A program made the position numbers and the translations under genes. Under the pieces are notes generated by a model, which saw nothing but the letters and a program-made list of their open reading frames with translations, was not told the origin of the DNA and ran no database searches. Shown here one piece after another: positions 1 to 64,000 of a stretch of DNA of 64,000 bases (its first letter is position 1; every line of letters begins with the position of its first letter). The stretch is from Candidatus Acidiferrales bacterium (lineage in GTDB: Bacteria; Bacteroidota; Ignavibacteria; Kryptoniales; JAKASW01), in assembly GCA_035515795.1 (NCBI GenBank), contig DATJAY010000012.1, positions 24,532 through 88,531 on the forward strand, in the 5' to 3' direction.

Positions 1-1
1 T

Positions 2-547
2 TTTCCAAGGATAGTCATCGCTCTTTATTTCCTCAAACAGGCGCTCGGCACTCAAACTATGCCTCCTTCGCAGCTTCTGATCGGGCTGGCGATGTTCCTG
101 ACCTTCTTTGTCATGGCACCGACCTGGAGCAAGGTTAACGATTCGGCTTTCCAGCCTTATTTGAAGAATGAAATCTCAATCGACTCGGCTTACAATGCCG
201 GCGTTAAACCTATCCGCGTTTTTATGCTCAGGCAGACCCGCGAGAAAGATCTCGCCATGATGGTACATCTGGCAAACTTGGACCGCCCGCAGACTCCCGA
301 CGATCTACCGACCTATGTGATAATTCCTGCGTTCGCGATCAGTGAAATGCGGATCGGATTTGAAATAGGCTTCCTGATTTTCATCCCTTTCCTGATGATA
401 GACATGATCGTTGCAAGCATTCTCATGTCCATGGGAATGATGATGCTTCCGCCAATGATGATTTCGCTTCCCATGAAAATACTTTTGTTTGTCCTGGTCG
501 ACGGCTGGTATTTGCTGGTCGGCTCGCTTGTGCAGAGTTTCAAATGA
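2..547 (+). CDS. fliP: Flagellar export apparatus protein FliP, 5'-truncated by the window edge
   Basis: The frame is open from nt 2 (FPRIVIALYFLKQALGTQTMPPSQLLIGLAMFLTFFVMAP...). This is the typical FliP core and C-terminus, and fliQ/fliR follow. Confidence 0.9.
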   Translation, partial: FPRIVIALYFLKQALGTQTMPPSQLLIGLAMFLTFFVMAPTWSKVNDSAFQPYLKNEISIDSAYNAGVKPIRVFMLRQTREKDLAMMVHLANLDRPQTPDDLPTYVIIPAFAISEMRIGFEIGFLIFIPFLMIDMIVASILMSMGMMMLPPMMISLPMKILLFVLVDGWYLLVGSLVQSFK

Positions 548-554
548 GGAAGAA

Positions 555-821
555 ATGACAGAAGAATTTGTAATTGGAATAGCACGGGACGCTTTTTATA
601 CGGTTTTCATAGTGGCCGCACCGGCACTTCTGGTTTCCGTCATCGTCGGCTTAATGATCTCGATCTTCCAGGCTGCAACTTCGATCAATGAGATGACGCT
701 GACGTTCGTTCCGAAAATCATAGCGATCGGAATTGTCTGCATCATTCTTCTTCCTTTCATGATGGAGAAGGTTCTTGATTTCGCTAAACACATATTCGAG
801 ATAATTCCGACATTGAAATGA
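555..821 (+). CDS. fliQ: Flagellar export apparatus protein FliQ
   Basis: 89-aa two-TM protein starting at the ATG at 555 (MTEEFVIGIARDAFYTVFIVAAPALL...). It sits between fliP and fliR. The tracked ORF start at 489 overlaps fliP and is unlikely. Confidence 0.9.
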   Translation: MTEEFVIGIARDAFYTVFIVAAPALLVSVIVGLMISIFQAATSINEMTLTFVPKIIAIGIVCIILLPFMMEKVLDFAKHIFEIIPTLK

Positions 822-876
822 AGACAAGAAGTTTACAGGTAGAGTGCCGCGAAAATAGAAAAGCAAAGAAACTAAG

Positions 877-1644
877 ATGAATTTCTACGCAGAAAAATTC
901 GTGATCTTCTTGCTGGTCTTTATCAGAACTGCATCGATGTTTGCCACTGCGCCGTTGTATGGTAACCAGGCAATCCCCGGACAACTCAAGATCTGGGCGG
1001 CGGCATTTTTCGCATTTGCAATTTTCCCGTTGATCGCATCCGCCAATCCGACGATATCGCTTGATCTCGGCTCGCTCATTATCCTGGGAATCCAGGAAGC
1101 CATCGTGGGCTCGGCAATAGGATTTTCCCTTGGAATTATTTTTCACGGCGTCGTTTATGCCGGAGACCTTTTCGGGATTGTCATGGGTTTTTCAATATCA
1201 AGCGTGATCGATCGCCAGAACGGGTTCAACGTTCCGGTCATCGGCCAGTTTGAGTACATCGTCGCGATATTCATCTTCCTCATTTTGGATGGGCACCTTT
1301 TCCTCGTGGAAGCATTGAAGATGAGCTACACTGCTGTACCAGTATCTGGATTGAAGATAAGCGAAGGGGTCGTGAGTACGTTTGTTCATCTGACGGGCAT
1401 GGTTTTCCTGACGGCAATAAAAGTCGGAGCGCCGGTTATCGTTTCCCTGTTCCTCACCGATGTCCTGATGGGAATAATTTCAAGAATGGTTCCGCAGCTT
1501 AATGTGTTTTTTGTCGGAATGCCGCTCAAAGCCGGCATCGGGCTCTTTACGATTATGGCTTCGCTTCCTTTTTTCGTTTTTGTTTTTGGAAAACTGTTGG
1601 GCGCTTTCGAGAGAGATGTAATCGAAATGGTTAGGCTGATGTGA
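877..1644 (+). CDS. fliR: Flagellar export apparatus protein FliR
   Basis: 255-aa polytopic membrane protein in the fliPQR-flhB position. Confidence 0.9.
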   Translation: MNFYAEKFVIFLLVFIRTASMFATAPLYGNQAIPGQLKIWAAAFFAFAIFPLIASANPTISLDLGSLIILGIQEAIVGSAIGFSLGIIFHGVVYAGDLFGIVMGFSISSVIDRQNGFNVPVIGQFEYIVAIFIFLILDGHLFLVEALKMSYTAVPVSGLKISEGVVSTFVHLTGMVFLTAIKVGAPVIVSLFLTDVLMGIISRMVPQLNVFFVGMPLKAGIGLFTIMASLPFFVFVFGKLLGAFERDVIEMVRLM

Positions 1645-1690
1645 GGGTATCCGCAATGCAAATGACTATGCGAAATATGGACAATGACTA

Positions 1691-2791
1691 ATGGCTGAGC
1701 AGAGTTTTCAAGAAAAAACCGAACCGGCAACGCCGAAACGGCGTCGGGAGTTGAAACGTGACGGCAGAGTTGCCAAGAGTATCGAACTCACCACAGCAGC
1801 AGTGCTTTTGATTGGAACGGTGATCATGTATATGCTCGGCAGACAATTTGTTGCACAGATTGCGGACATCATGAGAGATTTCCTCTCTCTTTCTCATGGA
1901 TACGATCTGAACGAAGGTAATCTCGGTGCACTTGCATTTTCTCTTTTGCTGAGGTTTGTCTTGATCGTCGGGCCCATTCTTCTCGTGGTAATGATTGCGG
2001 GCGTCACAACGAACTTATTGCAGTCGGGCTTTCTTTTGACTTTGAAACCTCTCCGGCCCAAAGGAAACACTTTCAATCCGGCAAACGGGATTAAGAAATT
2101 GGGATTTTCTCAGCGGTCCATGATGGAATTGACTAAAAGCATTTTCAAATTAAGCCTCGTCGGATTGTTCGGATATTTTACCGTCAGGAATCTTCTATCA
2201 AGTTCCGTGAAACTCACGGACAGCTCACCTTCTGAAATTTTTGCGTTCATGGGGACAAGCGCATTTTCGGTCGCGATGAAGGTCTCATCGGCTTTCGTGG
2301 CGCTTGCAGGCGTCGACTATTATTTCCAGCGGAGAAAATTTGAGCGTGAGATAAGAATGACCAAGCAGGAAGTAAAGGAAGAGCACAAGCAGGAAGAAGG
2401 CGATCCGGCAGTCAAGGGAAGAATCCGCCGCGAGATGATTAAACGGCATCGGATGAGAATGATGCAGGCTGTGCCGAAGGCAGACGTTGTTGTGACGAAC
2501 CCTACGCACTATGCAGTCGCTATCAAATACGACGCAAAGGAAATGCCGGCTCCAAAAGTCGTTGCAAAAGGCAAAGATTTTATTGCGCAGAAGATCAAAG
2601 AGATTGCGATCGAAAACAATGTTCCTATCGTGGAAGATAAACCGCTCGCCCAAGTTCTGTACAAGACGGTCGAGATCGACGGACAGATTCCGCCGGATCT
2701 GTTCAGGGCAGTGGCACAGATACTTGCTTATATATATCAAATGAAATCGCGTTCACCCGGAAATAGAAAACCAAGATTGAGAAGAAATTAG
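1691..2791 (+). CDS. flhB: Flagellar export switch protein FlhB
   Basis: N-terminal EKTEPATPKRR, four TM segments, and the NPTH autocleavage motif (VVVTNPTHYAVAI). Confidence 0.95.
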   Translation: MAEQSFQEKTEPATPKRRRELKRDGRVAKSIELTTAAVLLIGTVIMYMLGRQFVAQIADIMRDFLSLSHGYDLNEGNLGALAFSLLLRFVLIVGPILLVVMIAGVTTNLLQSGFLLTLKPLRPKGNTFNPANGIKKLGFSQRSMMELTKSIFKLSLVGLFGYFTVRNLLSSSVKLTDSSPSEIFAFMGTSAFSVAMKVSSAFVALAGVDYYFQRRKFEREIRMTKQEVKEEHKQEEGDPAVKGRIRREMIKRHRMRMMQAVPKADVVVTNPTHYAVAIKYDAKEMPAPKVVAKGKDFIAQKIKEIAIENNVPIVEDKPLAQVLYKTVEIDGQIPPDLFRAVAQILAYIYQMKSRSPGNRKPRLRRN

Positions 2792-2792
2792 C

Positions 2793-4871
2793 ATGTCGGC
2801 AGCAGTAGAAAGAATTTCGAACAGTAGAGCGTTTAAGTTTGTCGGAAGCAACACGGACCTTGTCCTTGCGGGTCTGGTGATTCTCATACTTTCCCTTATG
2901 ATCGTCCCATTGCCACCGTTCATGCTCGATGTCCTGATCTCTGCTAACATAACATTTGCGATCGTCCTTCTTATGGTTGCGATGTACGTTACAAGCCCGC
3001 TTGAGCTTTCCGCCTTTCCGGGGCTGCTCCTCATTCTCACTCTTTACCGTTTGTCGTTGAACGTCGCTTCGGCCCGATCGATTCTCAGCCGGGGATATGC
3101 CGGTGAAGTCATCCACGCATTCGGATCTTTCGTGGTACAAGGAAATTATGTGGTCGGCGTGATCATATTCATTATTCTCGCGACCATACAGTTTGTGGTT
3201 ATCATAAAAGGTTCGGGCAGAATAGCTGAGGTGGCGGCAAGATTTACTTTAGATGCGATGCCCGGAAAACAGATGAGCATCGATGCGGATCTGAACTCCG
3301 GTCTTATAAATGAACAGGAGGCGAGGCAGCGCCGTTCAAGATTGCAGAGGGAGGCCGACTTCTTTGGAGCGATGGACGGCGCGAGTAAGTTTGTGCGCGG
3401 CGATGCGATTGCAGGAGTAGTGATCATTCTCGTGAATATCATAGGTGGATTCATTATCGGAATGGTCCAGATGGATCTGACTTTCCAGGAATCGCTTGCA
3501 AGATATACGCTGTTGACGATCGGTGACGGTCTGGTGACACAAATTCCTGCGCTTGTCATTTCCACGGCGGCTGGCATGGTTGTCACAAGAAGTGGATCGG
3601 GAAATCAACTCGATGTGGAATTAAAGGCCCAGCTCTTTTCGCGGCCGAAGGCGCTGTACATCGCGGGCGGCACGCTAGGATTTTTCGCGATAATTCCGGG
3701 CCTGCCGACCGTACCATTTCTTGCGCTTGCTTCACTCATTACCGCCGCCGGATACATGCGTTCGCAGATTATGGCGAAGGAACCTCCGAAGGCTGCAGTT
3801 GAAGCGCAAGCCGCTCCCAAGAAGGAAGAAAAAATTGAATCTTATCTGCAGGTGGATCCTATCGAGGTGGAAATCGGTTACGGCCTGGTCTCCATGGTGG
3901 ACGAAGAAGCCGGCGGCGATCTCTTCCAGCGGATCACAAATCTCAGAAAGCAAATTGCGCTCGAACTCGGTCTGATGGTTCCGCCGATTCGAGTCCGCGA
4001 CAATCTTCAATTGCAGGCGAGCCAGTACGTGATCAAAATACGGGGAGTGCAGGTTGCTGAAGGCCAATTATACACCGACCACTATCTTGCAATGAGCCCG
4101 AATATGAAAGAAGATGATCTGCCGGGGATTTTCACTACCGATCCGACGTTTGGGTTGCCCTCAATATGGATTGAGAAATCACAGCGCGACAGTGCTGAAG
4201 TTCTCGGATTTACAGTCGTGGAAGCTCCGGCAGTCCTTACTACTCATCTGTGCGAAACGCTGAAGAGGAACGCGGACAGAATCCTAAGTCGCCAGGAGAT
4301 CAAGATGCTCCTTGATAACCTCAAGAAAGAGTACCAGGCGCTCGTCGATGAGATCAATCCGGAGCAGCTGCCATTCGGCACGATCCAAAAAGTTTTGCAG
4401 AATCTTTTGAAAGAGCGAATACCGATTCGCGACCTCGTAACTATCATCGAATCGCTGCTGGATTATTCTAAAGTCACGAAGAACACAGAAGTCCTCACCG
4501 AGTATGTGAGACACGCACTTTCTGAAACCATCGCAGCGCTCTACGCAGATCATGCCGGAGTAATTCACGCTATCGCGCTCGACCCGAGCGTTGAACAAAT
4601 TTTATCAAACTCGCTTCAAACACAGAAGGAAGTAACAACTACTCTTGGACTTTCGCCGGAAGTTACCAAAGTCATCAATGCCAGCGTGGCAAGTAATGCG
4701 GAGCGTGCGCAAACGCTGGGATATGACCCCATAGTCATCTGCTCCGCAACTGTCCGCTTGTATTTCTACCGGCTCGTCCACGTAAACTTACCGCAGGTTT
4801 CCGTAACGTCGTACACGGAACTTCCGGCCCGCACCGAGATTGACATCATCGGAAGGATAGTGGCACAATGA
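2793..4871 (+). CDS. flhA: Flagellar export gate protein FlhA
   Basis: 692 aa. It has the conserved FHIPEP region (GAMDGASKFVRGDAIAG, TIGDGLVTQIPALVISTAAG) and a cytoplasmic C-domain. Confidence 0.95.
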   Translation: MSAAVERISNSRAFKFVGSNTDLVLAGLVILILSLMIVPLPPFMLDVLISANITFAIVLLMVAMYVTSPLELSAFPGLLLILTLYRLSLNVASARSILSRGYAGEVIHAFGSFVVQGNYVVGVIIFIILATIQFVVIIKGSGRIAEVAARFTLDAMPGKQMSIDADLNSGLINEQEARQRRSRLQREADFFGAMDGASKFVRGDAIAGVVIILVNIIGGFIIGMVQMDLTFQESLARYTLLTIGDGLVTQIPALVISTAAGMVVTRSGSGNQLDVELKAQLFSRPKALYIAGGTLGFFAIIPGLPTVPFLALASLITAAGYMRSQIMAKEPPKAAVEAQAAPKKEEKIESYLQVDPIEVEIGYGLVSMVDEEAGGDLFQRITNLRKQIALELGLMVPPIRVRDNLQLQASQYVIKIRGVQVAEGQLYTDHYLAMSPNMKEDDLPGIFTTDPTFGLPSIWIEKSQRDSAEVLGFTVVEAPAVLTTHLCETLKRNADRILSRQEIKMLLDNLKKEYQALVDEINPEQLPFGTIQKVLQNLLKERIPIRDLVTIIESLLDYSKVTKNTEVLTEYVRHALSETIAALYADHAGVIHAIALDPSVEQILSNSLQTQKEVTTTLGLSPEVTKVINASVASNAERAQTLGYDPIVICSATVRLYFYRLVHVNLPQVSVTSYTELPARTEIDIIGRIVAQ

Positions 4872-6139
4872 GAATAAAGAAATTTTTTGGAATAACGGCA
4901 AAGGAAGCGGCCGACAAGATGCGCGCCGAATTTGGAGAAGAGGCAATTATTTTGAACACGCGGAGACTCGCCAAAGGTGGGTTACTCGGTGTCGGCGGCG
5001 GCGAATATTTCGAGGTGACTGCCGCATTTGACGAAGGACTGACGCCGGAGTCTCCCGTAAAATCGAAGCCTGTTCCTGCTGATGCTCGCGAAGAGGTGTT
5101 GAACGGGCTGCGCCAGCTTACATCGCAATTCGAAGGGAAAAGGAAAAGTGATATCAATACCCCGAGAGGACAGGAGAAGCGCGCTGTTCGGGAAAGCGGC
5201 AGGACAATGGCAGGCGTCGGCGGTGAGATGCTTAAGCAAGAGCTCAACGATGTTAAGAGCGCGCTCGGTGAATTGGCACAGCATATCAAACACTCGAAGA
5301 TGCCGATACTTCCGGAGACCTTGAAAAATGTTTATACAACGCTTGTCGAAAGCGAAGTCGAGGAAGATATCGCGCTCGAAGTTGTCCAAATCTGTAACCA
5401 CAAGCTCAACGGGAACGAGCTGGACAATCAGTCCACGGTGGATACTTTTATCTATAATTCAATAACGCAGCGCATCATGGAGTCTCCGGTCCGGAGGCTC
5501 GACAGGAAGGGATATATCGTGGCACTGGTCGGACCGACAGGAGTCGGCAAAACCACGACCGTCGCGAAACTCGCTTCGATCAATAAATTAGTCAAAGGCG
5601 AAAAAGTAGCTTTGATAACTGCAGACACGTACAGGATCGGCGCGATCGACCAACTGAAGGCATTCGCAGACATCGCTTCGATTCCAATGTCGGTTGTTTA
5701 TACGCCTGATGAAATGATCCTGGCTATAAGAAAATTTTCAGGATTCGACACCATTTATATAGACACGGTTGGGAGAAGCCAGCGAAGTGCAGACAAGATC
5801 CTCGAGCTGGGCCGCTTCATGGATGCCGCGGATCCAAATGAAGTACACCTTGTGATGAGTGCAAACTTTTCGTTGTCGGTTACACGGGATGTCTACAAAA
5901 AATTCAAGGGCTTGAAGCCGAACAGGCTGCTGATCACAAAAATCGACGAAGCGGTCTCATTTGGAACGATTCTCAGCCTGGCACGAGATTCAAGACTTCC
6001 GTTCTCATTCATGACTAACGGTCAAAACGTCCCCGACGATATCGAGCCTGTGTCGGCGAAGAAACTTGCAGGGATGATTTATCGTACCGGTGTCTCCGGC
6101 GTGTCAGCATTGGCACTCTTGGGAGAGACGCATGCTTGA
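4868..6139 (+). CDS. flhF: Flagellar SRP-type GTPase FlhF
   Basis: GTPase motifs GPTGVGKTTT, DTVGRS and TKIDE. The start overlaps the flhA stop. Confidence 0.9.
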   Translation: MRIKKFFGITAKEAADKMRAEFGEEAIILNTRRLAKGGLLGVGGGEYFEVTAAFDEGLTPESPVKSKPVPADAREEVLNGLRQLTSQFEGKRKSDINTPRGQEKRAVRESGRTMAGVGGEMLKQELNDVKSALGELAQHIKHSKMPILPETLKNVYTTLVESEVEEDIALEVVQICNHKLNGNELDNQSTVDTFIYNSITQRIMESPVRRLDRKGYIVALVGPTGVGKTTTVAKLASINKLVKGEKVALITADTYRIGAIDQLKAFADIASIPMSVVYTPDEMILAIRKFSGFDTIYIDTVGRSQRSADKILELGRFMDAADPNEVHLVMSANFSLSVTRDVYKKFKGLKPNRLLITKIDEAVSFGTILSLARDSRLPFSFMTNGQNVPDDIEPVSAKKLAGMIYRTGVSGVSALALLGETHA

Positions 6140-6965
6140 CCAGGCTGTAAAACTAAGGGAAGTTGTAAGCGCGCAGACGAAAGTCTTGCCTATCGGCAAA
6201 TTGCCGTACAAGGTTGCGGTCGTCAGCGGAAAGGGGGGGGTTGGAAAAAGCAACATCGTTCTCAATCTCGGAATGGCGTTAGCCCGCGGCGGGGCGCGGG
6301 TCCTGTTAGTCGATGGCAACGTGAACTTGTCGAACCTGGACATTCTTTGCGCCGCCTCTCCCAAATATCGTCTCCTTGATGTCGTTGACGGCACAGCGCA
6401 GCTCAAAGATGCTGTTGCAGAAATATCACCTAACGTGTTTCTCCTTGCGGGATCCTCCGATGGGAGATTGAAAAAATTGAGCTCGGGTGATGCTGCTGTT
6501 CTTTTCAGGGAAGTTGGACTAATGGAGCCGGTGTTCCAGTATGCCTTGATCGATACGGCGGGTGGAATTGTGCAGGAATCCATTTCGCTTGCCCTGTTGT
6601 CCGATGAAGTGTTTGTGGTTGCGACGCCTGAACCGACGGCTGTAATGGATGCTTATGTCCTCGTGAAAGTGCTGAAGCGGATCAATTCCAACGCAGACTT
6701 GAAGCTACTCATCAATATGGCGAAAAGCGCCGAGGAAGCCGAAGAAGTGAAAGCGAAATTCGACCTCGTGAGCGAACATTTCCTCAATCTTAAGGTCGAT
6801 TACGCAGGCTTCATTCCTTCAGATCAGGCCATTGAGCAAGCCGTGAGCGTTCAATCGCCACTGTTGCAGGAATTTCCTGATTCCCTGTCATCCAGCGCAA
6901 TCAAATTGATCGCAGACGGAATCCTGGCAAGGCGAGAATCTGAATCCAGCGGAAGGAAAGAGTGA
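6132..6965 (+). CDS. flhG: MinD/ParA-type ATPase FlhG (flagellar number regulator)
   Basis: Deviant Walker A SGKGGVGKS. The ATG at 6132 overlaps the flhF stop (ATGCTTGA). The tracked start at 6090 is less likely. Confidence 0.85.
   Translation: MLDQAVKLREVVSAQTKVLPIGKLPYKVAVVSGKGGVGKSNIVLNLGMALARGGARVLLVDGNVNLSNLDILCAASPKYRLLDVVDGTAQLKDAVAEISPNVFLLAGSSDGRLKKLSSGDAAVLFREVGLMEPVFQYALIDTAGGIVQESISLALLSDEVFVVATPEPTAVMDAYVLVKVLKRINSNADLKLLINMAKSAEEAEEVKAKFDLVSEHFLNLKVDYAGFIPSDQAIEQAVSVQSPLLQEFPDSLSSSAIKLIADGILARRESESSGRKE
6233..6240 (+). repeat. G8 homopolymer inside the flhG P-loop codons
   Basis: The sequence reads gga aaG GGG GGG Gtt (K-G-G-V of SGKGGVGKS). It is the longest G/C run I found in the window. 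Confidence 0.9.
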
Positions 6966-7213
6966 TGGAAAAGTTAGCTATAAAAATACCAACGCTGATA
7001 TTCTTTTTGGCGGTTATCTATTTCGTATCAAACGGATCCGACGCAATCGATTCAATAGTCAGATCCTTCTTGATTGCCTTCGGTACCGCACTGATCATTT
7101 TAATATTGACCATGATGCTGGTTTTCTTTTTGACTATTCGCGAAGGCAGACACGAAAACATAAAAACTCTCGGCGTCAAAGATACCGGGAAGAAAGTTGA
7201 GATGCAGGCATGA
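6962..7213 (+). CDS. Small two-TM membrane protein of unknown function
   Basis: 83 aa with two hydrophobic helices. It has ATGA/GTGA-type overlaps with the flhG stop and the fliA start, which argues for translation. Confidence 0.5.
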   Translation: MMEKLAIKIPTLIFFLAVIYFVSNGSDAIDSIVRSFLIAFGTALIILILTMMLVFFLTIREGRHENIKTLGVKDTGKKVEMQA

Positions 7214-7959
7214 CTACGCAGGCAAAGACGCAGGATGTTGAGTCTCTTTGGCAGAGATATTCAAAGCGCAAGACCGCCTCGATAAAAAAAGAGCTTGTGC
7301 TCTTTTATATGTATCTCGTAAAATTCGCCGCAAGGGGAATAAGCCTTCCTCCGCGATGCGTATTCAATAATGACGATCTTATGAGCATTGGGATCATCGG
7401 ACTCAGCGAAGCGATCGAGAGATTCGACCCCTACCGTGGAGTGAAGTTTGAAACGTACGCCTCACAGCGAATCCGTGGGATCATGCTGGATGAGATAAGG
7501 AAAGTCGACTGGCTCCCGCGGTCGATCCGTGACAAATATAAGAAGGCCTGGAAATCGCTGAGCGAGCTTGACATGGATAGAATCGACGGCGAGCAGTATG
7601 CCCAGGCCATTAACATGACGGTCAGAGAGTTTGATCGGATAAAAGGTTACCTTGCGAATTCGGAAGCGGTATCACTCACGAAGAGCATCGGAGACGACAT
7701 GACTCTTGAAGATGTGGTAAGCGGTGACAGCGAAGTCGTCGAACAATATGAAGACGACGAAACGAAAGAGCAGCTTGTCGAGATATTGAAGCAGCTTCCT
7801 GAGAGAGAGCGTATGGTGATGACTCTTTACTATTACGAAGAAATCACTTTCAAAGAAATCGGAAAAATCCTAGGCATAAGCGAATCGAGAGTCTCTCAAA
7901 TCCATTCCGAAGTTCTCGATAAAGTCAAGGATCTCTTCAGAAAGGCAGTCGAACTATGA
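7210..7959 (+). CDS. fliA: Flagellar sigma factor sigma-28 (FliA)
   Basis: 249 aa. Region 2 reads IGLSEAIERFDP..GVKFETYASQRIRGIMLDEIRK. Region 4 reads LPERERMVMTLYYYEEITFKEIGKILGISESRVSQIHS. Confidence 0.9.
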   Translation: MTTQAKTQDVESLWQRYSKRKTASIKKELVLFYMYLVKFAARGISLPPRCVFNNDDLMSIGIIGLSEAIERFDPYRGVKFETYASQRIRGIMLDEIRKVDWLPRSIRDKYKKAWKSLSELDMDRIDGEQYAQAINMTVREFDRIKGYLANSEAVSLTKSIGDDMTLEDVVSGDSEVVEQYEDDETKEQLVEILKQLPERERMVMTLYYYEEITFKEIGKILGISESRVSQIHSEVLDKVKDLFRKAVEL

Positions 7960-9122
7960 TAGAGGTTGGACAATTGACTGACAAATTATCATCGATAAGA
8001 GAGCTCCCCACCTTTCCGACTACGGCGTTGGAAGTGATGAGGCTCGCAAGCGACGCGGAAACGAGCGCAGCAGAACTTTCTCGAATAGTTTCAAGAGATC
8101 CTGCGCTTTCGGCGAGAATACTTCGAGTTGCAAACTCGCCGTATTACGGCTTTGCTAAGAAGATTTCGACGATCGAATGGGCAATAGTAGCCCTTGGTTT
8201 CGAGACGCTTCGCGAGACCGTGCTGTCCCTGACCTTGATCGATCTCTTCAGAGGCGCGGCAATGAAAAACTTCGATCCGCGAAAATTCTGGAAACATGCA
8301 GTCGATACCGCATGCGCAGCGAGGTCGCTCGCGAAGGAAATGAAGAATAGAGTTCCCGGCGAGGCTTATGCTGCCGGTTTGCTCCATGATATCGGAGTCC
8401 TTGTCCTGTATAGGTTTTTCCCGGACGATTTCGCCGAAATTCAAAAATTGGTCGGTCGTGACGCCATGACACTTTCTCAGGCAGAGCTCGTGGTGGTCGG
8501 AACATCTCATGCCGACATCGGAGCATGGCTTGCAGAAAAATGGAATTTTCCTCTGAATTTTGTTGAGGCGATACGATATCATCATGCGCCGGGCTCTGCC
8601 CAAATCAATCCCGAGTTGACCGCGATAGTCCATGTGGCAAATCAGATTGCTTGCTCAGATGGTTATTCATGCTCTGATGATCCGTCAAAATTTGATCCTG
8701 CCGCGGTCCAAATAGTGGGCATCGACAAGCTTGGAGTCTCGGTCGCCTCGCTCGCCGATAAGTATATAAATGATGACTCTTCTTTGGCTGTGAGTATCAA
8801 AGTTCCAATCATGGACTATGCTCTTGGAGATGACGGCCATGACGGGAAAAGAAAGCATAAGAGATCTCTAACGGAAGACACGACCGAAGAGACACTCCGG
8901 AATTTTTTCAAGGCGGCGATTAAGCTCCTCCCGACGACCGAGAGACTCGTGCTGACTTTGAAGCTCTTTGAAGGCTTGGATATGAAGCAGGTTGCAATAG
9001 TGCTGGGGTATGATGAGGCAAGAGTTGCGGAGTATTACAAGAACGCCGTTTCGGTTCTTCAACAAATGGCAGAACGTGCGATACTTACAAACAGGTTGGA
9101 CCAATGGAAAACGAGATACTAA
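7956..9122 (+). CDS. HDOD domain protein with a C-terminal sigma-70 region-4-like HTH
   Basis: The N-terminus shows HDOD hallmarks (LPTFPTTALEVMRL, ANSPYYGF, GLLHDIGVLVL, IRYHHAPG). The C-terminus (nt ~8925-9080) reads LLPTTERLVLTLKLFEGLDMKQVAIVLGYDEARVAEYYKNAVSVLQQ. The start overlaps the fliA stop. Confidence 0.8.
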   Translation: MIEVGQLTDKLSSIRELPTFPTTALEVMRLASDAETSAAELSRIVSRDPALSARILRVANSPYYGFAKKISTIEWAIVALGFETLRETVLSLTLIDLFRGAAMKNFDPRKFWKHAVDTACAARSLAKEMKNRVPGEAYAAGLLHDIGVLVLYRFFPDDFAEIQKLVGRDAMTLSQAELVVVGTSHADIGAWLAEKWNFPLNFVEAIRYHHAPGSAQINPELTAIVHVANQIACSDGYSCSDDPSKFDPAAVQIVGIDKLGVSVASLADKYINDDSSLAVSIKVPIMDYALGDDGHDGKRKHKRSLTEDTTEETLRNFFKAAIKLLPTTERLVLTLKLFEGLDMKQVAIVLGYDEARVAEYYKNAVSVLQQMAERAILTNRLDQWKTRY

Positions 9123-9964
9123 AAGAGAAAGTTCAGAATATTATCCAGCTTCCCGCTCTCCCGGCGATTGCGGTGGAGGTGGCTTCGCTCATCGACAACC
9201 CGAACACGAGCGTCTCGAGGATCACGCAGGTAATTTCCGCTGATCAGGTATTGACAGCGAAGGTGCTTAAGATCGCGAATTCTCCATTCTATGGATTCCA
9301 GAAAAAAATATCGACACTCGATTTTGCCATCATGGTACTCGGCTTCGATTCTCTCAAGGAAATCCTCATCAGCGTCTCGTTGATAAGTGCATTCAAGAAA
9401 AAACAGGACAAGTATTTCGACTCGCGTGAATTTTGGGAGCACTCGCTAGCATCTGCCATTGCAGCACGTACTCTGGCGAGGCAATTGGGATACAGGATAA
9501 GCGGTGAGTCGTTTGTCGCGGGGCTTCTCCACGACATCGGCATCCTCGTCACCCACCAGTATTTCTACGAGGATTACAAGAGAATTGTCGAAGCGGTTAC
9601 GGACGGGAAAGCAACGTTCCAGGATACGGAGCAGGAAGTGTTGTTTGCTACACATGGAGAGATAGGCGCATGGCTTGCCGAAAGATGGAATCTCCCCGAC
9701 CAGCTTATCGAAACGATAAAATTTCATCACAAGCCCGAACTTGCGGAAAGAAATCCCCAGCTGACCGCACTGATCCATTTTGTCGATTACTTGTGTCATA
9801 AACTTCAGATCGGCATGTTCTCTTACGAAAGGGTTGAAACCTACAATCCTCAAGCTCTGAAAACTCTGAATTTGTCCGAGTCGGAGGTCACCCAATCTTT
9901 CCTGGATACATTCGGGTCGAGACTGCGTCAAGATCTGGAAAAAACTTTTGTCGGGATAATCTGA
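9104..9964 (+). CDS. Stand-alone HDOD domain protein, paralog of the preceding N-domain
   Basis: Motifs LPALPAIAVEVASL, ANSPFYGF, GLLHDIGILV and IKFHHKP. It overlaps the upstream gene by 19 nt. Confidence 0.85.
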   Translation: MENEILKEKVQNIIQLPALPAIAVEVASLIDNPNTSVSRITQVISADQVLTAKVLKIANSPFYGFQKKISTLDFAIMVLGFDSLKEILISVSLISAFKKKQDKYFDSREFWEHSLASAIAARTLARQLGYRISGESFVAGLLHDIGILVTHQYFYEDYKRIVEAVTDGKATFQDTEQEVLFATHGEIGAWLAERWNLPDQLIETIKFHHKPELAERNPQLTALIHFVDYLCHKLQIGMFSYERVETYNPQALKTLNLSESEVTQSFLDTFGSRLRQDLEKTFVGII

Positions 9965-9985
9965 TTCATTCGTGGAGCGTTGGCA

Positions 9986-11377
9986 ATGAAAAAAGAAGTT
10001 GTTGAACAGGAATGTGTGAAGACGAGCGTCACTGATGCCGTCGAAGTCGTCGAGCGGTTCATGGAAACGCGCGAAAGTTATGTCCGCGCACTGGAAACTG
10101 CCGTTCAGGCATTAAAAAACAAAATCGACTTTCATGAAAAAACGGAAAGCACGATAAAGCAATCGATCGATGAATTGCTGGCTGTCCAACGGCTCGGCAA
10201 TATCATTAGCACCTCGAGCGATTCTGTCTCGGTCTTCGATTCATTGCTTGATCTCACCCGTCAGGTCATCCCCGTCGAAGAGAGCATGATTTTCGAAGTC
10301 GGAAATTCCAGATCGCGTGTCAATCCGTTTCTTCAGATATGCACGGAATATATGATGAAAAGTTGTCAGCATTTGTTGGAGGAAGGAATTCTCGATTGGG
10401 TAATCGAACAGAAAAAGACGACTGTGGTTCCCGATTTAAATTCTTCGGTGGGGGAAATAGGCGAGCGGAATTTTGTCGTGGTGCCGCTCGTACTGAGGAG
10501 CGAAGCGATTGGAGTTTATGTGATTCATACCGAAAGAGTCAGCAAGGCTCTTTCCGAACACGATTTGGCACTTCTCGGCGTGCTCGCAAACCAGGCGGCG
10601 GTCGCCATAGAGAACCTCAGAAATGTTGAAAAACTCCGGAATGCAGCCGATGAATTGAAGAAATCACAATCGCAGATGGTTCACGCTGCAAAGCTTGCTT
10701 CGCTTGGCGAACTTGCCGGTGGCGTGGCACACGAGATAAATAATCCTCTCCAAATTCTGCTCGGCCATGTCGCCCTTCTTTCGCAAGGCAAGGATGTCGA
10801 GCACAGAATCGAAATCATACGAAACCAGGTCCAACGGATCGCACAGATTACCAGGCAGCTTGTTTCATTCTCACGAAGCGTTCCGGACGAGCTTGATCAC
10901 GAGCCCCTGAACGTCAACTGGGCGATCGATGAAATAATCGCTTTGGTGGACTACCAATTCAAAAATCGCGGGATTGAGTTTGACTTGAGATATTCGGATG
11001 ATCTTCCGCCGCTCGATTCCAATAAGAATTATCTGCAGCAGGGTTTTCTCAACTTACTCTTGAATGCCAAGGACGCGATGCCTAACGGCGGCAAGATGCT
11101 GATCTCTACGGAGTATCATGACGGAAAGATATTCATCCGTTTTTCAGATACCGGTGTCGGGATCAAGAAAGAAAACATGGCAAAGATATTCGAGCCTTTT
11201 TTCACGACAAAAGAACCTGGCAAAGGGACAGGATTGGGACTTTCGATAACGAGAGGAATCATAAGGAAACTCAGTGGAGAAATTAAAGTTGACAGCGTCG
11301 AAGGTCGTGGTACGACATTTACGATTTTCATACCTGTAAAGAAGAGTTTAGAGACAACCAACGGAGGAAATAGATAA
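9986..11377 (+). CDS. Soluble GAF-domain sensor histidine kinase
   Basis: No TM segment. It has a GAF-like region (...NFVVVPLVLRSEAIGVYVIH...), H-box GVAHEINNPL, N-box LLLNAKDAM and G-boxes DTGVGI / GTGLGLS. I chose the ATG at 9986; the tracked start is the TTG at 9980. Confidence 0.85.
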   Translation: MKKEVVEQECVKTSVTDAVEVVERFMETRESYVRALETAVQALKNKIDFHEKTESTIKQSIDELLAVQRLGNIISTSSDSVSVFDSLLDLTRQVIPVEESMIFEVGNSRSRVNPFLQICTEYMMKSCQHLLEEGILDWVIEQKKTTVVPDLNSSVGEIGERNFVVVPLVLRSEAIGVYVIHTERVSKALSEHDLALLGVLANQAAVAIENLRNVEKLRNAADELKKSQSQMVHAAKLASLGELAGGVAHEINNPLQILLGHVALLSQGKDVEHRIEIIRNQVQRIAQITRQLVSFSRSVPDELDHEPLNVNWAIDEIIALVDYQFKNRGIEFDLRYSDDLPPLDSNKNYLQQGFLNLLLNAKDAMPNGGKMLISTEYHDGKIFIRFSDTGVGIKKENMAKIFEPFFTTKEPGKGTGLGLSITRGIIRKLSGEIKVDSVEGRGTTFTIFIPVKKSLETTNGGNR

Positions 11378-12048
11378 TGTTTGGGATGATATTATGTTTG
11401 CTTTCGGATTCAACTGCGGTGGACATTAGGGCGCTGGTGTCCCGGGACATTGACAAGGCGACTAACGCATCCGGAAGTGCAAGTCAGAGTTTTGTCCAGA
11501 GGGTTTTAGAAGTGCCCGAATTTGTGCTGATTACCGAGCTTGCTATGATTCTGATAATGGCCGGGCTGTTTGTTGCTCTGGTAATTCGATTCCGCAAGAT
11601 AGCAAAGGAACAGAATCGCAGAATCGCCTACGTGCAGAAGATAAAGGCGAAAATGCAGCCCTCCATCTCGCGGGCGGAGGTCGAGAGAATTCTCAATCAA
11701 ATTGCGACCGAAAAATTTAAGGCTTACGAGATGGCACACGGAAATTATTATGTTGACTATGATGGCAAGCTCGACTCTGATGAGGCGATCCACGAGATGG
11801 CAAGGTCACACAAAATGGAATCCGAACGCCTGAACTTCGCGCTGTCCGCCGCCTCACAGTCGGCGAGGCAAGGCGGGGCGAAATTTAAAGAGGCGTTCGC
11901 TCTTGTGAGCGAAGATTCTAACCTGACCGTCCTCGCACGTCAACTAAACATGGGAAAGGGTGAGCTTGAGCTTATACTTGCCCTCAAGAGAAGCAAGATC
12001 GCAAATTCAAAACATTTGTCCGGGAGCACCGAAAGGAACGGGTTATGA
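11377..12048 (+). CDS. Single-pass membrane protein with a C-terminal HTH-like motif (possible SwrB-like flagellar accessory protein)
   Basis: One TM segment (FVLITELAMILIMAGLFVALVI) and the C-terminus NLTVLARQLNMGKGELELILALKR. It has a TAATG overlap with the kinase stop and an ATGA overlap with flgF. Confidence 0.6.
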   Translation: MFGMILCLLSDSTAVDIRALVSRDIDKATNASGSASQSFVQRVLEVPEFVLITELAMILIMAGLFVALVIRFRKIAKEQNRRIAYVQKIKAKMQPSISRAEVERILNQIATEKFKAYEMAHGNYYVDYDGKLDSDEAIHEMARSHKMESERLNFALSAASQSARQGGAKFKEAFALVSEDSNLTVLARQLNMGKGELELILALKRSKIANSKHLSGSTERNGL

Positions 12049-12794
12049 TCAAAGGAATTTACACGAGCGCGCTTGGACTGCTGCCGCTTCAAAAGAAACT
12101 TGAAGTGATTGCAAACAATCTTGCCAACGTGAACACGACGGCGTTCAAAAGGGACGACGCCTTTGCAAACGAGTTGATCTCTGCAAAGACTCTCCTGCAT
12201 AATGGTACAACCGATCCCGTTGAGAAAGACGTCGATGAACAAACCACCACTGATTTTTCGCAGGGCACGCTTCGCGAGACAGGCAATACTCTAGATGTAG
12301 CAATTGACGGTCAGGGTTTTTTTGCGGTAGAAACAAATGATGGAGTAAAGCTCACGCGTGACGGTTCGTTTACGATCTCGACCGATGGAACTCTTGTTAC
12401 AAGAAATGGCGATGCCGTCATGGGAACCGGCGGATCGATCAAAATTGACGACATACAGGATCTGCAAAAGAGCCAGCTCGTAATTGAGCGCGACGGAGTG
12501 GTCAAGGCAGGGAACAAAATCTATGGACAAATTCAAATTGTGTCTCCTGAGAATTTGAATCAGCTTTCGAAATCCGGAGAAAATTCGTACACGTTCAAGA
12601 CCGATAGTGCCTTAAAGCAAATCGATCCGTCAGCATATACGGTCAGGCAGGGATTTTTAGAAGGCTCGAATGTCAACCCGATCGATGAAATGGTCGCGAT
12701 GATCCAGATTCAACAGAATTTCGAAGCCGGCCAGAAGGCAATCCAAAGTCAGGATACATCGCTCGGGCAATCGAACGATGTCGGCAAGATATAG
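12045..12794 (+). CDS. flgF: Flagellar proximal rod protein FlgF
   Basis: N-terminal rod signature LEVIANNLANVNTTAFKR and C-terminus GFLEGSNVNPIDEMVAMI. Confidence 0.85.
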   Translation: MIKGIYTSALGLLPLQKKLEVIANNLANVNTTAFKRDDAFANELISAKTLLHNGTTDPVEKDVDEQTTTDFSQGTLRETGNTLDVAIDGQGFFAVETNDGVKLTRDGSFTISTDGTLVTRNGDAVMGTGGSIKIDDIQDLQKSQLVIERDGVVKAGNKIYGQIQIVSPENLNQLSKSGENSYTFKTDSALKQIDPSAYTVRQGFLEGSNVNPIDEMVAMIQIQQNFEAGQKAIQSQDTSLGQSNDVGKI

Positions 12795-12851
12795 GACCAT
12801 GAAAACGGGAAGTCAGAATTTTAGAATTAGCGTTTTAATTCGGAGGGAAAA

Positions 12852-13643
12852 ATGGAACGAGCATTGAAAACGGCGGCAAGCGGAATGTACGCCCAGCAGC
12901 TTAACGTCGATGCGATAGCAAACAACCTGGCAAACGTAAATACGACCGCGTTCAAGGATACAAGAGTCGAATTTCAGGATTTGATGTACGAGACCTTGCG
13001 CGCTACCGGTGTACCCGATCAGCAAGGCGGCACGCCACCGGCTGAGCTTCAGGTTGGAGATGGGACTGTACCATCATCCACGACGAGAGATTTCAGCCAG
13101 GGAGGCCTAACGCCGACACAGAACCAGCTCGACTTCGGCATACAGGGCGACGGCTTTTTCAGAATCAGGATGCCCGACGGAACCGATTCGTATACCCGTG
13201 ACGGCTCCTTCAAGATTTCCAGCGATGGAAATCTTGTGACCTCCAACGGTTATATCGTGGAGCCAGGACTTACGATTCCGCAAGACACGACAGGTCTGGC
13301 CGTCGGGAGCGACGGAACTATCCAGGCAACTCTTTCCGGTCAGACAAATCCCGTGACCCTCGGACAGCTTCAGCTTGCAAAGTTCGTAAACCCTGCGGGA
13401 CTGCATGCTGTCGGAAGCAACTTGTATCAAGAAACTGTCGCATCCGGGACGCCAATTCTCGGCAATGCGGGTTCCACAGGCTTCGGCATGATTCAACAAG
13501 GTTATCTGGAATCGTCTAACGTCTCAGTAGTAACCGAGATGGTCAACATGATTCAAGCCGAAAGAGCTTATGAGATAAACTCAAAGGCAATTCAAACCGC
13601 AAACAACATGATGCAGCAGGCAAATAATCTCAAGGGACAATAA
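12852..13643 (+). CDS. flgG: Flagellar distal rod protein FlgG
   Basis: Motifs TAASGMYAQQLNVDAIANNLANVNTTAFK and QGYLESSNVSVVTEMVNMIQAERAYE. SD ggaggg lies upstream. Confidence 0.95.
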   Translation: MERALKTAASGMYAQQLNVDAIANNLANVNTTAFKDTRVEFQDLMYETLRATGVPDQQGGTPPAELQVGDGTVPSSTTRDFSQGGLTPTQNQLDFGIQGDGFFRIRMPDGTDSYTRDGSFKISSDGNLVTSNGYIVEPGLTIPQDTTGLAVGSDGTIQATLSGQTNPVTLGQLQLAKFVNPAGLHAVGSNLYQETVASGTPILGNAGSTGFGMIQQGYLESSNVSVVTEMVNMIQAERAYEINSKAIQTANNMMQQANNLKGQ

Positions 13644-13743
13644 CAACATGGAATATTGGAGTGATCAAGCATTGGGTCATTCGATGGATGCCGGTATAGA
13701 TCGAGGCGTTTCATGGCGCTTAAGAAAGAAAAGACTTGCCAAC

Positions 13744-14469
13744 ATGAGGAAGCGATCACTTAGTTCACCCCACGTCCCCTTTCTTATTGTAGCCGCAATC
13801 GTCACGGTATTTGCGACCGTCCCTGTGGATTTGCTCGCACAAAGCATCACCGGCGAATCAGTGAAGTCAGCCGTGGAAAACTACGTAAGAAAATCTGTAC
13901 CGCCGTCGGTAGATGCAGTAATCGAATTCAAAGACTTGAAGCAGAGTTACTCATCGCCACAGGTAAACTGTAGCCTCGTTGTTTCCTCGGCAAATTCCGT
14001 CAACATGAAAGGGCTTGTCACTTTTTTGATAAAGGCCGTCTCCCCGCAGGATAATGTTGTGACAATCCCAGTAACGGTCAAGATCAGGACTTTTCAGAAT
14101 GTTGTCGTGGCGGCTCAAACAATACAGCCGCATTGCGTGATTGAAGCGGAGCAAGTAACTGTAGTGAAGACGGAATCGACTGAAATGTCGAATCCCGTTA
14201 CAAATCTAAATCAATTGAAGAGCAAATGGACCTCAAGATGGATACAAAGCGGAAAGGCGCTGACGCTCGATATGTTTGATGATGAACCGATGGTCAAGCG
14301 AGGAGACGACGTGGTGATCATCGTTAAGACCAAAAATGTCGTGGTGCGTGAACAGGGCAGCGCGATGCAGGATGGGAAGCTGAACGATGTAATAAGCGTC
14401 ATAAATGAATACAGAGACAATCTTCACGCGAAAGTTACAGGCAAAGGCGAAGTCGCTTTGGTGAATTGA
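13744..14469 (+). CDS. flgA: Flagellar P-ring assembly chaperone FlgA
   Basis: A signal peptide follows the ATG at 13744 (MRKRSLSSPHVPFLIVAAIVTVFA). The C-terminus is SAF/FlgA-like (VKRGDDVVIIV...GKLNDVISV). It sits next to flgH/I. The tracked start at 13648 is less likely. Confidence 0.75.
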   Translation: MRKRSLSSPHVPFLIVAAIVTVFATVPVDLLAQSITGESVKSAVENYVRKSVPPSVDAVIEFKDLKQSYSSPQVNCSLVVSSANSVNMKGLVTFLIKAVSPQDNVVTIPVTVKIRTFQNVVVAAQTIQPHCVIEAEQVTVVKTESTEMSNPVTNLNQLKSKWTSRWIQSGKALTLDMFDDEPMVKRGDDVVIIVKTKNVVVREQGSAMQDGKLNDVISVINEYRDNLHAKVTGKGEVALVN

Positions 14470-14561
14470 GCATGGAGCAGCAGGTAAAAATAGTTAGAAT
14501 AGCAAAGGCACAAATTGGCACGTTCCTCGGCGCGCAGTTGCCTCATTAGAATGGAGTTGAG

Positions 14562-15128
14562 ATGATGAAAACATTCTTTATAGTAATATTATTTTCGGAA
14601 ATCGCGTTCGCTCAGGTGATGCAAAATCCGAGCAACTCACTGTTTGCGGACTATAAGGCGTCGAAAATCGGAGATGCGGTCACGGTCATCGTGATGGAAC
14701 AGAATTCCGCCTCGAAGGATGCCTCGACCAACACGAGCAGACAAAGCACAATAAGTGGAAGCGGTCAGGCCACCTACGGGAGTAAGAATCTTCCTTCTGG
14801 CTCACTTCAACTCGGTACAGACAATGAATTCAAAGGGAGCGGCTCGACTAGCGAAGCCGGGACCATGCAAGCCGTCATCAGTGCGCGCGTAGTGAAAGTC
14901 GACGAGTACGGCAATCTCGAAATCACGGGAAGCAGGTTCATCTCCGTGAATGGTCAGGATCAGATCATGAAAATCAGCGGCATCATCCGTCCCTCGGATA
15001 TTCAGCCGGACAATACAATTTCTTCATCATACATTTCCGACGCGAAAATAATCTTTGAAGGGTCCGGCTCTATCGACCGAGCGCAAAGTCCCGGCTGGCT
15101 GACCAAAATTTTCCACTGGCTTTTCTGA
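14562..15128 (+). CDS. flgH: Flagellar L-ring protein FlgH (Cys-free, apparently non-lipidated)
   Basis: Motifs LFADYKASKIGDAVTVIV and EYGNLEITGSRFISVNGQDQIMKISGIIRPSDI. The signal peptide ends AFAQ and the protein contains no cysteine. Confidence 0.85.
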   Translation: MMKTFFIVILFSEIAFAQVMQNPSNSLFADYKASKIGDAVTVIVMEQNSASKDASTNTSRQSTISGSGQATYGSKNLPSGSLQLGTDNEFKGSGSTSEAGTMQAVISARVVKVDEYGNLEITGSRFISVNGQDQIMKISGIIRPSDIQPDNTISSSYISDAKIIFEGSGSIDRAQSPGWLTKIFHWLF

Positions 15129-15136
15129 GGTGTACC

Positions 15137-16225
15137 ATGAAAAAGATTTTTCTTATCCTGACAGTGTTGACGTCTCTTGCCGATGCGACTCGTATAAAAG
15201 ACATTGCATACGTCAAAGGCGTAAATGATTATCAGGTTATAGGTTACGGACTCGTAGTCGGGCTCAATGGGACCGGCGACTCGCAGATTTCAACCTTCAC
15301 AGAGCAATCGGTCGCGAGCATGTTGAAAAGGTTCGGCATAACCGTGACTCAATCGCAGATACGGATGCGAAATGTCGCAGCAGTTATGGTGGTGTCGTCG
15401 ATTCCAGCATTTGCAAGCAGCGGGGCTGCTGTCGATGTGACAGTCTCTTCGATGGGTGATGGGACCAGCTTGCAAGGTGGCACGCTCCTCCTCACGGATC
15501 TCATCGGGCAGGACGGCAAAATCTATGCGACAGCTCAAGGTCCGCTCGCAGTCGGCGGCTTCGACATTCGTGCCGCCGGCACGATGGTACAGAGGAATTT
15601 CACGACAACCGGAAGAATCCCTAACGGCGGACTTGTGCAGCAGTCTCCTCCGATCGAATTTGTTGATAACTGGATGCTGTCACTTGTTCTTTCTCAGCAA
15701 GACTTCACGACAGCCAACAGGGTGGCGGACGCCATCAATCAAAACACAGGATCCAAAATCGCCGATGCCATAGACGGTGCCACAATAAATGTCCAGGTAC
15801 CGCAGCCTTACCAATCCAAAGACAAGCTGGTACAGTTTATCGCGCAAATCGAATCTCTGCAGGTGGTTCCGGATGTCATGGCACGCGTCGTCATCAACGA
15901 GAGAACCGGTACGGTTGTGGTCGGACAAAACGTTACCGTGCTCCCGGTAGCGATTTCGCACGGTAATTTGAATATAGAGATTCAGGCATATCCGGTCATT
16001 TCACAGCCTGCGCCGTTTTCGCAAGGACAGACTGTGGTAACTCAAGAAGCAACCGCTGCAGTGAATCAAGAAGAAAGCTCCATGGTCGCAATCAACAGCG
16101 CCGCTACCGTCCAGGACATTGCATCCGCATTGAATTCACTGAAGGTTAAGCCCCGTGACATCATCGCGATATTCCAGGCGCTGAAAGCGGCAGGTGCATT
16201 GAAGGCGGAACTAGTCATACTGTAA
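15137..16225 (+). CDS. flgI: Flagellar P-ring protein FlgI
   Basis: Motifs RIKDIAYVKGVNDYQVIGYGLVVGLNGTGD and LKAAGALKAELVIL. Confidence 0.95.
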   Translation: MKKIFLILTVLTSLADATRIKDIAYVKGVNDYQVIGYGLVVGLNGTGDSQISTFTEQSVASMLKRFGITVTQSQIRMRNVAAVMVVSSIPAFASSGAAVDVTVSSMGDGTSLQGGTLLLTDLIGQDGKIYATAQGPLAVGGFDIRAAGTMVQRNFTTTGRIPNGGLVQQSPPIEFVDNWMLSLVLSQQDFTTANRVADAINQNTGSKIADAIDGATINVQVPQPYQSKDKLVQFIAQIESLQVVPDVMARVVINERTGTVVVGQNVTVLPVAISHGNLNIEIQAYPVISQPAPFSQGQTVVTQEATAAVNQEESSMVAINSAATVQDIASALNSLKVKPRDIIAIFQALKAAGALKAELVIL

Positions 16226-16226
16226 C

Positions 16227-17075
16227 ATGGAAAAGATAGACCCGAACATTTCGCAAATCCATCCGCAGTTCACCGAACAGCAGAAAACAAAACTCATGGC
16301 AGCTGCCAAAGACTTTGAGGCGGTTTTCATGCAATACATGCTGAAGTCTATGGAGGAGAGTGAAAAAATTTCCGGACAAGATGACAGTGAACAGGGCTAC
16401 GGAAAAGATATCATGACCGGACTCTTCGATACGGAGATGGCGAGGTACGTTACGGACAAGTCCAATCTCGGAATCGGCAACATGCTCTACAAGCAGTTCA
16501 CCGGTGAAGACATGGATTCAGGAATATCGGGCAGGTCAAATTCAATACCTGAAATGCTAAGGCAAATCCTTCCTGATGAACGAACTCGGGAGCGTGTTCT
16601 TCAAAAAATCGGCTCTTATAGCTCCGGCTCGGTGTTGGAGAATGTGGGACAATACTCCGATATAATAAATGAAGCGGCAGGTAAGTACGACGTGAAGCCA
16701 AGTCTGATAAAAGCCGTGATTGCTGCGGAATCTGGAGGAAATGCAGATTCTGTCTCGACCAAAAACGCCAAAGGATTGATGCAGCTTGTCGATACAACGG
16801 CCGAGGAGGTCGGAGTGAAGAACGTTTTCGATCCGCGCGAGAATATCATGGGCGGGACAAAATATTTAAAGAACTTGATAGAAAAGTTTTCCGGCAACAT
16901 TGAACTGGTGCTGGCATCTTACAATGCAGGCACTGAAGCAGTCGAACAATACAAGGGCGTTCCGCCATTCAACGAAACTCAAAACTATGTGAAAAGAGTA
17001 AAGAGCTATCTTCAGATGTTCGATGGCGAGGATTCAATTGCTGGAATGGTAAGCGGGGCAGATGATGAACGATAA
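16227..17075 (+). CDS. flgJ: FlgJ-type rod-binding domain fused to an SLT lytic transglycosylase domain
   Basis: The N-terminus is Rod_binding-like (AAKDFEAVFMQYMLKSM...GIGNMLYKQF). The C-terminus has SLT motifs (AESGGNADSVSTKNAKGLMQL, SYNAG). Confidence 0.8.
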   Translation: MEKIDPNISQIHPQFTEQQKTKLMAAAKDFEAVFMQYMLKSMEESEKISGQDDSEQGYGKDIMTGLFDTEMARYVTDKSNLGIGNMLYKQFTGEDMDSGISGRSNSIPEMLRQILPDERTRERVLQKIGSYSSGSVLENVGQYSDIINEAAGKYDVKPSLIKAVIAAESGGNADSVSTKNAKGLMQLVDTTAEEVGVKNVFDPRENIMGGTKYLKNLIEKFSGNIELVLASYNAGTEAVEQYKGVPPFNETQNYVKRVKSYLQMFDGEDSIAGMVSGADDER

Positions 17076-17505
17076 GACGAAACGTTTGATGGAATTGACG
17101 GAGCAGGAGACCGCCGAGTTAGACAGGATGGCGGTCATTTTGAATGCAAAACATGAAGCCATCTCGAAGCTGCATTCTAAGATGGTACAACAGATCTTGG
17201 TCGAAGAATTGGAGAGGCTCAAGCGGATTCAAACCATCGAAAAAGAGCGTGCCATGATATTGAAGGATTTGTCTTTGTCCGGGAAAGATTTGAACGACTC
17301 GGTGGTCATCAGGAAAAAATTTGGGGAAGAAGACTCGAAAATTGTTGCGTCTCTTCATTCGAATTTAAAAGAATCTTTCGCGCGCGTCGTTTCTCTGAAT
17401 GGTATCAGCCGCGCCTTGCTTAGACACTCGCTCGCCTTTATAAGGCAAAACATCAACATACTGACCGAGGGCGGCAAAAGAAAACTTATCGACAGGAAAG
17501 CATAA
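17062..17505 (+). CDS. FlgN-like export chaperone (tentative)
   Basis: 147-aa predicted helical protein immediately upstream of flgK-flgL. The assignment rests on position and composition only. Confidence 0.5.
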   Translation: MMNDKTKRLMELTEQETAELDRMAVILNAKHEAISKLHSKMVQQILVEELERLKRIQTIEKERAMILKDLSLSGKDLNDSVVIRKKFGEEDSKIVASLHSNLKESFARVVSLNGISRALLRHSLAFIRQNINILTEGGKRKLIDRKA

Positions 17506-17517
17506 GCTGGAAAATTT

Positions 17518-18894
17518 ATGAGCGGTATTTCATCGTTATTGAACATAGCTCGCGAAGCACTGATGACCTCACAGGCCGAGCTGGACACGACCAGCCACAA
17601 CATTGCAAATGCGAATACCGATGGTTACACCAAACAGAAAGTGGTCACGGAAGCGGCAACGCCGATTCAAACCACTTACGGTTTCCTGGGATCGGGCGTT
17701 CAAATTCAAACTATTATGCGCGTCAGAGACGCTTATGTCGATGAGCAGGCAATGAGTCTAAATTCCGACCTGAGCAAAGCCACGACGCAGCAGCAGACGA
17801 TGTCGAATGTCGAAAGTATTTTTAATGAGACATCTGGTGACGGGCTCTCCGATCAGTTGAATAATCTTTTCGCGGCATTCCAATCACTTGCGCAGAATCC
17901 TGAAGACACAGGAATTCGCCAAACCGTCATGCAGGCAGGCCAGCAAGTTGCCACTACGTTCAACATCATGAACAATAAGCTCCAGAACATTCGCTATCAG
18001 GTTGCACAGGAGGTAGATTCGGACGTCGAGAAGATCAACGGGCTCGCTTCGACGATCGCAAGTATAAACTCAGAAATTCTATCGGGTCCATCCGGGAGCA
18101 AAACTTCTCCGGATTTGCAGGACCAAATGGATAGCGCCGTCTCCCAATTGAGCCAGCTTGTTAATGTAAAAGTGACGACCGATCCAACCGGGATAACGAA
18201 CGTAACGGCGGGCGGAACTGTCGTAGTAGCCGCTGGTACGGCTTACACTTTCAAGACTACTCAGACATCCGGAGGCATTACGATCGGACGTTCGGATTCC
18301 TCTCTCCCTGCCACGGTCACCTCGGGTGAAATATCCGGGCTTCTTGATTCTTACAACGGGAATGTCTCCTCCTTCGCAACCCAGCTTGACAACATCGCCG
18401 ATACGCTCATACAGACCGTGAACGCGTTTCATTCGGCGGGTTATACTCTTTCGACAAACGGGACACCTGCACAAACCGGAAAATCTTTCTTCGCTGGAAA
18501 TTCTGCCGGGAGCATAGCAATGTCTCCCGACATCGTTTCGAATCTGAACAACATTGCGGCTTCATCGTCCGGAGATCCTGGAGACGGTCAGAATGCCACC
18601 GCAATAGCGAACGTGATGAATGCCCCGGTGATGAATAACGGCCAGTCGATCGTGAATTCGTACCAGGGGCTTATCGGGCAGGTGGGGATTGCATCTCAGC
18701 AATCCAGCGACAGCGTGCAGACTCTCCAGATCTCCCAAAACCAGATGAAATCATTTCAGAGTTCTATTTCGGGAGTTTCATTGGATGAGGAGCTCACGAA
18801 CATGATTCAATACCAGCATTCGTTCGAAGCCGCCGCGAAAGTCGTTACCACTACGGACCAAATGTATCAGACAATAATTGGAATGGTATCGTAA
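17518..18894 (+). CDS. flgK: Hook-associated protein 1 FlgK
   Basis: N-terminus LNIAREALMTSQAELDTTSHNIANANTDGYTKQ and C-terminus VSLDEELTNMIQYQHSFEAAAKV. Confidence 0.9.
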   Translation: MSGISSLLNIAREALMTSQAELDTTSHNIANANTDGYTKQKVVTEAATPIQTTYGFLGSGVQIQTIMRVRDAYVDEQAMSLNSDLSKATTQQQTMSNVESIFNETSGDGLSDQLNNLFAAFQSLAQNPEDTGIRQTVMQAGQQVATTFNIMNNKLQNIRYQVAQEVDSDVEKINGLASTIASINSEILSGPSGSKTSPDLQDQMDSAVSQLSQLVNVKVTTDPTGITNVTAGGTVVVAAGTAYTFKTTQTSGGITIGRSDSSLPATVTSGEISGLLDSYNGNVSSFATQLDNIADTLIQTVNAFHSAGYTLSTNGTPAQTGKSFFAGNSAGSIAMSPDIVSNLNNIAASSSGDPGDGQNATAIANVMNAPVMNNGQSIVNSYQGLIGQVGIASQQSSDSVQTLQISQNQMKSFQSSISGVSLDEELTNMIQYQHSFEAAAKVVTTTDQMYQTIIGMVS

Positions 18895-18895
18895 A

Positions 18896-19792
18896 ATGAA
18901 AATCAACGAAACACAGGTTGTGAGCGATCTGCTCTATTCAATCGGACAGAGCCGCGAATCGGTCGACAAATTGCAGGAACAAATCTCGACCGGCAAGCTG
19001 GTAAACACGCCTTCGGACAATCCGGTCCTCGCTCAGAGATTGATGCTGCTGCAGAATCAAGTCAACCAGAACAATGTATACACTCAGAACACTCAGTATG
19101 CGTCGAGCTTTGTCACGGAACAGAGCAGTGCGCTTGGAAGTGCAGTCAATGTCTTGACGAATATCAAGACCATGATACTTTCAGCGGCCAACGATCAAAC
19201 TCCTCAGGACATGCAAAATTACGGGACGCAGCTTGACCAGTACATCAATCAACTTCTCGATCTCGCCAACACGAAATTCGGCGACAAATACGTATTTGGC
19301 GGTACGCAGACAAACGTCCAGCCGTTCTTCATGAATTCAAATCGAAGTGCCGTTACAGCGAACCCCGAAGGTGTGGGCGGCGCGCTGAAGTTAGACGTCG
19401 GCTTCGAGATCAGCGACCAATATAACATCACCGGGCAGGAAGCCTTTGCGGGCGGCCAAATGTTTACTGACCTTATTGCTATTCGAGACGAATTGAACGG
19501 CGGTACAGTTCCGAGTCAGGCAGACGTGGCGACCGTGGACAATTATCTCAACTCGATGATAAACACGAACGCCAAAGCCGGGGCAATGGGAAACCGGTTT
19601 CAGTTGATCCAACAGCAGCTGAGCTCCCAGACACAATCATTGCAGACGACTATGTCGAATCTTGGCGACACTGACATAGCGGCAGCAACGATAAAATTAG
19701 AAGAACAGCAAACCGCCCTTCAAGCCGCTCTACAAGCCGGTGCGGGAGTCGTTCAACTCTCGCTCGCAAATTATCTTTCAACTGGCGGTTAA
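18896..19792 (+). CDS. flgL: Hook-associated protein 3 FlgL
   Basis: Flagellin-like N and C termini (GKLVNTPSDNPV...; ...DTDIAAATIKLEEQQTALQAALQ). The ATG at 18896 lies 1 nt after the flgK stop. The tracked start at 18878 overlaps flgK. Confidence 0.85.
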   Translation: MKINETQVVSDLLYSIGQSRESVDKLQEQISTGKLVNTPSDNPVLAQRLMLLQNQVNQNNVYTQNTQYASSFVTEQSSALGSAVNVLTNIKTMILSAANDQTPQDMQNYGTQLDQYINQLLDLANTKFGDKYVFGGTQTNVQPFFMNSNRSAVTANPEGVGGALKLDVGFEISDQYNITGQEAFAGGQMFTDLIAIRDELNGGTVPSQADVATVDNYLNSMINTNAKAGAMGNRFQLIQQQLSSQTQSLQTTMSNLGDTDIAAATIKLEEQQTALQAALQAGAGVVQLSLANYLSTGG

Positions 19793-19795
19793 GAG

Positions 19796-20572
19796 ATGAA
19801 GAAAACCATAGAGATAGGCACGCTTGCCGGTTTAGTTTTTGGAATAGTTTCCATTTTTGGCTCGTTCATGATGGAAGGTGGAAAGTTAGGCGCCGTTATA
19901 ATGGTTCCAGCGATGACAATCGTATTTGGCGGGACGTTTGCTACGGCCATGATAGGAACGTCGTTCAAGCAGTTCGCGAGAATCTGGAGGTTCGCCCTGG
20001 TCGCTGTCATGCCGCCAAAGCACGATGTGGATAGAATCATAGAATTGATCGTCCAGTATTCCACGAAGGCCAGAAAGGACGGCTTGCTTGCTCTCGAGAA
20101 AGAATTGAACAACATCCCCCATGCGTTTTTGAAAAAGATGCTTCGGTTTGCAATAGATGGAACCGATCCGCAGACGATGCGCTCTGTCGCCGAAGCGGAG
20201 ATGGGTTTCTTAAACGAGAGACATGTATCTAATGCCGCGGTGTTCCAGAAAATGGGCGGCTATTCGCCGACAATGGGAATCATAGGTACGGTTATGGGTC
20301 TGATAGTGACCCTTGCAAATGCCGGCGGAGATCCGAATGAACTGATCCATCATATAGCCACAGCGTTCATCGCGACACTCTGGGGAATTTTCATGGCAAA
20401 TATTGTGTGGCTTCCGATTGCCGACAAGTTGAAGACGATCCATGGCGAAGAAAATCTCATAATGGAAGTTACGTTGGAGGGAGTCCTGTCTCTTCAGGCG
20501 GGAGAAATTCCGGCAATAGTGAGAGCTAAGTTAAGATCGATGCTGCCGAGCCGCGAACAGGGAGAAGTCTGA
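19796..20572 (+). CDS. motA: Flagellar stator protein MotA
   Basis: Four TM segments, a MotA/ExbB channel signature (PTMGIIGTVMGLI, TLWGIFMANIVWLPIADKL), and motB follows. Confidence 0.9.
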   Translation: MKKTIEIGTLAGLVFGIVSIFGSFMMEGGKLGAVIMVPAMTIVFGGTFATAMIGTSFKQFARIWRFALVAVMPPKHDVDRIIELIVQYSTKARKDGLLALEKELNNIPHAFLKKMLRFAIDGTDPQTMRSVAEAEMGFLNERHVSNAAVFQKMGGYSPTMGIIGTVMGLIVTLANAGGDPNELIHHIATAFIATLWGIFMANIVWLPIADKLKTIHGEENLIMEVTLEGVLSLQAGEIPAIVRAKLRSMLPSREQGEV

Positions 20573-21276
20573 TGAAGAAAAAAGCAGAAGGCGTACACGA
20601 CAATCTTGAGCGCTGGCTCCTGACCTACGCTGATTTGATTACTCTTCTCCTCGGTTTGTTCGTGATATTGTACGCGAGTTCACGCGTCGACATAGCAAAG
20701 TACAAAGAAGTAATGTCGGCCTTCGTTAATTTGTTCGGTGGCGGGCCTGCGGCCACCGGGAATCTCATGGGCGAGAAGGGCGTCATGAACAACCTGTCGC
20801 CGGTATCTCATGAAAAAGAGTCGGTCCAGTTGGAAAAAAAAGTTGAAGCGGCTGTCGGTGAAGCGCTGAAAGGCGGCGGGGCTATAATTACTCATGATGA
20901 ACGCGGAGTAACCGTACACTTTCTCGAAAAGTTTATGTTTGAGGTGGGGAAATCGGAGATACACCGGAACGCGTACCCCGTTCTCGACACGCTCGGCTTT
21001 TTGCTGCAGTCAATTCCGAATCGAATTTATATCGAAGGCCATACCGACAATACACCGATTCACACGCCTCAATTTCCTTCCAACTGGCATTTGTCGGTCG
21101 CGCGCTCGCTGAATGTCGGTTATTACCTTTTGCAGAATTATCAAATTAGACCCGAGAAAGTGTCCATCATGGGTTACGGTGAATTCCACCCGCTTGTTCC
21201 GAACGACACGCCGTTACACAAAGCAGAAAATAGGAGAGTCGACATTGTCATACTCAACAGCACAGCAAAGGATTAA
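20572..21276 (+). CDS. motB: Flagellar stator protein MotB (OmpA-like C-domain)
   Basis: N-terminus WLLTYADLITLLL with the conserved Asp. The C-terminus is IEGHTDNTPI...NWHLSVARS...NRRVDIVIL. Confidence 0.9.
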   Translation: MKKKAEGVHDNLERWLLTYADLITLLLGLFVILYASSRVDIAKYKEVMSAFVNLFGGGPAATGNLMGEKGVMNNLSPVSHEKESVQLEKKVEAAVGEALKGGGAIITHDERGVTVHFLEKFMFEVGKSEIHRNAYPVLDTLGFLLQSIPNRIYIEGHTDNTPIHTPQFPSNWHLSVARSLNVGYYLLQNYQIRPEKVSIMGYGEFHPLVPNDTPLHKAENRRVDIVILNSTAKD

Positions 21277-21277
21277 G

Positions 21278-21691
21278 GTGAAGACAGAAGTGAAAACGAA
21301 GCTAAAGACTATACAGTTTGGCGAACTGGAATTTGAGCCGAGCATTGTTTATCATTTTCCCGGCGGTTTGCCGGGATTTGAAGAATTCCACGAGTTTATC
21401 GTGATCGACGATAAAGATACCGAGCCATTAAAGTGGCTGTTGTCGGTTGACGAGCCGAATATTGGCTTCCCGGTTTTGGAACTCCTGCAGGCTGCTCCTG
21501 AGCTGAAGAGCGAGATTCAGAAAGAAGAATTGAATCTGTCAAGCACCTTAGTCGTCGTCACGCTGCATCGCGATCCGGAACCGCTGACGGTGAATTTGAA
21601 AGCTCCGATTATTCTTAACAACTCTTCCAAAACCGGCAGGCAGGTAATATTGGATTCGGATAAATATTCCACCAAATACGAAATTAAATGA
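21278..21691 (+). CDS. fliW: Flagellar assembly factor FliW (CsrA antagonist)
   Basis: The sequence IQFGELEFEPSIVYHFPGGLPGFEEFHEFIVI is a typical FliW N-terminus. I chose the in-frame GTG at 21278, just after the motB stop. The tracked ATG at 21113 lies inside motB. Confidence 0.8.
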   Translation: MKTEVKTKLKTIQFGELEFEPSIVYHFPGGLPGFEEFHEFIVIDDKDTEPLKWLLSVDEPNIGFPVLELLQAAPELKSEIQKEELNLSSTLVVVTLHRDPEPLTVNLKAPIILNNSSKTGRQVILDSDKYSTKYEIK

Positions 21692-21706
21692 CCAAGGAAG
21701 GACAAA

Positions 21707-21988
21707 ATGCTAGTCTTAACAAGGAAGTTAGGGGAAGCCATCAAGATAGGCGACAAGGTAAAAGTCGTAGTCGTCTCAATCGATGGTACAAGTGTAAAGT
21801 TGGGGATCGAAGCTCCAGAAGAAATTCCTGTTCACCGGGAAGAAATCTACAAGAAGATAGCTGCGGAGAACGTGGCGGCATCATCGGAAATTGATAAAGA
21901 GAAGCTGAAGATTTTAAAAAATATTTTGTCGAAAAATCGCGGCTCGGGTTCGGGCGGGCGGTCTTCTTCGGGAAAGAAAAATGGCTAA
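21707..21988 (+). CDS. csrA: Carbon storage regulator CsrA with an extended Gly/Ser/Lys-rich tail
   Basis: Core [49 protein letters not shown] ~35-aa tail follows, ending [16 protein letters not shown]. Confidence 0.9.
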
Positions 21989-22697
21989 GCCGCAGCGGAA
22001 AACGGTTCTTGTCATAGACGACGACAAGATGGTACAACGCTATATTGAAGAATTCTTTAAAAGACTCAAATTCGTTTTCTATGCCGCTTCCGATGGATAT
22101 GAAGGGCTGAAGTTCGCACTGTCTTCAAAACCTGATTTGATATTCCTGGACATCATGATGCCGCGCTTCGACGGATTCAAGACGCTCCAGGTTCTTAAGT
22201 CAAATGATTTGACGAAAAATATCCCGGTCGTGGTGATGACCGCATATTCCGACAGAATAAATGTGGTTTCCGCATGCAAGCTTGGCGCCGCTGCGGTAAT
22301 TACGAAACCCTTGACGGAAGAAATTTTTTTTGAAAAACTGAAGCAGATCTTCGGAGAGAAGTTTGTCCGGTCCGTGATTCCGCGCGATCCAAAGGAAACT
22401 GAAAATCCATTCGGCGTAAAGGAGGACGAGTACAATGAGGTCGTTCGCGGAATGGTCGAGGAATTCTTGAAATACTATTCGGCAGAAGTAGAAGACCTCG
22501 AGCGGGCAGTTCACGAAAAAAACGTCGATGTGATTCGAAGGATTACGCACAGTCTCCGCGGGACCGGCGGATCATTCGGTTACGGCGGGGCGGCGGCGCT
22601 CGCAGTCAGGCTCAACGAACTGGTTCACACATCGCCGATAGACTGGGAAGAGGCAGAGGAGGTTTTAATCATGCTAAAAAATAAGTTGCAAAGATGA
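21981..22697 (+). CDS. Response-regulator receiver fused to an Hpt phosphotransfer domain
   Basis: REC motifs [16 protein letters not shown] and ITKP. The Hpt-like helix is [20 protein letters not shown]. The start overlaps the csrA stop by 8 nt. Confidence 0.8.
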
Positions 22698-23077
22698 AAG
22701 CACTAGTAGCAGACGATGTCCCGATGATCCGGAAACTTGTCGAGTTCCATTTGAAGCAGATAGGATTCGATATATCAAATGCCGCTGATGGAGCAGAAGC
22801 GTTGACGCTCGCAAGCAACTCGAAATATGATTTGATAATCTTGGACATAATGATGCCCGAGATGGACGGGCTTGAAGTTCTGCACCGCATTCGCTTGGAC
22901 TCAATAAACAAGGCTACGCCGGTTATTATCATGACGGCTTACAGCGATTATTCGAACGTCAAGAAAGCGGTGGAATACGGAGCAAATGATTTTATTGTAA
23001 AGCCCGTCGAGCAGGTTTCTTTCAGAAAAAAGGTGATCGATGCGGTCAGTGTGAAGCCGCCGGAGTCGGTAAAGTGA
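22694..23077 (+). CDS. Single-domain CheY-like response regulator
   Basis: 127 aa with ALVADD, LIILDIMMPEMDG, MTAY and FIVKP. It has a 4-nt overlap with the upstream gene. Confidence 0.85.
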   Translation: MKALVADDVPMIRKLVEFHLKQIGFDISNAADGAEALTLASNSKYDLIILDIMMPEMDGLEVLHRIRLDSINKATPVIIMTAYSDYSNVKKAVEYGANDFIVKPVEQVSFRKKVIDAVSVKPPESVK

Positions 23078-24591
23078 AACTCTCGTTATCCATGATCGTT
23101 AAGAACGAAGCGAGATTCCTGCCGGGGTGCCTGGAAAGCGTAAGGGATCTCGTGGATGAGATAGTAATCGTGGACACCGGCTCGACGGACGAAACAAAAT
23201 CCATCGCCGGAAATTTCGGCGCGAAAGTCTTTGATTTTGAATGGAAGAACGACTTTTCACTTGCACGAAATGAATCGATGCGAAGAACAACCGGAGATTG
23301 GGTCCTCTACCTCGATGCGGATGAAAGAATCGAAAAATGTCATCACGAGAAGATCAGGAAACTCATTTCGTCCGGAGGCGGAGATGCACTCCTGCTGAAT
23401 CTAAAAAGCAAAATAGGCGTCAAAGAGGATTCGCAGTACCATCTTGTCTCTTATCCGCGGCTGTTCAGGAAAATGAAGGGAGTTGCATTTACAGGAAAAG
23501 TTCATGAGCAGATTAACAATTCGCTCCTTGCCGCGCGTGCAAGGATTGTCCAAACCGACGTAACCATTATCCATCTCGGCTATGCGCAAGATGAAGATGT
23601 CATTCGCGAGAAGGCGAAGCGAAATTATCTTCTGCTCCTCGAACAAATTGAACGACGGGAAAATTACGGCTATGCTCTCTATCAGCTTGGCCAGACGGAG
23701 ATGGTCCTTGGTGATGTCGAAAAGGGAATCGCGCATCTATACGAGGCGATTGCCGCCGGAGGTTTTGGCAAACCTGTTGAGGCTTCGATTTACGGAATCA
23801 TCGCAGAGAAGAAATTCAATCAGGGAGACACAGAAGGCGCGTTGGAAGCATGCGATAAGTCTCTCGCCGCTGCTCCGTCGCAATCATTTGCTTTGATAAT
23901 GAAAGGCGATATTTATCTCAAATACGGCAGGTATCGCGAATCTGTCGATTCATTTATGAGAGCACTTGAAGAATATCGTTCCAGCGTTCTTCTGGGGAAA
24001 GCTGCAACGGCAATCGAGCCGGTATTCGATATCGACGTTCTTTATTCGAAAATCGCTGCGGCTTCTTCCCTTGGCGGAGATTTGGAAGCGGCAAAGAAGT
24101 ACTATGGGCTTGCCGCCGAGACGAAAGGGAAGCCCGAAAAGGTGGCGAGGTATTTTGAATTTTTGGTGAAAAATAAAATGTGGGATGATGCCGTTGAGGC
24201 TTCGAAGAGATTTGGTGATTACGAAAACGAAGGCTGGTATTTAAGGATCGTCTCCTCTGCCTGCATTGATACTGGAAATTTCCTGGAAGCGGCGAGGCTG
24301 CTTGAAAAAATTGCGGACCATGATGCTGTTTCGTTGTCGAGTCTGGCTAATTGTAAGATGAAAGTCGGTGATTTCGAAGGTGCGGAATGTGCATTTCGCA
24401 GTGCAATGAATTTAGGATATGACGATATGCAGGGTTTGGAACTCTTTGGACTGATTCAGTTTAAGCTCGGGAAATTTTCTGACGCAGCCGAGACTCTCGG
24501 AAGAATTGTCGAAGCGAATCCGGAAAATGCGAAAGCGCGGAAGTTTGTTCAGGCGGCCAGGGAACGAATAAGAAATCTTGCTGCAGTATGA
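23074..24591 (+). CDS. Family-2 glycosyltransferase with C-terminal TPR repeats (candidate flagellin/flagellar glycosyltransferase)
   Basis: The N-terminus is GT-A type (LSLSMIVKNEARFLPGCLES...VDTGSTDET...YLDADE). About 300 aa of TPR-like repeats follow. The start is GTG with a GTGA overlap with the upstream stop. Confidence 0.8.
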   Translation: MKLSLSMIVKNEARFLPGCLESVRDLVDEIVIVDTGSTDETKSIAGNFGAKVFDFEWKNDFSLARNESMRRTTGDWVLYLDADERIEKCHHEKIRKLISSGGGDALLLNLKSKIGVKEDSQYHLVSYPRLFRKMKGVAFTGKVHEQINNSLLAARARIVQTDVTIIHLGYAQDEDVIREKAKRNYLLLLEQIERRENYGYALYQLGQTEMVLGDVEKGIAHLYEAIAAGGFGKPVEASIYGIIAEKKFNQGDTEGALEACDKSLAAAPSQSFALIMKGDIYLKYGRYRESVDSFMRALEEYRSSVLLGKAATAIEPVFDIDVLYSKIAAASSLGGDLEAAKKYYGLAAETKGKPEKVARYFEFLVKNKMWDDAVEASKRFGDYENEGWYLRIVSSACIDTGNFLEAARLLEKIADHDAVSLSSLANCKMKVGDFEGAECAFRSAMNLGYDDMQGLELFGLIQFKLGKFSDAAETLGRIVEANPENAKARKFVQAARERIRNLAAV

Positions 24592-24842
24592 AGTTTAGAA
24601 GGATGCAGATCTGACATCGCCAGTCTGCAAAGATAAAACGAGTGAACCAATCGATGTGCCGCCATATCGCAGGCCCGGCAAAGCCCGCGGGGCTCCGCAG
24701 GGCGCGCGTCCCGTCAAAAAAATCGGTCTCCGCCGCATAATTCGCGTGCCATTGTGTTCAAATAATGTCAGGTCAATTCCGATTTCTTGATTGGCACCGG
24801 TTCATATCCTAACTTACACGATGTAAAAATTAAGAATGCATT

Positions 24843-25784
24843 ATGGCACGAGAAGAACCTTTAACTGAAATTTTCAACATTAAGCACGATAAATCAAAAT
24901 CAGAGCGGGCAGGATACATAGCAATCGTCGGTGGCGGACTAATGGGAAGAGGGATCGCTGAATGTGCCTCGACGGCGGGAATCGATGTATTGATAATAGA
25001 ACTTGCGGAAGATATGGCAGAGAAATGCCGCCAGAAACTTTCCGAGATGCTTGATCAGGAGATTGCACGCTGGGCACTCACAAAAAATGAAAAGAAATCT
25101 ATCCTCTCTCGGATAAAATTCTCTACCGATCTGACTGAGGTTGTGGAATGTGACCTCGTCATCGAAGCGATCGAGGAGGACTTTGCCGCGAAAAAGGCGG
25201 TCTTTAGGGACCTCGATAAGATTTGCCCGCCCGAAGCGATTTTCGTATCGAACACGGCTACTCTGAGCCTGACAAAACTTGCCGAAGCAACATCGCGGCC
25301 GGACAAAATCATCGGGATGCACTTTCTCAATCCGGTCTCGCGGGTGCCGCTTGTCGAGATTGTCCGTGCGCTCAAAACAAGTGACGAAACATTTAAGAAG
25401 ACGAAGAAATTTGCCGAGGATTTGGGCAAAACGGTCGTCGAGGTTTTTGAATATCCGGGCTTTGTTACAACAAGGGTCATCTTGCCGCTGTTAAACGAAG
25501 CGATGCAGGTTTTGCTTGAAGGTATCGCCACCGCTGAAGGAATTGACACCGCGATAAAGCTGGGATACGGGCTGAATGTCGGTCCGCTCGAGATGGCCGA
25601 TTCAATGGGATTGGACGAAGTTTTAACATGGCTCGATACTTTGTTCCATGAGCTCGGAGGTCCGCAGTACCGCGCAAGTCCTATACTTCGACGCAAGGTC
25701 CGGGAAGGCCATCTCGGGAAAAAAACCGGCGAAGGCTTTTTCAAATACGACGAGTCAGGGAAAAAAATAGACAATCAAAAGTAG
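24843..25784 (+). CDS. hbd: 3-hydroxyacyl/3-hydroxybutyryl-CoA dehydrogenase
   Basis: Rossmann motif IAIVGGGLMGRGIA, plus IIGMHFLNPV and the 3HCDH C-domain (PGFVTTRVILPLLNEA). Confidence 0.85.
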   Translation: MAREEPLTEIFNIKHDKSKSERAGYIAIVGGGLMGRGIAECASTAGIDVLIIELAEDMAEKCRQKLSEMLDQEIARWALTKNEKKSILSRIKFSTDLTEVVECDLVIEAIEEDFAAKKAVFRDLDKICPPEAIFVSNTATLSLTKLAEATSRPDKIIGMHFLNPVSRVPLVEIVRALKTSDETFKKTKKFAEDLGKTVVEVFEYPGFVTTRVILPLLNEAMQVLLEGIATAEGIDTAIKLGYGLNVGPLEMADSMGLDEVLTWLDTLFHELGGPQYRASPILRRKVREGHLGKKTGEGFFKYDESGKKIDNQK

Positions 25785-25853
25785 TAAGCGTAACCGCCAC
25801 CATCGGAATAAATGCCTGGCAGGTGAGAGCGCGCATCAGAAAAGAAAATTGAA

Positions 25854-27062
25854 ATGAAAATTCTCGTACTAAATTCCGGAAGTTCATCGGTAAAGTATCA
25901 ATTCATAAATGCCAGAGACCGTTCGGTCCTGGCGAAGGGGATCATCGACAGAGTAGGCATGAGCGATTCCGTCGTGACTCACGAGCGCTTCGACGGCGAC
26001 AAAGTAAAAATCAGCGCCGAGGTGCTCGACCACCAAACGGCAATAGAATACGTTCTGGCAGTTCTTCTCAGCCAGAACCATGGCGTTATCAAGGATAAGT
26101 CCGAGATCGATGCGGTCGGGCACAGAGTGGTGCACGGCGGAGAGAGTTTTTCGGAGAGTGTGCTCATTGACCAAAAAGTAATGGATGATATACGCGAGAA
26201 CATAGAGCTTGCCCCGCTCCATAATCCTCATAACCTTCGCGGCATTCAGGCTGTGTTGAAACATTTGCCGGGAACTCCGCAAGTTGCAGTCTTCGATACA
26301 GCGTTTCATCAGGGAATGCCCTCGTATGCTTTTTTATACGGCATCCCGTACCTTCTTTACAGACGGTATAAAATTCGCAGATACGGTTTCCATGGTACCT
26401 CACATTATTATGTCTCGCATCGCGCGGCGGAGTTACTCGGGAAACCCATTGAAAAATTAAAAATCATAACGGCACATCTTGGAAACGGATGCAGCATCGC
26501 CGCAGTTGACAGAGGCATCTCGGTTGATACTTCGATGGGGTTTACTCCGCTTGAAGGACTTCTGATGGGAACGCGCAGCGGCGATCTTGATCCCTCAATA
26601 ATATTGCATATAGTCGGACGCGAGGGGTTATCGCTTGCAGAGGCGAACACTCTTCTTAACAAACACAGCGGTCTGCTGGGAATTTCCGGGTTGACGAGCG
26701 ACATGCGTGAAATCATTTCGGAGAAGAAAAACGGAAACAAGCAGGCAGAGCTCGCGTTTCAGGTTTTTACTTACCGGATTAAAAAGTACATAGGTTCGTA
26801 TGTTGCTGCCATGGGCGGCCTGGATGCAATTGTTTTCACGGGCGGGATCGGCGAAAACAGCCCGGATGTTCGTGCCGCAAGCTGCAGCGGACTGGAATTT
26901 TTGGGAATCGAGATCGACGAGGCGAAAAATAATTCTCAAGAGAAAGAAAAAGTCATAAACAGTGATGCGTCTAAAGCCAAAGTCATGGCGCTGCCGACGA
27001 ATGAAGAGCTCGTGATCGCAATGGATACGATGAGAATCGTCGGGAAGGATTTTCATGACTGA
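25854..27062 (+). CDS. ackA: Acetate kinase
   Basis: Motifs MKILVLNSGSSSVKYQF, GHRVVHGG, RRYGFHGTSH and FTGGIGENS. Confidence 0.95.
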   Translation: MKILVLNSGSSSVKYQFINARDRSVLAKGIIDRVGMSDSVVTHERFDGDKVKISAEVLDHQTAIEYVLAVLLSQNHGVIKDKSEIDAVGHRVVHGGESFSESVLIDQKVMDDIRENIELAPLHNPHNLRGIQAVLKHLPGTPQVAVFDTAFHQGMPSYAFLYGIPYLLYRRYKIRRYGFHGTSHYYVSHRAAELLGKPIEKLKIITAHLGNGCSIAAVDRGISVDTSMGFTPLEGLLMGTRSGDLDPSIILHIVGREGLSLAEANTLLNKHSGLLGISGLTSDMREIISEKKNGNKQAELAFQVFTYRIKKYIGSYVAAMGGLDAIVFTGGIGENSPDVRAASCSGLEFLGIEIDEAKNNSQEKEKVINSDASKAKVMALPTNEELVIAMDTMRIVGKDFHD

Positions 27063-27121
27063 ATATCGGTCGATATATGACGGTCCATTCTGCGATCCTT
27101 ACCGCGGGAATCATGGTGTAC

Positions 27122-27150
27122 TTGCAAGTCGTATGAATCGTGGTTAAAAT
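27122..27150 (+). promoter_or_regulatory. Sigma-70-like promoter candidate (TTGCAA-17 nt-TAAAAT)
   Basis: ttgcaa lies at 27122-27127 and taaaat at 27145-27150 with a 17-nt spacer. It sits upstream of the small ORF and the antiporter gene. Confidence 0.35.
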
Positions 27151-27190
27151 ATTTCGTAATCGAGTTTCGATCAAGTAACTCCTGTTGAGA

Positions 27191-27343
27191 ATGAAAAAGC
27201 TCCTTGTAATAATCAGCGCTGCGGCTTTTGCTGCGGGAATCGCGTACCTCGTCATTAAGGCGGTCGAAGAGCTGGATTTCGTCGATGAAGAAGAGGATCT
27301 TACATCCGAGGATGTAGAGTCTCAATTGCTCCAGCACGAATAG
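27191..27343 (+). CDS. Candidate 50-aa membrane peptide with an acidic tail (below the ORF-track cutoff)
   Basis: My own translation is MKKLLVIISAAAFAAGIAYLVIKAVEELDFVDEEEDLTSEDVESQLLQHE*. It has a clear TM helix and a promoter-like element 34 nt upstream, but no obvious SD. Confidence 0.3.
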   Translation: MKKLLVIISAAAFAAGIAYLVIKAVEELDFVDEEEDLTSEDVESQLLQHE

Positions 27344-27467
27344 TAAGTCCGGCGTCTCACCGGTTTCCCGAACCCGTTGCGCACTCATAATCGATTTTCT
27401 CCGTCTGAGCGGACTCATACTCCGTTCGACTTGCGCTTCCGTAATAATCCCCTTATCTTGGGACAAG

Positions 27468-28772
27468 ATGGTCGACCTGAATACAGTAGATCCTTTCGTG
27501 AAAGTACTCATCTATCTGATAGCCATCTTAGCTACAGCTAAGTTGGGGGCAGAAATTTTTGAAAGAATGAAGCAGCCGGCAGTCCTCGGTGAATTGATTG
27601 CCGGCGTCATTCTTGGAAATCTTGTCCTCGTAAGCCATAATTGGAATTTTTTTGAGCCGATGAGATCCGCGATTCTGTCAGATCATGCCGCCGTCAACAT
27701 AGACATGCTGGCAAAACTCGGAATCATAATTCTACTTTTCGAGGTTGGATTGGAATCAAGCGTCCGCGATATGAGGCGCATCGGATTTTTGTCCTTCTTC
27801 GTCGCAACCGTTGGCGTCGCTGCCACATTTGTTTTAGGTTACCTTGTCTCGACCATTTTTGTCAGAGAAGTGCCGAGCAAAATCCTGGCAGCATCTCCGA
27901 ATTTTGACGTGCGTATTATCCATGTCTTTATTGGAGCAACGCTTTGCGCGACGAGTGTCGGCATAACGGCAAGAGTCTTTCGCGACCTGGGCAGGTCTCA
28001 ATTAAACGAAGCGCGAGTCGTTCTCGGAGCCGCTGTCGTGGATGACGTTCTCAGCCTGATAATGCTTGCCGCCGTTTCTGCGATAGTCACGTCTAATGAA
28101 AATGGTGCGGGCATTTCTTCTTTTGTAATTGCAAAGCTGACACTGATCGCAGTCGGATTCTTAGCGGGGGCGCTGGTAATCGGGTCGCTTGTGATTCCGC
28201 ATCTGGTCGAAGCGGCGGCCAAATTCAGAACTCGCGGTCTAATGCTGATCACGGCATTGGTAATCTGTTTCGGTCTTGCGTCGCTCGCAGGAATGGCGGG
28301 TCTTGCGCCTATCGTCGGGGCCTTCGCCGCAGGATTGGTACTCGAGGAAGTCCACTTTAGAAATTTCGGCAGCGATATTGGAATCAAAAACCTCCTCGGT
28401 GCCGTATCCACTTTGCTCGTGCCGATTTTTTTTGTCCAGATGGGAGTTCAAGTCCACCTGGAGAGTTTTCTGAACCCATCTGTCATTGGAATTTCCATGG
28501 GACTGATTGTTGCGGCAGTTCTAGGCAAACAGGCGTGTGGATTCATCGTAGGCAGGAAAGGAATTGACCGCCTGGTCGTCGGTATCGGAATGATTCCGCG
28601 GGGAGAGGTCGAATTGATTTTCGCGGGGATCGGGAAATCGCTTGGAATTATCAATGATGAAATATTTTCTGCAATTGTTGTTACAGTCATGGTGACAACT
28701 TTCGTCACGCCGCCGCTTTTGAAGTGGTCGATCGGGAGGGCGCGAAAACCGGAAGCGGCAAATCTGACTTGA
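27468..28772 (+). CDS. Cation/proton antiporter (CPA2/Kef-type Na+/H+ exchanger family)
   Basis: 434 aa with ~12 TM segments. The N-terminus LGAEIFERMKQPAVLGELIAGVILG is typical of the Na_H_Exchanger family. Confidence 0.85.
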   Translation: MVDLNTVDPFVKVLIYLIAILATAKLGAEIFERMKQPAVLGELIAGVILGNLVLVSHNWNFFEPMRSAILSDHAAVNIDMLAKLGIIILLFEVGLESSVRDMRRIGFLSFFVATVGVAATFVLGYLVSTIFVREVPSKILAASPNFDVRIIHVFIGATLCATSVGITARVFRDLGRSQLNEARVVLGAAVVDDVLSLIMLAAVSAIVTSNENGAGISSFVIAKLTLIAVGFLAGALVIGSLVIPHLVEAAAKFRTRGLMLITALVICFGLASLAGMAGLAPIVGAFAAGLVLEEVHFRNFGSDIGIKNLLGAVSTLLVPIFFVQMGVQVHLESFLNPSVIGISMGLIVAAVLGKQACGFIVGRKGIDRLVVGIGMIPRGEVELIFAGIGKSLGIINDEIFSAIVVTVMVTTFVTPPLLKWSIGRARKPEAANLT

Positions 28773-28802
28773 GAAAAAAACGTAGAAAATAGGAGGAGAG
28801 AA

Positions 28803-29105
28803 ATGGTCAAGCATATCGTGATGTGGAAATTGAAGGAGCAAGCTCACGGGAATTCAAAAATGGTAAATGCGAGATTGATAAAGGAGAAGTTAGAATCACT
28901 GAATGGCAAGATTCCAGGCATGTTGAAGTTGGAGGTCGGGGCAGATTTTTCCGGAACGAATGACAGTTTCGATGTGGCATTGTATTCGGAATTCAAATCA
29001 AAGGACGATTTGAACAATTACCAGAATCATCCTGAGCATAGGGCGATCATGCCGTTCGTCGCGGAAGCTCGGGAAGAAAGAAGGGTCGTCGATTACGAGA
29101 GTTGA
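28803..29105 (+). CDS. Dabb (stress-responsive A/B-barrel) domain protein
   Basis: 100 aa: MVKHIVMWKLKE...FDVALYSEFKSKDDLNNYQNHPEH. Confidence 0.8.
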   Translation: MVKHIVMWKLKEQAHGNSKMVNARLIKEKLESLNGKIPGMLKLEVGADFSGTNDSFDVALYSEFKSKDDLNNYQNHPEHRAIMPFVAEAREERRVVDYES

Positions 29106-29197
29106 CAGGTTTTCAGGCCACATCATGCCTCGTAAATTTGTTTTTCCCGCGATATTGATGCTTAATGCCCGATCCAGCGCAGTTGGCTCACTCGTTC

Positions 29198-29226
29198 TTG
29201 TAAAACTTCCTTCCCTCTGTTATATT
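29198..29226 (+). promoter_or_regulatory. Sigma-70-like promoter candidate (TTGTAA-17 nt-TATATT)
   Basis: ttgtaa lies at 29198-29203 and tatatt at 29221-29226. It is ~160 nt upstream of yceD. Confidence 0.35.
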
Positions 29227-29311
29227 AACATGCTTTTTCAGCCGATTAAGAAATCATCCCGATAAAATGTGATTCTGAAGGGATTCGGCTCCTCCCGAAG
29301 GGACTTCTTCG

Positions 29312-29362
29312 GCACCGAACAAACGGTTCGAGCGTCTGCGAAGCGGTGCTCGGTTTATTTTT
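29312..29362 (+). terminator. Terminator/attenuator-like hairpin with a U-tract in the yceD leader
   Basis: gcaccg (29312-17) pairs with cggtgc (29344-49), followed by tcggtttattttt. Competing pairings are described in the findings. Confidence 0.3.
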
Positions 29363-29385
29363 GAATAGCTGTACGGTTAATTCAG

Positions 29386-29838
29386 TTGGAAATAAATATT
29401 TCGAATCTCTCGGAAGGAGTTCATGAGTATCAGCTTGAGAGCGCTCCTTCTTCGATCGGACTGGACGAACGTTTTTCGAAGCAGGTCTTTGTTAAGGTTG
29501 AAGTTGAAAGGCGGCGGACACAGTTTTTTTTGACCGGACACATTAAAACTTCCGGTCGGTTTGTATGCGACCGCTGTCTCGATGATTTCGAAAGGGACTT
29601 GAGCATCGATTACAGGATGACTTATGTTTATGATCGCGACGATGCCGGAGAAGTCGATGAGGATGAGATCGCCGTAATTCATCACAGCATGAATCAGATT
29701 AAAATAGATGGCGACGTCAAGGAGTATATACTCGTCGCGGTTCCGCTGAAACTTTTGTGTAAGGAAGACTGTGCGGGATTGTGCGTGACCTGCGGCATAA
29801 ATTTGAATCACAAGACGTGCAGCTGCGCCGCTGAATAG
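29386..29838 (+). CDS. yceD: YceD/DUF177 family protein (large-subunit rRNA accumulation protein)
   Basis: Cys motifs CDRCLDDF and CKEDCAGLCVTCGINLN. It occupies the classical position upstream of rpmF-plsX. The start is TTG. Confidence 0.8.
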   Translation: MEINISNLSEGVHEYQLESAPSSIGLDERFSKQVFVKVEVERRRTQFFLTGHIKTSGRFVCDRCLDDFERDLSIDYRMTYVYDRDDAGEVDEDEIAVIHHSMNQIKIDGDVKEYILVAVPLKLLCKEDCAGLCVTCGINLNHKTCSCAAE

Positions 29839-29994
29839 ACTAGCCCGAAATGTGAGAACAAAATTAGAAAATTAAAATTGAAGGATCAAAAAAGCCGGTA
29901 GACACCGATTGAATATCAAAGGGACATAGCTTTGATTTCCAGGTTGCGGTTTTGACCTTTGAGTTTGCAAGAAATTTTATGAGGAAGAATAAAA

Positions 29995-30177
29995 ATGCCA
30001 AATCCGAAACGACGACATTCTAAATCGAGAGGGGCAAAGAGAAGGACGCATTATAAAGCGACCGCTCCGACGATTTCCGAATGTCCGCATTGCCATGAAC
30101 CAAAACTTCCGCATCGGGCCTGCCCAAATTGCGGCTACTACAGCGGAAGGGTCGCATTCATTCCGAAGAGCGCTTAG
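29995..30177 (+). CDS. rpmF: 50S ribosomal protein L32
   Basis: [21 protein letters not shown]...[20 protein letters not shown]. Confidence 0.95.
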
Positions 30178-30282
30178 CCAGCAAAAATTTTGAGTTATGA
30201 ATTTTCTCGGGATGATCCTTTAAGGGGACTTCCGAATTAGAATCCCAATTCAAAGTTTGAAATTAAAAATCAAGATTCCTTA

Positions 30283-31284
30283 ATGCGAATTGCACTTGAC
30301 GCGATGGGCGGCGATGAAGCGCCGCTCAGAATTGTTGAAGGCGGACTGCAGGCCCTCAGAGAATCCGGTAATCGTTTCGAGCTCGTCCTTGTCGGACGCA
30401 GGGAGGAGGTTCAAAAAGAAGTCTCATGCCATTCTCCCGAAGGTTTGAACTACTCTATCGTGGATGCGCCTGAAGTAATAGAAATGTCGGAAGTGCCGAA
30501 CATCGCGATAAAGCAGAAGCGGAATTCATCGATAGTGGTCGGATTGAATCTTCATAAGGAAAGGAAAGTAGATGCTTTCATAAGCGCAGGAAACACGGGG
30601 GCGTTCATGGCAGCATCTACCTTGATTTTAGGACGCGTCGAGGGAGTAAGTCGCCCGGCGGTCGGAACGCCTCTTCCAACTGTAAATGATGGCACATGCT
30701 TTCTCATCGATTCGGGCGCTAATTCTGACTGCCGTCCGCAGCATATTGTGGAGTTTGGTTTCATGGGCGCAATTTACGCCCGTGAGATCTTGAAAAAGGA
30801 AAATCCTACCGTTGCCCTTCTAAACATAGGCGAAGAAAGCTCTAAAGGAAATGAGCTTGCCCTTTCGTCTTACCCGCTTCTGGAAAAAAGCGAGTTGAAC
30901 TTCATCGGCAACGTAGAAGGAAGAGATATTCTGGCGGGAAAGGCCGACGTAGTTCTCGCAGATGGCTTTGTAGGAAATATAGTTTTGAAGTTTGCCGAGA
31001 GTATTTTGCCGACATTAAGGACGAGATTCAGACTTTACGCTTCCGGAAATATTTTCCGGAAACTGCAGGCTGGATCGATAGCGAAAACGCTGAGGAAAGT
31101 CCTGAAGGGTTTCAGCTATGAAACCTTAGGTGGTGCACCGCTCCTGGGTGTGAACGGAATCTCGATCATCGGACACGGTGGTTCAACTGCGCTTGCGGTC
31201 AAGAACATGGTGCTCCGCGCCGAAGAGATGGTGGATCATAAGATCAGCAGGCTGATAGAAGACTCAATTAAAAAACAGAAGTGA
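30283..31284 (+). CDS. plsX: Phosphate acyltransferase PlsX
   Basis: MRIALDAMGGDEAP, ISAGNTGA and GFVGNIVLK. Confidence 0.95.
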   Translation: MRIALDAMGGDEAPLRIVEGGLQALRESGNRFELVLVGRREEVQKEVSCHSPEGLNYSIVDAPEVIEMSEVPNIAIKQKRNSSIVVGLNLHKERKVDAFISAGNTGAFMAASTLILGRVEGVSRPAVGTPLPTVNDGTCFLIDSGANSDCRPQHIVEFGFMGAIYAREILKKENPTVALLNIGEESSKGNELALSSYPLLEKSELNFIGNVEGRDILAGKADVVLADGFVGNIVLKFAESILPTLRTRFRLYASGNIFRKLQAGSIAKTLRKVLKGFSYETLGGAPLLGVNGISIIGHGGSTALAVKNMVLRAEEMVDHKISRLIEDSIKKQK

Positions 31285-31295
31285 AAGTTCGTTAA

Positions 31296-32306
31296 ATGTC
31301 AAAACATGCGATAATAACAGGCGTTGGTCATTACGTACCTGATGATCGTTTGACCAATGCCGATTTTGAAAAGATGGTCGACACGACGGATGAATGGATT
31401 AGAACGAGAACAGGAATTTGCGAAAGAAGGATTTTGAAAAAAGGTGCAACGAGCGACCTGGCGGCCGGGGCGATCAGGGATTTGCTGAAGAGGAGAAAAA
31501 TTTCTGCGGAAGAAATAGATATGATCATAGTTGCGACCGTCACGCCCGATATGTTTTTCCCGTCGACCGCTTGCCTGGTCCAGGAAAAAATCGGGGCAAA
31601 GAAGGCGTGGGGATTCGATCTGTCGGCGGCTTGCTCGGGATTTGTCTTTGCGCTTGTCACCGGTGCGCAATTCATTCGAACCGGAGCTTATAAGAAAGTC
31701 ATCGTGGTCGGTGCGGACAAGATGTCTTCGATAACAGATTATACCGACCGCGCAAACTGCATTTTATTCGGCGATGCCGGTGCCGCGGTTCTGCTCGAAC
31801 CCGATGAAGAGGGGGAGTACGGAATTTTGGACCACCTCTTGTACTGCGACGGGGCAGGTGAACCATCCCTGAATATGCTCGGCGGCGGAAGCTTGAATCC
31901 CGCAACTCACGAAACTGTCGATAAGAGAATGCACTACTTGTACCAGGATGGGAAGGCAGTTTTCAAAGTTGCAGTCGTGGGGATGGCCGATGTGTCTTAC
32001 GAAATCATGAAAAAGAATAGCCTCACCGGCAAAGATATCGACTGGCTTGTCCCGCATCAGGCGAACAAGAGGATTATCGACGCCACCGCCAACAGGATGG
32101 AGCTCGATAACTCGAAAGTTATGTTGAACATCGACCGGTATGGAAACACCACGGCAGCAACGATACCACTGTGTCTTTCTGAGTATTACAGGAGCGGACG
32201 GTTGAAAAAAGGACAAGTGCTCGTGCTGTCTGCGTTTGGCGCCGGCTACACGTGGGGAGCGGTTTTGGTTAAATGGTCGATGGAAAATTGTCCTGGGCGA
32301 GAGTAA
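31296..32306 (+). CDS. fabH: 3-oxoacyl-ACP synthase III FabH
   Basis: Active-site AACSGF, plus PHQANKRI and GNTTAATIP. Confidence 0.95.
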   Translation: MSKHAIITGVGHYVPDDRLTNADFEKMVDTTDEWIRTRTGICERRILKKGATSDLAAGAIRDLLKRRKISAEEIDMIIVATVTPDMFFPSTACLVQEKIGAKKAWGFDLSAACSGFVFALVTGAQFIRTGAYKKVIVVGADKMSSITDYTDRANCILFGDAGAAVLLEPDEEGEYGILDHLLYCDGAGEPSLNMLGGGSLNPATHETVDKRMHYLYQDGKAVFKVAVVGMADVSYEIMKKNSLTGKDIDWLVPHQANKRIIDATANRMELDNSKVMLNIDRYGNTTAATIPLCLSEYYRSGRLKKGQVLVLSAFGAGYTWGAVLVKWSMENCPGRE

Positions 32307-32313
32307 ATCCACG

Positions 32314-33267
32314 ATGTCTGAGATAAATTCTTCCTGCAAAATCGCTTTCATTTTTCCGGGGCAAGGTTCTCAATACGTCGGCATGGGAAAAGACTGGCAC
32401 GATAATAGTCCGAAAGCAAAGGAAATGTTCGGTCGTGCAAGCGAGATCCTCGGATTCGACATTGCCGCAATTTGTTTCCGCGGCCCTGAAGATAAATTGA
32501 GACAGACGGAAGTCACCCAGCCCGCAATATTTCTTCATAGCGCAATCGCGTTCAGTTTATTGGATGAAAAAAATTTCGGTGCCGCTGCCGGACATTCGCT
32601 CGGCGAATATTCCGCATTGTTTGCGGCCGGAGCTCTTGAATTCGAGCATGCACTCATGCTGGTCGGGTTGCGCGGCAGGTTGATGCAGCACGCCGGAGAA
32701 GTGCGCCGTGGCACCATGGCTGCGGTTGTCGGACTTGAAGACAATTTAGTCGAGGAGATCTGCAGGGAGGCGTCAAAAGATGGAATCGTCCAGCCGGCGA
32801 ATTATAACTCTTCGGGACAGATTGTGATTTCCGGCGATGTGGAAGCTGTTCACGGTGCCATGGAGCTTGCAAAAGTCCGGGGTGCGAAAATCGTCAAGGA
32901 GCTCGTCGTAAGCGGCGCATTTCATTCATCTCTCATGGAAGCCGCTAAAGAGGAATTGAAAAAGGCGATAGATGCTACGCCGTTCCACGATGCAAATGTC
33001 CCGGTTTATGCAAACGTCAGCGGAAAGCCCCTCAAGGACGCCGATGAGATCAAGGACGCTCTCGTCCGGCAGTTGACGAGTCCGGTTCGATGGCAGGAAT
33101 CGGTTGTCAAAATGTTCAACGATGGGATTGCCAAATTTGTGGAGATCGGTCCCGGTAAAGTTCTTCAGGGACTTGTAAAAAGGACCGTCCCGGCGAAAGA
33201 AATTTTCGGAATAGACAAAATGAGTGAAGCGGACCTAGTTGTGAGGAGCGTGACTGAAAATCGATGA
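32314..33267 (+). CDS. fabD: Malonyl-CoA:ACP transacylase FabD
   Basis: FIFPGQGSQYVGMG and GHSLGEYSAL. I prefer the ATG at 32314. The tracked start at 32236 overlaps fabH. Confidence 0.95.
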   Translation: MSEINSSCKIAFIFPGQGSQYVGMGKDWHDNSPKAKEMFGRASEILGFDIAAICFRGPEDKLRQTEVTQPAIFLHSAIAFSLLDEKNFGAAAGHSLGEYSALFAAGALEFEHALMLVGLRGRLMQHAGEVRRGTMAAVVGLEDNLVEEICREASKDGIVQPANYNSSGQIVISGDVEAVHGAMELAKVRGAKIVKELVVSGAFHSSLMEAAKEELKKAIDATPFHDANVPVYANVSGKPLKDADEIKDALVRQLTSPVRWQESVVKMFNDGIAKFVEIGPGKVLQGLVKRTVPAKEIFGIDKMSEADLVVRSVTENR

Positions 33268-33920
33268 GCGAGTGTGTTGAAGTAGCCGAAACTAAGTTTG
33301 ACATTGAAATCTTCACGGAAGGGTTCAGGGATCGAAGGGGCCCTAATGCATGCACTTCGAAATGCTGCCGCCATGGTGTCTATCTCGATCCTGCGGAACG
33401 CGACAGAATTCTCGATCACGCCGACGTCATCGAGAAATATTTCGACGACACTCAGACGAAAGACCGGAGCAAGTGGTTCGACAACACTGAAGATGAGGAT
33501 TCCGATTTTCCGTCGGGCAAATGCGTGAGCACCGAGGTTTATAATGGCAAGTGCACGTTTCTCGACAGGAAAGGCAGGTGCGTCCTGCAAGTTGTCGAGA
33601 CTGAGGAAAAGATGCCGAGATTTTCACTGAAGCCGTACTATTGTATTCTCTTTCCGATTGTGAAGATTGACGGAGTTTTCAAGTATGACGATTTCTGCAA
33701 AGGCGAGTCAGATTGCTGTACCGCGTCAGATCAGTGTGCAATGAAGATGATTGAATCATGTTCCACCGAGCTTCAATATGCGCTCGGAATTTCAAAGTAC
33801 GACGAGGTTTTGAATCACTATCGAAATAGTGTTTTTGATTCTAAAAATCAGAAAACCGCTGAAGGTGTTCAGTCGGGCATAACGTATGCGGGAAAGGATG
33901 CAGTCAATGTTGGAAAATAA
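33264..33920 (+). CDS. Cys-rich putative metal/Fe-S-binding protein (DUF3109/YkgJ-like) embedded in the fab operon
   Basis: 218 aa with motifs CTSKCCRHGVYL, GKCTFLDRKGRCVLQ, KPYYCILFPI and CKGESDCC. It has an ATGA overlap with the fabD stop and its 3' end overlaps the fabG start. Confidence 0.7.
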   Translation: MSECVEVAETKFDIEIFTEGFRDRRGPNACTSKCCRHGVYLDPAERDRILDHADVIEKYFDDTQTKDRSKWFDNTEDEDSDFPSGKCVSTEVYNGKCTFLDRKGRCVLQVVETEEKMPRFSLKPYYCILFPIVKIDGVFKYDDFCKGESDCCTASDQCAMKMIESCSTELQYALGISKYDEVLNHYRNSVFDSKNQKTAEGVQSGITYAGKDAVNVGK

Positions 33921-34647
33921 AGTTGCTCTTGTGACAGGCGGTGCTCGCGGAATCGGCAGGTCTATAACCGTCGAACTGGCCAGAAACGGAGCGGATGTAG
34001 CATTTACCTACAGGAGCTCCGCGAAGCTTGTAGACTCGCTCGTCTCGGAATTGAAAGCCATGGGACGAAGAGCGCTTGCCATTGAGGCGGACGCGACATC
34101 CATGGAAAGTGCGATAAAAGCCGTTGAAAAGGTTGTCACGGAATTCAAGAGGCTCGATATACTCGTCAACAATGCCGGTATTACCAAGGACAATCTGCTT
34201 CTTCGGATGTCTGAAGAAGATTGGGATTCCGTCATCAGGACAAACCTGAGGAGCGTTTTTAATTATACGAAGGCGGCCGCGCGTACCATGATGGGGCAAC
34301 GTTATGGGAAAATAATAAACATAAGTTCCGTCGTCGGAATCATCGGCAATGCCGGGCAATCGAACTATTCCGCTTCTAAGGCAGGAATAATCGGTTTTAC
34401 AAAGTCAATTGCCAAGGAACTCTCAAGTAGAAATATCCTTGTCAATGCAGTGGCTCCTGGTTATATTGACACAGATATGACATCTGTTTTTACAGAAGAT
34501 CAAAAAAAGGCTTTCCTGGATTCAATTCCGCTGAAACGAGTTGCAAAGCCGGATGAGGTTGCAGGTGTAGTTCGTTTTCTCGCCTCACCCGACTCGGATT
34601 ATATTACGGGTCAGGTGATTTCTGTCGACGGCGGGTTGTCAATTTAA
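33907..34647 (+). CDS. fabG: 3-oxoacyl-ACP reductase FabG
   Basis: LVTGGARGIG, NNAGI and YSASKAG. The start choice is ambiguous among 33886, 33898 and 33907. Confidence 0.95.
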   Translation: MLENKVALVTGGARGIGRSITVELARNGADVAFTYRSSAKLVDSLVSELKAMGRRALAIEADATSMESAIKAVEKVVTEFKRLDILVNNAGITKDNLLLRMSEEDWDSVIRTNLRSVFNYTKAAARTMMGQRYGKIINISSVVGIIGNAGQSNYSASKAGIIGFTKSIAKELSSRNILVNAVAPGYIDTDMTSVFTEDQKKAFLDSIPLKRVAKPDEVAGVVRFLASPDSDYITGQVISVDGGLSI

Positions 34648-34680
34648 TATTAAACAAATACAAATGGAGGTAAAACAAAA

Positions 34681-34920
34681 ATGGCAGTAGATGTCGAAGC
34701 AAAAGTAAAAGAGATCATTGTCAATAAACTCGGTGCTGAGGAGTCTCAAGTCAAGCCTGAAGCATCTTTCACAAATGATCTCGGTGCGGATTCACTCGAT
34801 ACCGTGGAGCTTGTCATGGAATTTGAGAAGGCGTTCAATCTCCAAATCCCCGACCAGGATGCTGAAAAAATTCGGACCGTCGGTGATGCCGTCAGCTATC
34901 TGAAACAGAGAGTAAGCTAA
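34681..34920 (+). CDS. acpP: Acyl carrier protein
   Basis: [16 protein letters not shown] contains the phosphopantetheine Ser. A strong SD (ggagg) lies upstream. Confidence 0.97.
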
Positions 34921-34934
34921 TAACGGGGAAATTT

Positions 34935-36188
34935 ATGAAAAGCGGAAAACGTGTCGTTGTTACGGGACTCGGAGCAATAACTCCGATTGGGCTTACCGTA
35001 GACGAATTTTGGAGAAGTATGATGGATGGAAAAAGTGGTGCTGGATCCATCACTTACTTTGATACTTCGAAATACGACACGAAATTCGCCTGTGAAGTGA
35101 AGGGATTTGATCCGCTTAAATACTTCGACAGGAAAACAGCACAGCGAATGGATTTGTTTACGCAATTCGCCATGGCCGCCGCCGCTCAGGCTCTCGAGCA
35201 AGCGCAAATCGACTTCGAGAAGATCGATAGAGACCGCGTGGGCGTGGTTGTAGGAAGCGGAATCGGCGGTATGTGGACCTACCAGAGGCAGCAGGAGACT
35301 CTTTTCAACGATCGCGGGCCACAGCACATTAGTCCATTCTTCATCCCGATGATGATTTCCGACATTGCTGCCGGAAACATTTCCATACGGTATAAATTGA
35401 AGGGCCCGAATTACGCGACGACGTCCGCGTGTGCCACTTCAGGCCATGCGATCGCAGATGCTGCGATGTTGATCCAGCGCGGCGATGCGGACCTGATGAT
35501 AACCGGCGGGGCCGAAGCTGCGATCTGCCCGATGGGAATCGGCGGCTTCAATTCTATGAAGGCGCTCTCGACAAACAATGAAGATTGTGTTCACGCGAGC
35601 AGACCCTTCGACGCTAAACGCGACGGGTTTGTAATGGGCGAAGGAGGGGGTATCCTCGTCATCGAAAGTTATGAAAGTGCAGTTAAGCGCGGCGTGAAAA
35701 TACTTGCTGAGCTTGCCGGCTTCGGACTCACAGCCGATGCGTATCATCTTACTCAGCCTGCGCCCGGCGGTGAGGGTGCAGTGAGGGCGATGAGATTATG
35801 TTTGAAAGACGCCGGGCTTGATCCCCAAGATATTGATTACATTAATGCCCATGGAACTTCGACGCCCCCCGGCGATAAGGGGGAAACACAGGCAATAAAA
35901 ACAGTTTTCGGCGAGCATGCCAAGCAACTTCTGGTTAGCTCGACGAAATCGATGACCGGGCATTTGTTAGGTGCAGCGGGAGCCGTAGAAGCTATTGCAA
36001 CCATTCTGGCGATCGCTAACGATACAGCCCCGCCAACGATAAATTACGAGTTCCCTGATCCCGATTGCAACCTTGACTATGTTCCCAACAAACCGATCAA
36101 GAGAACTATCAAAGCGGCCATGAGCAACGTCTTCGGTTTCGGCGGACATAATAATTGTTTGCTGTTCACGAAATTTAGAGAACAATAA
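34935..36188 (+). CDS. fabF: 3-oxoacyl-ACP synthase II FabF
   Basis: TSACATSGHAI, NAHGTSTPPGD and KSMTGHLLGAAG. Confidence 0.95.
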   Translation: MKSGKRVVVTGLGAITPIGLTVDEFWRSMMDGKSGAGSITYFDTSKYDTKFACEVKGFDPLKYFDRKTAQRMDLFTQFAMAAAAQALEQAQIDFEKIDRDRVGVVVGSGIGGMWTYQRQQETLFNDRGPQHISPFFIPMMISDIAAGNISIRYKLKGPNYATTSACATSGHAIADAAMLIQRGDADLMITGGAEAAICPMGIGGFNSMKALSTNNEDCVHASRPFDAKRDGFVMGEGGGILVIESYESAVKRGVKILAELAGFGLTADAYHLTQPAPGGEGAVRAMRLCLKDAGLDPQDIDYINAHGTSTPPGDKGETQAIKTVFGEHAKQLLVSSTKSMTGHLLGAAGAVEAIATILAIANDTAPPTINYEFPDPDCNLDYVPNKPIKRTIKAAMSNVFGFGGHNNCLLFTKFREQ

Positions 36189-36247
36189 CAGCTCATAATT
36201 CATAAATCATAGTCCGTGGCCGTCAGCAATGGGCTGTGAATTAAGCT

Positions 36248-37075
36248 ATGTTTTTTTCTCCAAAAAAAATCCTTGGGAAGTTTCGAGGTGTCCGGACTGA
36301 CACGTTCGAGGCGAAGCGGCGTCATCTCAGGAAAAAACGCGAGCTTGAAAAGACTCTCGGGGTTAAAATCAGGAACGAAAATTATTTTTCGGAGGCGTTG
36401 ACCCACCGTTCGGTATTGTCAATCCCGTCGTACGAGGAAAAGAACTCCAACGAGCGCATGGAATTTCTCGGCGATGCGATCCTTAATTTTCTAGTAGCTG
36501 AATTTCTTTTCAACGAGTTTCCGGAAATCGATGAGGGGCAGATGACCCGACTTCGCAGCCTTCTTGTGAACCAGCACGCACTCGCTGAATATGCCTCCGA
36601 GATCAATCTCTCGTCTTTTCTTTCTTTAAGCACGAGCGCCCAGCAGGCGATAGACAAAGGATATGAGACGATTGTTTCCGATGCCTTGGAAGCAGTGATT
36701 GCGGCGACTTATCTGGACGGCGGGATGAAGGCAGCAAAGAGATTTGTCGACAAAATGGTTTTGCCAAAGAAGAAACAGCTCAGCCGGCAAATGTTTAACG
36801 CACTTGATAGAAATTTCAAGAGCGCTCTCCTCGAATTGGCACAGTCACGCGGTCTCGGCGCACCGCGGTACAACGTTCTCAAAGAAGAAGGCCCTGATCA
36901 CGACAGGACGTTTACGGTGGAAGTGTTGGTCGGCGATGAGTCGTGCGGAGTGGGGACGGGCAAAACTAAAAAAGCTGCGGAACAATCGGCAGCCGGAGAG
37001 GCATATGAGAAGCTGAAATACGGGAATCAGGAAAGAGACCGGCTCGATCCCTTTTCGGTGAGGGAGCAGAAATGA
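36248..37075 (+). CDS. rnc: Ribonuclease III
   Basis: RNase III signature ERMEFLGDAIL and a C-terminal dsRBD (GPDHDRTFTVEVLV...GKTKKAAEQSAA). It has a ~35-aa basic N-terminal extension. Confidence 0.9.
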   Translation: MFFSPKKILGKFRGVRTDTFEAKRRHLRKKRELEKTLGVKIRNENYFSEALTHRSVLSIPSYEEKNSNERMEFLGDAILNFLVAEFLFNEFPEIDEGQMTRLRSLLVNQHALAEYASEINLSSFLSLSTSAQQAIDKGYETIVSDALEAVIAATYLDGGMKAAKRFVDKMVLPKKKQLSRQMFNALDRNFKSALLELAQSRGLGAPRYNVLKEEGPDHDRTFTVEVLVGDESCGVGTGKTKKAAEQSAAGEAYEKLKYGNQERDRLDPFSVREQK

Positions 37076-37704
37076 AGAGCGAAGCCGAGCACGTTCGACT
37101 GAACGAGGCGAAGTGGGACGGGTGGTCTCATAGACTAGACGGCGATGGCTGGAGATATCGGTATCTGCGCCGGATGCAAGCCGGTCTCATCTCGCTGTTG
37201 GATGTCAGAGAGGGAGTTAATTTCCTCGACATTGGATGTGGAACAGGGTGGGCAGTCGGTCAGGTTGGCAAGCTTGTCGGCGATAACGGCCTATTCTTTG
37301 GCATTGACATATCTTCCGTGATGATCGAAAAAGCAAAGGAGAGCTTTACAGGACGAGCGAATTTCCACTTCATAAAGGCAAATGTAGAATCTATTCCGCT
37401 CGAAGATAATTTTTTTGACATTATAATATGCACGAATTCTTTCCACCACTATTTAAATCCGGACAACGCGTTGAGGGAGATGCACAGGCTATTGAAAAAC
37501 ACCGGGAAAGTTTATGTGCTCGATCCAACTGCCGACAAATGGATCGTGAAGGTCGCTGGCAAGATAATAGGAATGCTTGAGCCTGCCCACGTTAAACTCT
37601 ACAGCACAAAAGAGTTTCAGAGCTTGTTCGCCGGCGCGGGGTTGAAATATGCAGCCACCAGAATGGTTGACGGGCATCAGATAGTTCACGTCGGCGAAAG
37701 GTAG
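37072..37704 (+). CDS. Class I SAM-dependent methyltransferase
   Basis: SAM motif I FLDIGCGTGW and a Methyltransf_11-like fold. It has an ATGA overlap with the rnc stop. Confidence 0.8.
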   Translation: MKSEAEHVRLNEAKWDGWSHRLDGDGWRYRYLRRMQAGLISLLDVREGVNFLDIGCGTGWAVGQVGKLVGDNGLFFGIDISSVMIEKAKESFTGRANFHFIKANVESIPLEDNFFDIIICTNSFHHYLNPDNALREMHRLLKNTGKVYVLDPTADKWIVKVAGKIIGMLEPAHVKLYSTKEFQSLFAGAGLKYAATRMVDGHQIVHVGER

Positions 37705-37780
37705 ATTCCGGCAGGATGGCTATTCCCGGGTGAAATGAAACCGGATTAATCAACGGGCTAAAACCCATGGAGGTCTCATC

Positions 37781-38881
37781 ATGTTTAAAGCAGGTTTGTT
37801 CATGTTAATTCTCGGATCGCTGGCCATGTCGCGCGCTCAGGATTCGAGATCTTCTGCAATGACAGGTCCGTTTGAGATAAGGACCGGTGTCAATGTAAGT
37901 CACTGGCTGTCGCAGAGCGAGAAACGCGGTGAGGATAGAAGGCGTTATATTACGCGAGCCGATTTTGACACGATCGCCTCGATGGGATTCGATCATGTGA
38001 GGATACCCGTTGACGAAGTGCAGCTCTGGGATTCGCTCGGGAATAAAGAAGCCGAAGGATTTGAGCTTTTGCACGATGCGATACAGTGGGCATTCGCTGC
38101 AAACCTGCGCGTCATTGTGGATCTCCATATCATACGGGCACACCACTTCAACGCCGGGTCGAACAAATTGTGGACCGATCCGGCAGAACAGGAAAAATTG
38201 GTGAACATGTGGCGCCGCCTTTCGGATGAGCTGCACCAATATCCGAACGACAAGCTTGCTTACGAAATTCTGAATGAGCCTGTTGCCGATAATCCCGGGG
38301 ACTGGAATACTGTGCTTAACAAAGTCATAGCTGCGATAAGAGCTAAGGAACCTGAAAGGAAGATCGTCGTCGGCTCAAACAGATGGCAGATTCCGGACAC
38401 GTTTCCCGAATTGAGATTTCCGGAGAACGATTCAAATTTGATCTTAAGTTTTCATTTTTACAGTCCGCTTGCCTTGACGCATCATACTGCATCATGGACT
38501 CCAATTGCCGAGTATAACGGGCCGGTAAATTATCCAGGACAGGTAGTTGACACGTCATACTACAAGGAGATGTCTCCGTCGGCTGCGGATTTCATGAGAA
38601 CTACTGCGAACGGATATTTTACGAAGGAAGTGCTGGCAGAAAAGATGCTGCCTGCAATAAAGATCGCTAAGCAATACCATCTGCAATTGTACTGCGGCGA
38701 ATACGGAGTCTATCCGAGAATTCCGGAGGATATAATGCTTCAATACTACAAAGACGTGTGCGAGATATTTAACGAGAACGGCATTGCATATTGTCACTGG
38801 TGCTACAAGGGAGATTTCCCGGTGGTCGACAGCCATGGCACGCCAAATCACAAAATGGTTTCAATCTTGACGGCAAAATAG
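37781..38881 (+). CDS. Secreted glycoside hydrolase family 5 (cellulase/endoglucanase-like)
   Basis: Signal peptide, candidate acid/base residue in YEILNEP, and candidate nucleophile in YCGEYGV. Confidence 0.85.
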   Translation: MFKAGLFMLILGSLAMSRAQDSRSSAMTGPFEIRTGVNVSHWLSQSEKRGEDRRRYITRADFDTIASMGFDHVRIPVDEVQLWDSLGNKEAEGFELLHDAIQWAFAANLRVIVDLHIIRAHHFNAGSNKLWTDPAEQEKLVNMWRRLSDELHQYPNDKLAYEILNEPVADNPGDWNTVLNKVIAAIRAKEPERKIVVGSNRWQIPDTFPELRFPENDSNLILSFHFYSPLALTHHTASWTPIAEYNGPVNYPGQVVDTSYYKEMSPSAADFMRTTANGYFTKEVLAEKMLPAIKIAKQYHLQLYCGEYGVYPRIPEDIMLQYYKDVCEIFNENGIAYCHWCYKGDFPVVDSHGTPNHKMVSILTAK

Positions 38882-39403
38882 AAATGAAAGCCTGTCGGAC
38901 GCCCATCGGTGCCACGAAAGGAGAACACGCGAAATAATCTCGGACGCAAAGTCTGGACGCCAGACTTAGTTGTCTCTCGGAATGTCGACACGCTGGCCAA
39001 GAACGCAATAGTTGTGCCTGATAAAGTGAACGTGGAACAGGGGGAGTTACATTTACCACCATGGAGATTACTCTTAGGTAATGGTCCTGAAAATGTAACG
39101 GCATCATACGATTTTCCAGCGTGTTTCATGGGCTTTGTCGTGGCATCTTCTTTGAACCCTCTTTAATAGTATCTAAACGTAGGTTAAGTATGGCCAGACG
39201 ACCGGGTGGAGGATCGATCTTTCTAACCATTTCTTTTCTGCAGCAGGTTCCTTCACTTTTAAACAGTTGGTCAATACACGGAACGAGAGGTTATCCAAGA
39301 CAACGACCTCTGAATCTATATGTAGAATCTCACACGTAAGTAATTCAGTCGTTGCCGTCCGATATCTGATAGAGAGGAAAGGAGAAGAAGAACGCTTTTT
39401 AGA

Positions 39404-42235
39404 TTGAAGCTGGAAAGCTACTCCGATCAGGAACTTGCCGAGCGCACAAGCTCCGTCCGCGCCGTCCTTTTGTTGTTGGCGATAGCCGTTACTCTCTATG
39501 CGGCCATCATGTCAATCGTATTCAGCGAGCACATCTTCAGATGGATTGGTTTGGAGGCCTTGACGGTTACGTTCACATTTGTTGCTTTGTGGTTGAACGG
39601 AAGGGGCCATGTCCGGGCTGTCGTCATTTGCGCCCTTATATATTTCTGGATGGTGATAACCGGATTTGCGCTGACTTCGGGTGGCATAAGAGGTCCGGCT
39701 GCTGTCATGTATTTGGGTCTCGTCTTCAGCGCAGGCCTGTTCTTTGGAAAGAATGTCGCGATCTTCGCAGCCATCGTATGCAGCCTCTCCGACCTGGGCT
39801 TCGTGTACCTGAGCGCTCATGGCCTCCTGCCTGCTCCTATATCACATTTTAATGATATCAGGTTCTGGATCGCGCATACTTTTGTCCTTTCCCTGTCCGT
39901 AATTCTTCCAAGTGTGGTGACGCGAAGCATAAGAAATGCTCTGCATAAAGCAACTGATGAAATAAATGAGCGTAAATCAGCGGAAGCTGCATTGTTTACC
40001 TCCAGACAAATGCTCCGCTTAGTACTCGATACGATTCCACAGCGCGTATTTTGGAAAGATCAGAACCTGAAATATCTAGGCTGCAACGAATCATTTGCGG
40101 AAGACTGCGGTTATGAAAAGCCTGAAGACGTTATTGGTTTGGATGATCACGACATAGCATCGGTCCAAACGGCGGATCTTTACCGGGCTGATGACCGCGA
40201 GATAATTGAAAAAGATTTGCCGAAACTCATGTATGAGGAGCCTCAAGTTAGATCGGACGGTGCGCTGGCCTGGTTGATAACCAGCAAAGTTCCGCTGCAT
40301 GACGCGGACGGAAAAGTCATAGGAGTGCTGGGAACCTATGAGGATATCACCGATAGAAAAAATGCCGCGAGGGCGGTCCTCGAGAGTGAATCGAAATACC
40401 ACAGGTTGATTGAATCCATGCCTGATGGATACTATCGCAGCACGCCGGAGGGCAAGTTTATCGACATCAATCCGGCTTTTGCAAGACTCCTTGGCTATAC
40501 GCGGGAAGAATTACTTGAGATGGACATACCGAATGCTCTCTATTTTGACAAATCGGAGCGGGACGATCTCGTGAAGGACCCCGAATCCAAGTCGGGAACC
40601 GAAATCTATCGGCTCAAGAGAAAAGACGGGACTGAAGTCTGGCTCGAAGACCATGCGCGTTATGTTCGAGATGATCAGGGAAAGATGGTGTACCACGAAG
40701 GAATCTGCCGCGACATCACGGAGAGAAAGCGAGCCGAGGAAGCACTGAAGCGGCAAAGATTATTGTTCGAGAATTTTGCAGATGTAATTCTTTACTTCAG
40801 GCACTCCGACGGCAAAATTATTGAAGCAAACAGAGCCGCCGAGACTGCTTATGGTTATTCCCGTGATGAGCTGCTCACCAAGACTATCTATGACTTCAGT
40901 GTCAATGAAACCTCCGAAGAGGTGCAGGCGCAAATAGGCAAGGCTTACTCAAGTGGAATTGTTCTTGAAACGGTACACCGGCGCAGAGACGGGTCTACTT
41001 TTCCGGTCGAGGTAAGATCGGGTGGGCTGACGATGGGAGGCGAACGTGTTCTGGTAAGCGTTATCCGCGATTTGACCGAACGCAACCAGCTTCAGGAACA
41101 GCTTATCCAATCGCAGAAGCTGGAAGGACTGGGACTCCTCGCAGGTGGAGTCGCTCATGATTATAACAATATCTTGAACGTTATCATGGGCTACACGGAT
41201 ATCCTGAGATCAAAATTGGAAAAAGATGATCCCGACAGGCAACGGCTTGAGGTCATCATGTCTGCCGCAAACAGGGGGGCTGCGCTGACGAGACAACTTC
41301 TCGTTTTTGCAAGGAAAGATGTCGTATCACCGCGAGCCATCAACATGAATTCTTCCATAGAGTCAATTCGGAAAATGATGGAGACGATAATCGGCGAAAA
41401 TATTAAACTCGTCTCTATTCCCGGAGATCGCCTGTGGAACGTTTACATAGATCCTTCGCAGCTGGATCAAGTCATAATGAACCTGGTGACAAACAGCAGG
41501 GATGCAATCGATGGAGTCGGGACGATAAGCATCAAGACTTTCAATATGCATGTGCACGAGAAAAGCGCCGAGAGACCTGTCGATTTGAGTCCGGGCGACT
41601 ACGCAGTCCTGTCGATCACCGACACCGGACGAGGAATGCGGGAAGATGTTTTGAAAAGATTATTTGAGCCGTTCTTCACAACGAAACCGAAAGGGCGGGG
41701 AACCGGGCTTGGACTTTCGACGGTGTATGGGATAGTGAAACAAAACAATGGAGCCATCGATGTGGCAAGTAAACCGGGAGTGGGGACAAGGTTTCAGATC
41801 TTTTTGCCCCGCTATTGCGGCGAACCGGAGGAGCTGGAAGAGGACATTTCTGAAGAGCCATTGAAGGGAACTGAGACAGTCCTCGTTGTCGAAGATCAGG
41901 CTGAACTTCTTGATCTGGTAAAATTCAGTTTGGAAGAGTTTGGGTACAGCGTACTATCGGCGATAGATCCTCACCAGGCGCTTTTGATTTGTGAAGCATT
42001 TCCGAAAAAGATCGACTTGCTGCTGACCGATGTAATCATGCCCACCATGAGCGGCAAGCAGCTGAGCAAGAGAATTCTCGCCCTGAAACCCGACACCAAA
42101 GTCCTGTATATGTCAGGCTACACGGCGAACGAGCTCAATCATCACGGCGTTCTTGCGGATGATATCAATTTCATACAAAAGCCCTTTAATGTGATCGACC
42201 TTCTGAAGAAAATGCGGGGTGTGCTGGACAAGTAG
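39404..42235 (+). CDS. Membrane-bound PAS-domain hybrid sensor histidine kinase with a C-terminal receiver
   Basis: About 5-6 N-terminal TM helices and three PAS-like modules. H-box GVAHDYNNIL, G-boxes DTGRGM / GTGLGLS, and REC (LLLTDVIMPTMSG...KP). The start is TTG. Confidence 0.85.
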   Translation: MKLESYSDQELAERTSSVRAVLLLLAIAVTLYAAIMSIVFSEHIFRWIGLEALTVTFTFVALWLNGRGHVRAVVICALIYFWMVITGFALTSGGIRGPAAVMYLGLVFSAGLFFGKNVAIFAAIVCSLSDLGFVYLSAHGLLPAPISHFNDIRFWIAHTFVLSLSVILPSVVTRSIRNALHKATDEINERKSAEAALFTSRQMLRLVLDTIPQRVFWKDQNLKYLGCNESFAEDCGYEKPEDVIGLDDHDIASVQTADLYRADDREIIEKDLPKLMYEEPQVRSDGALAWLITSKVPLHDADGKVIGVLGTYEDITDRKNAARAVLESESKYHRLIESMPDGYYRSTPEGKFIDINPAFARLLGYTREELLEMDIPNALYFDKSERDDLVKDPESKSGTEIYRLKRKDGTEVWLEDHARYVRDDQGKMVYHEGICRDITERKRAEEALKRQRLLFENFADVILYFRHSDGKIIEANRAAETAYGYSRDELLTKTIYDFSVNETSEEVQAQIGKAYSSGIVLETVHRRRDGSTFPVEVRSGGLTMGGERVLVSVIRDLTERNQLQEQLIQSQKLEGLGLLAGGVAHDYNNILNVIMGYTDILRSKLEKDDPDRQRLEVIMSAANRGAALTRQLLVFARKDVVSPRAINMNSSIESIRKMMETIIGENIKLVSIPGDRLWNVYIDPSQLDQVIMNLVTNSRDAIDGVGTISIKTFNMHVHEKSAERPVDLSPGDYAVLSITDTGRGMREDVLKRLFEPFFTTKPKGRGTGLGLSTVYGIVKQNNGAIDVASKPGVGTRFQIFLPRYCGEPEELEEDISEEPLKGTETVLVVEDQAELLDLVKFSLEEFGYSVLSAIDPHQALLICEAFPKKIDLLLTDVIMPTMSGKQLSKRILALKPDTKVLYMSGYTANELNHHGVLADDINFIQKPFNVIDLLKKMRGVLDK

Positions 42236-42390
42236 ACCGCGTTGTTGATGTCAAATTAATTTTTGGCTTTAATTAAATTTGGAAATGCCAATGCACGGCG
42301 AAAAGCCGAGTGTGATAATCAAGGCGGTTTTAGATAAGAAACTTTGACTAGTGCTAGGATTCAATCCTCGCACAACCCGTAGGGGAAATC

Positions 42391-44892
42391 CTACTTAGTT
42401 TTTCTCTTCCTGCTTTTCTTCCTACTCGTTTCTTTTTCTTCCCCCGACATCTCCTTCAATCTCTTCGCCACAAGGTGGAACACGGAATTTTTTTCGTACT
42501 GGCCTTTCCTGTCTTGCTTTCCTGCAGCTACACCGGTCAGGATTTCTATCCCATCCTCAATTCGCTCGACCGGATAAATGTGGAACCTCTTTTCGTTCAC
42601 TGCCCGGATTACTTCATCGCGGAGCACGAGGTCTTTCACGTTTCGCTGAGGTATGATGACTCCCTGATCGCCAGTCAAACCTTTCGACTTGCAGACCTGG
42701 TAGAAGCCCTCGATCTTCTGGTTCACTCCACCGATCGGCTGAACATCGCCTTTCTGGTTCACGCTTCCTGTGACTGCGATGCCCTGCTTTATCGGGAGGT
42801 TACTAAGACTCGACAGCAGCGCATAGAGTTCGGTTGACGACGCACTGTCGCCATCGACGCCGCTGTACGATTGTTCAAATGCAATACTTGCCGAAAGCGA
42901 GAGTGCCTTTTCTCTCGCAAACTTCTCGCGCAGGTAACCTGAAAGTGTCATGACGCCTTTATCGTGGACTTTTCCCGACAAATTTGCCTCGCGCTCGATG
43001 CTCGTGATTCCCGCTTTGCCCATTCCGACTGCGGCCGTAATGCGCGTCGGCTTTCCGAAAGAGTAATATCCGATATCGTAAACGGCGAGTCCATTCACCT
43101 GTCCAACGCGTTCACCAGTCGTATCGATCATGATCATGTCCCTCTCGATCATTTCCTGGACTTTATCTTCGGTGAGATTGTTCCTTTCGATGAGCGATTC
43201 GAGACTCTTGCCGACATCTTCTCTGTTGACGAGTTTGTGCTCATTCTTGCTTGCCCAGAAGCTCGCTTCACGGAGAAGGTCGGCGATGTCACTGAACCGG
43301 GTCCAGAGTTTATCCTGCCGCTCCGCCTGACGTGCAGCGAACTCGATTACTGCTGCCACGCCTGATTTGTCGAAGTGCATCAGATTTTCCGCCCTGCATA
43401 TTCGCGAGATGAACCTTGCATACTCTGTAATTTTCTCGGAGTCTAGTCTTACTTCGCTGTCAAAGTCTGCCTTCACTTTGAAGATCTTCTTAAAGTCCTC
43501 CTCGGCGTCGTACAGAATGTCGTAGACATACGGATCGCCGATGAGTATGACCTTCACGTTGATGTTGATCGGCTCCGGTTTCAGAGCGATCGAGTTCAAT
43601 TGGAAAAAAGTGTCCAGCGGCTGGATCTCCAATTTTCTGTAAATCAGCGTCCGCTTTAGAGCCTTCCAAACTCCTGGCTCGGTCAGCGCGTCGAGCGCGT
43701 TCAGCACTATGTAGCCGCCGTCCGCGCGAAGGAGCGCTCCGCCTTTGATTTTTGTATGATCGGTTTGAAAAAATCCACGCGCGTCGATCAGTCTTTCGAT
43801 TGTTCCGAAAATATTTGTGTAAGTCGGACTCGTTTCAATTACGACTGGACAACGCTCCCGATCCGTGTTGTCTTGAATCAGGTTTACCCGGTAGACGATG
43901 AAGGGATCGCTTGCCGGTCTTGGCGGCTGAGCCTCGGAATCCTGTTCTTCACCTCCCTTGAAGATTTGTATGTTGTTCAATGTATATTCTTGCACCAGCT
44001 TGAGATAGTCGAGGACCGCCTGGTTCATTTTGAATCGGTTCTCCAGTTCCTCAAATATTGAGCTGACGACCACCGAGACGGTTTGTCTCTCCATGTCCTG
44101 GATTTTTCTTACCATTTCTCCCGCAACCGTAGAGCCTTTTCGCGCCACCGCGGCAAGCTCTTTTCTGAACTCCTGTAGTTTGTGTTCGGCATCTATGTAA
44201 TCTTTTGTTGTCAATTTGCCTTCGCCTGCAAGCTTTTCAAGCTCTTCGATGGGAACGGGTTTGCCTTGAAAGACAGGGAAAACCTGCGGCTGGGTGATCG
44301 GTCCGATTTGGACGGGCACGAGCGCGAATCCTTCACTTTCGATCTTCCTTTGAAATTCCGTGAGGAGAGCCTTCTCTCTTTTCTCGTACGACTCAACAAT
44401 CTTGCTCCTCGCATCTGTGTAAGCTTCGCCTGTCAATAACTCCGGGATTTTTCTGATGAGATAGCGGACCGTCGCTTCGAGATCTTCCTTGAATTTTTTC
44501 CCCTGACCGCGGTCGAATTCGAGCAGATGCGGATTGTCCGGCTCTCTAAAATTGAAGACGTAGCACCTGTCGGGGGATGGCGTGCACTCCACCGTAATTT
44601 CTTCCAAGAGCCGTTTGATCGTGGTGAGCTTCCCGGTGCCGGCGAGCCCGCTGACGAAAATATTGTAGCCGGGACTCTTTATATTGACGCCGAACTTCAG
44701 AGCCTTCACGGCTCGTTCCTGGCCTATGATGGAATCGATCGGTTCTAATTCTTCGGTGGATTTGAATTTCAGTTCGCTTTCCGGACAACGCCATGTCAAC
44801 TGTTCCGGGGTCAATTCGCGATACGTCTTTCTAGTCTTCAAGATATGCCCTGCCTTTTCTTCCAATTTATTCGGCGGAGGAATTAATAGCAA
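42391..44892 (-). CDS. Lon-like (S16) protease with a divergent AAA-like N-domain (COG1067/LonC-like)
   Basis: Motif IIGQERAVKALKFGV and P-loop-like GLAGTGKL. The protease domain has GDSASST (Ser) and GGVNQKIEGF (Lys). Confidence 0.85.
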   Translation of the reverse strand: MLLIPPPNKLEEKAGHILKTRKTYRELTPEQLTWRCPESELKFKSTEELEPIDSIIGQERAVKALKFGVNIKSPGYNIFVSGLAGTGKLTTIKRLLEEITVECTPSPDRCYVFNFREPDNPHLLEFDRGQGKKFKEDLEATVRYLIRKIPELLTGEAYTDARSKIVESYEKREKALLTEFQRKIESEGFALVPVQIGPITQPQVFPVFQGKPVPIEELEKLAGEGKLTTKDYIDAEHKLQEFRKELAAVARKGSTVAGEMVRKIQDMERQTVSVVVSSIFEELENRFKMNQAVLDYLKLVQEYTLNNIQIFKGGEEQDSEAQPPRPASDPFIVYRVNLIQDNTDRERCPVVIETSPTYTNIFGTIERLIDARGFFQTDHTKIKGGALLRADGGYIVLNALDALTEPGVWKALKRTLIYRKLEIQPLDTFFQLNSIALKPEPININVKVILIGDPYVYDILYDAEEDFKKIFKVKADFDSEVRLDSEKITEYARFISRICRAENLMHFDKSGVAAVIEFAARQAERQDKLWTRFSDIADLLREASFWASKNEHKLVNREDVGKSLESLIERNNLTEDKVQEMIERDMIMIDTTGERVGQVNGLAVYDIGYYSFGKPTRITAAVGMGKAGITSIEREANLSGKVHDKGVMTLSGYLREKFAREKALSLSASIAFEQSYSGVDGDSASSTELYALLSSLSNLPIKQGIAVTGSVNQKGDVQPIGGVNQKIEGFYQVCKSKGLTGDQGVIIPQRNVKDLVLRDEVIRAVNEKRFHIYPVERIEDGIEILTGVAAGKQDRKGQYEKNSVFHLVAKRLKEMSGEEKETSRKKSRKRKTK

Positions 44893-44949
44893 TTAGATGC
44901 CGGCAATCGACGACGCTCGTTTCATCCGCTGCATCATGGCTTTGATTAC

Positions 44950-44984
44950 AAAAAAAGAGGTCCGCCGATTTCTCAACGAACCTC
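44950..44984 (-). terminator. Rho-independent terminator downstream of the lipoprotein gene
   Basis: On the minus strand, gaggttcg-12 nt loop-cggacctc is followed by T7. That is an 8-bp stem including one G-U pair. Confidence 0.5.
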
Positions 44985-45056
44985 CAGCTCTCCTTCGAGT
45001 AAAATTCAGATTCTACATGGAAGATCGAGACGCTTGTTACACGTTACTGGTCAATA

Positions 45057-45863
45057 TCAGAACGCCCAGCGCCAGTGATCATCCCAGTCGCCGCATCTTC
45101 CGTTATTGAACGAAGCTCTTATCGCCTGCTGGATCATAAGGTAAGTGCGCAGCGACATGTCCGTCGGATCCAGAATGGCTCCGTTGAACGGATTGACGAA
45201 CCATGATCCCATGTTGAAGTTGAGCGCAACGTTCACCATCGTTGTCGGATTCGTAATCGTGAAGGTCCCTCTCACCTTGAACTCAAGGTTCTGATTGTCT
45301 TTGAATTCGAACGGAACCCACGCGGTGTCTTTATGAACCGCTCCCCAGACTACTATCGAGTAGTTTGTCGTAGAGGAGTCGTCCGTGCTGCCGGGCTTGT
45401 GATTAAAGTCGTCGCTGTCCCAAAATCTCTCGGCAGGTGCGAGCCTGTGAATATCGAATTTTATTCCAGTATAAGTTCCTGCCGGGAGGGTATCGCTGGC
45501 AAAACTTATCGCTGCAGTATCGCCCACGTGTACCGCGAAGGGTCCGCGGAAAGTCACGCTGGAGTTGTCCTCATCGACGTTGATGAACGGGATGCTCGTG
45601 CTGGTATCAACCGTGACCGTATCGATGTCGGACTCAAACCTTATTCTCGCGAAGACTACGATCGCACTGTCGATGCGTATAGAATCTACTCCGGCCGTTG
45701 TGGCGCTTGCTTTCTTAAACCCAACCGGCGTACCTGTATTTGAAAACGCGACCGACATAGTAACATTCCCTGATGAAGATGAGGAAACGGGGTTGGTCGT
45801 CTTTGTACATCCGAAAACAATGAATGAAATTAAAAGACAGCCTATCGCTTTCCGAAAAGACAT
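45057..45863 (-). CDS. Hypothetical lipoprotein
   Basis: The internal ATG at 45863 gives MSFRKAIGCLLISFIVFGC with lipobox FGC. The composition suggests a beta-rich protein. The tracked start at 46001 adds an implausible leader. Confidence 0.6.
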   Translation of the reverse strand: MSFRKAIGCLLISFIVFGCTKTTNPVSSSSSGNVTMSVAFSNTGTPVGFKKASATTAGVDSIRIDSAIVVFARIRFESDIDTVTVDTSTSIPFINVDEDNSSVTFRGPFAVHVGDTAAISFASDTLPAGTYTGIKFDIHRLAPAERFWDSDDFNHKPGSTDDSSTTNYSIVVWGAVHKDTAWVPFEFKDNQNLEFKVRGTFTITNPTTMVNVALNFNMGSWFVNPFNGAILDPTDMSLRTYLMIQQAIRASFNNGRCGDWDDHWRWAF

Positions 45864-46126
45864 ATTTCTCTCCTTTTCTTTTTCTGCATAATGTTCATTT
45901 GATGTGCCGAAAAAAATAGACGAAAATGATTTGTTTTGGTTTAAATGTTCTTGAGAGGGCGAAAAGATTGCTCGGTTTCCGTGCAAAGTTTGCACGCGCA
46001 TGTCAGTTGGGTTTTTGAAGGAAGGGATAATTTTTCAGCAGCAGCGCGGACCGTTGCTGCGGTCGGAGAAAAATCCTTTCAGGAATTCTCTGAACGCGTC
46101 CCAGAAGCGCATTATGAGAAAATTGT

Positions 46127-46207
46127 CATTGCGAGGAACGGAGTGACGAAGCAATCCCTTTGTCTCGCCATAATAAACATGGGGATTGCTTCGCTTCGTT
46201 CGCAATG
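46127..46207 (-). terminator. Long bipartite hairpin 31 nt downstream of the carA stop
   Basis: The outer stem is 8 bp: cattgcga (46127-34) with tcgcaatg (46200-07). The inner stem is 12-13 bp: cgaagcaatccc (46147-58) with gggattgcttcg (46182-93). The loop is 21 nt. On the minus strand it is followed by acaattttctc. Confidence 0.35.
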
Positions 46208-46237
46208 ACACGTGCCCCTCTCTTTTTTGCCTCTCTC

Positions 46238-47368
46238 TCATTTTGCTGCAACGCTAGTTTGTGTATGCGTCAAGGCAGTCTTCGTCTCCATGATAGACAT
46301 GAAATTGTCGAAGAGGTAATCGCTGTCGTGGGGGCCCGGTGACGCTTCAGGATGATACTGCACGCAGAAAAGCGGCAGACTCCTGTGGCGAAATCCCTCG
46401 AGCACATTGTCGTTCAAGTCTATGTGAGTCACCTCGTAATCGGAAGGGAGACTACCGGGGTCGACTGCGAAACCATGGTTGTGCGAGGTGACTTCGACTG
46501 TTTCGTTCAACAAATTTTTCACGGGGTGGTTCGCGCCGCGGTGACCGAATTTAAGCTTATAAGTTTTTGCGCCGGCCGCAAGCGCGAGTATCTGATGTCC
46601 GAGACAAATTCCGAAAATCGGTTTACGCCCGATAAGCTTCTTCACGTTTTCAATCGCGTAAGTGACTGCTGCTGGATCGCCGGGTCCGTTCGAAAGAAAG
46701 ACTCCGTCCGGGTTGAGCTTCAAGACTTCTTCTGCCGGGAGACTTGCAGGGACAACGGTTACATCGCAGTGCCGTTCATGAAGCTTGCGGAGGATGTTTG
46801 TCTTGATGCCGTAGTCATATGCAACGACTCTGAAGCCCTTCTCGGTATCATCTTTTCCGTTTGAAGAATATTTGTACTGGTTTTTTGTGGTGACGACCTT
46901 TGCCAGGTCGAGGCCGGACATCGATGGAAACTTCTTTGCCTTCACGACGAGCGATTTGTCGTCGAGGTCGGTGGTAGAGATTACCGCGTTCATTGCACCG
47001 GTGGTCCGGATGATCCGTGTCAGCCTGCGCGTGTCGATGTTTTCGATCCCGACTATATCGTTCCGCTTGAGGTAATCTCCGAGGCTTTCCGTCGCGCGGA
47101 AGTTGCTGTAGAATTTACTGTATTCTCTGACGACAAATCCTGCGACCTGAGGCTTTGCGGACTCGACGTCTTCTGGATTTACGCCGTAGTTTCCGATATG
47201 AGGATAAGTCATCGTGACGATCTGACCGCAGTAAGATGGGTCAGTGAGAATTTCCTGATAGCCGATCATGCTTGTGTTGAACACAATTTCTCCCGCCGTT
47301 TCGCCGGAACCTCCGAACGATTCGCCGGTGAAGACAATTCCGTTTTCAAGTGCCAACTTAGCTATCAA
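46238..47368 (-). CDS. carA: Carbamoyl-phosphate synthase small (glutaminase) subunit
   Basis: GICLGHQ active site and the [21 protein letters not shown] motif. The start is TTG with ggag 8 nt upstream. Confidence 0.95.
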
Positions 47369-47627
47369 TTATTTTCTCCGTGCTTTTATTAAAAATACGA
47401 ATCGGAAATGTTGATTACAATCCGAAGCGAGCGAAAACTCTAAATCGTAATCACTGGACTTTAAACAAATCGTAAATTCAAAGGCCGAAGGTTCAAAACT
47501 ATCAAAGGTGTAAGGAAGCGAATTTTGAAATTTAGGATTCTGGATTTTCGGCGTGTCTAAGATTTCCTATTTAGAATCTACTTCCTTTAAAATTGCTTTT
47601 GTGCCATCGATTTTCTATGTTTTGTAC

Positions 47628-48350
47628 ATGAAAAGAAAACCTAAAACCAAATCTGTTTCTAAAGCTAGATCTAAACCCAAGCCCAAACGAATCATCCACA
47701 AGAAGAAAGTGTCGAGCGTGAGGGTTGTTCGAGACTGGGCCAAGGCTATGAATCCTATCTTCGAGAACTACGGACAAAGGAAGCACCCGCTGGATTACAG
47801 GAACAAATACCAACTTATGGTCATGGTTGTTCTGTCGGCAAGAGACTCGGATAGGCACATAAACTCTATTGCGCCAGCTCTCTTTGAGAAATATCCGTCG
47901 ATGAGGGAGCTGTCGAAATTGGAGCCGGAAGATCTCTATCCGTACATTAATACGGTCACAAACTTTCCTAACAAGGCAAAATGGATTACTTCAATTGCTA
48001 AGGCAGTTGGCGATGACGAGAGTATTCCGTCTACCCTTGACGAGTTGACGAAGCTTCCGGGAATAGGAAGAAAGTCTGCGAATGTAATCATCAGCGAGTC
48101 AGGCGGGATAGCCGAAGGAGTTATCGTCGATTTGCACGTTCTCCGAGTCGCACCGAGGATTGGAATCGCAAAGGGCACCAATCCGGAAAAAATCGAGAAG
48201 CAGATCATGGAGAAAGTGCCCCAAGAATATTGGAGGGCAGCGGGAATGGGCATGTCTTTTCTCGGAAGGGAAATCTGCCGCCCTAAGAATCCGAAATGCG
48301 AAGAATGCGTCGTCAATAAAGTATGTGAATATTATGCGGCCCTGAAGTGA
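47628..48350 (+). CDS. nth: Endonuclease III (Nth) with a Lys-rich N-terminal extension
   Basis: HhH motif LTKLPGIGRKSANVI and a 4Fe-4S cluster CRPKNPKCEECVVNKVC. I prefer the ATG at 47628. The tracked start is 47553. Confidence 0.9.
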   Translation: MKRKPKTKSVSKARSKPKPKRIIHKKKVSSVRVVRDWAKAMNPIFENYGQRKHPLDYRNKYQLMVMVVLSARDSDRHINSIAPALFEKYPSMRELSKLEPEDLYPYINTVTNFPNKAKWITSIAKAVGDDESIPSTLDELTKLPGIGRKSANVIISESGGIAEGVIVDLHVLRVAPRIGIAKGTNPEKIEKQIMEKVPQEYWRAAGMGMSFLGREICRPKNPKCEECVVNKVCEYYAALK

Positions 48351-48514
48351 TCGGATGCGGCGGCACGGAAAATATTAAAGTCTTGCCGGCGAAAATTTAT
48401 GAGGCGGTTGCATCTTCACTTCATCTTTCCAATATTTAAGCGAGAAAATGCCGCGATACGGCATCCCGCGCACATTATCGGTTCTAAATCAGCGGGAATG
48501 GTTCTAACTTTTAA

Positions 48515-48865
<351 letters not shown>

Positions 48866-48922
48866 CAATTCCAGTGAAAAGTTGAAAGCTCTTCGCGGTT
48901 CGCTCTTCACTATCGGTTTAAC

Positions 48923-49813
48923 ATGAGCTTCAAAGCCGGTTACGTTGCACTTGTCGGTGAGCCGAACGTGGGGAAGTCGACTCTGCTGAACGGGCTCCTC
49001 GGTCAAAAACTTTCGATTGTAACTCCCAAGCCTCAGACAACACGCCACAAGATCGCGGGTATCCTCACCAAGCAAGATTTTCAAATTGTCTTCCTCGATA
49101 CACCCGGACTAATCAAGCCGAGGTACGCGCTTCAGGAAGTGATGATGGCTTTCTCGAACGCGGCGCTCCATGATGCAGACATCGTCGTTTTCATTCTCGA
49201 CGCGAGCGGCGCGGCCAAATCGTTGAAAAACTTAAGCGTCCTCAGCCGGTCGTTCCCGAAGGGTACGCCGGTCTTTCTTGCGTTGAACAAAATCGATCTC
49301 GTGAAGAAGAACGAAATACTTCCTCTCATTCATTCTGCGAACGAGGTTTACCCTTTCAAAGAGATCATTCCGGTTTCTGCTCTCACCGGTGAAAATCTTG
49401 AGGACCTTGAAAATACCATCGTGAAATACCTGCCGGATGGGCACGCGTTTTATCCCGAAGATTATGTGAGCGACCGCGACGAAAGATTTTTCGTAAGCGA
49501 GCTGGTGCGCGAAGAGATTTTTAAAACGTTCAAAGAGGAAGTGCCGTACTCTACGACGGTCGAGATTGAGGAGTTCAGAGAAAAGGATGACGAACGCAAA
49601 ACTTACATCCGTGCTATCATCTATGTCGAGAAGGAATCCCAGAAAGGAATAATCATAGGCAAAAAAGGTGCGGCGCTGAAGCAGATCGGGCAAGAATCAA
49701 GAAAACAAATAGAAGAACTGATCGGCCACGAAGTGTTTCTCGAGCTGTTCGTCAAGGTGAGGGATGGATGGAGGGACGATAAGAAGACATTATCACGTCT
49801 GGGGTATAAGTAA
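48923..49813 (+). CDS. era: GTPase Era
   Basis: G1 GEPNVGKSTLLN, G3 DTPG, G4 NKID, and a C-terminal KH domain (GIIIGKKGAALKQIG). Confidence 0.95.
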   Translation: MSFKAGYVALVGEPNVGKSTLLNGLLGQKLSIVTPKPQTTRHKIAGILTKQDFQIVFLDTPGLIKPRYALQEVMMAFSNAALHDADIVVFILDASGAAKSLKNLSVLSRSFPKGTPVFLALNKIDLVKKNEILPLIHSANEVYPFKEIIPVSALTGENLEDLENTIVKYLPDGHAFYPEDYVSDRDERFFVSELVREEIFKTFKEEVPYSTTVEIEEFREKDDERKTYIRAIIYVEKESQKGIIIGKKGAALKQIGQESRKQIEELIGHEVFLELFVKVRDGWRDDKKTLSRLGYK

Positions 49814-49897
49814 TAAGAGGCCGGAAGATGGAAGCGAGAGGCAAGCGATGTTGCATCGGGGGATTTTAGTTTCAAGGCTCGGGTTTTATCTTATATC

Positions 49898-50659
49898 ATG
49901 CCTCGTGGTGAAGTCTTAGTCTCAATCCTGAACAATGAAGATGATCTTGAGATACTAAGAAAAAATCTCTGGTATCGTATCCCTGTCAGCAGCGCGAAAA
50001 AATGGTTAAGCAAGCGCTGGCCTCCTGAATTGATGGCTTTTTATCAGACCAGCATTTTCGGAAAAGAAAAGTATTCTATCCGCTATTACGGGAAGGTAAA
50101 AGAGATAAGGGAAGCGCGCCGGTGTGAACTCTTTCCAAACGAAGCTGACAATCCCAAGACGGCCCGTCTTTATTACAAGATTGTTCTTTCTTCTCTGGAA
50201 CAACTAGAGAAACCGATCAGAAGCAACAGGGGGAGGCGTCTGATTTTCATTCCCACAACGTTTAAGAAATTCCAGAAGGCCACGGAAATAAATGACTTGT
50301 TCGATGAGAGCAAGCTTGAGGATAGGCTGTGGGCGGGATTCAAGAAAATGAAGATCGCGGCTGAAAGACAAATGTTCGTCCGGCCGGTGGGGAAATTCTG
50401 TGCGTTGGATTTTGCATTGTATTGTGAGGAAGGCAAAATGGATGTCGAGACGGACGGAGATTATTGGCATGCGAATCCCGAGAGAGCGGCGGCAGATAAT
50501 TTCCGCGACAACAGTTTGAAGACGGCAGGCTGGGATGTTCTCAGATTCAACGGACGCCAGATAAACGATCATCTCTACGATTATTGCATTCCGACGATTA
50601 GTTCCAACATCCGGAAGTTAGGCGGCGTGCACAAGAGCAGAATCAGGTTCGACGAATGA
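49898..50659 (+). CDS. DUF559/Vsr-like PD-(D/E)xK nuclease domain protein with an uncharacterised N-terminal domain
   Basis: The C-terminus reads LDFALYCEEGKMDVETDGDYWHANPERAAADNFRDNSLKTAGWDVLRF. I do not recognise the ~140-aa N-terminus (LWYRIPV...). Confidence 0.7.
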   Translation: MPRGEVLVSILNNEDDLEILRKNLWYRIPVSSAKKWLSKRWPPELMAFYQTSIFGKEKYSIRYYGKVKEIREARRCELFPNEADNPKTARLYYKIVLSSLEQLEKPIRSNRGRRLIFIPTTFKKFQKATEINDLFDESKLEDRLWAGFKKMKIAAERQMFVRPVGKFCALDFALYCEEGKMDVETDGDYWHANPERAAADNFRDNSLKTAGWDVLRFNGRQINDHLYDYCIPTISSNIRKLGGVHKSRIRFDE

Positions 50660-50685
50660 GCATAAAGAAATCAAGGAGAAAAACC

Positions 50686-51996
50686 ATGGAGAAGGTTCCG
50701 CATGCGGGCGCGGCTGTCAAACCGTTTAAAGCAGTACACTACAACCTCAGCAATCTTTCGGAAGTCGTCGCGCCGCCTTATGACGTGATCGATAAGAAGC
50801 GTCAGAACAGCCTTTACGAGAAAGATCCCAACAACATCATAAGGCTCGATCTGAATCGCGAGACAAATCCATATCAGGCAGCGGCAGCAGAGATGCAGAG
50901 GATGCTGAAAGAAAAAATTCTCGTGCAGGATAGTGAGCCGGCGATATATCCTTACTTCCAGACATTTGATACTCAGAGCGGGGAATCGGTTACGCGCCGC
51001 GGTTTTGTGTCGTGGATCAAGTTGGAGCCGTTTGAAGCCGGCGTCGTTCTTCCGCATGAACACACGCTGTCGGGACCGAAGATTGACCGGCTGAATCTGA
51101 TGACCTCAACGAAAGCTTCGTTCAGCCAGATATTCAGTCTTTACGGCGATGGGAATAAGGTCGCTGAAAAGGAATATGACAAGTTGAGAATCGCGAAACC
51201 GTATTTGGAAGCCGACTACGATGGAGTGAATAACAAAATTTACCGTATCACCGATATGGGCATCGTGAAGACCTTTCAAAACGTCATGAGCAAGATGGCT
51301 GTTTACATAGCCGACGGCCATCACAGGTACGAGACGGCTTTGGAATACCAGAAGTTGATGCGCGCGAAGAGTCGGAAACAGGACGGCGAAGCGGCGTACG
51401 ACTATATAATGATGTACTTCACGAATATCTTCGATTCAGGGCTTGTCGTTTATCCGACCCACAGGATTATTCACAGTTTGAGCAGTTTCGATTCGGGAAA
51501 GTTCTTACAGGCAACGAAGAATTACTTTGATTTGGATCCCAAGTCTGACGTCGGAGAATTAGCAGACTCACTCGCACCCGCCGGCGCCCATTCTTTCGGA
51601 ATGATACTTCCTCAAAAGAAATATTTTCTCATGACGTTGAAGCGAGGCGTGGATGTTCTTTCGATTGTGAAGGAAGACGCTCCCGCACCTGTGAAGAGGC
51701 TCGATGTCACGCTGCTCCACGATGTCGTTCTCGGGCAGACGCTCGGGATATCGAAGGAAGCGCAGGAGAAAAAGTTGAACATCAACTACACCATCGATAA
51801 GAATGAAGTTGATAGCGCGGTTCAGTTCCCGCAGGCGGGATCTTCGACCGGCAAAGGTCAGATCGGATTCCTCCTCAATCCTACCAAAGTAGAACAGGTT
51901 CGCGAGGTCGCGGATGCAGGCGCCGTCATGCCGCAGAAGTCGACTTACTTTTATCCGAAGCTTCTGTCGGGGATGCTGATTAGTAGTCTTGAATAG
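50686..51996 (+). CDS. DUF1015 family protein
   Basis: VKPFKAVHYN near the N-terminus, YIADGHHRYETAL and YPTHRI. An alternative ATG at 50656 would overlap the upstream stop (ATGA). Confidence 0.8.
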   Translation: MEKVPHAGAAVKPFKAVHYNLSNLSEVVAPPYDVIDKKRQNSLYEKDPNNIIRLDLNRETNPYQAAAAEMQRMLKEKILVQDSEPAIYPYFQTFDTQSGESVTRRGFVSWIKLEPFEAGVVLPHEHTLSGPKIDRLNLMTSTKASFSQIFSLYGDGNKVAEKEYDKLRIAKPYLEADYDGVNNKIYRITDMGIVKTFQNVMSKMAVYIADGHHRYETALEYQKLMRAKSRKQDGEAAYDYIMMYFTNIFDSGLVVYPTHRIIHSLSSFDSGKFLQATKNYFDLDPKSDVGELADSLAPAGAHSFGMILPQKKYFLMTLKRGVDVLSIVKEDAPAPVKRLDVTLLHDVVLGQTLGISKEAQEKKLNINYTIDKNEVDSAVQFPQAGSSTGKGQIGFLLNPTKVEQVREVADAGAVMPQKSTYFYPKLLSGMLISSLE

Positions 51997-52022
51997 AACC
52001 GCGACTTAAGTCGTGGGTTCTA
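51994..52022. terminator. Bidirectional hairpin between convergent genes
   Basis: tagaacc-g-cgactt/aagtcg-t-ggttcta forms a near-perfect 29-nt palindrome. There is no clear U-tract. Confidence 0.4.
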
Positions 52023-52034
52023 CATGAATCTTAG

Positions 52035-53354
52035 TTACTTGATTACGAGATTTATCTCTTTGAAAGTCGTGCCATCGGCACCCGTATTGACGCCGTTCGT
52101 GTATTCGCTGAAGTGATATTGCAGATCAAGGTGATCGGCTAAGAAGGCGAGAGGTCCATCCTCGATGTCAACTATATCAAAAGCTGCAAGTAACTTGAGA
52201 AGTCCACTTAGCTTGACGCTCGTTCCAAGAGTAGAATAGGAATATCCGATTCCTTGATAGGTAACTCCAAATGGAAATTCCACACCTTCAAAGGAGCCGC
52301 CGCGGACGTAAAGGAATTCCGCCAATTGTACCTGCCAACCTTTTCGCAAGGCGACTTTCCCGTATGTCCTTCCAAGAATCAGGTTGTCGATAGGCTCAAT
52401 GTCGCCGATGCCGGATTTATAAAAGTTCTCGTAGGAATATCCATATCCATTATTGCTTACTGGGGTTATGGCAATCAGTTTTGCTGCGGCAAGGAGATCC
52501 TCTGCTTCCCTGGCCCAGATAAACGAAAACAGATTCCAGTTTCTGTTCTTGATATCCGTCTTTATGCCGATTTCGAAATTTAATCCAAGGGTTGCGGTTC
52601 GGGGTAAAAGCGGGCTCGGTGGATAGGACACGTATTCCCCTATGTTGCGTCTCGCGTATCCTATGTTTATGTTAAATATGGGGCTCATATCTGGCGACAG
52701 AATAATCGGTTGATCGGCAAGATGAGAGGCAATTTCCACAACTGGTATCTGTGCCATGATACCGTAGTCATGAGCATTTGCTTTGGGGCTGAGTTGGTTC
52801 CCGGTCGAATCAAGACCTGCTTCTTCTAAAGCTACACTTTTGAAAGTATACCCTAATCCCAATTTCACGAACCAATCGAATCCTACTCCGATGGCGTAAT
52901 CTTCTTGTCTCTCCGACAGGTGGAAGAAACCAGACGTGTCCATCTGCGCAGTCGTCCATTCAACTGTTCCTTGATCAAGAAATACTCTTGAATAACCTGC
53001 GCCTAAGCTGCATTGAAGAGGAAGTTTCAAAAAGTTTCCTAAATTCATCCCGATGTTTGCCGCTGAGGTATTCAAAGAATGATCACTCGTCCACGAGATA
53101 TTTGGCAGCCAGGGGGTTTTTTCTACATATATGCTTGTGTTCAAAAATCCGGTGAGGCTGAAAAGACCGAGCTGAGCCGGGTTCGCGATCGTCGCAGTTG
53201 CATTGTCAGAAGGAAGAGACGCGGCGATTCCCGCCATTCCATTCGCATCGGCGGAAGGTTGAATCTCCATGACTCCAGCGTCAAGTAGTCCTTGAGCATC
53301 TGCAATTTGGATTGTTGCGCTAAAGAGGCACAACACCAAAAGAATTCTTTTCAT
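52035..53354 (-). CDS. PorV-like outer-membrane beta-barrel protein, copy 1
   Basis: The signal peptide starts at the internal ATG (MKRILLVLCLFSATIQIADAQG). The N-terminal motif is ADANGMAGIAASLPSDNATATIANPAQLGLF. It is a paralog of the next gene. Confidence 0.55.
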   Translation of the reverse strand: MKRILLVLCLFSATIQIADAQGLLDAGVMEIQPSADANGMAGIAASLPSDNATATIANPAQLGLFSLTGFLNTSIYVEKTPWLPNISWTSDHSLNTSAANIGMNLGNFLKLPLQCSLGAGYSRVFLDQGTVEWTTAQMDTSGFFHLSERQEDYAIGVGFDWFVKLGLGYTFKSVALEEAGLDSTGNQLSPKANAHDYGIMAQIPVVEIASHLADQPIILSPDMSPIFNINIGYARRNIGEYVSYPPSPLLPRTATLGLNFEIGIKTDIKNRNWNLFSFIWAREAEDLLAAAKLIAITPVSNNGYGYSYENFYKSGIGDIEPIDNLILGRTYGKVALRKGWQVQLAEFLYVRGGSFEGVEFPFGVTYQGIGYSYSTLGTSVKLSGLLKLLAAFDIVDIEDGPLAFLADHLDLQYHFSEYTNGVNTGADGTTFKEINLVIK

Positions 53355-53405
53355 TTTTCGACCTCGTTCTTTGTTTGATCGCAAATGTTTCTTGTTGATG
53401 GAATA

Positions 53406-54680
53406 TCATTTCAGGACTATGTTTATTGACTGAAATGTTGTTCCACTAATGAGGCTGTTTACACTGCTCATGTAGTTGCTGAAATGGTACTGGAGATCTA
53501 AATGATTGAGGAAGTAAGAAAATAATTTTGAATCCGGTTCAATAATGTTCAACGACGCAAGAAGCTGTAAAAATCCGTTCAACTTGAAGCTCTCGCCATA
53601 AGTGGAGTAAATAAGTTCTCCTGACGCCGTGTATGATCCACCGCGGATATATAGGCACTCTGCAATTTGGAACTGCCAACCTGTTTGTAAATAAATTTGC
53701 CCGAATGTTTCGCCGAGAACGAGATTGTCGAAAGGTCTGATGCCGCCAAGGCCGTTCTTGTATGAAATGGTTCTTGTGTACGGGCTGTCATTCGCAGAAG
53801 AGACATTTACAAGAATGTCTTCAGCTTCCCGTCCCCATGTAAATGTCAGTACCTTCCATGGTTTGTTTTTCACTTCTGATTTCAGGCCAATCTCGAAATT
53901 CCATCCGAGTACGCCTTGACGTGGGAGCGGATCGGATTGCCCCTGGATGCCGTAGTTAACTTCACCTCCAACATTTCTTCTTGCATAGCCAAACGTTAAA
54001 TCGAACATCGGAGAAATTTTCCCATTACACCTGATCGGTGTCTCGTATGCATCGGAAATAATATCCACTACAGGTACCTGCAGGATGGCTCCGTAGTCGT
54101 GCGCGGGAAGTTTTGCTGCGCCTACGCCCGAATCCTGAGGTGCTAATTCTGAATCTATCCACTTGAAACTGTAACCTAAGCTGAGCTTCACTTTGTAATC
54201 AATTCCAATCCCGAAAGAAAGGTTGTCCGACTTTTCGTAAGCGTGCCATGTTCCGATTGGAGTCGGAGCGTAGGGCGAGGTCTCTGTGAAATTTCCCAAA
54301 TCAAAATAGACCTGTGAATATCCTATTCCTAGACTGATCGGTGCAGGAAGAGCAAAATATTTGTTGAAGTTCATTCCGGCATTGAATGCAGTAGCGTCTA
54401 AGCTGAGATCATTCGAGAAACTCGGCAGCCATGGTGTCTTTGGGCTATATGTGCCGGCGTTAAACAAATTATCCAAACTGAAAATCCCGAGCTGTGCCGG
54501 ATTTGAAATCGTGGAGATTGCATCGTCTGAAATTAATGATGCTCCGATTCCGCCCATGCCGTTTCCTTCGGCAGAAATAGGGATCATTAGAAAAGGGACT
54601 CCAGTTTCAACTTGGCCATAACTCTCTGCGGTGCCGAGAATCGCAAATGCTAAAAGAATTATCCAAAGGCTGTGACCCAC
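53406..54680 (-). CDS. PorV-like outer-membrane beta-barrel protein, copy 2
   Basis: GVPFLMIPISAEGNGMGGIGASLISDDAISTISNPAQLGIF matches my recollection of the PorV N-terminal signature. The start is GTG with AGGAGG 4 nt upstream. Confidence 0.55.
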   Translation of the reverse strand: MGHSLWIILLAFAILGTAESYGQVETGVPFLMIPISAEGNGMGGIGASLISDDAISTISNPAQLGIFSLDNLFNAGTYSPKTPWLPSFSNDLSLDATAFNAGMNFNKYFALPAPISLGIGYSQVYFDLGNFTETSPYAPTPIGTWHAYEKSDNLSFGIGIDYKVKLSLGYSFKWIDSELAPQDSGVGAAKLPAHDYGAILQVPVVDIISDAYETPIRCNGKISPMFDLTFGYARRNVGGEVNYGIQGQSDPLPRQGVLGWNFEIGLKSEVKNKPWKVLTFTWGREAEDILVNVSSANDSPYTRTISYKNGLGGIRPFDNLVLGETFGQIYLQTGWQFQIAECLYIRGGSYTASGELIYSTYGESFKLNGFLQLLASLNIIEPDSKLFSYFLNHLDLQYHFSNYMSSVNSLISGTTFQSINIVLK

Positions 54681-54786
54681 ATGACCTCCTTTTTCTTCCT
54701 TGAAAATATAGATGACACCATCGTCGATGTCAATCCCTGCGGGCCGTGAGCTATGAGCTATCCGCTAATTTGTTTATCTTTAATAT

Positions 54787-55878
54787 ATGGCGGTTCTGCA
54801 AGACAGATTGACAGGCATAAGATCCAACGTTTCCCTTGCTCCGTATACTACTATCGGTCTTGGCGGCAGCGCAAAATATTTTATTTCCTGTCCGACGGTT
54901 GATGAGATTTGCTCTGCGATAGAATTCGGCAGAAGCGAAAATCTTCCGATTGTCGTGCTCGGCGGCGGGAGCAATATTATCTTTCCGGATGAGGGCTTCG
55001 AGGGGCTTGTTATCAAAATCGATTACAAAGGAATCCATTTCGAAGATGATGGCTCGCGCACGGTTGCTCGTGTAAATGCCGGCGAAGGGTGGGATGATTT
55101 CGTAAAGTTGTGTGTTGAAAAAGATCTTGCGGGTGTTGAGTGTCTGTCGGGAATTCCCGGCTCGGTCGGAGCGACGCCGATACAAAATGTCGGAGCTTAC
55201 GGACAGGAGGTCAGGGATACTATTGTCTCCGTGAAGGCAATCAACATAGAATCGCTCAAGGTTGTCGAGCTAAATTCGGGGAGGTGTGAATTTGGTTACC
55301 GCAACAGCCGATTCAAAACCAGAGATAAAAATAAATTCGTGATTGTCGAAGCCGGTTACAAATTAATGAATGCAGGAGGGCCGACTGTAAAGTATGATGA
55401 ACTTCGGGAATACATTGAGTTAAGAAGAAAACGGACTGGAAATGGGAAACAGGAAACTGAAGAGTTAAGCTTGAATACGGTGAGGGAAGCGGTGTTGGCG
55501 CTTCGAAAGAAGAAATCCATGATAATCGACCGTGATGATCCGAATTCTAAATCGGTGGGATCATTCTTTGTGAATCCGATTCTGTCGGAAGTCGAATACA
55601 AAAATTTCAAGGAAAGGTTAGTTTCTGCCGGAATCAAGCGTGCGCCATCTTACAGGGACACAAACGGGATTAAGATTTCTGCAGCGTGGCTCGTCGAAAA
55701 CTCAGGTTTTCAAAAAGGCTATAAGAGAAATGGAGTCGGTATCTCGTCGAATCACTCGCTTGCACTGGTGAATTATTCGGGGACCGCCAGAGAAATCCTT
55801 TCGCTTGCTTCCGACATTGAAAATGCCGTATTTGAAAAATTCGGGGTGAAGCTCCAGAAAGAGGCTGTAATTGTTTAA
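54787..55878 (+). CDS. murB: UDP-N-acetylenolpyruvoylglucosamine reductase MurB
   Basis: LAPYTTIGLGGSAKYF, VLGGGSNIIF and GIPGSVGATPIQNVGAYG. Confidence 0.9.
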   Translation: MAVLQDRLTGIRSNVSLAPYTTIGLGGSAKYFISCPTVDEICSAIEFGRSENLPIVVLGGGSNIIFPDEGFEGLVIKIDYKGIHFEDDGSRTVARVNAGEGWDDFVKLCVEKDLAGVECLSGIPGSVGATPIQNVGAYGQEVRDTIVSVKAINIESLKVVELNSGRCEFGYRNSRFKTRDKNKFVIVEAGYKLMNAGGPTVKYDELREYIELRRKRTGNGKQETEELSLNTVREAVLALRKKKSMIIDRDDPNSKSVGSFFVNPILSEVEYKNFKERLVSAGIKRAPSYRDTNGIKISAAWLVENSGFQKGYKRNGVGISSNHSLALVNYSGTAREILSLASDIENAVFEKFGVKLQKEAVIV

Positions 55879-57331
55879 AGAATTCTTAAAGAAAGTTTTC
55901 GGCAAGAGTACAAAAACGGAGACTGGACTCAAGAGCGCGAAGGTCGGGGAAGAAAAACCTGATCTAAGTTTCCGGCGTCCCGTTCCCGGTATAAGACCAC
56001 CGGCGACATGGGACAACTCCCAATTCGCCGTTTTGCCGGTTGATGGAAAGAAACGATTCCTGGATTTCGATTTGCCTGTCGAAGTCATGCACGCGATTTC
56101 CGATCTGGGCTTTAAATATTGCACGCCCATACAGGCAGCAATCCTTCCCAAACTCCTCGATGGGCTCGACGCCGCGGGCCGTGCGCAAACCGGCACGGGT
56201 AAGACTGCGGCATTTCTTATTTCAATGATGACATATCTATTGAGGAATCCGCTGAAGCAGCCGATCCGGAAATCGCCTCGCGCATTGATACTTGCTCCGA
56301 CGAGGGAATTGGTTCTGCAAATAAAAAAAGATGCGGACGGACTATCCAAATACTCCGGCCTCCATGTCGCTGCAGTGCTCGGCGGAATTGAATATAAGCA
56401 GCAGAGAAATATCCTGGCGGCGGAGAAGATAGACATCGTGGTTGCTACTCCCGGCAGGCTCCTGGATTTCATGAAGCAGGGAAGCATTCGCCTCGACAAA
56501 GTCGAGATTCTCGTAATCGACGAGGCGGACAGAATGCTCGACATGGGGTTTATTCCCGACGTGCGGCGGATCATCGAGAGCACGCCGCCGAAATCGAAGA
56601 GACAAACAATGCTTTTCAGCGCGACCCTGACGCCAGAAGTCAACAGGCTCGCCTCGAGATGGACGCGTGAGCCGAGCATCGTGGAGATTGAGCCGGAACA
56701 GGTTGTGGTGAAAGCGATAAAACAGATTTTTTATCTTACGACCGACTTCGAGAAATTTAAGATTCTCTACAACCTGATCGCGGTTCGCGGTCTTCAGAGA
56801 GTAATGGTGTTTGCAAATAGAAAAGATACGGCGAGAGAATTGAAAGACCGGCTCTCGTCACACGGAATAAACTGTGCTCTGTTGTCCGGCGATGTCGAGC
56901 AAGTCAGGCGCATCAAGCGTCTCGAAAACTTCCGTTCCGGCAAAACAAAAGTATTGGTAGCGACTGACGTCGCCGCACGCGGACTCCACGTCGAAGGCAT
57001 AAGTCATGTCGTGAATTTTACACTCCCCGAAAATCCTGAAGATTATGTTCACCGGATCGGGCGAACGGGTAGAGCGGGTGCAAGCGGGATATCCATAAGT
57101 TTTGCAACGGAAACGGATGCGTACAGCGTTCCGGCAATAAAAGAATATCTAGGCGAAGATGTCAAATCTGTTTATCCCGAGGACGATCTTCTGACTCCTC
57201 TTCCGGAGCCGAAATTTGCTGTTCAACCGGCGAGCTCACACGGAAAGAAATTTCATCGCCATGGAAGCCATCAGAAGAATAGGAGGAGCTCTTTTCCAAA
57301 AAGCAGCCATTCCGGCGAGAGAAGAACATAA
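55871..57331 (+). CDS. DEAD-box ATP-dependent RNA helicase
   Basis: AQTGTGKT, DEAD, SAT and HRIGRTGRAG, plus a basic C-terminal tail. Confidence 0.9.
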   Translation: MFKEFLKKVFGKSTKTETGLKSAKVGEEKPDLSFRRPVPGIRPPATWDNSQFAVLPVDGKKRFLDFDLPVEVMHAISDLGFKYCTPIQAAILPKLLDGLDAAGRAQTGTGKTAAFLISMMTYLLRNPLKQPIRKSPRALILAPTRELVLQIKKDADGLSKYSGLHVAAVLGGIEYKQQRNILAAEKIDIVVATPGRLLDFMKQGSIRLDKVEILVIDEADRMLDMGFIPDVRRIIESTPPKSKRQTMLFSATLTPEVNRLASRWTREPSIVEIEPEQVVVKAIKQIFYLTTDFEKFKILYNLIAVRGLQRVMVFANRKDTARELKDRLSSHGINCALLSGDVEQVRRIKRLENFRSGKTKVLVATDVAARGLHVEGISHVVNFTLPENPEDYVHRIGRTGRAGASGISISFATETDAYSVPAIKEYLGEDVKSVYPEDDLLTPLPEPKFAVQPASSHGKKFHRHGSHQKNRRSSFPKSSHSGERRT

Positions 57332-57410
57332 GAAATTTTGCCAAACTAAAATTGTAGACAATAGATCGTGACCATCGGTAGGCGGCACGTCTAAAACAAC
57401 GGGAGTAAAA

Positions 57411-60131
57411 ATGGGAAAGGTCAGTAATATCCAGTTTTCAGTCGTAAATCGAAAATTCTTATTTCTGTTGATCACTGCTGTTGTTTGGGAAATTGCATTG
57501 TGTTTTGCGAAACCAACAGATGCGAGTGCTGCCAAGGCGGCGGATTCGGAGAATGTTCTCCGTGCCACGTTGAAGAACGGACTTCGTGTCGTTATCGTCA
57601 GGAATCCGCTGGCGCCTGTAGCGACCACGGAAATTAACTATCTGGTTGGTTCGGACGAAGCTCCCGAAGGATTTCCCGGAACCGCACATGCGCTCGAGCA
57701 CATGATGTTCCGCGGAAGCCCGGGGCTTTCGGCTTCTCAGCTTGCCGACATTTCTGCTGTGATGGGCGGCGATAATAATGCGGATACCCAGCAGATGGTC
57801 ACACAATATTTTTTCACGGTGCCGTCTGAGGATTTGGATGTCGCTCTTCATATTGAGGCAATCCGGATGAAAGGGATCTTGGGCACCGACAGTCTCTGGG
57901 ATAAAGAACGCGGTGCAATAGAGCAGGAAGTCGCGCAGGATTTATCTAATCCGCAATATCTGCTTTTTACAAAGCTCCTCGATGCGATGTTTCATGGTAC
58001 GCCGTACGCGCATGATGCACTCGGCACGCGAGCGTCGTTCGACAGTACGACCGGCGGAACGCTGGAAGAATTCCATTCGAAGTGGTATGTTCCTAATAAT
58101 GCCGTGCTGGTCATAGCCGGCGATGTCGATCCGCAAAAATCATTGGACGAAGTTAAGGAGCTCTTCGGGAATATTCCTTCCGGCAATTTGCCTCCAAAGC
58201 CCGTTTTCAATTTCACCGAAGTCAAGTCAGACACCTTGAGGATGCCTACTGACCTGCCGTACGGTTTTGCAGTAATTGCGTATCGATTCCCGGGCACTGA
58301 GAGTCCTGATTACGCTGCGGCTCAAGTTCTTTCCGATGTTCTGAGCAACCAGCGTGGAAAATTATATTCGCTCGTCCCGGAAGGGAAAGCCTTGTTTGCA
58401 GACTTTGAGTACTATCCGCTTCCGAAGTCGGGGATTGGTTTCGCTATCGCGGGATTCCCGAAGGGATATGACTCAAACGCTCTCTTGAAAGATATCAGCG
58501 ATGTGGTGGCACAGGAGTTAAAAAACGGAGTTTCTCCTGATTTCGTCGAGGCATCCAAGCGGCACGAGATTTCCGATGCCGAGTTCAGCAAGAATTCTAT
58601 CTCCGGACTCGCCTCCGATTGGTCGGATGCTGTGGCTGTCGAAGGACGACAATCGCCCGACGATGATCTGGATGCGATGAGGAAAGTCTCGGTCGAAGAC
58701 GTCAACCGCATTGCCAGGACTTATATTGATTCGACTCACGCCTTGATCGCAGTGTTGACGCCGCAATCATCCGGGAACCCGATATCTTCGAGTGGTTTTG
58801 GCGGTGCCGAATCTTTTGCGCCGAAGGAGACGAAAGAAGTCGAGCTTCCTTCATGGGCCGAGAATGCGGTCGGAAAACTTGCGATACCGCACTCGACAAT
58901 CGAGCCGGTCGTCGATACGCTCCCGAACGGGATGAAGCTGATAATCCAACCTGAATCGATAAGCAACACTGTGACTATTCTTGGCGGCATAAAAAGCAAC
59001 CCGCAGCTTCAACAACCAGACGGCAAAGATGGTGAAGCGGAGATTCTCAACCGGTTGTTCGAATACGGCTCGACGACTCTCGATCGAGTGGCATTTCAGA
59101 AGGCGCTTGACGATATCGGCGCAGATGAATCTGCCGGCTCGAGCTTCTCTCTCCGGGTTCTCGGCAATAATTTTCGGAGAGGTGTCCAGCTCCTTGCCGA
59201 TAATGAGCTTCATCCGGGGCTACCTGAAAAAGCATTCAAGGTAATACAGCGAGAAACTGCCAGGACGGTCGCCGGACAGCTGGAGAGCCCGGACTATTTG
59301 ACGTCAAAAGCAATTCGCACTGCCATTCTTCCGAAAGGGGATCCTGCACTTAGAGAGACGACGCCTTTGACTGTTGATTCGGCCAGTATCCATGATGTGA
59401 AGGATTACTGTGCGCGGGTCTTCCGTCCGGACATGACGACCATGGTTGTTATCGGCAATGTAAACGCCGACACCGCAAGGGAAATCATCTGGAATTATTT
59501 TAAGGAGTGGACAGCATCCGGGCCGAAGCCTGGAACAGATCTGTCGTCTGTACCATTAAGCAGGCCTTCCACGACGGAGGTGCCTGACGTGAGCCGTGTT
59601 CAGGACAGAGTCTATCTATCCGAAACGCTTGGAATAACCAGATCGAATCCGGATTATTACGCTTTGCAGCTGGGCAACCATGTCCTTGGCGGAGGATTTT
59701 ATGCAACGAGATTTTACCACGATCTGCGCGAGAATGAAGGATTGGTTTATTATGTCGGCTCGAGTTTCAACATTTCAAAGACTCGAGGGAGCTACCAGGT
59801 GAGCTACGCTTGCGATCCGGACAAGGTCTCGCAAGCACGGTCGATAATTGTGCGTGATCTGAAACAGATGCAGGATACTCTGGTTACCTCGAAAGAATTG
59901 AGCCAGGCAAAGGCACTGCTGCTGCGCGAGATCCCGCTCTCCGAATCGAGCGAGAATAGTGTCGCACGCGGCTTGCTAAGCCGTGCCATGGATGGTCTTC
60001 CTTTGGATGAGCCGATTCTTGCGGCGCAGCGGTATCTGAAGTTGAGCGAAGAGGATGTTAAGTCGGCATTTGCAAAGTGGATCCGTCCTGATGACCTGGC
60101 ACAGGTAACGGAAGGACCCGCTCCGAAGTAA
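57411..60131 (+). CDS. Secreted M16-family zinc peptidase with tandem active and inactive units in one polypeptide
   Basis: Inverted zinc motif HALEHMMFRGS near the N-terminus. At 906 aa it is about twice a single M16 unit. It has a signal-like N-terminus. Confidence 0.85.
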   Translation: MGKVSNIQFSVVNRKFLFLLITAVVWEIALCFAKPTDASAAKAADSENVLRATLKNGLRVVIVRNPLAPVATTEINYLVGSDEAPEGFPGTAHALEHMMFRGSPGLSASQLADISAVMGGDNNADTQQMVTQYFFTVPSEDLDVALHIEAIRMKGILGTDSLWDKERGAIEQEVAQDLSNPQYLLFTKLLDAMFHGTPYAHDALGTRASFDSTTGGTLEEFHSKWYVPNNAVLVIAGDVDPQKSLDEVKELFGNIPSGNLPPKPVFNFTEVKSDTLRMPTDLPYGFAVIAYRFPGTESPDYAAAQVLSDVLSNQRGKLYSLVPEGKALFADFEYYPLPKSGIGFAIAGFPKGYDSNALLKDISDVVAQELKNGVSPDFVEASKRHEISDAEFSKNSISGLASDWSDAVAVEGRQSPDDDLDAMRKVSVEDVNRIARTYIDSTHALIAVLTPQSSGNPISSSGFGGAESFAPKETKEVELPSWAENAVGKLAIPHSTIEPVVDTLPNGMKLIIQPESISNTVTILGGIKSNPQLQQPDGKDGEAEILNRLFEYGSTTLDRVAFQKALDDIGADESAGSSFSLRVLGNNFRRGVQLLADNELHPGLPEKAFKVIQRETARTVAGQLESPDYLTSKAIRTAILPKGDPALRETTPLTVDSASIHDVKDYCARVFRPDMTTMVVIGNVNADTAREIIWNYFKEWTASGPKPGTDLSSVPLSRPSTTEVPDVSRVQDRVYLSETLGITRSNPDYYALQLGNHVLGGGFYATRFYHDLRENEGLVYYVGSSFNISKTRGSYQVSYACDPDKVSQARSIIVRDLKQMQDTLVTSKELSQAKALLLREIPLSESSENSVARGLLSRAMDGLPLDEPILAAQRYLKLSEEDVKSAFAKWIRPDDLAQVTEGPAPK

Positions 60132-60213
60132 AAATAAACTACCAGCAAAATTGTAAATGAAACGGCCGCATGTTGCGGCCGCTCTGGTTGCCTCAGTAAA
60201 TTCTTCACGTAAA

Positions 60214-60978
60214 ATGGAAAACGATAATAATGCAATTCACAAGCAGACCTTTCGCCTCCACTCCTACGAAGTAGATCAGCGCGGGGTTGCAAGACCTGAC
60301 ATACTTTTATCTTTCATGCTCGACAGCGCATGGGGACACACCAGGGATACTGAATTCAGCTACTCCGAGTTGAACGACGAAGGCCAGCTTTGGGTGCTGT
60401 CGCGCTTCCTCGCGGTGTTCCATGATCTGCCGAAGTGGGACGATGAGATAACGGTCGAAACATGGGGAAAGGGAACGGACAAAATTTTCGGGCTGAGGGA
60501 TTTCATGGTTTGTTCTCAATCGGAAAAAAAATTCCTCTCTGCAACATCGGCCTGGCTGATTATAGACAGGAAAACCTCCCGCATCCAGAGGATTGATGCG
60601 CTTGACAGAAAATTTCCGACGCAGCTTTACCGGGACGAAATAGAGACCAAGTTGGAAAAAATAGAGACACGGGATGCAGATAAAACCGATTTCAAACACG
60701 TCGTGCGTTCTTCGGATCTTGATGTGAATAGGCACGTCAACTCGTCAAAGTATCTGCTGTGGATGCTGGACAGTTTTCCGGCTGAATATTCTGAGAAAAA
60801 AAATCTAAAATCTTTCGAGATCAATTTCTTATCGGAAGCAAAACTTTACGATGAGATATATGTCTCCAGCATGCGGGACGAGTCGGTCTTAAGCGGCGGC
60901 GAAAATTTTTATTGTGAAGTGAGGCGCGAAAGCGGCGACGCGGAATTGTGCCGGGCCAGGATCGTGTGGAATGATTAG
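60214..60978 (+). CDS. Acyl-ACP thioesterase (FatA/B-like hotdog fold)
   Basis: FRLHSYEVDQRGVARPDILLSFMLDSAWGHT...WVLSRF...DLDVNRHVNSSKY. I prefer the ATG at 60214 because the tracked start at 60157 spans the hairpin at 60163-60181. Confidence 0.8.
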   Translation: MENDNNAIHKQTFRLHSYEVDQRGVARPDILLSFMLDSAWGHTRDTEFSYSELNDEGQLWVLSRFLAVFHDLPKWDDEITVETWGKGTDKIFGLRDFMVCSQSEKKFLSATSAWLIIDRKTSRIQRIDALDRKFPTQLYRDEIETKLEKIETRDADKTDFKHVVRSSDLDVNRHVNSSKYLLWMLDSFPAEYSEKKNLKSFEINFLSEAKLYDEIYVSSMRDESVLSGGENFYCEVRRESGDAELCRARIVWND

Positions 60979-62413
60979 ATTAATCGTCTTCTCGTATGTC
61001 GTGTCTTTCGTTTGTTCGGCGCAGGCGAATGTCTTGTCAAATCAAGATGCCGAGCGTTTCATCCGCCATCTCGCGGCGAACAGCGACTCACTGAAAGCCG
61101 ACGCAGATCCGGCAGAATACCGGTTGTCCGGGCGGCTAGGGATCAAATATATTGGAGTGAAAAACAAATTTCTCATCTCTTACGAACTACGGAGTGATAT
61201 CATTCAGGATATCGAGAGCGGAAATTACAAATACCGAATCGATTCACTCGATACTCAATTCTCTCGTCTAAGTATTATCATACCGGGCAAGAATATTCAG
61301 CAAGACTACTGTTTCAGAAACGGCAAGCTCGTATCGCCGCTTGCCTATTACTCGAGGAATTGGAAACGCATCGATAGCCGGTATTTTGTCTTTATCGTGG
61401 ATGATACAAACGCCTGCAACTCGTATTCAATTGCCGTCCTCGATGCGTTTGTAAAGAGAATTGCCAACAAACTGAGATTTGGAAGCGATGCCTTTGAACG
61501 ACTTAGACGCGAGAAAATCTATTACTATATCTGTAAAGACCAGGACGAGATCGAGAAGTTGACCGGATTCAAGACCCGCGGCATTTACAATCTTGCGTAT
61601 GATTGTATCATCAGCACCTACACCTGTCATTACCATGAACTTCTGCACCTTCTCATGAATTACAGATTGGGAGTTCTTCCGCTCTACACGAGTCCGTTTT
61701 TACAGGAGGGGTTTGCGGTTGCCTTCGGCGGCCGCGGCGGTCTGGACCCTGATGTCGTTCTCGAGGCCGGCCTTTATCTGGAACAGTCAGGCATGATGGA
61801 CTTCTCGCAGCTGCTGACAAGGCGGGAGTTCATGGAGAACGATGCGAGTCTGACTTATCCGGTCAGCGGACTGTATTCGAAGTTCCTTTTTGAAAAGCTG
61901 GGAGCTACCGGCTACATAAATCTCTACAGGAAATGTTCGGGTGCGGAGCTCCAGGTTGACACGATGCGAATCGACACGAGTGACCTGCCGTCATCAAGAG
62001 AATATGCGGATTTTATGAGGAAGGAGATTTCAAGAAATATTATCGAAGTAAAATTGCCCGCGAATTTCGAATTAACTCAAGGATCGGATATCGCCGAGGA
62101 TTCTTCGAGATTCTATTTCCGCGTCAGGGATACGCTGCTGATAGCCGTTAACGGCCAGCCTGCAATTTTTTATTCGAAGAAATTTGCGGAATTGTTTCCT
62201 TCCAGAAAATATCGGGGCGAGAAATACGCAATCATAGTGAATCCTTCTGAAGTTTTGGTCTACAATTTATTCACGGGAAATTTAATTGCCTCCTATGTCG
62301 AGTCTTTTGCGTTGCCTCCGCTTGTCGTACCGAACAGGGATGGTTATTTCTATTTTTCAATATTTAAGAGAGTGTTCGATGAAGGAATGACCGAGTGGAG
62401 ATCTCATTCATGA
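60971..62413 (+). CDS. Secreted hypothetical protein with an HExxH...E zinc-metallopeptidase-like motif
   Basis: Signal peptide MIRLIVFSYVVSFVCSAQA. HELLH lies at nt 61634-61648 and a Glu lies 20 residues later (FLQEG, nt 61706-08). It has an 8-nt overlap with the thioesterase gene. Confidence 0.65.
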   Translation: MIRLIVFSYVVSFVCSAQANVLSNQDAERFIRHLAANSDSLKADADPAEYRLSGRLGIKYIGVKNKFLISYELRSDIIQDIESGNYKYRIDSLDTQFSRLSIIIPGKNIQQDYCFRNGKLVSPLAYYSRNWKRIDSRYFVFIVDDTNACNSYSIAVLDAFVKRIANKLRFGSDAFERLRREKIYYYICKDQDEIEKLTGFKTRGIYNLAYDCIISTYTCHYHELLHLLMNYRLGVLPLYTSPFLQEGFAVAFGGRGGLDPDVVLEAGLYLEQSGMMDFSQLLTRREFMENDASLTYPVSGLYSKFLFEKLGATGYINLYRKCSGAELQVDTMRIDTSDLPSSREYADFMRKEISRNIIEVKLPANFELTQGSDIAEDSSRFYFRVRDTLLIAVNGQPAIFYSKKFAELFPSRKYRGEKYAIIVNPSEVLVYNLFTGNLIASYVESFALPPLVVPNRDGYFYFSIFKRVFDEGMTEWRSHS

Positions 62414-62470
62414 TGGAAAAAGTCGGAGCAGGATTGTACCTCCTCGTCGCCGTACTGGAATAATTTCTCT

Positions 62471-63712
62471 GTGGTGCCGATCTTAGATAATACCGATCCG
62501 TATGCCACTCTGAAGTTGTGGGACTTCAGACTGTTTGTCCTGGCGCGGTTTGTGATGACGTTCGCCGTACAAATGCAGTCGGTGATAGTCGGGTGGCAGA
62601 TTTATGAATTGACGCACGACCCTCTCTCGCTTGGATTAATCGGACTTTCTGAAGCGATTCCAGTTTTGGGGATTGCTCTTTTTGCCGGTCATCTTGCCGA
62701 TGTCGTGAGCAGAAAAAAAATAATCGTAATTTGCAGTTCGGCTTATGTTATTTGCGCCTCCTCGCTCTTCCTCGTCTCCACCGAGTTTCGTGAGATCCTG
62801 GTGCAGCACGGAACACTTCCTATTTACGTCATCATCTTCCTTGCCGGCCTCACGCGCGGATTGATGTCTCCGGCTCAGGCTGCATTTTCAGCGCAGCTTG
62901 TTCCGCGTGAGCTGTTTGGAAATGCTTCGACATGGGGAAGCGTCTCATGGCAGGTAGCCGACGTTGTAGGTCCCGCGGTCGGCGGGTTGATTTACGGTTT
63001 CGTGGGCGTCGGGAGCGCGTATGGAATGGTAGTTGCGACGAGTATTGCAGGTCTTTTTCTTTTTCTGGCCATCAAGGATAAGCCGATGCCTGAGCGTAGG
63101 CGCGGCGAATCGATTCTGCAAAGTCTTTCCGAGGGGATAAAGTTCGTGTTCCATGATCAGGTGATTTTAAGCGCAATATCGCTCGACATGTTTGCAGTTT
63201 TTTTCGGCGGGGCAGTCGCCGTGCTCCCGATCTTCGCGGATCAGGTGATGCACATTGGCGCAAAGGGATTGGGTTTTCTGCGGGCCGCTCCGGCAATCGG
63301 TGCCATCGTTATGTCGGTTATTCAGGCGAATTATCCTGTCTTCAAACAGGCCGGACGCAATCTGCTCCGATGCGTGTTCGGATTCGGACTCATGGTGATC
63401 TTCTTCGCGCTGTCGAGGAATTTTTATCTGTCGTTAGTGATCTTGATGCTCGGCGGAGCGTTCGATAATGTCAGCGTGATCGTCAGGTGGACCATCATCC
63501 AGCTGTACACCCCCGATGCCGTGCGGGGACGCGTATCGGCCGTCAACGGGATTTTCCTCGGTGCATCGAATGAGCTTGGCTCGTTTGAGTCCGGCGTCGC
63601 CGCAAAGCTGATGGGACTGATCCCATCCGTGATTTTCGGCGGAAGCATGACGCTTCTGGTTGTGGCTGCCGTGCGAACGTTTGCACCAAAGCTGAGGAAA
63701 TTACGACTATGA
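62471..63712 (+). CDS. MFS transporter
   Basis: 413 aa with ~12 TM segments and an MFS-type loop motif (GHLADVVSRKK). The start is GTG. Confidence 0.85.
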   Translation: MVPILDNTDPYATLKLWDFRLFVLARFVMTFAVQMQSVIVGWQIYELTHDPLSLGLIGLSEAIPVLGIALFAGHLADVVSRKKIIVICSSAYVICASSLFLVSTEFREILVQHGTLPIYVIIFLAGLTRGLMSPAQAAFSAQLVPRELFGNASTWGSVSWQVADVVGPAVGGLIYGFVGVGSAYGMVVATSIAGLFLFLAIKDKPMPERRRGESILQSLSEGIKFVFHDQVILSAISLDMFAVFFGGAVAVLPIFADQVMHIGAKGLGFLRAAPAIGAIVMSVIQANYPVFKQAGRNLLRCVFGFGLMVIFFALSRNFYLSLVILMLGGAFDNVSVIVRWTIIQLYTPDAVRGRVSAVNGIFLGASNELGSFESGVAAKLMGLIPSVIFGGSMTLLVVAAVRTFAPKLRKLRL

Positions 63713-63885
63713 TTTCGTCCTGATAAGGGGCCGGGTTTTGTTTACAGTGAATCAAGAAAATGGCACGAAGTTGAAATTGATTGCGGGGAAGAATAATTTT
63801 AATGGAAATCAAGAATAGACTGTGTTCTTGGAAAATGCGAGGCCGGTCTTGCTTTGTGGAATTGTCGCAGAACAGGAGGCGTAAA

Positions 63886-64000
63886 TTGAAAATTCGTAAT
63901 ACCTTGTTCATTGTTTCGGTTTTGATTAGTGCAATCGCTTCTATCGAAGCCAGGGCTCAAACGGCGGACGAAATATATCGAAAGTTCTCAAAGAGCTATC
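63886..64000 (+). CDS. 3'-truncated ORF encoding a signal-peptide protein
   Basis: The TTG start is preceded by aggagg 7 nt upstream. The translation is LKIRNTLFIVSVLISAIASIEARAQTADEIY... and it runs off the window. Confidence 0.35.
   Translation, partial: MKIRNTLFIVSVLISAIASIEARAQTADEIYRKFSKSY

Follow-up and report, generated by a model that had tools for sequence, protein, structure and literature searches.

In flagellated bacteria with FlhF and FlhG, a cytoplasmic kinase associated with the flagellum is nearly universal, and its sensor domain is variable (PMC7064773, PMC12607845). FlgS of Campylobacter and Helicobacter, FlrB of Vibrio, and FleS of Pseudomonas, all from FlhF/FlhG bacteria, are HisKA/HATPase kinases of the soluble, cytoplasmic kind, and their genes lie with those of the flagellum; each combines a variable N-terminal sensor (PAS, coiled coil) with an NtrB-like transmitter core (PMC7064773, PMC12607845), and they pair with the NtrC-type, sigma-54-dependent regulators FlgR, FlrC, and FleR, respectively. 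Among HDOD proteins, genetics has connected SadB of Pseudomonas, GsmR of Xanthomonas, and Cj0248 of C. jejuni with motility or the synthesis of flagella: SadB works as an adaptor, binding a transcription factor by its C-terminal domain and delivering it to Lon (PMC12075610), and GsmR and Cj0248 affect motility (PMC11004494, PMC6543031). FipA, a polarity factor of gamma-proteobacteria that interacts with FlhF and has a TM helix and a DUF2802 domain, is found only with FlhF/FlhG and is encoded downstream of the flhF-flhG-fliA operon (PMC11620751). The locus described here lies in a 64-kb stretch of DNA, all of which was analysed and which we call the window; the genes of interest are listed in Table 1.

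Table 1. Positions of the cassette genes, their neighbours, and the candidate phosphate acceptors in the window
Feature	Position	Strand	Basis or remark
Small two-TM membrane protein (predicted), 83 aa	6962..7213	+	Between flhG and fliA; context gene
fliA (sigma-28)	7210..7959	+	Sigma70_r2 + r4; TIGR02479
HDOD + disordered linker + FliA-like sigma region 4 (HDOD-r4); clade-specific paralog	7956..9122	+	Pfam, AF2
Stand-alone HDOD protein; conserved core partner of the kinase	9104..9964	+	HDOD E 4e-66 (Pfam)
Cytoplasmic coiled-coil + GAF + HisKA + HATPase_c histidine kinase	9986..11377	+	Pfam, AF2
FipA-like membrane protein, one TM helix + C-terminal DUF2802/DUF6115-type motif	11377..12048	+	
flgF-type proximal rod gene	12045..12794	+	Flg_bb_rod, LlgE_F_G_D1, Flg_bbr_C domains (Pfam)
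REC-Hpt phosphorelay protein, flagellar operon end; candidate acceptor, clade-specific	21981..22697	+	Response_reg + Hpt
Single-domain receiver	22694..23077	+	Response_reg E 2.2e-30

Gene junctions were taken straight from the window sequence. The fliA stop overlaps the start of the next gene in an ATGA, the HDOD-r4 and stand-alone HDOD genes overlap by 19 nt (9104-9122), and a 21-nt gap separates the latter from the kinase gene, with GGAG preceding ATG 9986; the kinase gene passes into the FipA-like gene through TAATG, and the FipA-like gene into flgF through ATGA, so that flgF is translationally coupled. The fliA product gave 206.4 bits with the FliA_WhiG profile TIGR02479, for which the cut-off is 189.6. 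On the plus strand between 7000 and 12800 no terminator-like site was found, and promoter-like matches in that interval were no more frequent than expected by chance. The rod, hook, and export genes form one near-gapless array on the same strand. An earlier interpretation, made from the sequence alone, had placed an HDOD gene and a kinase gene between fliA and flgF within the flagellar operon and had listed the 19-nt overlap, the TAATG, and the ATGA; the ORFs and Pfam domains agree with that placement, every one of the junctions was present, and the tight start/stop coupling and lack of an isolating terminator in the interval searched support the view that the cassette genes belong to the flagellar operon. 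The small protein encoded upstream of fliA had no Pfam or NCBIfam match; ORFs of 72-83 aa at the same position in three relatives (L001, L003, and L005) were weakly similar to it (about 25% identity, E 3e-4 to 4e-6), and an 83-aa ORF at that position in a fourth (L008) was without a BLAST match. The fla/che operon of B. subtilis has the order flhF-flhG-che genes-sigD-swrB. The window resembles it in being a single-strand super-operon, fliJ...fliR-flhB-flhA-flhF-flhG-...-sigma-28, and in encoding a single-pass membrane protein after the sigma factor; it differs in having no che genes, in having the HDOD and GAF kinase genes after the sigma factor, and in continuing with rod, ring, and hook-associated genes in the same array.

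The kinase ORF was called mechanically from TTG 9980, but its start is most likely ATG 9986, because an identical database protein is 463 aa long. Pfam detected GAF (2e-10), HisKA (9e-10), and HATPase_c (2.2e-24) domains, and the AF2 model consists of a long helix (residues 15-75), GAF (80-190), DHp (191-297), and CA (306-450) and contains no TM helix. In an alignment of 51 orthologs, His249 of the H-box motif HEINNPL was kept in at least 90%, and N356/N360, D388-G390-G392, F402/F405/F406, and G414-G418 of HATPase_c (the N, G1, F, and G2 boxes) were invariant; with an H-box and all four of these boxes, the protein belongs by sequence to the class I (HisKA) sensor histidine kinases. Its transmitter core was nearest to those of AtoS and ZraS, which are NtrB-like, and its homologs carry the JGI label 'NtrC family sensor kinase'. 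V. cholerae FlrB (PDB 9p6i; PMC12607845) matched the kinase over core residues 223-460 only, at 80 bits compared with 114 bits for ZraS, and ranked ninth among solved kinases, below ZraS and KinB. As this similarity was to the generic core only, we rejected the kinase as an ortholog of FlrB, the one kinase of the FlgS/FlrB/FleS group that the comparison covered. In contrast to FlgS, FlrB, and FleS, its sensor is a coiled coil plus GAF, it is encoded downstream of fliA and invariably together with an HDOD protein, and neither an adjacent NtrC-type regulator nor a sigma-54 promoter signal was found. The sequence-only reading had considered a sensor kinase in a flagellar operon a rarity; this was overstated, as polar flagellates with FlhF/FlhG have cytoplasmic kinases such as FlgS, FlrB, and FleS as a rule (PMC7064773).

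A family-specific GAF motif, [LIV]E[EDS]GI[ILV]D[WY]V, retrieved 47 metagenome loci, which comprised 34 kinase clusters at 90% identity and had GC contents from 32 to 71%. An HDOD gene lay directly upstream of the kinase gene at all 40 evaluable loci, and fliA preceded the HDOD-kinase pair at 29 of the 30 loci with enough flank; at 13 census loci the HDOD and kinase genes overlapped by 4 nt. The order flhF-flhG-(small ORF)-fliA-[HDOD-r4]-HDOD-kinase-FipA-like(-flgF) was kept at kinase identities of 35-85%. This arrangement is far beyond chance, and the pair was inseparable across distant relatives and often translationally coupled. A lack of conservation of the cassette next to fliA in relatives would have spoken against the earlier interpretation, and the synteny comparison that it called for decisively gave the opposite result. 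Generic HDOD homologs outside the cassette family showed no linkage to flagellar genes, and therefore the linkage seen here is specific. We concluded that adjacency to fliA in relatives marks the HDOD protein and the kinase as a flagellar regulatory module of Kryptoniota-like (FCB-group) bacteria, whose genes belong to the flhF-flhG-fliA segment of a flagellar super-operon on one strand. We found no description of an HDOD-GAF kinase flagellar module in the literature and identified no cultured representative with the cassette.

The stand-alone HDOD protein matched its profile over the full length (PF08668, positions 1-196 of 196). It had been taken for an inserted second paralog; instead, it is the conserved core, orthologous to the single HDOD protein of other lineages (bit scores of 283-323 versus 219-234), and HDOD-r4 is the clade-specific addition. 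Across the cassette HDODs, H113, H143, D144, H184, and H208 were invariant and H209 was at least 90% conserved. The His and Asp residues align with those of 3HC1, which among solved structures matched best (E 9e-39) and is an uncharacterised G. sulfurreducens HDOD protein whose di-iron site is made of five His and one Asp (PMC12075610); the two-metal pocket of the stand-alone HDOD thus appears intact, and a metal site is predicted. The HDOD fold is shared with SadB, GsmR, and Cj0248, the last of which (1vqr) matched the cassette HDOD at E 6.5e-18. SadB also has a YbaK-like domain and lacks three of the metal-site His (PMC12075610), and GsmR has a REC domain; the cassette HDOD, in contrast, stands alone, keeps the five His and the Asp, is encoded inside a flagellar operon beside fliA, and has a paralog fused to sigma-28 region 4.

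In that paralog, HDOD-r4, Pfam detected HDOD (E 8.5e-66) and Sigma70_r4_2. The C-terminus best matched positions 150-222 of FliA/WhiG models, with a score of 33.9 bits where the cut-off is 189.6, and was 29% identical to region 4 of FliA from the same genome. With region 4 only, and regions 2 and 3 absent, HDOD-r4 was rejected as a sigma factor. Its AF2 model (pTM 0.62) showed HDOD (1-270) and a four-helix region 4 (309-377) joined by a linker with pLDDT below 50 (274-308); as two domains on a disordered linker, it gave no evidence for docking of region 4 on HDOD. Full-length orthologs (62-100% identity) were confined to the window's clade, but a second HDOD group, about 34-36% identical, also carries region 4, and thus the fusion occurs in two clades. 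Of the 29 loci showing fliA, 13 encoded a fusion of HDOD to a FliA-type region 4, as did one truncated locus; the fusion gene invariably followed fliA and preceded the gene for the stand-alone HDOD, and one locus had two such genes. The recognition-helix Arg of region 4.2 was not kept in the second clade. The fusion could have a trivial origin, in which tandem duplication of the 3' end of fliA together with HDOD was followed by loss of the stop codon. By analogy with sigma mimicry by the anti-anti-sigma factor PhyR, where a sigma-like domain lacking the promoter-melting regions is likewise carried on a signalling domain, HDOD-r4 could titrate a region-4 binder. It differs from PhyR in having region 4 only, of the FliA rather than the ECF type, in having HDOD instead of REC, and in having no identified anti-sigma partner; its weak PhyR-family match is due to the region 4 part.

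The protein encoded just downstream of the kinase, by a gene that the sequence-only reading had not named, resembles FipA of gamma-proteobacteria. A hydrophobic helix, predicted to be an N-terminal TM helix, is visible in the sequence and is followed by a coiled stretch on the cytoplasmic side; the C-terminus carries the motif GxGKGE(L/V)EL, putatively of the DUF2802/DUF6115 type, in which a Gly and a Leu are present. Its context is also that of FipA, with FlhF/FlhG present and a position downstream of flhF-flhG-fliA. Unlike FipA, the window protein by itself fell below the Pfam thresholds (DUF6115, E 0.008; DUF2802, E 0.29); its positional orthologs gave 31.4 bits with DUF6115 in L001 (cut-off 27) and 31.9 bits with DUF2802 in L007 (cut-off 33.5). 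A further difference is that the proteins of relatives often contain the motif twice and have long extensions at the N-terminus. FipA binds FlhF through a conserved Gly and Leu of its motif; for the present protein such binding is putative. A gene with the FipA-like motif followed the kinase gene at 24 metagenome loci of the main clades.

The cassette had been described as self-contained; however, it has no receiver domain within it, and therefore it is not, and REC-Hpt is restricted to the window's clade. REC-Hpt matched Response_reg (3.7e-24) and Hpt (4.2e-8) in Pfam; its acceptor Asp is present within FLDIMMP and its Hpt His within HSLRGTGG. Its orthologs, found only down to 55% identity, shared their contigs with kinases of the close clade, and beyond the clade of the window a search for REC-Hpt alone found none. 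Both receiver genes adjoin motAB, fliW, and csrA, and the synteny csrA-REC/Hpt-REC-GT2/TPR was kept in L094. The single-domain receiver has the acceptor Asp, Thr, and Lys, but with 78.7 bits against a cut-off of 189 in the CheY model it was rejected as a CheY equivalog. In the window's clade, then, His kinase, REC-Hpt, and REC make up a full phosphorelay parts list in one operon. In one homolog (P0100) a receiver is fused to the kinase; this receiver showed generic similarity only to those of the window.

Our best reading, tentative and with a probability of about 0.4, is that the locus encodes a conserved flagellar regulatory module consisting of a lineage-specific, flagellum-associated sensor kinase, an HDOD partner that would link to sigma-28, and the FipA-like membrane protein. 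The kinase would be the flagellum-associated sensor kinase of this lineage, a functional analogue of FlgS, FlrB, and FleS, and would read a cytoplasmic cue through GAF and the N-terminal coiled coil, through the HDOD partner, or through both. The HDOD protein would provide the link to sigma-28, either by binding FliA region 4 or by gating the kinase, and the HDOD-r4 paralog would, in tethered form, mimic region 4 or compete with it. The receivers that take up the phosphate would be encoded outside the cassette; in the window's clade it would most likely pass to REC-Hpt and from it to REC at the end of the same operon. As output, the module would set when or how strongly late (sigma-28-dependent) flagellar genes are expressed, or would act on flagellar assembly. 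Control of sigma-28 output or rod assembly, as proposed in the sequence-only reading, is likewise an inference. In line with the main reading, flgM was absent from its usual place upstream of flgN in the window, L001, L003, L005, and L094.

A proposal that we consider improbable makes HDOD itself a sigma-28-directed domain: the stand-alone protein would bind FliA region 4 as an anti-sigma factor or adaptor, set by its two-metal site and the GAF kinase, and HDOD-r4 would be a region-4 decoy. If true, this would constitute FlgM-independent control of late flagellar genes, and the HDOD domain, long enigmatic, would have its first molecular function of a general kind.

We also regard as unlikely a strict checkpoint of the FlgS/FlrB type, in which the kinase would sense completion of the export gate, MS ring, and rotor and signal through an unlinked NtrC-family, sigma-54-dependent regulator to the rod and hook genes, with HDOD an accessory only. 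The resemblance of the core to NtrB-like kinases and the JGI label would suit such a checkpoint, as would the cytoplasmic location and N-terminal coiled coil, which are also found in FlgS and FleS (PMC7064773), the FlhF/FlhG in the genome, and the position of the kinase gene just ahead of the rod genes. However, the sequence-only reading was right that no DNA-binding response regulator is adjacent, and there was none in the whole window or the 9 kb upstream; NtrC-type or Sigma54_activat proteins were likewise absent from both and from the cassette flanks of seven other lineages. Matches to the sigma-54 consensus were at chance level (26 found, 25 expected), with none in the intergenic gaps of the cluster, class-specific promoters would find little space in the near-gapless rod, hook, and export gene array, and the FlrB match, below those of ZraS and KinB, is generic (PMC12607845). 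FlgM, CheA, RpoN, and NtrC-type regulators could be encoded elsewhere in the genome, as the search covered the window, the 9 kb upstream, and the flanks in relatives.

Doubtful to a similar degree is a behavioural, CheA-like input, in which a GAF kinase gated by HDOD as a metal-binding sensor would act through REC-Hpt and the single-domain receiver on the motor in a tactic response driven by redox state, a metal, or a metabolite. The kinase gene, between flhG/fliA and the FipA-like gene, does stand where gamma-proteobacteria have che genes (PMC11620751), no cheA, cheW, or MCP gene was present in the window or the 9 kb upstream, the receiver genes adjoin motAB, fliW, and csrA, and the HDOD metal-site residues are conserved. 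Against this, the cassette persists without REC-Hpt outside the close clade, the single-domain receiver is far under the CheY cut-off, and the chemotaxis genes may sit elsewhere in the genome.

Less probable again is a nucleotide second-messenger node, with HDOD as a receptor or hydrolase for c-di-GMP or another nucleotide and GAF as a cyclic-nucleotide sensor, by which flagellar synthesis would be coupled to the choice between motile and sessile life. Cyclic nucleotides are ligands of many GAF domains, and HDOD belongs to the HD superfamily and keeps all of the metal ligands here. Although c-di-GMP binding was reported for SadB of P. fluorescens (PMC6543031), SadB of P. aeruginosa is a protein adaptor that does not bind it (PMC12075610), catalytic activity has been reported for no HDOD domain (PMC6543031), and GGDEF, EAL, and PilZ genes were absent in and near the cassette. 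That these are hitch-hiking genes with no flagellar role is very hard to reconcile with adjacencies of 40/40 and 29/30 over 34 clusters and so wide a GC range, with the conserved translational coupling, with the absence of flagellar linkage for unrelated HDOD genes, and with a kinase more conserved than FliA, their identities in the same genome pairs being 51/44/39% and 40/40/36%, respectively.

Flagellar genes filled the first 24.6 kb or so of the window's plus strand almost without gaps, and the 9 kb of source contig preceding the window extended this array with fliJ, fliK, flgD, flgE, flbD, fliL, fliM, fliN, and fliO. Domain searches bore out the coordinates and domain calls that the sequence-only reading had given for FliA, for the HDOD protein fused to a FliA-like sigma region 4 (HDOD-r4), and for the stand-alone HDOD protein and GAF kinase, which together with the gene behind them form the cassette considered here; the junctions that it had described could all be read directly in the sequence. 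As an identical database protein is 463 aa long, the kinase most likely starts at the ATG at 9986. It had also been proposed that a promoter or terminator isolating these genes from the flagellar transcript would refute the idea of a signaling cassette in the flagellar operon; our scan, which was at or below chance, gave no terminator-like site between the cassette genes and only chance-level promoter-like matches in the region, and thus nothing that separates the cassette. Searches of the window for Rfam families and tRNAs gave no matches. The 83-aa protein encoded ahead of fliA has two predicted TM segments and no family match. ORFs of 72–83 aa occupied the equivalent position in four related loci (L001, L003, L005, and L008); the window protein was about 25% identical to the first three and gave no BLAST match to the L008 ORF.

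Flagellar array and neighboring genes in the window, with coordinates where single features are discussed
Feature	Position	Strand	Remarks
Export/placement block, in order: fliP, fliQ, fliR, flhB, flhA, flhF, flhG		+	First block in window
Sigma/cassette block: 83-aa membrane ORF, fliA, HDOD-r4, HDOD, GAF kinase, 223-aa membrane protein		+	After flhG
83-aa membrane ORF	6962-7213	+	Overlaps flhG stop and fliA start
fliA	7210-7959	+	Above TIGR02479 cut-off
HDOD-r4	7956-9122	+	HDOD + sigma-70 region 4
HDOD	9104-9964	+	HDOD E 4e-66
GAF kinase	9986-11377	+	GAF-HisKA-HATPase_c
223-aa membrane protein	11377-12048	+	FipA-like
Rod/ring/hook block: flgF, flgG, flgA, flgH, flgI, flgJ, flgN, flgK, flgL		+	After 223-aa membrane protein
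flgJ-flgN	16227-17505	+	Direct overlap
Motor/regulator block: motA, motB, fliW, csrA		+	After flgL
csrA	21707-21988	+	93 aa; 8-nt overlap with REC-Hpt start (21981)
Operon end: REC-Hpt, REC, GT2-TPR protein		+	After csrA
GT2-TPR protein	23074-24591	+	Very end of flagellar operon
Hybrid kinase	39404-42235	+	Three PAS + HisKA + HATPase_c + REC
LonB/LonC-like protease	42391-44892	-	Adjoins hybrid kinase

Seven contexts were retrieved through kinase homologs of 35–72% identity, and all seven had the order flhF-flhG-(small ORF)-fliA-[HDOD-r4]-HDOD-kinase with a gene for a small membrane protein behind it; in the three nearer clades flgF came directly after this gene, and the operon stopped with it in the most distant ones. 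We also searched metagenome contigs with a family-specific GAF motif, [LIV]E[EDS]GI[ILV]D[WY]V, and annotated the 47 confirmed loci (34 clusters at 90% kinase identity; GC 32 to 71%) using HMMs made from the loci fetched previously. All 40 evaluable loci had HDOD as the kinase's immediate upstream neighbor on the same strand, 13 of them with an HDOD/kinase overlap of 4 nt; fliA preceded the HDOD gene or genes in 29 of the 30 loci with enough flank, and a gene with a FipA-type motif came after the kinase in 24 main-clade loci. The kinase was more conserved than FliA from the same genomes (51, 44, and 39% identity versus 40, 40, and 36%). The expectation that the cassette would be kept beside fliA in relatives was therefore confirmed, and a conserved, co-translated HDOD/kinase/FipA-like module within the flhF-flhG-fliA block is established. 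Generic HDOD homologs of Calditrichota, Deferribacteres, and Planctomycetota, in contrast, had no adjoining flagellar genes, showing that flagellar linkage is a property of the cassette HDOD family and not of HDOD proteins generally. When contigs were scanned with an alignment of the whole kinase, which yields generic H-box and GAF-end patterns, 79 of the 80 matches listed were to unrelated kinases, and the locus L010 was the sole ortholog among them; an exact 25-mer from the end of the Kryptobacter locus L001, sought in metagenome contigs for its downstream continuation, gave no match. Proteins identical to those of the window carry the NCBI label 'Candidatus Acidoferrales bacterium' MAG; this label may be wrong. 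For the kinase, HDOD-r4, and REC-Hpt, every close relative that bears a name was a Candidatus Kryptoniota or Bacteroidota MAG, and Kryptobacter and Chrysopegis were among the nearest named relatives.

The AF2 model of the kinase had an N-terminal helix (residues 15–75), a GAF domain (80–190), a continuous signaling helix running into the DHp (191–297), a CA domain (306–450), and no TM segment. Among 51 orthologs, His249 was present in at least 90% and the N, G1, F, and G2 box residues were invariant. A Foldseek search of the model against the PDB returned generic kinase cores only, with no pointer to the GAF ligand. The transmitter core was closest to AtoS/ZraS-type (NtrB-like) kinases, and it was this core alone that matched Vibrio cholerae FlrB (PDB 9p6i; 80 bits). 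In flagellates with FlhF and FlhG a flagellum-associated kinase is almost always present, and its sensor domains are interchangeable (PMC7064773, PMC12607845); the kinase described here differs from their dedicated cytoplasmic kinases in that its sensor is a GAF domain and no sigma-54 partner is adjacent.

The stand-alone HDOD protein had been taken for a second, inserted paralog, but it scored 283, 308, and 323 bits against the single HDOD proteins of other lineages, whereas the HDOD-r4 fusion scored 219, 228, and 234 bits. By these sequence scores the stand-alone protein is their ortholog, and the fusion is the added paralog. Full-length HDOD-r4 orthologs (62–100% identity) were found in the window's clade only; a second clade had a version with 34–36% identity in which r4 was also present, and the related locus L104 carried two tandem HDOD-r4 fusions ahead of the stand-alone HDOD (296-3303). 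The C-terminal r4 gave its best matches to FliA/WhiG models and was 29% identical to the r4 of FliA from the same genome. The AF2 model of the fusion placed a disordered linker of 35 residues between an HDOD domain and a four-helix r4, and it spoke neither for nor against intramolecular contact between HDOD and r4. The order fliA, HDOD-r4, HDOD is that expected if a unit of the fliA 3' end plus HDOD had been duplicated in tandem and a stop codon then lost. Apart from r4, a 106-aa ORF between fliA and HDOD in locus L008 (4429-4749; start MRPLDMSDIVNKASYVERLHQNQQQQ) resembled the N-terminal extension of a 440-aa HDOD protein in locus L007 (4652-5974; start MVRPIDLQDNLSKAPLVGRLQQVQQNAS); neither had a family match, and from their sequences HDOD appears to have undergone a second gene fusion here. 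Among solved structures, 3HC1 of Geobacter sulfurreducens came closest to the stand-alone HDOD (E 9e-39); its pocket holds two iron ions, with five His and a single Asp as ligands (PMC12075610). The residues aligned to 3HC1 (H113, H143, D144, H184, H208, and H209) were fully or almost fully conserved in every cassette HDOD, r4 fusions included, whereas SadB, the one HDOD protein with a defined mechanism, does not have three of the metal-site His that they keep (PMC12075610).

The membrane protein encoded behind the kinase had a single TM helix and carried a GxGKGE(L/V)EL motif in its C-terminal part; its positional orthologs reached the DUF6115 cut-off and came close to that of DUF2802. FipA, an FlhF-binding polarity factor of gamma-proteobacteria that consists of a TM segment and DUF2802, is encoded after the flhF-flhG-fliA operon (PMC11620751). 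The resemblance in motif and position suggests that an FlhF polarity factor is present in the FCB group and far more widespread than the gamma-proteobacteria. Relatives of the window protein often had two copies of the motif and long N-terminal extensions, reaching up to 524 aa.

We favor, at a probability of roughly 40%, a joint reading whose mechanism we infer as follows: the kinase would be the flagellum-associated sensor kinase of this lineage, the HDOD protein its obligate partner, and HDOD the connection between the kinase system and sigma-28. That connection is suggested by the fliA-HDOD adjacency (29/30), the recurrent HDOD-FliA-r4 fusions, and the precedent of SadB, an HDOD protein whose adaptor role targets a transcription factor (PMC12075610). 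An additional point for it is that flgM was absent from its usual place before flgN in five of five loci (the window, L001, L003, L005, and L094); in the window flgJ and flgN overlap, and no FlgM-like ORF was seen anywhere in it. The conserved core encodes no receiver, and a strict FlgS-like route would lead from the kinase to an unlinked sigma-54 activator. We consider this unlikely, as the window, the 9 kb upstream, and the flanks of relatives yielded no NtrC-type activator. Matches to the sigma-54 consensus, like those for sigma-28, were at chance level and uninformative. At the window's operon end, csrA is translationally coupled to the genes for a REC-Hpt protein, which has both the acceptor Asp and the Hpt His, and for a single-domain REC, an arrangement found also in L094 (REC-Hpt 55% identical). 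A CheA-like behavioral input to the motor through these two proteins is doubtful, because REC-Hpt orthologs, none of them below 55% identity, occurred only on contigs of the close kinase clade; this confinement rules out REC-Hpt as a universal kinase partner and leaves it a clade-specific phosphate route at best. That the module is a nucleotide second-messenger node is distinctly improbable, and that its genes are hitch-hikers without a flagellar role is highly implausible.

Full-text literature searches on HDOD, on Kryptonia/Ignavibacteria flagella, and on GAF kinases in flagellar clusters turned up no account of the module, and its proteins appear in databases only as 'HDOD domain-containing protein' and 'ATP-binding protein'. 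The components are of known kinds; what is new is their combination, their position, and the HDOD-r4 architecture. HDOD is a widespread domain, and we know of no agreed molecular function for it. Genetic links to motility have been described in several bacteria (PMC11004494, PMC6543031). Handles on that function are now offered by an HDOD protein that stands beside fliA and a soluble kinase throughout the relatives examined, keeps the full metal site, and has repeatedly been fused to sigma-28 region 4. The module also carries the kinase rule of FlhF/FlhG flagellates over to FCB-group bacteria on which no earlier study is known.

Several further observations concern receivers and the end of the operon. 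A kinase homolog at the related locus L107 (328-2172; P0100) is a hybrid of 614 aa whose C-terminal receiver domain shared only generic similarity (22–28%) with the receivers of the window; such a hybrid fits a multi-step relay. In the database protein P0138, CsrA, REC, and Hpt domains are annotated in one 332-aa product, probably through read-through or a gene-calling artefact. The TPR-containing GT2 glycosyltransferase, whose gene is translationally coupled to that of the last receiver and is kept at the operon end also in L094, may serve to glycosylate flagellin or the flagellum. The hybrid kinase farther downstream would need an Hpt partner, for which REC-Hpt is a candidate. The LonB/LonC-like protease on the opposite strand may be of relevance here, since SadB, an HDOD protein, hands its target over to Lon.

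Follow-up and report, generated by a model that had tools for sequence, protein, structure and literature searches.

The window analysed here, a 64,000-nt stretch of DNA from an uncultured soil bacterium, carries a long string of flagellar genes, the packed 3′ end of which consists of fliW, csrA, a REC-Hpt gene, a gene for a single-domain receiver and a glycosyltransferase gene (GT2-TPR); the window genes given below with coordinates all lie on the forward strand. From flgH to GT2-TPR the intergenic gaps range from −17 to +15 nt and no convincing internal terminator was found; a spacer of 251 nt separates the 3′ end of GT2-TPR from an unrelated gene for a 3-hydroxyacyl-CoA dehydrogenase. The stator genes motA (19796–20572; Pfam MotA_ExbB/MotA_N) and motB (20572–21276; Pfam MotB_plug/OmpA), the latter directly 5′ of fliW, belong to the same string, with gaps of −1 nt between motA and motB and +1 nt between motB and fliW. 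The start codons of the module genes are backed by the N-termini of orthologues, and no membrane segment was found in any of the module proteins. We regard fliW to GT2-TPR as the final, 3′ part of a late flagellar operon extending at least from flgH to GT2-TPR, the genes of which would be transcribed together as one element of the overall scheme evaluated below.

The gene fliW (21278–21691; GTG start, 137 aa) encodes FliW, which serves as a factor in flagellar assembly and antagonizes CsrA. Its product matches the respective Pfam family (PF02623) with 97.9 bits (cut-off 25) and reaches 99–101 bits with the NCBIfam FliW equivalog models, under their strict cut-offs; its orthologues share both the 137-aa length and the N-terminus. 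Starting 15 nt after fliW, csrA (21707–21988; 93 aa) specifies a protein matched by the CsrA models of Pfam (85.5 bits, cut-off 27), TIGR00202 (85.8, cut-off 70.1) and NF002469 (88.2, cut-off 73). It carries what we take to be the equivalents of R44 and N55 of Bacillus subtilis CsrA, and has a basic, poorly conserved C-terminal extension. No Rfam match to a Csr sRNA was found here.

The last 8 nt of csrA (ATGGCTAA) are shared with the REC-Hpt gene (21981–22697; ATG start, 238 aa), which overlaps by 4 nt (ATGA) the receiver gene (22694–23077; ATG start, 127 aa); this one overlaps, again by 4 nt (GTGA), the last gene of the string, GT2-TPR (23074–24591; GTG start, 505 aa). The original prediction, made from the sequence alone, had the operon continuing past csrA through overlaps of 8, 4 and 4 nt; these are real and recur in relatives, and the domain identities it gave are upheld by Pfam matches that all exceed the curated cut-offs.

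Proteins encoded downstream of csrA

The REC-Hpt protein is composed of a receiver (approximately aa 9–119; Pfam Response_reg, 85.5 bits), a linker with an invariant P143-F144-G145, and an Hpt domain (approximately aa 148–237; Pfam Hpt, 33.8 bits versus a cut-off of 24.6). The 41 orthologues compared are without exception alike at D14, D57, T87, K109, H190, G194, G197 and G200, and D13 is conserved among them at 90% or more; the previously quoted motif LIFLDIMMP and the Hpt helix motif are indeed present and hold D57 and H190, respectively. An AlphaFold model (pLDDT 81.6) displays the receiver together with four long helices. Over its full length the protein can be aligned with the C-terminal ends of hybrid kinases (e.g. 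P0358), and it practically amounts to the REC-Hpt half of an unorthodox hybrid kinase, split off from the rest. The only CsrA–REC-Hpt fusion found (P0014) results from a 1-nt deletion in a run of G on a single 1368-nt contig.

In a comparison of four 127-aa receivers, the 127-aa receiver (Response_reg, 105.5 bits) keeps the equivalents of DD, D57, T87, the aromatic residue at 106 and K109. To judge from such residues, both receivers and the Hpt domain look phosphorylatable. Between relatives whose REC-Hpt proteins are 55–71% identical, the 127-aa receiver is 77% identical. The label ‘CheY-like’ attached to it earlier suits its architecture but not its family or its surroundings: it scores 78.7 bits with the NCBIfam CheY model (NF007901; cut-off 189) and higher with a PleD-type receiver model, and none of the ORFs annotated in the window is a cheA, cheW or receptor gene.

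In GT2-TPR, a GT-A domain (approximately aa 1–195; Pfam Glycos_transf_2, 74.5 bits) is followed by about 300 aa of TPR-like helical repeats, which match several Pfam TPR families at aa 200–500 and are modelled by AlphaFold entirely as helical repeats (pLDDT 91.6 for the protein). All 25 orthologues compared have DTGSTD and DADE unchanged, which indicates that the enzyme activity is under selection. The best match of the GT domain among PDB sequences is GmaR from Listeria (22ao_A; E 2e-31, residues 4–194), with 36% identity over 188 aligned positions (51/103 in the first block) and with the DADE motifs of the two proteins aligned; this search returned nothing beyond the GT domain of GmaR, the TPR part being not detectably similar. 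Foldseek, in turn, places SunS/ThuS on top (E 2e-15), followed by the TPR domain of OGT. Taken together, the sequence match to GmaR and the fold matches to SunS/ThuS suggest that what GT2-TPR glycosylates is most likely a protein (flagellin), which agrees with the flagellin-modifying role originally proposed for it. As had also been noted, the window lacks a flagellin gene: none was found in the scanned ORFs of at least 120 aa, in which flagellin domains occur in FlgL only. Sugar-biosynthesis genes are likewise absent near GT2-TPR.

Conservation and origin of the csrA-adjacent genes

The source of the window belongs to a clade of uncultured, Kryptoniota-like bacteria. Relatives with REC-Hpt proteins of only 55–71% identity have the five genes and the −8 csrA junction as well, and the arrangement is thus beyond chance; the survey of csrA neighbours that had been recommended as a check on the original prediction accordingly finds synteny conserved down to 55% REC-Hpt identity. 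The lists of REC-Hpt and GT2-TPR homologues have 14 contigs of at least 15 kb in common. In one relative (L006), GT2-TPR is followed by other genes, so that the module can be taken to end with GT2-TPR.

A receiver gene directly follows csrA in 23 of the 80 FliW loci surveyed, at distances of −14 to +24 nt, and the order motB-fliW-csrA is common to all relatives with such a gene. The majority of these loci (14 of the 23) have REC-Hpt and then a second motA/motB pair; their named members are Ignavibacteria, including Ignavibacterium album. The Ignavibacteria locus reads motAB-fliW-csrA-REC-Hpt-motA2-motB2-REC-REC/HisKA-(unknown)-PAS kinase. Its REC-Hpt protein is 29–33% identical to that from the window over approximately 220 aa, with the histidine kept, and its csrA/REC-Hpt junction is equally tight, the −8 overlap being found in several cases. 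However, both GT2-TPR and the 127-aa receiver are missing there, the genes after REC-Hpt coding instead for the second stator pair, for a receiver of 130 aa that is no orthologue of the 127-aa one, for a REC-HisKA protein and for a PAS kinase. In a third lineage, a receiver alone, without Hpt, comes after csrA. In Candidatus Kryptonium, the flagellar cluster is the same but ends with csrA, from which it follows that the module is dispensable for building a flagellum.

In a tree of the receivers, those of the REC-Hpt proteins from the two lineages group together (79/100) and are joined by the Hpt-less receivers (75/100). The 127-aa receiver constitutes a clade of its own (100/100), which is sister to the neighbouring REC-Hpt in only 1/100 and is not orthologous to the 130-aa receiver of Ignavibacteria. 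The csrA-adjacent REC-Hpt is hence an orthologous family also present in Ignavibacteria, I. album included, where csrA followed by REC-Hpt is the usual arrangement, a point that the original prediction had missed. Both the 127-aa receiver and GT2-TPR, on the other hand, are additions specific to the window’s clade; the nearest homologues of GT2-TPR outside it are proteins of 750–780 aa with the layout GT2-TPR-GT2-TPR, encoded in non-flagellar neighbourhoods. All these parts are of known kinds, but their conserved csrA–REC-Hpt linkage appears to be undescribed, as we found no paper on a REC-Hpt gene directly after csrA in Ignavibacteria.

Proposed function of the module and competing interpretations

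The gene structure, the domains, the conserved catalytic residues and the conserved synteny and junctions are observed directly, and on them we build a scheme, comprising a late operon, a REC-Hpt relay to the 127-aa receiver and GT2-TPR acting on flagellin, to which as a whole we assign a probability of about 50%. FliW and CsrA would operate as the established flagellin partner switch, and the gene coupled to csrA would provide a REC-Hpt phosphotransfer protein from an old family located directly after csrA in Ignavibacteria and the Kryptoniota-like clade. A candidate kinase would phosphorylate D57 of REC-Hpt, with the phosphoryl group then passing to H190 and on to the 127-aa receiver. Because this receiver is devoid of an output domain, it must act by binding another protein, and its likeliest target would be a product of the same transcript, in the motor, in the stator or in the apparatus that assembles the filament. 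GT2-TPR would be a cytoplasmic GT-A enzyme of the GmaR/SunS type, whose TPR arm most likely holds flagellin, so that the latter may be O-glycosylated prior to export.

Two kinases encoded in the window are candidate phosphodonors. The original prediction let the relay begin at a GAF-HisKA-HATPase_c kinase (9980/9986–11377), encoded in a fliA-HDOD-HDOD-kinase string of the flagellar cluster, which would autophosphorylate and pass the phosphoryl group through the REC and Hpt domains of REC-Hpt to the CheY-like receiver, so that a signal from the cytoplasm would be linked to motor control, to glycosylation or to the late steps of flagellar assembly. It is the sole classical kinase of the cluster and has no adjacent response regulator, it is soluble, with no membrane segment found, and the cluster’s only receiver proteins are the 127-aa receiver and REC-Hpt, which resembles the missing half of an unorthodox kinase. 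The expected co-occurrence, however, fails both ways in the loci compared. The GAF kinase is kept in Kryptonium-type loci (L087 and L088; 58–61% identity over the portion present at the edge of the locus), in which csrA is followed by nothing, neither by REC-Hpt nor by the receiver gene nor by GT2-TPR; conversely, it has no match in the 10-kb flanks of the Ignavibacteria REC-Hpt loci L089, L092 and L093, the first two of which have a PAS kinase downstream of REC-Hpt. Moreover, a hybrid PAS-PAS-PAS-HisKA-HATPase-REC kinase encoded elsewhere in the window (39404–42235) could, with its own receiver, feed the Hpt domain directly. A relay starting specifically at the GAF kinase thus seems unlikely to us, even though that kinase stays among the candidates.

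It might be argued that REC-Hpt acts on the very switch formed by FliW and CsrA, binding one of the two in a phosphorylation-dependent manner and so tuning flagellin translation. This would account for the gene staying by csrA while the downstream genes change: three types of gene order have a receiver gene placed −14 to +24 nt after csrA (and then the single-domain receiver and GT2-TPR, a second motAB and further receivers, or nothing), one lineage has lost Hpt but kept the receiver, and the 8-nt overlap with csrA occurs in the window’s clade and several Ignavibacteria alike. Adjacency by itself is nevertheless no proof of interaction, Kryptonium and most bacteria use FliW–CsrA without any REC-Hpt-like protein, and the sole CsrA–REC-Hpt fusion is almost certainly an assembly error. 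The extended CsrA C-terminus, shared by the window’s clade (93–100 aa, versus 75 aa in Kryptonium) and the Hpt-less receiver lineage, might be taken to favour this idea, but it does not track REC-Hpt, since CsrA of Ignavibacteria has 77–84 aa in most loci. We therefore consider direct action on the switch improbable. GT2-TPR, for its part, might have a substrate other than flagellin, modifying some other protein or glycan, or it might serve mainly as a regulator or brake acting through its TPR arm, in the manner of the GmaR anti-repressor or of EpsE, a GT2 protein with a clutch role in B. subtilis. The non-flagellar setting of its nearest homologues outside the clade, a fold equally close to the peptide S-glycosyltransferases SunS/ThuS, the lack of flagellin and sugar-biosynthesis genes nearby and the bifunctionality of GmaR itself (PMC9638930) all fit this possibility, which we deem worth keeping, if doubtful. 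Against it speak the invariance of DTGSTD and DADE, the fixed position of the translationally coupled gene at the end of a flagellar operon, the fact that the best solved sequence relative is a flagellin glycosyltransferase, and the lack of both a match to the antirepressor domain of GmaR and any MogR-like gene seen.

The usual view of FliW–CsrA is that of a checkpoint complete in itself, which takes in no signal and responds only to how far filament assembly has proceeded. The coupling of a phosphotransfer protein to csrA across two deep lineages suggests a two-component input to late flagellar assembly or the motor in some bacteria, the neighbours of the coupled gene being stator genes in one lineage and a probable flagellin glycosyltransferase in the other. 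At its most far-reaching, though with low probability in our estimate, the csrA-adjacent REC(-Hpt) protein could be a phosphorylation-controlled third partner of FliW–CsrA or a link to stator choice, with the same signal also gating flagellin glycosylation via the receiver and GT2-TPR in the window’s clade. If so, kinases of Ignavibacteria and Kryptoniota-like bacteria would sense cues from the environment, and these would directly control how flagellin is translated and how the motor is composed. In any case, a likely role can be assigned to a widespread family so far labelled just ‘response regulator’, and the module offers a concrete, testable set of proteins with one member in the cultured I. 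album.

Comparison with known systems

GmaR of Listeria monocytogenes, which combines GT, TPR and further domains, glycosylates flagellin as its O-GlcNAc transferase and doubles as the anti-repressor of MogR (PMC9638930), has a homologous N-terminal GT-A domain with a DxD motif followed by TPR, and is cytoplasmic and encoded with flagellar genes, all as in GT2-TPR; at 637 aa, however, it is longer than GT2-TPR (505 aa), which has no match to its linker and antirepressor domains, the parts with which GmaR binds MogR. The glycocin S-glycosyltransferases SunS/ThuS are the best structural matches across the GT-A domain and the helical repeats combined (sequence E ~1e-21), but GT2-TPR reaches only 90 bits with the SunS family model TIGR04195 (cut-off 350), and glycocin precursor and export genes are absent here, the setting being flagellar.

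Unorthodox HK-REC-Hpt kinases with His-Asp-His-Asp relays, such as BarA/GacS, TorS and ArcB, possess C-terminal REC-Hpt portions that align with the REC-Hpt protein as a unit (covering positions 667–883 of the BarA model); they differ in that the kinase core is not fused here and the terminal regulator has no DNA-binding domain. The gammaproteobacterial BarA/UvrY system also feeds into CsrA control, but CsrA here is of the FliW-regulated type. Another parallel is the late motAB-cheAW operon of Escherichia coli, in which the stator is expressed along with signalling proteins of the phosphotransfer type, the Hpt and CheA P1 domains sharing the same fold; the locus described here differs by having no CheA kinase core, CheW or receptors and a receiver that is not a CheY equivalog.

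A further frame of reference is the FliW–CsrA–flagellin switch known from B. subtilis, Campylobacter jejuni and Clostridioides difficile, where a late operon with flgK and flgL likewise ends in adjacent fliW and csrA. Firmicutes-type loci and most other FliW loci surveyed have csrA with no adjoining receiver gene, whereas here motAB directly precede fliW, a flagellin gene is absent nearby, and the operon continues beyond csrA, through overlapping junctions, into genes for the REC-Hpt protein, the receiver and the glycosyltransferase.

The flagellar gene string and its end after csrA

Annotation of open reading frames with Pfam reveals a single long string of flagellar genes on the + strand of the window. 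It starts with the export genes fliP (truncated by the window start), fliR, flhB, flhA, flhF and flhG, in this order, passes through a block of fliA, two HDOD proteins, a GAF-HisKA-HATPase kinase (9980/9986-11377; hereafter the GAF kinase) and a 223-aa protein without an assigned family, continues with the rod, ring and junction genes flgF, flgG, flgA, flgH, flgI, flgJ, flgN, flgK and flgL, and ends with motA, motB, fliW, csrA (21707-21988), the REC-Hpt gene (21981-22697), a single-domain receiver of 127 aa (22694-23077) and the glycosyltransferase GT2-TPR (23074-24591). All intergenic gaps from flgH to GT2-TPR fall within -17 to +15 nt, and a 251-nt spacer 3' of GT2-TPR precedes housekeeping genes. 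The three overlapping junctions of the original prediction proved exact on direct reading of the sequence: the csrA stop and the REC-Hpt start overlap by 8 nt (ATGGCTAA), the REC-Hpt/receiver junction is ATGA and the receiver/GT2-TPR junction is GTGA. The predicted domain identities also hold, with every domain above the Pfam curated cut-off, and the GTG start codons assigned to fliW and GT2-TPR are supported by the N-termini of orthologues.

No flagellin gene occurs among the open reading frames of at least 120 aa scanned with Pfam, in agreement with its predicted absence from the window; this statement is based on the Pfam scans and not on tblastn, as searches of the window with Firmicutes flagellin and E. 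coli FliC gave no match in a test so insensitive that FlgL was missed too. Scans for sigma-70-type promoters and terminators gave nothing above shuffled expectation, and a search with the sigma-28 consensus gave no match, but these consensus sequences may be ill suited to the lineage. Neither the Rfam nor the tRNA scan gave a match in the window.

Several other features of the window deserve mention. The HDOD proteins (7956-9122 and 9104-9964) lie directly 3' of fliA, with overlaps of 4 and 19 nt, and the GAF kinase comes next in the same tight string. The first of them (388 aa) has a C-terminal segment matching sigma-70 region 4 and FliA/WhiG models, and could mimic sigma-28 or compete with it. 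The 223-aa protein (11377-12048), located between the GAF kinase and flgF and overlapping both, contains a single strongly hydrophobic segment and matches no family apart from a weak hit to DUF6115; it is kept at the same place in the related locus L001, and L087 and L088 also have a gene there, the latter with a faint DUF6115 match too. Four sizeable open reading frames (314-480 aa) are without a Pfam match at E 1e-5: 52035-53384 (-), 53406-54680 (-), 60971-62413 (+) and 45057-46001 (-).

Conservation of the genes following csrA

Within the clade of the window, full-length relatives of REC-Hpt form about 55 clusters (at 90% identity) with identities down to 55%, below which scores fall sharply to receiver-only matches, and GT2-TPR has about 40 orthologue clusters; the two homologue lists have 14 contigs of at least 15 kb in common. 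A survey of csrA neighbours, suggested with the original prediction as a check, found the five-gene arrangement kept in three independent loci, L001/L002, L006 and L095. REC-Hpt is 55% identical to that of the window in L001/L002 and 71% in L006, and the csrA overlap in the relatives' loci is -8 nt wherever measured. Downstream of GT2-TPR the gene content of L006 differs from that of the window; we therefore place the end of the module at GT2-TPR and do not regard its conservation as mere general genome collinearity. Those relatives of REC-Hpt and GT2-TPR that are named carry the label Candidatus Kryptoniota, and the Candidatus Acidiferrales label of the window's record is probably wrong. NCBI lists identical proteins under Candidatus Acidiferrales (Acidobacteriota), and a Candidatus Kryptonium genome has a collinear cluster. 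Scanning species-representative genomes with the REC-Hpt alignment yielded no orthologue among the matches listed, which were mostly from Gammaproteobacteria, the patterns being generic receiver motifs.

A CsrA-REC-Hpt fusion in a public protein collection (P0014; 332 aa, encoded at 177-1175 of L005, a single 1368-nt contig) was considered as Rosetta-stone evidence and rejected: one G is missing from a GGG run as compared with L006, to which its DNA is otherwise identical over the compared junction stretch. The fusion most probably reflects misassembly or else a rare frameshift variant.

To look beyond the clade, we annotated 80 metagenomic FliW loci, a sample biased towards likeness to the FliW of the window, and eleven loci looked up individually, using profiles made from the proteins already collected. 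The order motB-fliW-csrA is common to four arrangements. Type A (the window, L001/L002, L006 and L095) continues with REC-Hpt, the 127-aa receiver and GT2-TPR; type B (17 loci, the named members being Ignavibacteria, including Ignavibacterium album) with REC-Hpt, a second motA-motB pair, a 130-aa receiver and a REC-HisKA protein; type C (six loci) with a 207-222-aa receiver that has a Pro/Ser-rich tail and no Hpt; and type D (six loci) with nothing. One Candidatus Kryptonium genome belongs to type D, with the same cluster from the GAF kinase to csrA. In about 40 other loci (fliW-csrA or csrA-fliW without motB upstream) no receiver gene adjoins csrA. In every locus with a receiver gene directly downstream of csrA, the two genes are separated by -14 to +24 nt.

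REC-Hpt proteins of type B are 29-33% identical to that of the window over about 220 residues and keep the Hpt histidine. A neighbour-joining tree of receiver domains places the REC-Hpt proteins of types A and B together (79/100), with a value of 75/100 when the type C receivers are added to the group; the 127-aa receivers form a clade of their own (100/100), not orthologous to the 130-aa receiver of Ignavibacteria. From these arrangements and the tree, we conclude that the csrA-linked REC(-Hpt) is old and common to different lineages, and that the 127-aa receiver and GT2-TPR are additions peculiar to the window's clade. We also considered whether the 127-aa gene arose by recent tandem duplication of the neighbouring receiver, with which it shares 44% identity, and reject this origin, the sister grouping being recovered in 1/100 bootstraps.

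The type B loci (L089 10636-16622, L092, L119 and others) have further peculiarities. Their second MotA and MotB are only 23-24% identical to those of the window, their REC-HisKA protein has no ATPase domain and is possibly a histidine phosphotransferase, and it is followed by a conserved 215-aa protein of no assigned family. In the third lineage, type C (L090 8782-9441; L117 7805-8467; L099, L102, L103 and L106), with a GC content of about 32% in L090, a receiver of the REC-Hpt clade follows csrA and an acidic, disordered-looking tail replaces Hpt, ending in L090 and L117 with the common peptide QKSIDSIK-LLLK. CsrA has 93-100 residues in the clade of the window and 96-104 in the Hpt-less type, compared with 75 in the Kryptonium loci consulted and 77-84 in the majority of Ignavibacteria; its extra tail in the window (21869-21988) is basic and poorly conserved. 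An exhaustive REC-Hpt profile search, dominated by multi-receiver hybrid kinases, also yielded two more stand-alone REC-Hpt proteins, P0420 and P0457 (264 and 266 aa), from lineages not represented among the loci compared; they are 27-38% identical to types A and B, and their best matches are full length or nearly so.

The predicted phosphotransfer proteins and candidate phosphate donors

Residues D14, D57, T87, K109 and H190 and the Hpt helix G-x-x-G-x-x-G are invariant in 41 REC-Hpt orthologues. So is P143-F144-G145 of an E-N-P-F-G-V motif (residues 141-146; window 22401-22418) in the receiver-Hpt linker, which could be a docking peptide; the P-F-G motif was not found in the Ignavibacteria orthologues aligned. 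The AlphaFold model of REC-Hpt (pLDDT 81.6) consists of a receiver followed by four long helices, and a Foldseek search with it gave only generic receiver matches, none informative on the Hpt part. The protein aligns over its whole length with the C-terminal REC-Hpt part of BarA-type and many other hybrid kinases; it resembles the second half of an unorthodox kinase in detached form. All phosphorylation residues are kept in the 127-aa receiver, which is more conserved than REC-Hpt (77% versus 55-71% identity in the same genome pairs); at 78.7 bits it falls short of the CheY equivalog cut-off (189) and is therefore no such equivalog.

These proteins are most naturally read as a phosphorelay that runs via REC-Hpt to the receiver coupled to it, and this part of the predicted relay is consistent with the conserved residues. 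The GAF kinase as its donor, however, finds no support: it is retained in Kryptonium-type clusters without a receiver after csrA, and has no match in the 10-kb flanks of the Ignavibacteria REC-Hpt loci, two of which (L089 and L092) have a PAS kinase further downstream. The window itself encodes a large hybrid kinase (39404-42235) in which three PAS domains precede HisKA, HATPase and, at the C-terminus, a receiver. A hybrid kinase with its own C-terminal receiver normally requires a separate Hpt partner, and REC-Hpt carries the only Hpt domain among the window's reading frames scanned. Given the Kryptonium-type and Ignavibacteria loci and this hybrid PAS kinase, the GAF kinase is only one candidate donor, and the locus flanks weaken rather than exclude its pairing with REC-Hpt.

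The glycosyltransferase, a proposed mechanism and its precedents

The best solved sequence relative of the GT domain of GT2-TPR is the glycosyltransferase domain of Listeria GmaR (E 2e-31); of 188 aligned positions 36% are identical, and the DADE motifs coincide. GmaR adds GlcNAc to flagellin and has a TPR domain after its GT domain (PMC9638930). GT2-TPR differs from GmaR in having no antirepressor domain. By fold, its high-confidence AlphaFold model (pLDDT 91.6) comes nearest to SunS and ThuS, two peptide S-glycosyltransferases, and then to the TPR arm of O-GlcNAc transferase. The protein scores far under the SunS family cut-off, and its DTGSTD and DADE motifs do not vary among 25 orthologues. 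No membrane segment is predicted in any protein of the module, which fits cytoplasmic glycosylation ahead of export. GT2-TPR most likely O-glycosylates flagellin, with the TPR arm holding the substrate. The next-closest homologues outside the clade (L003 10001-12301; L004 10001-12250) are 750-780 aa long, have the architecture GT2-TPR-GT2-TPR and occur in non-flagellar neighbourhoods. Such proteins come from Ignavibacteria, Bacteroidota, Chloroflexota and others, with no adjoining flagellar genes.

Starting from the gene anatomy and its conservation, we infer the following functional steps. The genes of the string would be produced together as late flagellar products, with FliW and CsrA running a flagellin checkpoint. 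REC-Hpt would receive phosphate from one or more kinases and pass it to the single-domain receiver, which would work through protein contact. The second stator beside the Ignavibacteria REC-Hpt orthologue, and motAB just upstream here, point to the motor or stator as its target, with GT2-TPR or the FliW-CsrA pair as alternatives. GT2-TPR would O-glycosylate flagellin gripped by its TPR arm.

A REC-Hpt gene held against csrA across Ignavibacteria and the clade of the window seems to be undescribed: we found no description of such a linkage in full-text literature on csrA/FliW with Hpt, response regulators, Ignavibacteria or Kryptonia. It would be of high interest only if the receiver proves to affect the FliW-CsrA switch or the choice of stator. 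Every part of the module belongs to a known kind. Listeria GmaR is a precedent for a flagellin glycosyltransferase encoded among flagellar genes, and in Clostridioides difficile the late flagellar region with fliW-csrA also contains flagellin glycosyltransferase genes. The presence of stator genes and phosphotransfer proteins in one operon, in turn, recalls the motAB-cheAW operon of E. coli, in which stator genes likewise stand together with phosphotransfer proteins.
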